From assembly GCA_032718475.1 (NCBI GenBank), contig JAUCBJ010008639.1, forward strand, positions 1 to 33,344: a DNA stretch of 33,344 nucleotides. The letters run 5' to 3'. Position numbers and translations under genes: made by a program. The notes below the pieces were generated by a model. It saw nothing but the letters and a program-made list of their open reading frames with translations, searched no databases and had not been told where the DNA came from. Origin of the DNA: Nemertoderma westbladi (taxonomy: Eukaryota > Animalia > Xenacoelomorpha). Positions 1-33,344 of this stretch are shown here, in pieces (position 1 is the first letter of the stretch; each line of letters begins with the position of its first letter).

Positions 1-995
1 AAGAAGTCAACAAAGATAACAGCCAGATGCCTGTCTTTCTTTTTTGATAATTCTTCAATTATCCTTCTAAGTGCCAAAATGGGCTCCATGGTCCCACGAC
101 CTTTACGGAACCCATTCTGATTTCCACGGAGCAGTCTCTCAATGGGATCCCTGATGCGATTTAATAGAATCCTATTGTATAGCTTTGCAGCAATCGAGAT
201 CAGTGAGATTCCCCGAAAAGAACCATAGAGTGTTAGGTTGCCCTTCTTGGGACCTGGCACCAACTTATTTGTTTTCATTTCTTGTGGGACTCTTGTTGTA
301 CGGTACATGTCTACTATGATGGGATAGATGAGCTTTAAACACTCAGGTATTTTAAAGACCTCAGGGGGAACACCATCTACTCCACTGGCACGATTGGTCT
401 TAATGCTCTTTGCAGCAGCCTTCACTTCTGCAAAGGAGATATCGCCAATGGGAATATCTGGGAGTACAGACTCAGACACCTTTACTTCTATAAAGTTATC
501 AGGCAATACCCTGTCATTATTGAGGAGCTTTTCAAAGTGGGCTTTCCAACCATTGAGGCGATCGGCTGGTGATTCAGCCTTAACCTTGGTGGCTGGTTGG
601 CTTTTCCGCCCAGTAAGCAGATTGATCGATTTCCATGCCTGGGATGATTGCCTGCTGTCGTCAGCATCATTGATGGCATCAACCTGTTGGTTTATTAGCT
701 CCTGTAGATTAACAGAGTACTGCCTGTTCAGGGACCTAGATGCAGCCTTAACTGCATTCTTGGCCGCTGTAGTCTGTTTGAGTCGGGACTCTTTCTGCGC
801 CTTATGAAGGTCATTTCGGCACTTTTGAATTTTGTTGTCAGTCCAGGGGGCCCTTTTCCTGTTTCGAGGGTATACAGGAACTGTTTCTGCAGCTGCTAAC
901 TTAACTGCTTCTGTAAAGGCAGTATAGCCCTCACAGTGATCTGCCGCCTCAGAGGCAAGAGCCTCATACCTGTTGCTCAGCTGTAGTGTGAAAGT
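1..995 (-). mobile_element. RTE-clade LINE fragment (linker plus start of the RT domain), running off the window edge
   Basis: The minus strand translates as ...TFTLQLSNRYEALA... and ...PKKGNLTLYGSFRGISLISIAAKLYNRILLNRIRDPIERLLRGNQNGFRKGRGTMEPILALRRIIEE...AVIFVDF, collinear with the RTE ORF at 25641-28460. Its 5' side stops at the 53-bp tandem array. Confidence 0.9.
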
Positions 996-1329
996 CTGGT
1001 ATTCTTCACATGGGGGTAACTGCAAAGTGAAATATAACGGCAGAAAGTCTGGTATTCTTCACATGGGGGTAACTGCAAAGTGAAATATAACGGCAGAAAG
1101 TCTGGTATTCTTCACATGGGGGTAACTGCAAAGTGAAATATAACGGCAGAAAGTCTGGTATTCTTCACATGGGGGTAACTGCAAAGTTAAATATAACGGC
1201 AGAAAGTCTGGTATTCTTCACATGGGGGTAACTGCAAAGTGAAATATAACGGCAGAAAGTCTGGTATTCTTCACATGGGGGTAACTGCAAAGTGAAATAT
1301 AACGGCAGAAAGTCTGATATTCTTCACAT
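990..1329. repeat. 53-bp minisatellite, ~6.4 near-identical copies
   Basis: Unit GAAAGTCTGGTATTCTTCACATGGGGGTAACTGCAAAGTGAAATATAACGGCA starts at 990, 1043, 1096, 1149, 1202, 1255 and 1308 (partial). There are no spacers. Confidence 0.97.
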
Positions 1330-1799
1330 TGGCCTATACTTATTAAAAATAATATAATTAAATTTATAAGAAAAATAATATCAGTATCATAAATAAATAT
1401 ACAGTTTCATAAAAATCATTATTAAAACTTAGTAAATTAATATTAATAAAATAATAATAGTATTATTATAATTATATCAAATTATTAATAAATGTACATA
1501 GACGAACCCTAATTAAGTAGTTACACACTTAATTTTCAAAACCAATTTATTACATAATAAAGCAATGATGCAATGTAAGCCCTGCCGTCTCGGGGTAGTT
1601 TATAATGACTAATAAACTTCTAAATCTCTCCTGAATACTAATAGTAACACGTTCGTGGGGCCTTCGCGCAGCACGAGGCCCAGTTATGAGATACAAATTA
1701 AAATTGAGCGACTGTATCACAAAATCAGGTTTTGAGAAATTTACCCACACCACCAATCAATCAAAGAAAGGGGGACAGTACGTGTTCACCCCTTTTAAT

Positions 1800-2044
1800 C
1801 CCCCCCCCCCCCACCCTTCCCAACCACCAATACATAACCGCGACATCTACCACCCACGGAAGGGTAGCACGAACTTATTTCCAATCGCACGTTCAATATG
1901 CAAAGCCAGGTGGTTTATAGGAATATAATAAACGCAGTACTCGTATTCATTATAAGCCTCGTTGCGTTCGTCCTGTTTTGTATTTAAATATATTTCTTAA
2001 ACGCAGGCTAGGACGTTCTTTATAATAATAATAACTAGGGATGC
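1800..2044 (+). repeat. Dispersed non-coding repeat (copy A), with a partial tandem duplicate at ~2048-2185
   Basis: Matches the reverse complement of 30829-31073 (poly-C, CCACCCACGGAAGGGTAGCACGAACTTATTTCC, GCCAGGTGGTTTATA ... CTAGGGATGC). Confidence 0.85.
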
Positions 2045-3049
2045 GATCAATATGTGAAGCCAGGTGGTTTATATAATAATTTAGTCAACGCAGTACTCGT
2101 CTTCATTATATGCCTCGTTGCGCTCGTCGCTTGTCCTGTTTTGTTATAAAATATTTTTCCTAAACGCAGACTGACGATCTTTATACAGTTATAACTATGC
2201 GAAGTTTCGAAACTGTGCGAGTAACTGTTGATACATCTATGTGGATATGTGTGATATGTGGAGATGTGTGATACAACGCCAACGCATCTTATGCCGATGT
2301 AGTAATATGGGTATTGAAATAATATTAAATTAATGTACACTCTTAAAGCTGCAGCGAAAAAATGTAGCTAATTTCCTAGGTTACATATAAAATAATAATA
2401 TTATTTTTAAGAACATTAATTTTACTACTTTGCAAAAATTCAATTAAAAAATAACCAGACATATACATTGTGGAATAAACTATTTCAGAAGCCTACACAA
2501 CAGCCATGCCATGGATAGTATTTATGTTATGATATCTGTCATTCACCTGAGATAGCAATACAACATTTATAGTGAATTTAAAGAATGCTGTCTGGGCTGG
2601 AATAGCAATACTGGTTGTCTATTACTATTCCTCTCTGGTTAGTCTTAGCAACAACTCCCAGCCAGCAGCAGAGACTTGACCAATAATCATTCCCAGCAAC
2701 TGGGAATGACACACACATCCCATCTATGTACCAGCATGTTGGCCAATAAATGAGCAGTATTTAATGAGAATAAATTTTTTTTGCCGTTTTAATTACTTTA
2801 GATCAATTAAAGACACAATTATTAAAGCAAATCACTTGAACTAATTAAAAACTATAATAGAATGGCGTATGGGGATTACATCTGTATAATTTTTAATTAT
2901 AATTATTTAAATCTTATACTGTAAAACAATTAATTTCCTTTAAAAGGCAGGTTGAAAATGGTGTTTTTACCGTAATAACTTAATTAACTAATTAACTGCT
3001 ATTATCTTAGCTTCTCGAAGGCCACACTGAAATTCTACTTGGAAAATTT

Positions 3050-3230
3050 CTAAACTTTTGCCAAACAACATGTGTACCAAGTTTGGATAGATTTCATCAA
3101 AGATTGGCCGAGTTATTAACGTTTAAAATTGAACACGACAGAACGACAGAACGACAGAACGACAGAACGACAGGTTGATTAATGGTACCACTACGCTAAG
3201 GCTCACTCACTTCGTGGCTCGCCCCACATA
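3050..3230 (+). mobile_element. Probable non-autonomous Helitron/Helentron-like (HINE/DINE-1-type) remnant with an (ACGACAGA)n core
   Basis: CCAAGTTTGG...GATTGGCCGAG is followed by an 8-bp repeat x~5 (3135-3173) and a GC-rich end. The layout resembles HINE elements; the boundaries are approximate. Confidence 0.4.
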
Positions 3231-3409
3231 TACTGAAAACTGACTACTCTTAACAGGGGTAGGGCTGGGTTAAAGGTGCCAGACAGGTAAGTATGGTGAT
3301 AGCAAGCAGCCTTGGAAGTTGGAACTATCCAATATCCATCTGAGGCACCTATTAACTGCAGTAAGCCTATCAGGAATCTATAGACATCTACACAATGATT
3401 AGACCAAAG

Positions 3410-3439
3410 GCGACCTTTACTAACATTAGTAAAGGTCGC
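3410..3439. repeat. Perfect 14-bp inverted repeat (hairpin)
   Basis: GCGACCTTTACTAA-CA-TTAGTAAAGGTCGC, flanked by CCAA/TTGG. Confidence 0.9.
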
Positions 3440-4187
3440 ATTGGGTTGGACACTGACTCATCCCTCCACTACTACTACTACTACTGTACTATGGCTATCA
3501 CCCATTGAAGTCTCTGTGCTGTCAATCACTTATTCCTTTAGAAGTTTATGTAGGTACTTTACTGGGATTGATACATATTAGATTGGTCGCTGGCTGAGGC
3601 TAGTCCAGATATACTATATTAGGAAGGCACTCTGGCTGTGACTGGGCGGCAAATTGATTCAACTGGGCGGCACTTGTGCCGCCTAGTGGCAAAGTTAAAC
3701 GAGGCTATGGATAAATTTGTAGACTTTTCGAAGGTTGGATCATTACCTTGTTTAGTTATGCTTAGTTTAGTTACTGTATGTTATGTTTTATCCGGCAAAT
3801 ACTGCAGAGTAAAATTATAATACATCCAGTATATTTTACTAGTATATTAGTATTAGTATATTATTCCTACTAACTGACTAATAATAATTCGTATATTTTT
3901 ATCTGGACCATATTTAGCAGTAAATTAGTACAATGTTATCGCATTTCTTTAGAACTGTCGATTAAATAAAATATAAATATTCGATAAATTATATTATAAA
4001 TTAATAATTTTTATTTTTAAATTATTTATCTAATATTCAAATTTTAATATTTAACATTTTAATATTCAGATATTTTCTGTCTTGCACCCTGGTCAGCATG
4101 TACAAGTGTACAATCAGCACGTCCTACATCAGCACAAGTACGTCAGTACGTACAGACGTGCACATGTACCTACCGCTGTACCGGTAC

Positions 4188-4813
4188 TACTACTACTAGG
4201 ATCGGCATGCTGCACTGCAGCTGCATTTTTAAGAATGCTGTGCCGGCTTGTCAACAAAATTGCACCGCCACAACTCCCTATCACCCATGACATTTGCTAG
4301 ATCATCCGCATCTTTAAGGCCAGTGTCCTTTAAGATCTAAGATCTAAGATGCGTCTCAAGAAAGTCATGGGCTGTCCACCATGCTTATTCACTCCATGGG
4401 GCTGCCAAAGTACAAGATTATGCACTGGCTGGTCCTCACGGCGAAAGCAATGTCCTGCAAAGCGGAGGCGATTTTGTTCTAGTGTCAAGCTTGGGGGAAC
4501 CAATGAGACACCTCCAATGTTATATAGTGTCTGGTTGGAGATGTGTGCATTGTACTTGACACAATGAGCCCGGCGTGGCATTCTTGTCAATGTGCCATCC
4601 AGATATTTGGTGTCCTCAGCAGTTAGAGCCCAGCATGGACTCCCGTAGAGGAGTACTGGAACTACTGCTGCTCTAAATAATCGGACCTTAAGTTTCCGAT
4701 TAATTCTCGGTGACTTCCAAATCCTGGAAAGCCTATTCAAGGCTGCCCATGCCTTTCCCTTACGTATTCAAAGGTCCTCCCTAACCTGACTTCCGGATCC
4801 ATGATCCCAGGTA
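4188..4813 (-). mobile_element. 5'-truncated RTE-clade LINE copy
   Basis: The minus strand reads YLGSWI...GKAWAALNRLSRIWKS...LFRAAVVPVLLYG...RLRFAGHCFR...LVLWQP. It has a (TAG)n 3' tail at 4185-4198 and TSD ACCGGTAC at 4180-4187 and 4814-4821. Confidence 0.9.
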
Positions 4814-5246
4814 ACCGGTACAGTACAACATATTGCAGCTCAGTTTGCAGTTCAGTACCTGAATAGTTATTTTTATTAATATTTTTATATTTCAGTGCAG
4901 AATACTGTATATGTGGTGGAACAAAAAAAATAGCTTAAATCTTAATTGTGCTACTGTATCAGTGCAGAATTCCGGTACTATAATTGTGCTCTGTGTGTGT
5001 TCTGTTTTTTAATATTCTTAGGTTTTATAAATTTCACTTGTTATAATCCGGTTTATACTGTGATATGAATAATTAATTAATTAACATGGTTCGGTTATGG
5101 TAGGTTGGTTTATCGTATATTGTCTAGATTGGAAGTGTAGCCTATTATTATATATGATGGAAAAATAGGAAGTGAATATAAATAAGATTTACCATACTTC
5201 TTATAAATTTTATATTCGACTTTGAATAAATCATAAGGGGAGGGAA

Positions 5247-6484
5247 TGTAAAAGCTTTTGCGGACATAACAAGTCATTTTTCCCGCAATGCGCAGTGTAG
5301 GTGCTTTTGCGGACATAACAAGTCATTTTTGCCGCAATGCGCAGAATACTCTAAAATAGCCCTGAATTTATTCCCCTACGTGACGGGAAGAGATTAGAGC
5401 CCAGATGACGAAATCTGTCAGCTGATTTCCTGTAGACGTGGAATCTCTTTGTTCTGCTCAGCCAATCAGAGCGATTTTCACTTTATTTCTGACAGGGGCC
5501 TATGGAAACTTGCGCAATGCATTACTGTCTTTGTTTACCTTTCTGAGCCTCAGAACCGGCTTGGAATCTTCTGTACTTCTGTGCAGAAGTTTCAGACTTT
5601 GGCCTAAACATCAGATGGCTTTGATTATAAGAACGTAAATCTATTATCTGACGAACCAACACCTGGATCACCGGCTCGCACCTTCCATTATCCTTCCTGA
5701 CCCACCTACCAACCTTCTGACTGACAATCCACTCACCACCCGTCTCACCGGGCCTTCATAAGTAACACATACTGACTGTTCACCGCATTATTTTACTTCT
5801 GTCTACGGTCTGTTATTAATTGTTGTTATATTGATGTATATTGCTGATATATTTGGAGAATACCGATAAATAATCATAAAACCCCCAATCTTCTTGATTA
5901 CTGAAGGTAAGAGGAACAGGTTACCAGTAGCAACTGCGACTTAAATTATAGTGGTTTTTGTGTTAATTAAATGCTATTTCATAATCCCTACAAGTGTCAG
6001 TTGCGATCTTCCTTATATATGATCAAATTCAGTGACGGTCGGCAGATTAGTGCGCAGTAGTGTGAAGTAGTGTGAGGTCGTGTAAAGTAGTGTGAAAGAT
6101 AATAAAACATCTCCTAAAGAATGCGCTATTTACGAAACTCTGTGGCCATCTAGTTGTGATTAGTATAAGTGATAACTCTGTTTTTATACTTAAAGCGCCA
6201 CGTCCTAAAGGAACTGTTAATATTTCCCCGAAAGTAAATATATTGTCAGAGATTATATAGTAACGATCAATCGAATAATACAGTAGGTCTACATTGCAAT
6301 AACTTTCAAGGCTTCCGAATCCAGTCTCCCTTAACTGTGGGTGAATGATCGCGCACAGACTGGCTTCGGCTGATGTAACTTCAGTACACTAAATAATTGA
6401 TATAGGCTAAAGTCGATTTATAAACAAGAGGACAACTAAAATTGGCAGGTTAAACTGCTAACTAAAGGTCTAAAGGCGCGAACA
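5247..6484 (+). repeat. 5' LTR (1,238 bp)
   Basis: TGTAAAAGC...GCGAACA. About 17 substitutions and one 4-bp indel versus the 3' LTR (counted by eye). It opens with a 49-bp tandem duplication (5247-5344) and contains CCAAT (5462), TATAAG (5626), 10-bp GTAGTGTGAA repeats (~6057-6096) and AATAAA (6101). Confidence 0.97.
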
Positions 6485-6496
6485 ATAATAGATTTA
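6485..6496 (+). promoter_or_regulatory. Candidate self-priming primer-binding site (non-tRNA)
   Basis: ATAATAGATTTA follows the LTR's terminal CA directly and is the exact reverse complement of LTR bases 5636-5647 and 22367-22378. There is no TGG-type tRNA PBS at this position. Confidence 0.6.
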
Positions 6497-7144
6497 AGTT
6501 TCTTTATTGCACCATAGGCAATAAAGTCGAATGTACTGGTCGGATGGTAAGCTGTAGGCCTAACTGCCCAACTAGCCGAACCGGTGCTTACAGGTATAGG
6601 TACAGCAGTATTATTTGATTGTGATAATTATATACCGGTAGGTCTTGATATTTAATCGGGGACTGCAGCCCTGGTTTTTTATTGGGGTTTTACTTATTTC
6701 TGTCAGTTTTATTTATCTGTAAGTGTAATATTGAGCAGAAGGCGTGTAAGCCTGCTCAGATTGTATAAATAATTTGTAGGCCAGATTGTTGTCTAGCTGT
6801 TGTTAGGTCTGAGGCGATTGCAGTGTATGTAGAGTATCTGTCCGATAAAGTGCTAGTTAGGAAGGTGGGGGCATCCAGTGTTGTAAGGTAAATCCCCCCC
6901 CCCCCCCCGAAAGAATAAGTCGTACTACTTGGTTAAAATGCCTACTAACTAACCATTTCAGAGTCTGCATATACTGTAGTTTATTTAGGCTTGACAGTAG
7001 TCTGCCAGCATTTGGTCTGTATTTTGTTTAAATAGTCTGCACAGGTAGCGTAATATTTATTATTCAGAGTCTATGCGAGTATTCGCAACCTCCAACTCCC
7101 CAAGTTTATTCCTACAGTAATTGTGCTTGTTATACATACCGTTA

Positions 7145-7267
7145 TAGTTAAATTAACCCCAGTACTACATCAGGGCTGCTTGGCGTAGGTAAAGATTGGT
7201 GATTTTGTGCTCCGGTCACTCCAGCAGATACCGTGGTTCTTTTGGCTGTTCAAGTATATTTAACTGC
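7145..7267 (+). repeat. ~120-bp segment shared with 24975-25096
   Basis: Direct repeat, roughly 90% identical, with an identical core CTCCGGTCACTCCAGCAGATACCGTGGTTCTTTTGGCTGTTCAAGTATATTTAACTGC. Confidence 0.9.
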
Positions 7268-8714
7268 TGGTTATTTGTTTTATAAGTACTTGTACCTAAT
7301 TTAGGGTTTAGCGTACAGTGCTTTCCGAAAGTAATTTAGTGTGTAGGCAGTATAGTTGTGTTGTAATGTGGTTAATAGGCACGTTAGCTCTGGTTGGCTT
7401 CGGTAATTAACCTCTAGGTAAGGACACTCCTTGTACATAACATAGTACTTATAGAGCTAAGACTATAAGTCGTCAGATGGTGGTATTTTCTTATCTGGAC
7501 AACGCAACTTACTTACTACTGCTTTATTGTTTTTCCAATACCATAGTTTCCTGTCAGTTTGTAAGAACCAGAAATTCTAACTCCTTGTTAGGCTGGTTTG
7601 TAGATTTCTTGTAAAATTACCCTAAAAATTGTATGTGTAACTTTTTAGTGTTTATTTAGAAGATTGTAATCTCAAACTGTAATTGTAAGTAATTTGTAGT
7701 AATAAGTAACTTAGTAGAGTGGAGGTGTCTGTATTGGTGTCTCGCGTGCTACTTGTTGGACACTAAAGCAGATAGTTCTACCTTGCTGGGCGTGCAGCAT
7801 CTGTGTAGTGACCCCTTATCCAGAAACAATAACATTTATTTCAAATATTGTCAAAACCCATTATACGGGTATATATATTATAAATCAATTCAAACAGATT
7901 TATAAAATAGTAGGCCTGTTATACATCAATTAGGTCTTAATATCAGTTGGACTACTGCTTAATAACAGTAATAAGTAAAAGGGAAGAAACCCTAAAATTC
8001 AGAAATTCAGTTATTATAAAATAATTGACATTACCGGTATTTACGGTGGGCTTATTATATATATTTATATAAATTTAGGCTGAAATTATATACCGGTATT
8101 CTGTGACTAATCCTAGTCTATAATAATACTTATATATACTATAAGTGTATACCGGTATTTTAATATTATATATATATCACGTTACACTGAGTAACGGTAT
8201 CGGTAATTAATTACTAGGCTTACAGTTGATACTGAATTACTAGACTTGCTTTAACTGTCGTTATAGTAGTAGGCATTCAACTGTAAAATAAATCATGGCT
8301 GACACAAAGCAAACACTGTCAGATAGTCTCCTAGAAAGAACAGTCTGTGACTCAGATAGGAGTATAGAACATCTGAGACCAAAGTCCAAGTCCCCTCCTA
8401 CTGTAAGAAAAGTCATCCCTACAGTAGTAGTATCAGGCCCTAGGCTAGTAAAGCACCATAGGTCTATCATAGGCACTAGGGCTCAAGTCAAGCGGGACCA
8501 AGAGGCAGCTGTTAAACACATCAACACCTAAACCGAGAACTTATTTCTCAACAGCCTGATAACTCTAGCAGTTCAGACACCGAAGAGTTGACACCCGAGA
8601 TCGGAGCAAGGATGGCAGAAGCGGTTTATCCGGATCCACTTCTAATTCTTCCTGGAGCCGTACTCACTAGAGTGTTGATAGCTGTGGAGGAACATCAAAT
8701 CGATTGGGCGAGAA

Positions 8715-8718
<4 letters not shown>

Positions 8719-8749
<31 letters not shown>

Positions 8750-8792
8750 TTATTTATAACGCGCCTTTTAAGGGCAATAAATCAAGGCGCAG
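8719..8792 (-). mobile_element. Tiny 5'-truncated L2/SINE-type 3'-tail insertion, in frame within gag
   Basis: The minus strand reads GCGCCTTGA...AAGGCGCGTTATAAATAA(ATT)n. TSD GAAGTAA at 8712-8718 and 8793-8799; net gain 81 bp, which produces the poly-Asn run. Confidence 0.75.
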
Positions 8793-9554
8793 GAAGTAAG
8801 CGATCGACCAGGGACAGTTATGCGGGATATACGATGGAGGAACTGAGGTCCATTGTAGAGGCGCAATGGAACTTCCCCGGACCCAGACTCCTATTTAACT
8901 TATCGGAAGCTGCCTGGGAGGACTTATACAGGATGGGAGTAGTAAGGAACACTCGAGATCCAGCTGTGTGGAAGAGGTCGGCAGCAGGATATGTCCAGGG
9001 ATTCTTCAGTTCTTTGGAGCGATTAGAAGAACACCTATTTCAACAACGCCAAGGACCTCAAGAGCAGGGATAGCTGCTTTATCAAGTGCGAGAACGAATT
9101 TTACGGATCAGACTACTCCTTTCGGCCTTTGAGGAAGCCTCGAAGAGAAGCCAAGACACATCGTTGCAAGTGGCTGTAAAAACTTGGTTCCAACGGGTGA
9201 GTCTTAAAGTCCAGGGAACGACACAATGGAAAGCTCAGCTAACCGAGCGCATGACCCACGGAGAATCAACAGATGCTACCTTTTCTCAGGTGGAAGGCGA
9301 AGCTACATTCGAGAAACCTCAGAAGAAGGATGCTATTGACATTTATCTGTCGGACTATCAACAATTTATAGGTGTCAAAGTGTTAAGGAGACGGCTAGCT
9401 GGACTTCACCCTAATAGTGAGGGAGCCAAATTTGTGTCAAACTCGTTAGATGCGGAAATATTAGCCGCGGAGCAGGCTAAATTTGATGAAAGCATCCTCA
9501 TCGCTATGGACCAAGAAGAGCAGATAAAGAAAAAGCAAATAGAAGACCGAAGGT

Positions 9555-9700
9555 CAGCGGCCGTGGCAGAATCTGAAAGGAAAGCGGCAGCGGCAGAATC
9601 TGAAAGGAAAGCGGCAGCGGCAGCGGCAGAATCTGAAAGGAAAGCGGCAGCAGCAGAGGCTGAAAGAAAAGCAGCAGTGGCTGAAGCAGAAAAAAGAGCA
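9555..9700 (+). repeat. Coding tandem repeat, (AAAAESERK)-like x~5, predicted coiled coil or single alpha helix
   Basis: Repeated GCGGCAGCGGCAGAATCTGAAAGGAAA units within the gag N-terminal extension. Confidence 0.9.
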
Positions 9701-12700
9701 TCTGAAGAGACAACCCAACTAGAGTTGGAAAATCTTCAAGCGAAGCAAGATTACTTAAATAAACGGAGAACAGCTACTCAGATGCAGCTGCTGAGTTGAT
9801 CTACTCCCAGGAGACAGGGATTTACATCCTCTGATGAGGGCGATACAACAGATCCTGAAGGTAGAGGAAATAAATCTCGTTCCAGTGGACGTAGAAGAAC
9901 GCCACACCGGCAGAAGTTGCCTAATTTGCCTCCGGCTGTGAGAAGGCAACTAGCTAGTGTAGATTTAAGTTATCCTGAGCCTACAGACCAAAGTATTAGA
10001 GTAGAAAGACTCCCTACTATAGTAGATGAGCCCGAAATAATTAGGCCCGTCATTGAAGTCACTCCAGTACTAGAGACCCCTGTACTTCCAGAACCTAACT
10101 CTAAATTCCCTTTGCACAGTACTAAACTACCTATGCCCAGTAGACTAGCCCCGGAATCACTCCCGGTCCTGGACGCCGAGCAAGACATAAATGACTTGTC
10201 TCCCGTCGTCCCCACGCGTCACCCGGCTACCATGTTGGCGGCTCCCGCTTCGGCGGTTGAGTGGGTAGACGAGGGACGGTGGGGGATGGATCGCCTGCTC
10301 GGGCAGCTGGAAGACCATAAAAGGAGGTCTTCACAGCAGGTCCGTGAATTGGAAGGGACTGTTCAGCAGTTAAAGGGAACAGTAAGAGAGAGTAGGTTAG
10401 AGTTGCAAGAAGTGCAACAAAGTATCGCTTTAGAGCGCGATAAATTAGTAAATATACAAATGGGTATACCACCACCCCCTGTAACAATATGTCAACCTGT
10501 TAGGTGTGAAGTATTTCATGCGCAAGGTGTGGAGCCTACACGCATCTATACTGCTAGTGAAGTAGAAACTCGTATAGTAAACCCTATTAAGGGTAATTAT
10601 AAACCCTTTGATAATGATATCCCATACAGATCTGATCATAATCCGAGAAATTTATATACCGATAACTCGATATTAAATAATACAATGGCTCAAGAAAGTT
10701 TTACACGTAAAATGGCTAGAACTGAAGCCCGTCAAGCGGTAAAGGTGGGAGAGGTCGTCAAGTTCAATGGAGATGAGATGAAATGGTTACCTTTTAATGA
10801 ATATTATAAAGATAACATACAGAACTCTGTACCATCTAACGGAGAGAAACTTAGATTCCTCATTGAGTGCCTGGAAGGACCTCCCAAGTTAATGGCGTTA
10901 AAGTTTATTGGACATCCAGATGGATTAAGACAAGTTTGGGATACACTAAACATCAGGTATGGTAATAGGACTAACATAGCTAGGTACTTGTATGCGAAAT
11001 TAGTAGCGCCCCGAAAGTTTCTTAGCAGCGGGATTATAGAGTTTTCCGATGAGATTCAGGAGATCTGTAGACAGCTAGATTGGTTAGGTAAGTCTCAGGA
11101 ATATCAGAGTTCTATGGTTGTTGGAGCCGTAGCATCTACTTTGCCAAAAGGTGGAGTAGGTACTCGTTGGGACAAATGGGTTCTCTATATAATGGACCAG
11201 CAACAAAGAGACCCTACCATGGCTGATCTCATGTCATTCTTAAATGGTGAGGTAAGATTACAGCTCCTAAAGCAGTCCCGAGAGAAGACACCGGAAAGTA
11301 AGGTGAGTGAAAAACCCGTTTCTAGGAGAAAGGTAACACCAGTGTGTTATACGGACGATGGCAAAAGCCAAACCTCATACGAGGAAAACAGCGGTAAGGA
11401 CACTGAAAGATCTTATTATGTCAATAAAATGAGAAAAGACGTAAGTAAATCTAAGTCTCAAACCAGTGACAGGAGAGAACAGGTAACAACTCCTCCTCCT
11501 AAGAAAGCCCGAGGAAAGAACAAGTGTGCACAACACCACACAGGTTAAAGTAAGTAATATCAAACCCAAATGTGCATTGTGCGACGGGCCACATTGCTTG
11601 AGTGGGTGTGATGAATTCTTGAAGAAATCCCTTAAGGATAGACGTGATGTCATGTGGGATAAGCGGTTGAGTTATAATTGCCTAAGACGAGGACACCAAC
11701 AGCGGACCTGTTACTCAGATGCTAGGTGTGCAATGTGCGGCGCAAAACATCATATCTTGCTGCACACAGAATTTGACAGAACCCGCACGAGTCAGGTAAG
11801 TGAGCCCGAACTACATATCCAATTCAGTGATGTGAACGACCCTGACCACAGCTCTGAGATGGAAGGATTCTACACGGACGAATTCTCCGACGAAAATGAA
11901 TCCTGTTATATGATAAACACCGCGGAGTATCGAGCACTTACGTATGAGACTGAAACTGACAATGAAGATCCTCGACTGACTATTCCGGACCGACAACCAT
12001 CTTGGAAAGCGCCAACTTCCTCTGTCGGAATCCGGGAATTTCCTGTGGTTCAGCTGAGAGTCCATGGGCTAGGGACGAGCCTGATAGTAAACGCCCTCCT
12101 TGACTCCGGCAGCACAGGTACATTCATTGACAAAGAACTAGCCAAAGACATCTTTGCTGGACAACCCAAGTTCCGAACTAAGTTGAACCTTTCAGGAATT
12201 ATGCAGGTTTGGAAATCCACAGTAGCCACAGATTACTACGTGGGTGCGTTGTCCACTCCTCAGGATGAACTAGGAGAACATAGCGTAAGGTCAGTAAAAA
12301 TGGTGGTGATAAAGAACTTTGCTACTAGCCAAGTGGAACCTTACAACTGGGATGAAGACCATTTTACCCAGCAACATAATATACCTAGATTCAACACTGA
12401 CTATCCAGGGGTCCAGATATTAATGGGCCAAAATGCGCACGAAGCGCTTGAGACATTAGAAAAACGGCCTGCTCGACCGCAACCATTACAAACGTACGCG
12501 TGAAGAACGAGAGTAGGTTGGTACTTCACTGGACCTTCCCGTAGAACTCTAAGGGAAAGACTCCCTAATGAGAGAGTACATCAGGTGAGTGAATGGGAAG
12601 AAGAAATCAGTGAGGGAGAAACCACACCTGAGGGAACACCATACTCCTCAGACAATGACGATATTAACCAATTGTATGACGAGGAAAATACAATCGACCT

Positions 12701-12734
12701 CCTCACCAACAATCAAGCTTGGATGACTAAAGAG

Positions 12735-14010
12735 GTGAGGTCTCTATAAGGGTGTCCAAAACAGGCGGCGGCGGACTCGTGAGGGTCTAGGGACACGTTA
12801 AATCGATTTTATAGTGCAAGGGAGTTACTGAAGGCCCTCGTGTCTAGCGAACCATGAATCAACATGGTGCCGTGGTACCGTCTAGTCGGCCTGTTGCTGT
12901 ACTGGTAGTCCTGTACACAGTAGAGGTGGTGGCTTGGTGTGATCTGTGGTCTATGTGGCAGGTCTATGTTTGGTATGTATGAGTTGACCAGACTCTTTAC
13001 TGTCTCCGATCGGCTGCCAAAACGTGTCTTTTCCCAGGGTAGCACTATTGGAATGGAGGTGTTGCATCGGAATGGGCAGGATTCTGATGATTCTGTTGGT
13101 ACTACTATTGGAATGGAGGTAGGACCTGGAATATCTGCTGCAAGGAGGGGATGGTGTTGTAGTATGGTCCGAATAAATGATACTCTGGAATCTGTGGTTT
13201 GTGTGTGGACGATCAGTGGCAGTTTGCTTAAGCTTCCTGTTGCTGTGGGTACGTGGTATACGTGAGTGTGTGTATGGCCACTGCGAGTGAGTATGGGAAA
13301 CCTTGCCAGTCGGTTCAGTCGCCGCTGGTTATTAGTAGGACCATATCTTTACTGCGCCCCAGCATACTTTGTGCACACAAAGTTATTTTGCCCTGACGGC
13401 AAAATAAGGTACTCTCGACTCTTTTATCAGTCAATACAATTTTGTCCCCTCTGATTTTGTCACCGATTTGTCTTTCCCGATTATGTCCTCTGTGTGTGCA
13501 TGGTATGTGTCCGATTTTGTGTTTACCGTTGTGTACTTGATTTCGTGAGCATCTGTTGAGTACACGTGTACAGTGACTAGTAAGTGGTGACTTGTTCTTA
13601 GCTTTTAAGCTAGACAGTATTGTCTTTCAATACTGCCGACGAGGCGGGTGAAAACGTGTCAATATTCCATGTTGGGTAGCGCAAGCCCACTTGGGACAAG
13701 ACCGTCGGTTTGGCTCAAGGGCGACCTTGATGCTCGATCGCTATCGACTGGTCCACCCGCCGGTTGATTCTCTGAGTTGGCTCAATGTACAGTCAGGCCA
13801 CAGTAAGTTGACAGTAGCCGACCATCTGGCTACACCGACGAGCTGTGCCGGTGTGATCAGGGGATTGAAAATTGAACCTGGGAAGCATCGGGCTACCCTC
13901 CGGCCCGGTCTGATAAAAACGGAGTCAGACTGGCCCCAAGGGTGGTGGGACAGCGTCCGCCTCGTGGGTGCGCCTCGTAGAGGATCCCAGAAGGACGCAA
14001 GCGAAACCAA
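12735..14010. mobile_element. 1,276-bp non-coding insertion between PR and RT, with no conventional TSD
   Basis: Removing GTGAGG...ACCAA joins ACT AAA GAG to GTA AAC TTG TGC (TKE-VNLC) in frame. Only GT is shared at the two junctions. The insert contains several hairpins. Confidence 0.75.
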
Positions 14011-17000
14011 GTAAACTTGTGCCATCTTATCGATCAGCATGGTGGACAATTTACTTATAATGACGAATTGAACGAAGTGATAGATCGATATAATAACAAA
14101 ATCCATGATGAACACACCGTACGATTCTTTACTCAAGAAGCCGTGGAGCCTAATTCCTACAACAAAGCTTTGTCCGTCGAGGAAGTGAGAGCCAAGCAGA
14201 TTCAGGAAACGACAACTCATTATTTGAAAGATGAAGGTCGCTATGAGATTGGTCTTCCGTTCAGACGGCGAGAACCCAACTTTATAAATAACCGACCTTT
14301 AGCAGAAAAAAGAATGAACCACGAATGTATTATCTAACACATCATTACGTTCCCAAGCCCGGTAAACCCAACAAAGTCCGGGTAGTGTTCGACGGCTCCG
14401 CCCTTTACATGGGTCAATCCCTGAACTCAGAACTGTTGCCGGGACCCAACTTACTCCAATCCTTGTTGGGAATATTATTAAGACTGCGGCAATATTCTAT
14501 CGCTTTTGCTTCGGATATAGAAGGCATGTTCTTACAAGTCAAGGCGCTGGATAGGGATCGAGACAGCCTACGATTTCTGTGGTGGCCTGAAGGAGACCTC
14601 AACCAAAAACCGGTGGAGTACTGGATGACCATCCAGGCTTTCGGGATCATCTCGAGTCCCTCGAACGCTTGTTCAGTAGTGCTGATTACAACCGAGACGC
14701 CTTCTCTAAAGCGGTTATCGACAACATCAAACGGGATATATACATGGACAACAATTTAAAGTCCCTCCCATCGGTGGAAGAAGCCATTGATGTTGCCAAA
14801 GCAATGGTGGAGTGCTTGCAATGCGGTGGATTTCGACTAACCAAATTCACTAGTAACTCCCGTGAGTTTCTGGAATCGATCCCGGTAAAAGACCGAGGTG
14901 TTAAAGATCTAGACCTCATCAAGGACGATCTTCCGGAAACCAAAACACTTGGTTTAAAATGGGCCACGGAGAGAGATATCTTGTTTTTCCAGTTAAAACA
15001 GCGAGATAATCCAGTTAGAACTAAACGGATTTGCCTAAGTATCCTGAGCACTTATTTCGATCCATTGGGATTTATTAGCCCAGTTATATTGGTTGCTCGG
15101 AGCTTAGTACAACAAATGTGGCTTGAAAACCACTCGTGGGATGATCCACTTAAGGGAGAACTACTAAAGAAGTGGTTGAAATGGGAAGATTCTCCACCAT
15201 CCATCGAGAACTTTAGGATTTCCCGTTCATATTTTGGTCACGTTCTCCCCACGTATTCCTATCAACTCCATGTGTTTGGAGACGCCAGCGATATGGGAAT
15301 AGGTATAGTAGCCTACCTGAGAGTTGAAACTCCAGATGGAATTAAAGTTGCCTTGGTCACCTCTAAGGCCTTGATAAACAACAAACTACGAGTTCCTCGA
15401 GCGGAGTTAAAGGCGGCTCTATATGCTACAGCCATCGGCCGGAATGTAACAGAACAGATCGACTATCCACTGGAGAAAACTGTCTATTGGACTGATGCTT
15501 TACTCGTTCTGGAATATATAACCAATGAAGTCTGCCAGTTCAGCGTCTTTGTTACCAACAGAGTAGCCATTATACTTAGTCGCTCTAATGTAGATCAATG
15601 GAGACATTGCCCTGGGACGATTAATCCAGCCGACATCACCTCTAGAGGAGCAACCCCTCAAGAACTGATAGATACTCCAGACTGGCTAGGTGGACCCGAC
15701 TTCCTAAGTAAAGAAGAGGATGAATGGCCTCCTCATCTCACCACGGCTGAGATTAGACAAGCCAAGGGAGCGGAGAAAGTAAAACCTATAACCCAGATGA
15801 GTAAATCAAAGTTATTTAAACCCGTGATAGATCTGTCTGTATTACACATCTCCAGGGACGACGCTATGGATCTAAACTCCCCCACCACGAACAAATCTGT
15901 TATAGAAATCAGAGAAAGAGACTGGAAATCTGGAACACTAGACATCTCGCAAGGACTCTCACCTCTCTTGCAGATAGCGATAAATCATTATAGCTCCTGG
16001 AATCGACTTTGTAAGGCCGTTGTGTATCTCAAGAGATGTTTCCATCATCACTATTCCAGGACGAAGATCGCTAATGATACCGCTCCAACAATATCCGAAA
16101 AGGTCCATGCTATTAACGATCTGCCCACTTACAAAGTGTCGGATAGGTTTCTGATGGAGAAGATCAGTTACCAAGAGCATGAGGAAACCAATAAACAGAT
16201 ACTGAGACTTCTGCAATGCTATGAAGATCCCAATAAGTATTTCCTGTTGTTGAGAAATCCACAGATGCGCTTAAGGGATCGTTTCTCTAGCACAATGATA
16301 GATGGGTTAATACGTGTTGGAGGGAGACTAACTAATGCTCCATTGTCCTTTGACACTAAGTTTCCCATGCTCAATAGAAATCTTGAAATACAAATCAAAA
16401 TGATTGTAGATTTTCACAGTAGGCTTTACCATGCTGGTAGAGAACGAGTTCTTAGCGAAATTCGAACTCGCTATTATTTCCCTAAGCCCCGTAGAGCTCT
16501 GAACCAAGTTCTTAGGAACTGTATACCCTGTAGGAAAGCATTCAGTAGGCCTTTAACACAGCGAGAGGCAGAATTACCTAGGGAACGAGTAAGCTTCTAT
16601 GAACCACCCTTTACTAATACTGGTGTGGATTTATTTGGCCCTATTGAAGTATATCGTGCTAGGACTATAGTCAAGCGATGGTGTGTCATCTTTGTCTGTA
16701 TGACTTGTAGAGCGATCCATCTAGATATGGTGAACGATCTATCTACCAACAGCTTCATACTGAGTTTACGCCAACAGATCGCTCGCTTTGGAACTAGCAA
16801 CACGATGACATCCGACAAGGGAACGAACTTCATTGGTGCCAATAATGAGATCAAAGCTTATGTGAAAGATTGGAACCAAAGACAGGTAGATGATCAGCTA
16901 AGGGTAACAGCATCTAGCTGGACCTTCAACGCCGCCGACGCCCCTTGGTGGGGAGGAAGTTGGGAGAGATTGATAAGGAGCGTGAAGACCGCATTTCACT

Positions 17001-17627
17001 TTATAGTGCCGTGCTGCGCGTATCTCACTGACGAACGTTTGCGGACGTTAATGGAAGAAATTGCTGCCTATCTTAACGAGAGACCGCTTATGCCAGTCTC
17101 ATCGAGTCCCGACTCCCTAGAAGCGCTAACACCCGCGCATTTCCTACTAAAGAAACCTGTAGCCATGCTCCCGCAATCGGAAATCACGGACGGAGACGAA
17201 TACTGCCGACAAACTTGGCAACTTATGCAGTTATTATCCCGTCGTTTCGCTGACCATTTCGAAAAACATTATCTCCCTACGCTACCACTTCGAACAAAGT
17301 GGTTTGCGCAGCAAGAAAACGTCAGCGCTGGAGACATGGTCCTTATTGTGGAATCAGATCTTCCACGAAAGCGGTGGCAGACGGGTCGTATCATCGAGAC
17401 TCATATATCCGATGATGGTTTAGTGCGATCAGTAGAACTCGTCGTCATGCGACGTAACTTTTAAGAAACCTGGAATTGTATTCGAAACACAACAACTCAA
17501 TCGCCCAGTTGGTAGTTTATGTTTACTGGAAAGAGACCGAGAACTATCCGGAAACTATGGAAGGCAAGATACTCTTCCCATGACCACCTCCCTAATCCAA
17601 CAAACATCTAGGGACTCCTCAATGTAA
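14011..17627 (+). pseudogene. pol: BEL/Pao pol: RT, RNase H, integrase and C-terminal domain
   Basis: GRYEIGLPF; YYLTHHYV...KVRVVFDGS...GPNLL...DIEGMFLQV...LRFLW...FGIISSP; YMDN (for YxDD); LHVFGDAS...PRAELKAA...WTDA...NPADITSRG; H-H-CxxC; VDLFGP...SDKGTNF...WERLIRSVK. A frameshift at ~17461 continues to RPVGSLCLLE and a stop at 17627. There is a deletion near 14320 and a frameshift near 14670. Confidence 0.96.
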
Positions 17628-18168
17628 CAGCGTATGGAGTGGGTGTGTGACTGACTACATTATTTTGTATTTGTTTTTATTATTTTTATATTTATGTATG
17701 TATTATTACGTAATTTTAAAATTATAATCGTTTTGTTTAATTTTATTTAGTAGAATATTATTTTAGCGATTATTCAGTAGATTAGTGCAATATATATTCG
17801 TGTTTATTACTTAATTACTTTTTTTATATATTTCGTTTAACGGTGAGAAATAATCCATTTTCTCTTTCCTTACTGTCCATATCATATTTTAAATACGTGA
17901 CTACAGTAAGATGAAATGTCCGTACTTATGAAAGTACAATACCGCCCCTACTATACATACTAATACACCTACCATACATACTACCATATATTAGGAATGC
18001 AAAGTTCAGATCCTCGTGTCTCGGCTAAACCAAGCTCTGGGTAGACCTTGGAAACGACTTGCCTCTTCTCACTGACATTGCTTCTTGCAATATTGCTCTC
18101 ATACCATATATTAAATGATACATATAGTAGAATGATGTCCACTTAACAGTAGCGTAAAAATGCAAAAT

Positions 18169-18580
18169 AAATCTGTTAAACCCTTTGACCATCTGAATTT
18201 CTAGTCGATTAAGATATCGCGGCACCCACCGATATACTTGAAAGACAAAATTCTAGAATCAGTGGTTAACGTCCCCAGACATGTTCTGGAATAGATAGGT
18301 GCCCATCTTGAATATTAAATATTTAATAAATATTTATAAAATCTATTAAAACAAATGTTATAATAGAGTAAAAAGCAGACAAATAAACTCTAAGGAGTTT
18401 GTAAACCAAGAAAATTTATAAATAAAAAATCTGTTAAAATTCAGATCCTTTAAAATTCTAGTCGATTAAGATATCGTAGCACTTACCGATACTCTTAAAA
18501 AGACAAAATTCCTAGAATTAAGGATCCTAGTCCCCAGACCTGTTCTGGAATAAAATTGTGTCCATTTTAATATCAAATAA
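18169..18580. repeat. Diverged ~150-bp direct repeat pair in the pol-ORF3 spacer
   Basis: AAATCTGTTAAA...TTCTAGTCGATTAAGATATCG...AAGACAAAATT...GTCCCCAGACmTGTTCTGGAATA at ~18169-18320 and ~18428-18580. Confidence 0.85.
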
Positions 18581-19380
18581 TAAAATTTACGGGAATAAAT
18601 TTTAAATTCATATCCTCTCATGAATTTGATAAATTTGATAAAATTTATACAATTTATAACATTCCCAAAATTCCATTAATTAATAGATCATGGGAGCGGA
18701 GATTCACCCTATTAAGTATATTAGTGTGCGAGAATCTCCAGTGTATAGTCAATAGCCGATAAAATTCATAAATCATGTATAAAGGGGAATATTGACAATT
18801 AAAGAATTACTATTAAATGGCATCCCAGATCTGTATGCATGAGAATTACCCTAATTCTACTGCTAGCTTTCCATAATGTCACCATAGCAACAACCACGCT
18901 AGAATTAGGAGCGAGTTAAAAGAACAATAGAAAGCTTGCCCCATTGAATAGCATACGGAATAAATAGCACCCTGCTAGTATCCAGGGATACATAATAATA
19001 ACGTGGCATTCTGGAAGGCACTTGACTAACGGACAAATGGCCCGAATGTGTACAATTTGTGACAGGTGTGTGGAATTTGTGCATTTATAGGTGAATGTTA
19101 CTACTAAAGTATGATTACAGTAGCGAGTCGCAGTTGTGAAAGTTACCCTGCCTCTGTAGCAAGAACCTGAAGTAATTCTAAGCCCTTGGGATGGACAGTG
19201 GAGTGACTCACGCTGGTTATTGTTGTTGTTGTGTAGCTACTACGTTGGTGAGAGGCACAGCGATGACAGTACATCAGCGCTGAGGATCTTGTGCTGTCCG
19301 GGGGCATTCAGGGGGAGGCAGCGACGACCGCTAGCCTAAATTATAATTAATTATAATAGCAATAAACTCATATAGCAGCT

Positions 19381-21900
19381 ATGACGGAGTTGATAGAAGA
19401 TGATCTTGGTATCAGGGAGCGATATACCCAGCCATTGCAAGCGTTTGTTGATAGTTTAATAAGCCATCATAAGCCATCAAAACCATAATTCATCCCTCGA
19501 TGGTTCCCCATTTTGGAGACAAACTCTTCGCCACGGTACAACCCCAACCGGTTGATATCAACCTAAGATCTAGAGATCTTATAGCTGACGCTCCTATGTT
19601 ACAACGTCCGCCAATCGAGGCCACTCGTGTTGATGGCATATTGACGCTAGCGAACGCTAGCGATATTGACGGTTGATTGACGCTAGCGAATGTGCCACCT
19701 TATGGCATCCAGTGGGTATGACCATAGAAAACGCCACTAAAGAGTGGAACAAAACTCTTAACGTTATCGAAATGTATGGAGTTGTCACTTACGATAACAA
19801 AGGTAGCGTTCTGGTTGGAGAACTGGGAACTACGCGAATGATACACATACGTGGACTAGCTGGTTCTACCCATGTGTTTACTCGAGCGTGTTCCGACGTG
19901 ATGATTATTCTTTTGAGACTCTCACCGAGATACAAAAGAAACTCCGACATGGACAATTCGAACTCGCACAGCGTTACGTCACTGATACCGAGCGCAAACC
20001 GGCCATGGGTATAGATGGATCGATGTTACCCCAGCCAGTGCTCGAGATGTTGTTTAACGAAAGAATCCTTAAAATCGGCTCAGCTGTTTATGGAGATCTC
20101 CAGAATGACTTCAGGAACATGGAGAATATCCCATATCCTTTCGTAGACACCCAGCTGATTGCTCCCTGGGCAGAAGGCCGAGGTTTCTTCCGAACTATAT
20201 ATGCCAATACATCCAGCGGCATCAATAAAGTACAACAAACCTCCATCGGACATCTTGCCTTCCTAGAATATGGATGGAATTTCAAAGTCGGAAACCCTAT
20301 CAGCTATCAACAAGTATATGGTGATCATTATTCTCGATTATACTTCGACGGACCATTAACTGCACCTGGTGTTGTTTATAGCTTCATGAGTGTTCCACTT
20401 CGTCCCTCATTAGCTATATACACTATCTTCAAGAACGCCGCACTTGTCAGTTGGCTAGCCGATGTGTGCAGTCGCACTATACGCGCCCATCCCTTGTTAC
20501 TCGGAACCAAACTCGCCAAGCTAGATGAACACAATAAATTCATCCGATTCGAATGCTTTAGGCGCTTTCTGACTCTGTTCCGTAACGTTGATAGTCAGTT
20601 CAAGGACCGCGCTCTGACTAAGCTCAGCCTAAGAGACTCAGCTGCTGAGTGAGAAGTTAGACAGTGCTGGATTCGCCATTTTCAAGGACGTTTGTATACA
20701 GAACTTACATTCCTCTGTTATACAAAGACCCCGAATCCACACGCAGGTTATTCTATCGTGGAAGTCCAAACAGTGGGTTTGCTTGAGGAGACAGCTAGAC
20801 CTACCTCAGCTATGCAATTGGAAGATGAACCAATTTGCTTAGAGTCCGAGGAGATTCAACCCACAGCGCCCAGAAGCAGTGACAACGACTACGTCCTGGA
20901 ATGGTATCAAGGTCCACAATGTCTCACCGCATATGATTATCGGCATGCCAATTATGTTTCTAGGAAACGTTGCCGATTATGCGCATCACGAGACCACTTC
21001 ACCCCGGTGGACTCCAGCGTACCCTGCTCCTACTTTTAAGATCAACCTACCCTGGAGATCTATTGTGCGTATTGTAGACTCAATAACTTACACACCCTCG
21101 CAGTCTGCCCTCAATTTATGACTCAATGCCATCATTGCCAGTTTAAAGGACACGCAAGTTTTGATTGCCCTTTCAACCGAGATATAGAAAGCGTAGACGA
21201 AATGGTTGCCCTTTGCTATATTCGCGTCTGGGAAGCTAACGCAGATCTCCATTGCGAATCACGTCATCGGTACTACCCTGGACGTGCCTATGAAGGAGTC
21301 TATGCATTTTACCCATATCTCTTTGCTTCAGTTGAGCAAAAATCTCGCACACCTAGCTACGAGTTAATGAAGCGTGTTGGCGAGAATATTTCGACCAAAT
21401 TTGTTCGCAAGTATCTTAGGAATATTAATCCTAACGACCTTAATTCCTATAACTTGATCAACTTCATCCGTCAAGATCCGGAATATGGTGACTTGTTCAT
21501 GAACTCGCATCCAGAACTACAAGAAGTTCATAGACGACCCTATGAATATAGAGCCCGCGAACGTGAGTTGGAAAGAACCATCAAACCGAGGAAATTTCTC
21601 ACTACTCACAGTCCGCCTACCGCTCTCGTGCAAATGACCCGTCAGGGACCAGTAAGAGCTGCTGTCCTGAAACGCGCTCTAAAGGTTGTTCGACCTTGTT
21701 CCACTGAGGTTGGTATCGATCAACCGGGTACCTCAACCGGTGGATATACCGACCGTAATCCTAAACCTTCCGATGCAATTGTATTGCACCCCTCCCCCAG
21801 GAGTTATAGCCCTCCTAGTAAAGTGGGTCATCCCAAAGAGAAAAGGACTCTTACTAGCCTCAAAAAACTTCGTAAACGCCGTTCACGAAAGAAGGACTAA
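19381..21900 (+). pseudogene. Extra ORF3: DEDDy-like 3'-5' exonuclease domain, three CCHC zinc knuckles and a basic tail
   Basis: ORFs 19888, 20692 and 21118 are one frame broken only by stops at 20650 and 21037. Motifs: VVTYDNKG (ExoI-like, D at 19793, upstream frame); LPQPVLEMLFNERILKIGSAVYGD...FVDTQLIA (WRN/EXD ExoII block); PLRPSLAIY (ExoIII-like); knuckles at 20971-21168; C-terminal KKLRKRRSRKKD. The start at 19381 is tentative. Confidence 0.75.
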
Positions 21901-21969
21901 TCGTTTAGAGTATTTTTATATTTTTGAAACTGTGATTTTTATATTTTATAGACTTAAATCCCATTTTCT

Positions 21970-21977
21970 GGGAGCGG
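21970..21977 (+). promoter_or_regulatory. Polypurine tract
   Basis: GGGAGCGG directly abuts the TGT of the 3' LTR. Confidence 0.8.
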
Positions 21978-23211
21978 TGTAAAAGCTTTTGCGGACATAA
22001 CAAGTCATTTTTCCCGCAATGCGCAGTGTAGGTGCTTTTGTGGACATAAGAAGTCATTTTTGCCGCAATGCGCAGAATACTCTAAAATAGCCCTGAATTT
22101 ATTCCCCTACGTGACGGGAAGAGATTAGAGCCCAGATGACGAAATCTGTCAGCTGATTTCCTGTAGACGTGGAACCTCTTTGTTCTGCTCAGCCAATCAG
22201 AGCGATTTTCACTTTATTTCTGACAGGGGCCTATGGAAACTCGCACCATGCATTACTGTCTTTGTTTACCTTTCTGAGCCTTAGAACTGGCTTGGAATCT
22301 TCTGTACTACTGTGCAGAAGTTTCAGACTTTGGCCTAAACATCAGATGGCTTTGATTATAAGAACGTAAATCTATTATCTGACGAACCAACACCTGGATC
22401 ACCGGCTCACACCTTCCATTATCCTTCCTGACCCACCTACCAACCTTCTGACTGACAATCCACTCACCACCCGTCTCACCGGGCCTTCATAAGTAACACA
22501 TACTGACTGTTCACCGCATTATTTTACTTCTGTCTACGGTCTGTTATTAATTGTTGTTATATTGATGTATATTGCTGATATATTTGGAGAATACCGATAA
22601 ATAATCATAAAACCCCCAATCTTCTTGATTACTGAAGGTAAGAGGAACAGGTTACCGGTAGCAACTGCGACTTAAATTATAGTTTTTTTTGTGTTAATTA
22701 AATGCTATTTCATAATCCCTACAAGTGTCAGTTGCGATCTTCCTTATATATGATCAAATTCAGTGACGGTCGGCAGATTAGTGCGCAGTAGTGTGAAGTA
22801 GTGTGAGGTCGTGTGAAGTAGTGTGAAAGATAATAAAGCATCTCCTAAAGAATGCGCTATTTACGAAACTCTGTGGCCATCTAGTTGTGATTAGTATAAG
22901 TCATAACTCTGTTTTTATACTTAAAGCGCCACGTCCTAAAGGAACTGTTAATATTTCCCCGAAAGTAAATATATTGTCAGAGATTATATAGTAACGATCA
23001 ATCGAATAATACAGTAGGTCTACATTGCAATAACTTTCAAGGCTTCCGAATCCAGTCTCCCTTAACTGTGGGTGAATGATCGCGCACAGACTGGCTTCGG
23101 CTGATGTAACTTCAGTACACTAAATAATTGATATAGGCTAAAGTCGATTTATAAACAAGAGGACAACTAAAATTGGCAGGTTAAACTGCTAAAGGTCTAA
23201 AAGCGCGAACA
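21978..23211 (+). repeat. 3' LTR (1,234 bp)
   Basis: Direct repeat of 5247-6484, followed by TSD GGGAA. Confidence 0.97.
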
Positions 23212-23339
23212 GGGAATATTCTTCCACAGTTAGGCCAGGCACAAATTCTGGCAACTTATTTCCAGCCCCCCCCCCCCCCCCCCCCCCAGAACAATAATTC
23301 CCTGAGGAAACTCCAGTAGTCATTTAGCTACCATTTAAG

Positions 23340-23445
23340 GATGCAAGACAGAGCAGAGCGCCCTGGCTAGACCCTTCAAAGCATTCGTGCCGAAACAAAA
23401 ACTGCCTCAGCCCCCATGTGGGGTTGAACCAACGCCCTCCGAGAG
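23340..23445 (-). mobile_element. Possible tRNA-derived SINE fragment
   Basis: The minus strand has GGTTCAACCCC (B-box-like) followed by ACATGGGGG. No A box or full cloverleaf is visible. Confidence 0.3.
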
Positions 23446-23926
23446 ATGTGAATTCAATCTTTGATTAAGAAAATTTTTCTTTTAAATATTGTATATTTCC
23501 ATACTTAGAGAAGCATAAGCATATTATTTATTAATTATTGAATACTTTTAAATTTAATGTTGTAATTTAGTGTCATATTCAAAAATATGACACGACCCCC
23601 CCCCCCCCCCCCCCCCCTAACTTTTATACAAATTTTAATGAATAGAATGATATGAAGCAGAGTTACAGTAGTTTCACCGCCCTTATCCTTAGTGACTGAG
23701 CCAGAATTTGTATTTTTATATTTTATTCTTTAGCTAACAAGCGTTTGAATAAAGTGTCACCGCCGGCGATATTGCAGCACCAGTCCCATCTCAGTTTTTC
23801 AACCTTAAATTGATTTGTTAGTTCTGACCATGCAAGGATTCCAAATAGGCTTATGTAAAAAAATTTAATTTAGTAAATAGCTGAGATATGGGCGTTTGGA
23901 AGTTTAATGTTTTTTTCATGGCGTTA

Positions 23927-24035
23927 GGCCGCGTTCACACTACCTATATAATGTATACTTATTGATTATAGCTAGCTAGCTATATTTATTTATTTATTTT
24001 GACTTTGACTTTGACTCGGTAGTGTGAACGCGGCC
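23927..24035. mobile_element. 109-bp PIF/Harbinger-type MITE
   Basis: Perfect 18-bp TIRs GGCCGCGTTCACACTACC / GGTAGTGTGAACGCGGCC, flanked by TTA and TGA. Confidence 0.85.
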
Positions 24036-24974
24036 TGAGGCTATTATTTTTCTATTTAATAAATAAACCATATTCTAGAACATGATGTAAGAACGTAACT
24101 GAGGGTTCAGATTCATTTAGCAGAAACACTTATTACTGTGAACAATTCGTATCTGGGAATTTAAATTCGTAACTGGGAACTGAAATTTGTAATCCAAATT
24201 TCAGATTTTTAAACCTGATGAGCATTCGCAGCGTATGGTAATTTCTTTATATGCTGCTTGCATGCTGCATGCTGCTTGCATGCTGCGTGGTCCATTCCTA
24301 TGTAAAAGATTATCAATTCTTTATAATATAGCTGCTAATTGTCTTCGAAAACGAAGATAATTTATCAGGCAAATAATGCATATTTCCATGATCATAGAAG
24401 CATAATTATTAATTAAATGCATTTAAATTTACTTAATTTTACTAGATTACTACTAATTTTACTTACTTCGTAAACTACTAATCGAAGGCTAATAGTCTAC
24501 TAAACGACGGATATTTCTCTTCGAAATCCACCCTTCGAAACCTTTAAGAACATTGGAACCAAAAAGCCGGCTTTTATCCGGCGAAATTAGCAGAGTATTA
24601 GCCGGCGAAATTAGTAGAAATTTATCAGCGACTTATCATGCTATGACTTTGCTGGGAATCTTTAGTGTAATTAAATTCATGCGATTCGCATGGTAATTAA
24701 CGCATGAGAATCTCATGGTGTAAAACTTATGTAAAACTAAAAACTTAAAACATGCGTAAAATAAGCGTTGAATGAGGTGTGATTCCCATGCTATTTTCAC
24801 GCACGGAATCACATGTGTAAAATAAGTTGTGAATTGCATGCGTGGAATCGCTTCCCTATTTTACATGTGAATCACATGCGAATCACAAGAGGTTTATCGC
24901 TATTTATTGAGCCGCAATAAAAACGCATGACGCTTTAAAATCACTTGCGATACGCATGTACATTTTTCACTGGG

Positions 24975-25096
24975 TAGTTTAATTAACCCCTGTACTACTT
25001 CAGGACTGCTTGGCGTAGGACAGACTGGTGATTTAGTACTCCGGTCACTCCAGCAGATACCGTGGTTCTTTTGGCTGTTCAAGTATATTTAACTGC
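24975..25096 (+). repeat. Second copy of the 7145-7267 segment
   Basis: Direct repeat of 7145-7267. Confidence 0.9.
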
Positions 25097-25433
25097 AAGT
25101 TATATGTTGTATAATCATATATTAAATCGGCTAGCCTACTGCTATACTGTTACTGATTGCTTTACATGACTGCATGATTTTATATGATTTTAAAAAATGG
25201 CAACGCCAGATTCAGATGAATTTTCCTCAACAATTAGCACGATTATATCGATAATTAAGACAGCTAAAGAGAAACGTAGCACTTCAAATGATGACAAACG
25301 CGCGATGCTGAGCAGCCTCACTCGTTTGAATGTTTTATATATGACGTCTGTAAGCCGAGTGGCCGATGCCCATAATGAAACAATACTCGTGAAGAACGAA
25401 ACACTTACAGCAAAAGATAAACTAATCGCACTA

Positions 25434-28400
25434 CTACTACTACTAGGTCGAGCGAACTCGGACAGTGGAAATGAGATCCTTCCAGGCTTCGCGATTCTCC
25501 ATAGTTGTCGTAATTTCGTTTCTCCCAAGTTCAGTATCCCTTTCAAGTTGATCTATATATGTTATGGCAGGTCGTCCACGACTACGCTTTCCATGAGTTG
25601 GTTGCCAGAGAAGTAGATCTGGTATGACCTCGTCTTTACTTCACCAGCAGTGCCCACTGAATCTTAATCTGCGTTCACGGAGGGTGGTTGATACAGGTGG
25701 TATTGTACCATAAAGCTCGGCGTTTGTCATGTGTTGTCTCCAGCTGATGTTTAGGGCTGCCCTTAGTAGTCTTGTGTAGCAACCATCAATTCGTTGTTCA
25801 AGTGATTTAGTCAGTGTCCAGGTCTCACCCCCGTATAAAAATACACTTTCCACTGTGGCTCGATAGAACTTAGTCTTCAGGTGCTTGGAGAGATCTGATT
25901 TCCAGATGGTATCCATTTTTGATAGAGCTACCCAAGCCTTTGCTTTCCTAACTTCTATGTCCTTTTTGATACTCTCTATCCATGATCCAAGGTACTGGAA
26001 GTCATCGACCTTCCTTAGTTGATTATTATCAATGGTTGTCAAGTTTCCATCAACATTAAAGGTCATGAATTCGGTCTTGGTAGCATTTATATGCAATCCA
26101 ACCTCCTTAGCAGCCCTCTCCACTTTATTTAGTAGAAGCTGTGCATCTGCTAGCGTATTAGAGAGCAGGGCGATGTCATCCGCAAAGTCGATGTCTGTGA
26201 CTGTAGTTGCCGGATATCTACTACTTCTGCATTCTTGAAGTGTGAATCCCAGATCTTCACCCTTTGTGGCCGTCCTCATTGCGTAATCCAGCACAATTAC
26301 AAATAGTAATGGTGCTAATGTGTCACCTTGCAGTACGCCAGCCAGGATTGAGAAATACTCAGTTTCACCATCTGGTGAGAGTACCTGCGCTTCTGTGTGA
26401 CAATATAACAATCCAATGCCAGCAACAATTACTTCTGGTATTCCATAAGCTCTTAGGATTTCAAGCATTTTACCTCTATGGATGGAGTCGAATGCCTTCT
26501 TGAAGTCCACAAAAGTCATAACTGCGGGGAGATTCTTTGACTTAATTCCTTCAATCAGTCTCTGTAGTGCAAGTATCTGAGCTATTGTTGATCTACTTGG
26601 TCGAAATCCATTTTGGCTCTTACGCAGTAGTTTCTCTATGTGAGGCCTAATCCTATATATAATCATTTTATTGTATATTTTGGCAGCTACCACAAGCAGA
26701 CAGATCCCACGATAGTTTGTTGGTATGCCGAGGTCTCCTTTCTTATGGAGAGGCTTTAGTTGACCTTTAGTCCAAATTGGTGGTGGCTTTTCCCCTTTTA
26801 ACATCCGGTTGCAAACATTCAATAATGGTCTATTTAGCACTCCAGTTTTCCATACCTCCGCTGGGATTTCATCTAATCCACTCGCTTTATTATTGGACAT
26901 GCTTTTAATGCTTCTTTGGAGTTTCTGTTTCATTAGGTAGTGTCTTGTCATATATTTTCCTTGTAGGGCTGACCTCGATGTTTGGTGGCTGCCCAAGCAA
27001 GTTGCTGAAGTGATTTTTCCACTTCCCAACACGTTCTTCAGGACTATCGGCTTTGAGGCGCCCCTTTGCACAACTTTTCCGACCAGATACCTCATTTACA
27101 GTTTGCCAGGTAAGTCTTGATTGTTGCTGTATGTGAGCAGTTGTAATTGCTTCAGTTTTATCCTGTATGTACTTTTCCTGGCTGTTGTTGTAGGCCAATT
27201 TAAGATCGTCCTTAGCTTTCTCAACCTTGTTAATGTTGTTGGTTGTTCGGTTTTAACTTTGTAGGCTATCTTAAGATCTTCTCTCTTACAAGTAACCTCA
27301 GAGTTTTGCCATGGCACATACTGTTTTCGTTTAGGTTTCTGGGGGATATGCCTCTTAGCTGATTCCTTGTGGGCTGTTATTGTATTCTGGTATATTGAAT
27401 CAGTGGATTGGTCTTCATCCATTGACTGAAGTGCTTCAAAGCGGTTTTGAACTTCTACTGTATAAGCATCCTTTACAGCATTGTCAGTTCTGAGTTTCTC
27501 CCAGTCATAGTTGATTTGCTTGCTTGTCCTGGGTTTGCTGGCTCTCAAACTGAGTCTGATCTCTGCAGTCACAATTCTGCGGTCCGAACAAATTAGGTTG
27601 AACGAGCTGTATGCCTCGCAGTTGATGATGCTATTTCTCCACTTTTTGTTTATAAGGATGTAATCCAGTTGTGCTTTGGTTCCATTAGGGTATTGAAAGG
27701 ACCATAGCTTCCCCTTACTCTTTTCGAATGTGTTGTTTGTTGGTATCAATTCACATTCTTCCATTAGGTCTAAAAGTAAGTACCCATTTCTGTTAGAACT
27801 GGTGTTATAGGTGTAACCCTTGATGTCTTCTGGGCCAATTTGCGCATTCAGGTCACCAGCAATGACTTTAACATTGTGTTTCGGGATGTCCTTAATAAGT
27901 CCAGTCAGTTCTTCATAAAACTTGACTGCTTGTTCTGGCTCTGATGCATTGGTTGGACTGTAGCAACATATAACTGTTGTCTTGGGATTCCCATCAAATG
28001 TTGCGATCATAACCCTGGAATTTATAGATTCGATGTTGTTTAGGGTCTTAAGTGCAAATGGGCTTAGCAGAATTCCTACTCCAACAATTGATGCATTGGC
28101 CGAGTTTCTTACTGCTGAGCTTGTTACCAACGTCCATCCATTTCCAATGTCATTGTACTTTATGGCAGTGTCTTCATGACAAATCCGATGTTCTTGGATG
28201 CAGATGATGTCGATGTTATATTCCATTGCCAAAGCGACCATGTCACCCTGTTTGCTCTGTGCTTTCAGCGTGCGTGCGTTCATTGTAGCAATTTTTAGTG
28301 TCTTTTTACATTTCAACAAGTTGGTTCCTCTTTCCTCTCTGTCCTCTGTTCCAGTAGCCAATTTATCGACCCCAGCCTGGTGTACCACTGAGGGACGCGG

Positions 28401-28827
28401 TCCTTGTTGACCCGGGCGATGACCGAGCCGGTATTTCTCCTGGAGGGTTCTCATACTCATATCTTTCAGTTGCGGGAGTAAACTGTTTGTGGTCGCAACG
28501 CGCTACAAGCGTCATTGCAGTAGGTCGCCGTTGGTTGACTACCTTCTGCCGACCTTGTCAGCATGTCTAGCCGTTGGTTGATTACCTTCCGTCTATCCAT
28601 GGCCTACAGCCCTGCTGCCAACTGTAGGGGTCCATTTGTTACACCCTGAACCAAGTGTGCCTCCTGGGTTAGGTTACCTAACACTAGTAGAGGAGCATCC
28701 AGTATAGACAGGGCGGGGCTTGTATCATCTCTAGTGCAGATGCGTATCAAGCCTTTGCCTTCAATGGTGCCCTAGGCGCTATAGCCCTCAATGACTTATT
28801 TAGTTGACGGGGCTGAACCAATCCACT
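25434..28827 (-). mobile_element. Full-length RTE-clade LINE (~3.4 kb)
   Basis: TSD CTAATCGCACTA at 25422-25433 and 28828-28839; (TAG)n tail; ~370-bp 5' UTR; single APE-RT ORF. Confidence 0.95.
25443..28460 (-). pseudogene. RTE APE-RT ORF, with frameshifts around 26900-27250 and a premature stop at 25641
   Basis: APE: IATMNARTL, ICIQEHR, GDLNAQIG, QLDYIL, SDRR (for SDH). RT: YRGICLL, QNGFR, FVDFKKAFDSI, GVLQGDTLAP, FADDIAL, YLGS. The reading continues past 25641 to ...VRVRST*. Confidence 0.93.
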
Positions 28828-30828
28828 CTAATCGCACTAGCAGAAGGTTTACCAGCCACTACTCCTATACCCTCTACCGTTTCATCAGTAACAACTGCTG
28901 GAATAACTGCCTCAGCTGGGACTATTGAACAAAACTTCCAGTCGTATAGCGAAGTTGTTAGGCCACAATAGGACACAGATCACTACACGCGGCAGAACCT
29001 ACAAGATATAGGGTGATAACAACTAATCCGGACACTCATCCCAACTCGATCCCAACACTTCCAAAAAATAGCTATCCTTCCAGTCTACAACCCAACCACC
29101 GAGCTCATATAACCCATGGCAACCGGGTTGGCTGTGTTATCCGCGCTGCCCCAAAAAACAGGCTGGGGGCAAATGATCTGCTACAACTAATAATGCGCAT
29201 ATCCATTTGGGAAACGTTGCACTAGAGGAAACTGAAACATCAATTTCTGACTATCTAACGGGCCTGGGAATCCATCTCCATGGTGTACATGGTCTCCCGA
29301 TTCACCCCGACTGCCCGACTCTTCCCAAAGGGCATTCCATCTAATCTGTAATCAATCACAACGAGACAAGGTCATGAATCCCGACATCGGGATGAAGAGA
29401 TCAGGATAAAGAATTATAAGCTGGCAAATTCAGAATGCGAACGGTTTGGGTTAAAACCAAAATGACGAACTGAACCTCTTCTACAGTCCTCTCAGCACGA
29501 ACCAGAAGACCAATGGGGCAGGGTATCATGTGATAACGCAGACCAGACTGATTGACAAACAGTTTCATTACTACTGTGGAATGTGGAAGGGTTCCGATTT
29601 ATTAATGAAACAACAAATTCGGAAGATCTGTATGGAGACAATGATATTTTACTACTCAACAAAACTTTTATCACAAATGATACCATAGAACTGGAAGGTT
29701 ATTATTCATTCATACAACCAGCTATAAAACCAACTAATGGGCGTCCCTGTGGTGGCCTATTGGTTCTTGCTAAGCCACATCTTGATCCGTCTGAAATACA
29801 TAAATCTGGAAATTACTTAGTATGTCGCACTAACATGGCATACTTTATTGTATTACTTTACCCCTGAAACTTCTGTTGCTGAAGTTCTGTTCACTATTTC
29901 CGAGTCACTTACCCACACTGACTCACTGTCTACTATAATTCTTGCCGGCGATTTCAACTGCAGACTGGATAGAGGAACCCGTGGATCCGATTTATGTGAG
30001 AGTCTGGAACAACTTGTTTTCGTATGTCTGGAGTTTGACACTCCTGGTCAACCGATTTACTCTCCCCCCAAGGAGAAAGTGTGATTGATTTACTGTTCAT
30101 GAACGACCCAAACAGTAAATCAACGATTCTCCCCACCGTTGCGATCAAAGAAACTCCAATAAGAAAACATCAACATTTAATTATACGCTTTTATCTCAAC
30201 CTCTTTTCTACAAGTACCTCAATAGATTCGCGACCAGCCGCTTTATGCAGAAGCTTAAATATGAAACTCTTTGCTCTGCACCCCAATACAACCTTAATAA
30301 CTGTTGCTGAACACTATCTCTGTAACTAGCCAGGGTTCTCCAGATTATATCTGGGAACTTCTCGAGGAAGCCATATCAGACTCCATCAATGTGAAACAGC
30401 CGTATAAAGGGAGAAATAAACCATGGTTCGACACCGACTGTGTTCGAGCCAAAAAGGAACTGATCTCTTTAATGCAAAATCGCCATATCTCGTTAGATTC
30501 CGCCAGCCAATATTGGAACTCAAGGAAAAGCTACAAAAACCTGATTAAAAAGAAATTTATGTAGAGTTTGCTCAACAGTACAGATATAAAATAGTTATCT
30601 AAATTATCTATATTACTATTGACAAGTATTGAAATATATACCGTTATTCGTGTTATCAGTATTTGCAACATCTGACATTGAAGAGGTGAGAGAAGATGAA
30701 TACCGGCACTCAACAAAACCAACGCTTATCACAAATTGAAACACCAATTGCCGATGGGCTTGATCTCTCAAACCAAAACTTCCTCTGCGGGGTTTGCGCG
30801 GCAGTAAAGATTGAAAGTCTGGAAGCTG

Positions 30829-31073
30829 GCATCCCTAGGTATTATTATTATAAAGAGCGTCAGCCTGCGTTTAATAAATATATTTTAATACAAAACAGGT
30901 CGAACGCAAAGAGGCTTATAATGAAGACGAGTACTGCATTGATTATATTCCTATAAACCACCTGGCTTTGCATATTGAACGTGCGTTTGGAAATAAGTTC
31001 GTGCTACCCTTCCGTGGGTGGTAGATGTTGCGGTTATGTATTGGTGGGTAGGGGGAGGGGGGGGGGGGGGGGG
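30829..31073 (-). repeat. Dispersed repeat (copy B), inverted relative to 1800-2044
   Basis: Reverse-complement match to 1800-2044, including the poly-G/C end. Confidence 0.85.
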
Positions 31074-31839
31074 TGCAGATTAAACTGTTGCTGTAACTAA
31101 GTATCAGTGATAATCTGGACAATTGTATCAGATTTGTGTATTGTCATACCTCTGACTTACTAAATAATTAATATATGGCGATATTTCAGACCATTAATAT
31201 AAGCAAAGCTCTTATTATTAATTACATCACGATTGAGAGTTGTCACAAATTGAATACTGTAGTGAAATCAATATAAGTAGAGCCAAAGACTTGTCACTAT
31301 ACGTTTCCTATAAAGGGAAACACAATCACCAGACTTGAGTTCTTACAGAATTAATTAGTCAGTCATTTACTTGTTATACTTTGTTGTCACACCCTCCCGG
31401 TATCGTATCTCAGTTAAATACAATAGATAATCAAATACCGTATTGAACTAAGTGAAATAAAGAGCAAATCAATGCATCGAAGGGAAAACAGTGAGCGGCC
31501 CTTGTTGACAGGTACACTAGCGCAATCCCATTTATTGTATCAGACTGGACATCTTGCCTTCATTTTTGCATGGTTTATTAAGTAACAGAAAAGAGTCAAA
31601 ATAGATAAAAATTGAGAGTGAAAGAACATAATTTACTAAAAGCGCTAACAATAATAATATAAACATATTCATAATATAATAATATAATATATATTCATAA
31701 TATAATAATATAAACATATTCATAATATAATAATATAAATATACAATCATCGGAATGCTATAAGATTGAGTCAGAATGGTTAATAGAAAGAAAGTTGCGG
31801 CACTATTACTTACAGTTGCCGCATATCGAAGGAAGAAAA

Positions 31840-32420
31840 ACTCAGTGGTGGGTCAGGCCTTCAAACTGTCGACGAGAAATCAGTGAGTTTGAAGGGACCT
31901 ACAAACATCTCCGAGAGAATGACCCCGAGGTGTTTTTAAGTACCTGCGCATGACTCCTCAGTGGTTTGATCACCTTCGCGCGTTAGTAGAGACAGGTACA
32001 GAAAAGATTCCAATACATCGCCAATCCCTTGCCATCAGGTTTCAACGCGGCAAGTCTACAATAAACCGAATATTGGGCGAGACATGTGGAATTATATGGA
32101 ATAAATTATCTCCAATATATCTAAAATTTCCATCCACTGCCAATGAATGGAGGATTATTGCAGATGACTTTTATCGACTGTGGAATTTCCCAAATTGCAT
32201 CGGGGCTATTGACGGGAAACATTTTGAAATCCAATGTCCAAATTAGTCGGGATCCTTGTCCTACAATTATAAGGACTATTTCAGCACTATAATGCTGGCA
32301 GTTTGCGATGCGAAATACCGCTTTACGTACATAGAAGTTGGGAGCTACGGTCGTGAGGGTGATGCTGGGGTCTTCTCTCGTTCCAAACTAATGAAGGGAT
32401 TACGAGAGAACCGGTTGTAT
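31840..32420 (+). pseudogene. PIF/Harbinger (HARBI1-like DDE) transposase fragment
   Basis: WWVRP...YLRMT...FDHL...WNFPNCIGAIDGKH...P*SGS.SYNYK.YFSTIMLAVCDAKYRFTYIEVGSYGREGDAGVF; stop at 32244; 3' half missing. Confidence 0.92.
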
Positions 32421-32509
32421 TACTACAATTGAATTCCCCGCCAAATTATTTAAACAACAATAATGATAATAATAGTCACAGGAGAGTGGGTTTACTTCCC
32501 CATAGAATA

Positions 32510-32858
32510 AGCTGTGCGGTAAATCTGTAATTTGAACATGTTTCTAAATCCAGCGGTAAACCGCGCGGTAACCGCAGCGGAACCGCAGCGGTTCCGTTGC
32601 GGTAAATTCTCGTCTATCTCTGTTCACAGTTAATTCAACAGTCTAGACAATCATTTTATTAACATTATTTCAATGGGCTGCGGTAATCCGCGCGGTGTAC
32701 CGCACAACTACCTGTGGGGTTGTTCATGTCAGCGGTCATCAAAATCATTTACCGCACAGTCACCGCTCAAATACCGCAGGGTCGTTCACACTCAGCGGTG
32801 TACCGCTGGGCCTGCGGTACACTGCGCGGTGTACCGTTCTGTTGGATGTGAACGGGGC
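32510..32858 (+). mobile_element. Harbinger-type right terminus with subterminal palindromic repeats
   Basis: Many ACCGCnGCGGT motifs, ending TGTGAACGGGGC followed by TTA. This resembles the TIR of the MITE at 23927-24035. Confidence 0.6.
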
Positions 32859-33344
32859 TTAAGGGAATACACCTTGGCGGATACAGGAGTTTAGAAGATC
32901 TGCCAGACAACCTGCAATTGCAGGGCAGCCAAACGCACTAGTTTGATCGGGAAACTATCATTGGATCAAGTAGATAAAATAAAAACTTCAGATCTTGAGG
33001 TTTCAGCCAACACAAATAAATGTGCTCGAGAAGGAGGAAGGTAGCTATGGGGATTACGACTCGCTCGTGGAATTTTAATGGCCAGAGATGTCCCAATGGA
33101 TGAGAAATAAGTGTTTAAAACAGTTTTGCTATTTCGTTGCGATCTGTTATAACAGTTTTGGTTGTAGGTTCAATGAGTTTAGTTGGACACACCCTGTTCC
33201 CTTTTTTATTCAGTAAGCTATTAATCACTTTCCACATTTTAGCAGGCTGCGATTTGTTAGTGATAATTTCAGATTTGTAATAATCTTGTTAAGCTTTTCG
33301 AATAGTGTCTGTTAGAAGATTCCGATAAATAGTAAATTTTCTTC

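Follow-up and report, generated by a model that had tools for sequence, protein, structure and literature searches.

How does a retrotransposon of the BEL/Pao type start reverse transcription when no TGG-type tRNA site adjoins its 5' LTR? The question is raised by an element in Nemertoderma westbladi, on a stretch of 33,344 nucleotides (contig JAUCBJ010008639.1, positions 1 to 33,344 of the forward strand) that is called the window in the following. Positions 5247-23211 are a BEL/Pao LTR retrotransposon which is young but coding-defective. In a self-comparison of the window its two LTRs (5247-6484 and 21978-23211) are identical at 1217 of 1238 positions (98.3%), and further BEL/Pao hallmarks, namely direct LTRs with TG...CA ends, a target duplication and a polypurine tract, are present. 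The original prediction had assigned the element to BEL/Pao, and this assignment is confirmed by the Pao-type Pfam domains of gag and pol (PF03564, PF05380, PF17921 and PF18701) and by protease, RT, RNase H and integrase motifs in the expected PR-RT-RH-IN order. There are 257 homologues; the 120 listed show 26-43% identity, and the listed ones have PF05380. The copy is coding-defective because of frameshifts and stops, and some 1.6 kb of DNA between protease and RT has no match; activity of this particular copy is therefore not implied. The family as a whole is high-copy and diverged, as seen when four sequencing runs were compared over 5200-7300. The features of the element are as follows.

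5242-5246, + strand: left target site duplication, GGGAA, 5 bp
5247-6484, + strand: 5' LTR, 1238 nt, TG...CA ends
5462-5466, + strand: CCAAT box-like sequence motif
5626-5631, + strand: TATAAG, only 10 nt upstream of the primer segment
5636-5647, + strand: predicted self-primer, exact complement of 6485-6496, predicted cut 5647/5648
5648-5790, + strand: segment replaced or skipped in many sister copies, breaks starting at 5646-5657, at the end of the primer segment
6101-6106, + strand: AATAAA, candidate poly(A) signal, 3' LTR equivalent at 22832-22837
6485-6496, + strand: predicted primer-binding position of non-tRNA type, from sequence complementarity
6502-6526, + strand: 9-bp hairpin (predicted fold), immediately 3' of the primer-binding site
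9800-12503, + strand: gag (DUF1759, zinc knuckle) and protease, split between two frames
12550-14150, no strand assigned: protease-RT gap of about 1.6 kb, a possible insertion, unmatched in six homologues tried and without clear terminal repeats
14152-17464, + strand: RT with a frameshift at its start, followed by RNase H and integrase, all of BEL/Pao type, from domain and motif matches
19807-21900, + strand: additional reading frame, roughly 700 codons long and interrupted by two in-frame stops; it has CCHC-like knuckles and a basic tail
21970-21977, + strand: polypurine tract, directly before the 3' LTR
21978-23211, + strand: 3' LTR, in which 22367-22378 repeat the primer segment
23212-23216, + strand: right target site duplication, GGGAA

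An env reading of the 3' frame at 19807-21900 was rejected, as neither Pfam nor the atlas supports it (no env match in either; the best atlas score of 0.85 is a lead only). Upstream of the DUF1759 gag region, 8296-9799 of the + strand holds reading frames with no Pfam match above the cut-off, a repeat based on 27 nt (9528-9701) and, near 8720, an AAT microsatellite; a 258-nt duplication lies within the element at 18166-18579. The LTR contains a strong donor-like GTAAGA at 5907 and the leader an acceptor-like tract at 6706; splicing between these candidate sites would delete the binding site and could yield a translation-only RNA. The window holds no second copy of the element; a 141-nt piece of leader at 24975-25114 (91% identical to leader 7145-7285) has neither LTR nor binding site and lies outside the element beside the end of a LINE. 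Elsewhere in the window there are frames of non-LTR retrotransposons on the - strand (endonuclease and RT at 25641-28502, a second RT fragment at 3-1058), a 53-nt tandem array (937-1413) and a dispersed repeat with internal duplication in two inverted copies (1800-2185 and 30829-31073).

At the junction of LTR and leader, the sequence ATAATAGATTTA (6485-6496) opens at the first base 3' of the 5' LTR and is, base for base, the reverse complement of positions 5636-5647 in that LTR. The partner 12-mer is repeated at 22367-22378, both LTR copies being identical. This part of the original prediction is confirmed. The 12-mer has three matches in the window, where 0.01 would be expected, and among 15481 interior 12-mers the one at 6485-6496 is the only one whose reverse complement lies in the LTR. 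Of the 12 bases of the match, 11 are A or T. Chance, which had been regarded at first as reduced only, nevertheless produces at least 12 nt at offsets 0-5 in no more than 41 of 20000 trials (about 0.002) under a second-order Markov model of the LTR. As had been claimed, a TGG-type tRNA site is absent next to the 5' LTR; the first TGG occurs at 6537, 52 nt further on. The 18-nt site complementary to a host tRNA 3' end, which the ICTV gives as a BEL/Pao feature, is likewise absent here. ARAGORN found no tRNA gene in the window or in 81 loci of relatives. A published screen for self-primers (PMC6317226) accepts at least 10 bp starting 0-5 bp after the LTR; the present element has 12 nt at offset 0. 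A primer built by splicing was also considered for this element and rejected, as a scan of donor-acceptor joins gave nothing better than the contiguous 12 nt.

Sister copies of the same family show how well this site is kept. Data over 6445-6545 came from 157, 98 and 85 contigs of the sequencing runs X1, X2 and X3, representing two samples, while X4 gave none; the shares obtained from runs X4-X6 were small or nil. In runs X1-X3 no substitution was listed at a frequency of at least 2% for positions 6485-6495; substitutions begin at 6496, and the T run gains one T in about one eighth of the depth. In the loose ends listed, the first base after the LTR is T or G; this first base of the site varies among sister copies. 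A normal TGG site in sister copies had been named as a possible refutation, and none occurs in the listed variants or among the loose ends listed for X1-X3. Because the substitutions start at 6496, the conserved core is about 11 nt long and the longer imperfect extension is not conserved. The extension of the pairing to about 5629/6504, which had been part of the original prediction, is thus predicted by folding but is not kept by the sister copies. Of the hairpins predicted in U5 and at 6502-6526, the latter has its listed substitutions (6511, 6513 and 6514) all in the loop; a conserved hairpin behind the site in relatives was considered too, but its predicted energies (-2.5 to -12.6 kcal/mol) were obtained without a control and are not relied on. 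On the LTR side, in the best-supported rows, many sister contigs agree with this copy as far as 5646-5657 and depart from it from there to 5741-5789. This divergence (5648-5790) begins where the primer segment ends. At that point the model described below would place the boundary between DNA derived from the 3' LTR and DNA derived from the strong stop. The sister contigs are too short to join 5636-5647 and 6485-6496 in one copy, so no covariation is claimed inside the family.

Complementarity in relatives had been set beforehand as a test of self-priming. Relatives were taken from the pol alignment (the best 80 of 548 confirmed metagenome loci and one viral locus); 46 of these 81 loci were used, the other 35 being near-copies or without 5' LTR or leader. 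Viral contigs provided just the one locus, with no usable LTR. Partners were scored both in contiguous LTR sequence and across GT-AG joins. An attempt to choose LTR ends by the terminal inverted repeat alone was dropped as too noisy. The cleanest test comprises eight elements in which the repeat by itself defines the LTR end. All seven non-tRNA elements among them pair over 10-15 nt with their own LTR (this element 12 nt, L004 11, L015 10, L044 15, L054 11, L058 12 and L061 11), whereas cross-pairs between elements reach 9 nt at most (0 of 56 reach 10) and the TGG-type control L002 reaches 4 nt only.

In a wider scan all CA dinucleotides up to 500 nt from the end of the leader served as candidate LTR ends; its region bounds and splice rules were fixed after the sequences had been read, which makes it less blind than the repeat-fixed test. 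For the 28 full-LTR elements, this one included, the strict rule gave cognate pairing of at least 10 nt in 23 and of at least 11 nt in 19, compared with 79 and 20 of 756 cross-pairs. Under the relaxed rule the corresponding numbers were 26 and 22 of 28 versus 111 and 36 of 756, so that five (strict) or two (relaxed) full-LTR cases stay below 10 nt. Where LTRs are incomplete, one of eight elements reaches 10 nt and seven fall below. None of 11 TGG-type elements, a class assigned by motif and by eye, reaches 10 nt; the presence of a TGG-type site in these 11 relatives indicates that the feature varies within BEL/Pao.

In each of the 25 elements that were scored for primer position, the first paired base lies 0-6 nt behind the LTR end, and the pairing is 10-16 nt long. 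The partner lies across a GT-AG splice junction in 17 of them and is contiguous in eight, including the present element. The 3' end of the primer is AC in 19, AT in five and TG in one (L058, where the best-scoring 12-nt join is tied with a different one at the repeat-defined end), and the following base is C in 16 and G in seven (23 of 25); this element ends in AT and is followed by C. Among related families the primer letters differ and the binding site changes with them (L016/L028/L035 and L043/L057/L061), so that complementarity is kept with different letters, as the test had asked. In L061, 121-165 and 6901-6945 are two LTR halves on one contig that differ at the primer: in the 5' half the second part of the primer is preceded by a pyrimidine tract and AG, in the 3' half the primer is contiguous, and the sister families L043 and L070 carry a GT donor at the corresponding point. 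To judge from the letters, this difference looks like precise intron loss.

For the phylogenetic analysis, RT, RNase H and integrase (37 rows, 869 columns) were used in an IQ-TREE quick search with LG+G4; five near-copies and 31 undetermined rows were left out, and the rows do not include the named BEL/Pao clade references (Sinbad, Suzu, Sparrow, Surcouf, Dan, Flow and Tas). In the unrooted tree the element falls into one group with 23 further self-type elements, all 10 TGG-type rows lie outside it (SH-aLRT 99), and a FastTree analysis of 73 rows agrees. The self/TGG label requires two changes on the tree, compared with 8.9 in shuffles, and none of 500 shuffles was as low. The element itself sits on a long branch (1.35) of this unrooted tree, its best identity being 41%. 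One exception is L075, a self-type element that is placed among tRNA-type elements with L072, possibly because of a second origin or of misplacement; its site is 11 nt long, splice-built and self-complementary. The original prediction had inferred an independent evolution of self-priming in a BEL/Pao lineage. Judging from its distribution on the pol tree, the self-complementary signature is not peculiar to the lineage of this element but, as far as the alignment indicates, a property of a broad BEL/Pao clade.

It is quite likely, judging from these comparisons, that the element primes its own reverse transcription with LTR positions 5636-5647, which would act as an internal primer cut after 5647. 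Transcription would start upstream of 5636, and 5636-5647 would fold back onto 6485-6496. A cut after 5647, probably made by the RNase H of the element, would provide a 3' end from which the reverse transcriptase could extend. If the RNA is unspliced, synthesis from 6484 to 5648 should yield a minus strong-stop DNA some 837 nt in length, attached to an RNA whose last base is 5647. This strong-stop DNA would lack the sequence 5' of the cut, which would presumably be recopied from the 3' LTR; such recopying would account for the fact that relatives keep an intron inside the primer despite the need for splicing.

Where the transcript starts is of importance for this model. The 5' half of the LTR contains a single TATA-like word, TATAAG at 5626. 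A TATA box lies 25-30 nt from its start site, and if TATAAG acted as one, transcription would start after the primer segment. The motif is indeed present where it had been noted, but it lies 10 nt before the primer segment and cannot plausibly start a transcript at 5630-5636, the start that had been named as support for the Tf1 model. The CCAAT motif at 5462 suggests that transcription may begin upstream of the primer segment. In predicted folds the helix 5636-5647/6485-6496 is part of the lowest-energy structure for starts at 5600-5636; its probability is 0.80-0.99 for starts at 5600-5629, 0.35-0.41 for 5636 and 0.05-0.06 for 5560. The support which such modelling lends to the helix is weak and depends on the start. 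Since a primer needs a free 3' end only, the transcript may well start earlier. The primer is probably internal because the primers of relatives straddle introns or, in six of 25 elements with a TATA-like box upstream, lie 48-144 nt downstream of that box. The strict Tf1 layout, in which the primer is the first 11 or so nucleotides of the transcript, had been proposed originally; the TATA spacing here and the intron-straddling primers of relatives argue against it, and it probably does not apply to this element.

Other explanations have to be weighed against an internal self-primer. The duplex might be structural and act in packaging, in dimerisation, in 5'-3' cyclisation through the copy in the 3' LTR or in controlling the poly(A) signal at the 5' end, while another RNA primes. 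Cognate pairing alone, indeed, shows neither cut nor extension, and in an alternative fold part of the primer segment pairs with 6099-6104, over AATAAA. However, the pairing begins in 25 of 25 elements just behind the LTR, where a primer must sit, it has a narrow length range and a conserved 3' end, and it replaces the TGG site instead of occurring alongside it (0 of 11 TGG-type elements reach 10 nt); we therefore regard this explanation as unlikely. Quite unlikely, too, is an own-sequence primer that comes from elsewhere, either from 22367-22378 in the 3' LTR of another packaged RNA or from a short or processed LTR transcript. The segment is identical in both LTRs, and with TATAAG as the sole TATA-like word in this half of the LTR the start would fall at about 5655. 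On the other hand, the primers of relatives, with their introns or their distance from TATA-like boxes, normally lie within the 5' transcript, the CCAAT box points to an earlier start, and cutting the 3' copy would presumably sever the template for strand transfer.

Priming at 6485 by a host tRNA half or internal fragment, the LTR match being secondary, has a precedent in the half-tRNA priming of Ty1/copia lineages (PMC6317226). More than 20 different binding sites that each match their own LTR and not one another's are left unexplained by tRNA fragments, so that this explanation must be considered very improbable. The least credible one is a chance match in AT-rich DNA, the true primer site having been lost in this copy. 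The base composition of the match and the defective state of the copy would fit; the composition-aware chance figure, the conservation of the site in sister copies and the recurrence of the pattern in relatives speak against it, and on such sequence comparisons this explanation appears largely refuted already.

For the internal self-primer, the evidence leans, with less confidence than for the element itself, towards a wider interpretation: a deep and widespread clade of animal BEL/Pao elements may have given up tRNA priming and use instead an internal self-primer, 10-16 nt long, whose cut site is conserved. The host spliceosome would, in most families of this clade, assemble the primer across an LTR intron and so tie replication to splicing, and the present element would be an early-branching, intron-free member. 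If true, tRNA-free priming would have arisen independently once more, in a family which the ICTV describes as tRNA-primed, with a twist not described for Tf1, namely an internal primer that is often made by splicing. A self-priming clade would also explain the unannotated primer sites of many BEL/Pao families. In addition, a simple sequence rule for classifying BEL/Pao families would follow, and the predictions are exact (a cut after 5647 and strong-stop DNA of about 837 nt). In the literature search, which extended to the openly available portions of papers, no account of BEL/Pao self-priming or of splice-built primers was found; subscription papers, Repbase entries and supplements lay outside its scope and may hold one. 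Term searches in the BEL/Pao surveys PMC3118150, PMC554778 and PMC6238403 gave no mention of PBS or tRNA, and the passages compared from PMC13524379 and PMC3601003 contain nothing on BEL/Pao self-priming.

Among known systems, the ICTV profile of the Belpaoviridae gives an 18-nt site for a host tRNA 3' end, tRNA priming and a genome of 4.2-10 kb, and calls BEL/Pao replication poorly understood (PMC8742986). The present element resembles Belpaoviridae/Semotivirus in its LTRs, gag, PR-RT-RH-IN order and polypurine tract (PMC8742986); unlike them it has no tRNA site, spans 18 kb and has a 1.8 kb leader and an extra frame. Self-priming has been described for the Tf1/sushi group and predicted for Tcn1 and TAR (PMC6317226, PMC4600332 and PMC6934838). 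The TAR lineage (Houba and Osr-1, plant Ty1/copia) is similar in that its predicted self-priming, too, is deduced from complementarity of this kind to the LTR (PMC6317226), and differs in its copia domain order and its occurrence in plants; the mechanism is thus predicted to have arisen more than once. In Tf1 the first 11 bases pair with the site, and the RNase H cut falls between base 11 and base 12 (PMC7175516). Tf1 and Tf2 of Schizosaccharomyces pombe, Tj1 of S. japonicus and the Tf1/sushi and Tcn1 groups of Ty3/gypsy share with this element the lack of a tRNA site and about 11 nt after the 5' LTR that are complementary to an LTR segment (PMC7175516, PMC4600332 and PMC6317226). In contrast to Tf1/sushi, the pol of the present element is of the Pao and not of the Ty3/gypsy type, its loop between primer and site is 837 nt long, and the cleavage that has been demonstrated for Tf1 is only inferred here. 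As far as its sequence allows a comparison, the element thus probably works like Tf1 in outline, with an internal primer and without being a member of the Tf1/sushi group.

Follow-up and report, generated by a model that had tools for sequence, protein, structure and literature searches.

Why would a BEL/Pao retrotransposon carry, in the env position, a long open reading frame that reads like an exonuclease followed by zinc knuckles? The question is raised by a 33,344-nucleotide stretch of the Nemertoderma westbladi genome (contig JAUCBJ010008639.1, forward strand), the whole of which we analysed and refer to as the window. A first-pass annotation, made from the letters alone, had described this third open reading frame (ORF3) as a DEDDy 3'-5' exonuclease with three knuckles. 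We examined the element that contains it, the protein that it would encode and the sister copies in which it recurs.

The host element and its third reading frame

The element measures 17,965 bp from LTR to LTR; its gag-pol is broken, and ORF3 lies on the sense strand, inside the LTRs.

5242..5246, + strand: left target-site duplication GGGAA, from sequence comparison of the flanks
5247..6484, + strand: 5' LTR, 1238 bp, TG...CA, a direct repeat found by self-comparison
8295..11800, + strand: gag region, with stops and frame changes
about 10763-11143, + strand: DUF1759 within the gag region (Pfam, E 7e-11)
at 11571 and 11727, + strand: BEL-type knuckles within the gag region
11801..17464, + strand: pol, broken by stops and frame changes
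12102, + strand: aspartyl protease DSGS in pol (E 0.0012)
about 12723-14003, + strand: probable foreign insertion of 1.3 kb within pol
14741, + strand: RT region in pol, catalytic motif degenerate
about 15020-15496, + strand: Peptidase_A17 in pol (E 9e-36)
about 16397-16540, + strand: integrase H2C2 (Integrase_H2C2) in pol (E 8e-9)
about 17213-17446, + strand: DUF5641 in pol (E 8e-18)
17465..19380, + strand: AT-rich spacer of 1.9 kb between pol and ORF3, with no + strand frame longer than 63 codons
21970..21977, + strand: polypurine tract GGGAGCGG, directly before the 3' LTR
21978..23211, + strand: 3' LTR, a direct repeat found by self-comparison
23212..23216, + strand: right target-site duplication GGGAA

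The Pfam domains run from gag to pol in the order DUF1759, Asp protease, Peptidase_A17, Integrase_H2C2 and DUF5641, with the RT motif region between. Because this order is the BEL/Pao signature, we assigned the host element to that superfamily, as the first-pass annotation had done. The LTRs, the target-site duplication, the polypurine tract (PPT) and gag followed by the PR-RT-RH-IN order all fit, and the host is a BEL/Pao element (Belpaoviridae). The coordinates likewise uphold the annotated setting of ORF3, on the sense strand, inside the LTRs and 69 bp before the PPT: its final stop occupies 21898-21900, and the purine tract begins at 21970.

The two LTRs are 98.6% identical: 11 transitions, 6 transversions and 4 gap columns separate them (K2P 0.014). 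Such a young pair around so damaged an interior points to a non-autonomous lineage that moved in trans. For the primer-binding site (PBS), which in BEL/Pao is complementary to tRNA-Arg or tRNA-Gly, no TGG directly follows position 6484, the first lying at 6537; the copy is decayed, and decay may account for the absent PBS. Neither tRNA genes nor Rfam families were found in the whole window. The spacer contains a duplication with a 257-bp period (18166-18321 / 18424-18579). Judged by eye, a TATA-like run and a candidate splice acceptor stand just before 19381.

Reading frame and domains of ORF3

The features of ORF3 are given below; P0002 is its one convincing protein relative.

19381..21900, + strand: ORF3 pseudogene, probable start ATG 19381, with several frame changes before about 19903 and one frame thereafter
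19670..19900, + strand: likely N-terminal portion of the exonuclease domain, read in a different frame
19972..20472, + strand: DEDDy/RNase D-like domain, homologous to P0002 (29%, E 2.5e-7)
20026-20172, + strand: ExoII core, with its Asp at 20095
20971..21168, + strand: three CCHC-type motifs (20971-21027, degenerate; 21064-21108; 21127-21168)
21832..21897, + strand: basic C-terminal tail, 12 K/R in 22 residues

The three open reading frames listed at 19807-20652, 20653-21039 and 21040-21900 are a single frame interrupted by stops at 20650 and 21037, as had been proposed. Two stops in the 697 codons of 19807-21900 compare with a mean of 34.9 and a minimum of 17 in 5000 shuffles. The accompanying claim of some 840 codons in a single frame did not hold: ATG 19381 shares the main frame, yet 11 in-frame stops precede 19807. 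Upstream, open stretches lie in other frames (19381-19485, about 19473-19673 and 19670-20014), with short, local duplications around 19465 and 19630-19690. Sister copies, seen as short Logan contigs from four runs that represent at most three samples, differ in length from this copy near 19901, 20646 and 20744. Near 19901, therefore, the 19670 frame probably runs on into the main one, and the stop at 20650 is probably part of a frame break, in which case this copy may give a false reading of 20650-20745. ORF3 as it stands here is a pseudogene; the gene itself is real.

Across 19807-21897, the best 19-residue Kyte-Doolittle mean is 1.27, short of an env-like anchor or fusion peptide, and without a transmembrane segment ORF3 is not an env substitute. 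What it resembles instead emerged from a search of 1.84 billion (1.84e9) representatives, which gave two matches. The convincing one (E 2.5e-7), P0002, is a protein of 648 aa on a single 9.4-kb contig, 29% identical over residues 56-222. Its layout is that of ORF3: an exonuclease leads, by way of a long linker, to three CCHC knuckles and a basic end. Even with the ExoII core left aside, the stretch towards ExoIII aligns to P0002 (score 78, 0/3000 shuffles), and the region after the knuckles gave no significant ORF3-P0002 alignment (p 0.84). We rejected the other match, P0003 (E 2.9e-4), a repetitive acidic trypanosomatid protein that aligns to the acidic linker only. Searches of proteins by word index brought up no relative of ORF3 and, queried with P0002, returned P0002 alone; scans of metagenome and viral contigs gave no matches, and P0002 showed no similarity to the Pol of the element.

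The motif LPQPVLEMLFNERILKIG...GD...FVDTQLIA, part of which had been read earlier as an exonuclease signature, is present in the ORF3 translation. Its ExoII Asp, at 20095, aligns with the ExoII Asp of RNase D, and on the ExoII core the NCBIfam RNase D model TIGR01388 scored E 0.0054 with the read-through protein and 0.0015 with the isolated piece. We built a two-row profile from ORF3 and P0002 and ran it over 301 proteobacterial genomes: 117 matched at E<=1, and RNase D accounted for 29 of the top 30 loci. The 26 bits obtained with the resulting RNase D profile are partly circular, since its rows were chosen by a profile containing ORF3; the independent value for RNase D similarity is the TIGR01388 match. 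The window's own exonuclease part had no Pfam or PDB-sequence match and nothing useful in PHROGs, and we took as noise a glutamine synthetase match at E 1.4 and one to ORC4 at E 0.7. With the same piece, the best Atlas score was 0.78, unrelated and under the useful range, and a single-sequence model of the window protein (pLDDT 32) yielded no fold. In Pfam, neither ORF3 nor P0002 gave an HRDC row at E<=10, although a missing match is no proof.

With hhalign, P0002 aligned to the profile of RNase D across 124 columns that begin at ExoI and reach the SDW region (probability 56%), and it matched DNA_pol_A_exo1 weakly (E 0.2). The AlphaFold model of its domain is poor (pLDDT 39). All 21 of the Foldseek rows listed for this model down to rank 28 were DEDD exonucleases, from the families EXD2, TbRND, Egalitarian, EXD1, RNase D, RRP6 and Pol I; the best, EXD2, reached E 1.7e-3, and none fell below 1e-3. 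VIA-align also placed EXD2 first (Z 8.1, rmsd 3.0 over 86 residues; next 5.2). These fold matches cover well only the N-terminal half of the model. The nearest Atlas cluster to P0002 (score 0.86, a lead only) carries PF01612 in 100% and zf-CCHC in 61%.

Could the likeness to RNase D be a chance helix-strand-helix match in a protein of another fold? Sequence similarity spans only about 45-50 residues, there is no Pfam match and ExoI is not placed, all of which would be expected of such an accident. Against it, four routes concur (NCBIfam, the genome scan, Foldseek/VIA of P0002 and Atlas of P0002), and hhalign extends the similarity well beyond the ExoII core in P0002; we regard a chance match as extremely improbable. 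Each line is weak individually; a DEDDy fold becomes very likely once these sequence and model comparisons are combined. The annotated DEDDy 3'-5' exonuclease-type domain is therefore upheld as RNase D-like by NCBIfam and the genome scan, and the DnaQ/DEDDy fold similarity that was sought was obtained, though through a low-confidence model of P0002. A specific tie to Mut-7, Nibbler and EXD1 was not borne out, the best matches being RNase D and EXD2.

Reading through the stop at 21037, we verified the three Cys/His motifs and their spacings as first annotated (Cx2Cx4Hx9C, Cx2Cx5Hx4C and Cx2Cx4Hx4C). The first lacks the canonical Hx4C spacing, which P0002 has, and zf-CCHC_3 matched the ORF3 knuckles at E 1.5e-4, short of its curated cut-off. 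The basic tail appears NLS-like from its composition. Both knuckles and tail, already noted in the first-pass annotation, recur in P0002, its distant relative.

Sister copies, catalytic residues and selection

An element-borne gene should be present in other copies. Three sequencing runs contain this stretch, and three others were included on the strength of their labels. Sister contigs placed on the whole element covered all 30 bins (four runs). Over 19300-21990, the runs contributed 8379, 6076, 3482 and 140 contigs, again with all 30 bins covered in 4/4 runs; many contigs in the ORF3 stretch were <90% identical to this copy, some down to about 81%. Coverage by diverged contigs in every run means that ORF3 is no one-off insertion, and the segment is present in sister copies. 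In the ORF3 stretch of one run (X1), at least 30% of sister-contig depth differs from this copy at 231 sites, far more than the age of the LTRs would lead one to expect, which supports the inference of a trans-mobilised lineage. Joints in the sister contigs often delete parts of pol, and several end at 17463-17489, right at the end of pol. Pol-deleted derivatives may keep ORF3, a link that short contigs cannot make.

The sister copies also bear on the active site. ExoI has three candidates (19793, 19895 and 19984) in a frame-broken region; none aligns significantly, and comparison with the N-terminus of P0002 gave p 0.28-0.74 in every frame. The site proposed earlier, VVTYDNKG at 19793, is not supported: it sits in the 19670 frame rather than the main one, it has no significant alignment, and its Asp precedes the conserved LP by 78 codons, compared with 45 in P0002. 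The Asp at 19895 precedes LP by 44 codons, and this candidate, which sits at the frame break itself, appears to fit the spacing better. We abandoned VGMTIE (about 19712), which had no support as ExoI. In P0002, SIDVE aligns with the ExoI of RNase D, and the acidic set at aligned positions is D/E/D/E. Its ExoIII motif, YxxxE, aligns to Tyr 20419 and a Lys codon, 20431-20433, in this copy. Given Lys at the ExoIII acidic position, we do not class this copy as an active DEDDy exonuclease.

At codon 20431-20433, however, sister contigs disagree with this copy over >99% of their depth in each of the 4 runs (14328/14389, 59035/59314, 64805/64805 and 365/365). By this sequence comparison the ExoIII lesion is private to this copy, and 'catalytically dead' is thus not transferable to the family. 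The annotation had found the ExoIII aspartate not evident; the motif can be placed here, with Lys at its acidic position, and the suggestion that the protein may be catalytically dead is not supported, since sister contigs differ at the codon and P0002 is acidic there.

For selection, we used the best-supported 40 of 410 differences, a small and non-random set in which 33 fall in 19903-21900; ranking by support should not favour any codon position. Third positions account for 20/33, and 19/33 are synonymous in the ORF3 frame, against 8/33 and 7/33 in the other frames. The neutral expectation is 31% synonymous under a transition-weighted model (binomial p 0.0013), and omega is about 0.33. The synonymous excess, measured on 33 of these 40 differences, is a signal of the purifying selection that had been looked for.

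These data speak to the simplest account of ORF3, that it is a neutral passenger, a captured piece of a host gene hitch-hiking and decaying. The ORF3 copy is broken at several places, and collections of proteins, metagenomes and viruses yielded nothing close to it, as might hold for a passenger. The gag-pol of the same copy is just as broken, though, diverged sister copies contain the ORF3 stretch, differences within it show the synonymous excess, and the domain order is kept in the 29%-identical P0002. We consider a passenger quite improbable, and we conclude with considerable confidence that ORF3 represents a selected, family-wide accessory gene with a DEDDy fold and knuckles.

Proposed roles and comparison with known systems

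What would such a gene do? Our preferred reading, held tentatively and somewhat short of probable, is that the third gene of this high-copy BEL/Pao family encodes an RNA 3'-end trimmer used against host small-RNA silencing. The protein would comprise an RNase D/EXD-like domain, then zinc knuckles, then a basic tail, with the full DEDDy fold predicted from the low-confidence model of P0002. The 1.9-kb non-coding gap after pol implies separate expression, by analogy with rotifer ORF3s, presumably from a subgenomic or spliced RNA. The basic tail, in ORF3 as in P0002, may bring nuclear import, and the knuckles may tether RNA for the exonuclease, as in trypanosome TbRND. The active site would be retained in the family, as D/E/D/E in P0002 and a private lesion in this copy suggest. 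A nuclear trimmer of this kind would remove or mis-trim silencing RNAs. We guess, a shade less securely still, that its substrates would be antisense or piRNA-type guides and precursors directed against the element. More doubtful is a wider version in which an old mobile gene for a nuclear exonuclease-triple-knuckle protein, whose layout the 29%-identical P0002 shares, was independently adopted by BEL/Pao and acts as a suppressor of small-RNA or exosome-based silencing.

The fold matches also allow a role in which catalysis is dispensable. ORF3 could be a pseudo-nuclease adaptor of the Egalitarian, Exuperantia or EXD1 type that routes element RNA, binding it through the DEDDy pocket and the knuckles for nuclear export, germline transport or packaging. 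Egalitarian and EXD1 are among the fold matches of the P0002 model, knuckles and a basic tail suit RNA binding and nuclear traffic, and the canonical ExoIII Asp is in neither sequence (Glu in P0002, Lys in this copy). Egalitarian reportedly binds a signal of the I-factor retrotransposon and functions without its catalytic residues, which it retains yet does not need (bioRxiv 10.1101/2025.08.03.668247). P0002, however, retains four acidic residues at aligned positions, the ExoIII lesion of this copy is not common to sister copies, and rotifer ORF3s retain an acidic set reported as DEED (PMC5408684). We consider an adaptor rather unlikely.

An active exonuclease could instead serve inside the particle, trimming the primer or the 3' ends of RNA or cDNA, or removing mismatched ends. 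DEDDy enzymes process structured RNA ends and ssDNA, and 3'-end processing of element RNA has been proposed for the rotifer ORFs (both PMC5408684); EXD2 is the best structural neighbour of the P0002 model; and the want of a TGG straight after the 5' LTR could hint at unusual priming, although the missing PBS may equally be explained by decay. ORF3 is, however, a separate ORF beyond a 1.9-kb spacer and would not be delivered as part of Gag-Pol, and most BEL/Pao elements replicate without such an ORF (PMC8742986). We judge a role inside the particle unlikely.

If silencing RNAs are trimmed or degraded by it, the silencing-directed trimmer that we prefer would give animals a rare example of counter-defence encoded by a transposon. 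The case is weakest in three respects: the copy studied is dead, a single relative was found, and the function is a prediction. P0002, an intact natural relative, makes the enzymology directly testable.

Among known proteins, the architecture recalls TbRND of Trypanosoma brucei, whose CCHC fingers hand single-stranded RNA on to its RNase D domain (PMC7797062). Both combine a DEDD exonuclease with CCHC fingers and, as far as Pfam shows for ORF3, do so without an HRDC domain; TbRND is among the P0002 fold matches, and the top Atlas cluster for P0002 (Euglenozoa) is probably TbRND. It differs in being a cellular mitochondrial gRNA trimmer with a short linker and four fingers, with no sign of orthology. 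EXD2, EXD1, Egalitarian, Nibbler/Mut-7 and the WRN exonuclease belong to the fold family of the P0002 model, but none has a reciprocal sequence match or a knuckle tail of this kind, and the data indicate no single donor among them.

The element shares with Belpaoviridae that have an env-like ORF3 its LTRs, PPT, PR-RT-RH-IN order, BEL-specific Pfam domains and third-ORF position. It is 18.0 kb long, against 4.2-10 kb in the ICTV profile, and that profile describes the third genes of BEL/Pao as env-like only (PMC8742986), whereas ORF3 here is not env-like. A survey of BEL/Pao elements (de la Chaux and Wagner 2011, PMC3118150) likewise has env-like third genes only, with 0 occurrences of 'exonuclease' in its available text. 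Outside Repbase, GyDB, subscription titles and supplementary files, where such an ORF may be annotated, our literature search turned up no exonuclease ORF in BEL/Pao elements, and no DEDDy ORF3 with three knuckles appeared in the literature searched.

DEDDy ORF3s are already known from elements of bdelloid rotifers, namely Juno1/2, Vesta2/5 and Athena/Terminon, where they are described as separate, spliced units (Rodriguez et al. 2017, PMC5408684); a review repeats this account (PMC6431247). In the rotifer study, copy number did not clearly follow the type of ORF3, a point against our preferred role. Nematode Cer1, for which the first-pass annotation had named a DEDDy ORF, has 0 occurrences in the accessible text of Rodriguez et al. 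2017, and such an ORF did not appear among the results listed by a literature search. In the literature searched, enzymatic third genes of LTR retrotransposons are reported from rotifer elements only. The comparison with ORF3 here is by description, not by sequence. Like the rotifer genes, it is a separate third ORF after pol, in the env position, with an RNase D-like DEDDy domain and without transmembrane segments. Unlike them, it resides in a BEL/Pao host, which the accessible text of PMC5408684 does not name for such ORFs, and it has three CCHC knuckles and a basic tail, whereas that text mentions a Cys-His-Cys motif in some Vesta ORFs only. What appears new, against the literature searched, is a DEDDy-plus-triple-knuckle accessory gene in BEL/Pao. 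A selected, family-wide gene of this kind in another superfamily would mean that elements have come to this solution more than once, rather than in rotifers alone; and if the proposed role in counter-silencing is right, the DEDDy ORF3s of rotifer, Gypsy and BEL/Pao elements would be a recurrent counter-defence module.

Internal deletions and non-pol sequence in the pol region

Internal deletions of pol recur in the sister copies of the BEL/Pao element, as seen in contigs from several sequencing runs that join across 12667–15583, 15780–17486, and 16067–17465, with some deletions stopping exactly at the end of pol. These deleted forms are non-autonomous derivatives of the element. Roughly 1.3 kb of non-pol sequence also lies within pol (12723–14003), and a single contig joint from run X2 bypasses it. 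The ORFs of this segment had no match in a Pfam search. Because the segment is itself deeply covered by contigs, it may be another repeat.

The spacer between pol and ORF3, the third-gene pseudogene, contains an imperfect duplication (18166–18321 and 18424–18579; 257-bp period, 77% identity) that is deeply covered in all runs. This duplication possibly acts in cis, either in packaging or in the expression of ORF3.

The 5' end and repeats inside and outside the element

No primer-binding site starting with TGG was found immediately 3' of the 5' LTR (6485–6540), the first TGG occurring at 6537, which may reflect either decay or unusual priming. The 5' flank (5237–5246) is a purine run resembling the element's polypurine tract, and the GGGAA target duplication falls within it. 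A 141-bp piece of the 5' leader (7145–7285) recurs outside the element at 24975–25114 (91%). Other repeats and retrotransposon remains were as follows.

Repeats and retrotransposon remains in gag and elsewhere in the window
8716–8749, TAA microsatellite in gag, encoding poly-Asn
9528–9701, tandem 27/33-bp repeats in gag, encoding AAAESERK units
3–1058, minus strand, second RT fragment, non-LTR retrotransposon remains (E = 2e-7)
25641–28502, minus strand, non-LTR retrotransposon remains separate from the BEL/Pao element, endonuclease and RT (RVT_1, E = 3e-35)
1800–2044 and 30829–31073, dispersed 245-bp repeat, two copies in opposite orientations (93%)

Possible origin of the ORF3 knuckles

By eye, ORF3 knuckles 2 and 3 (21064–21168) look like Gag knuckles 1 and 2 of the same element (11571–11770), sharing the pattern CA-C...H-L--C--F, but the linker between them is much shorter in ORF3 than in Gag. 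These two ORF3 knuckles could possibly have arisen by duplication of part of the nucleocapsid. P0002, a distant ORF3 relative of 648 aa, is a singleton encoded on a contig of 9.4 kb. Its exonuclease motifs are complete, its linker is Arg-rich, and its three knuckles weakly match Air2 (E = 0.064) and retroviral nucleocapsids.
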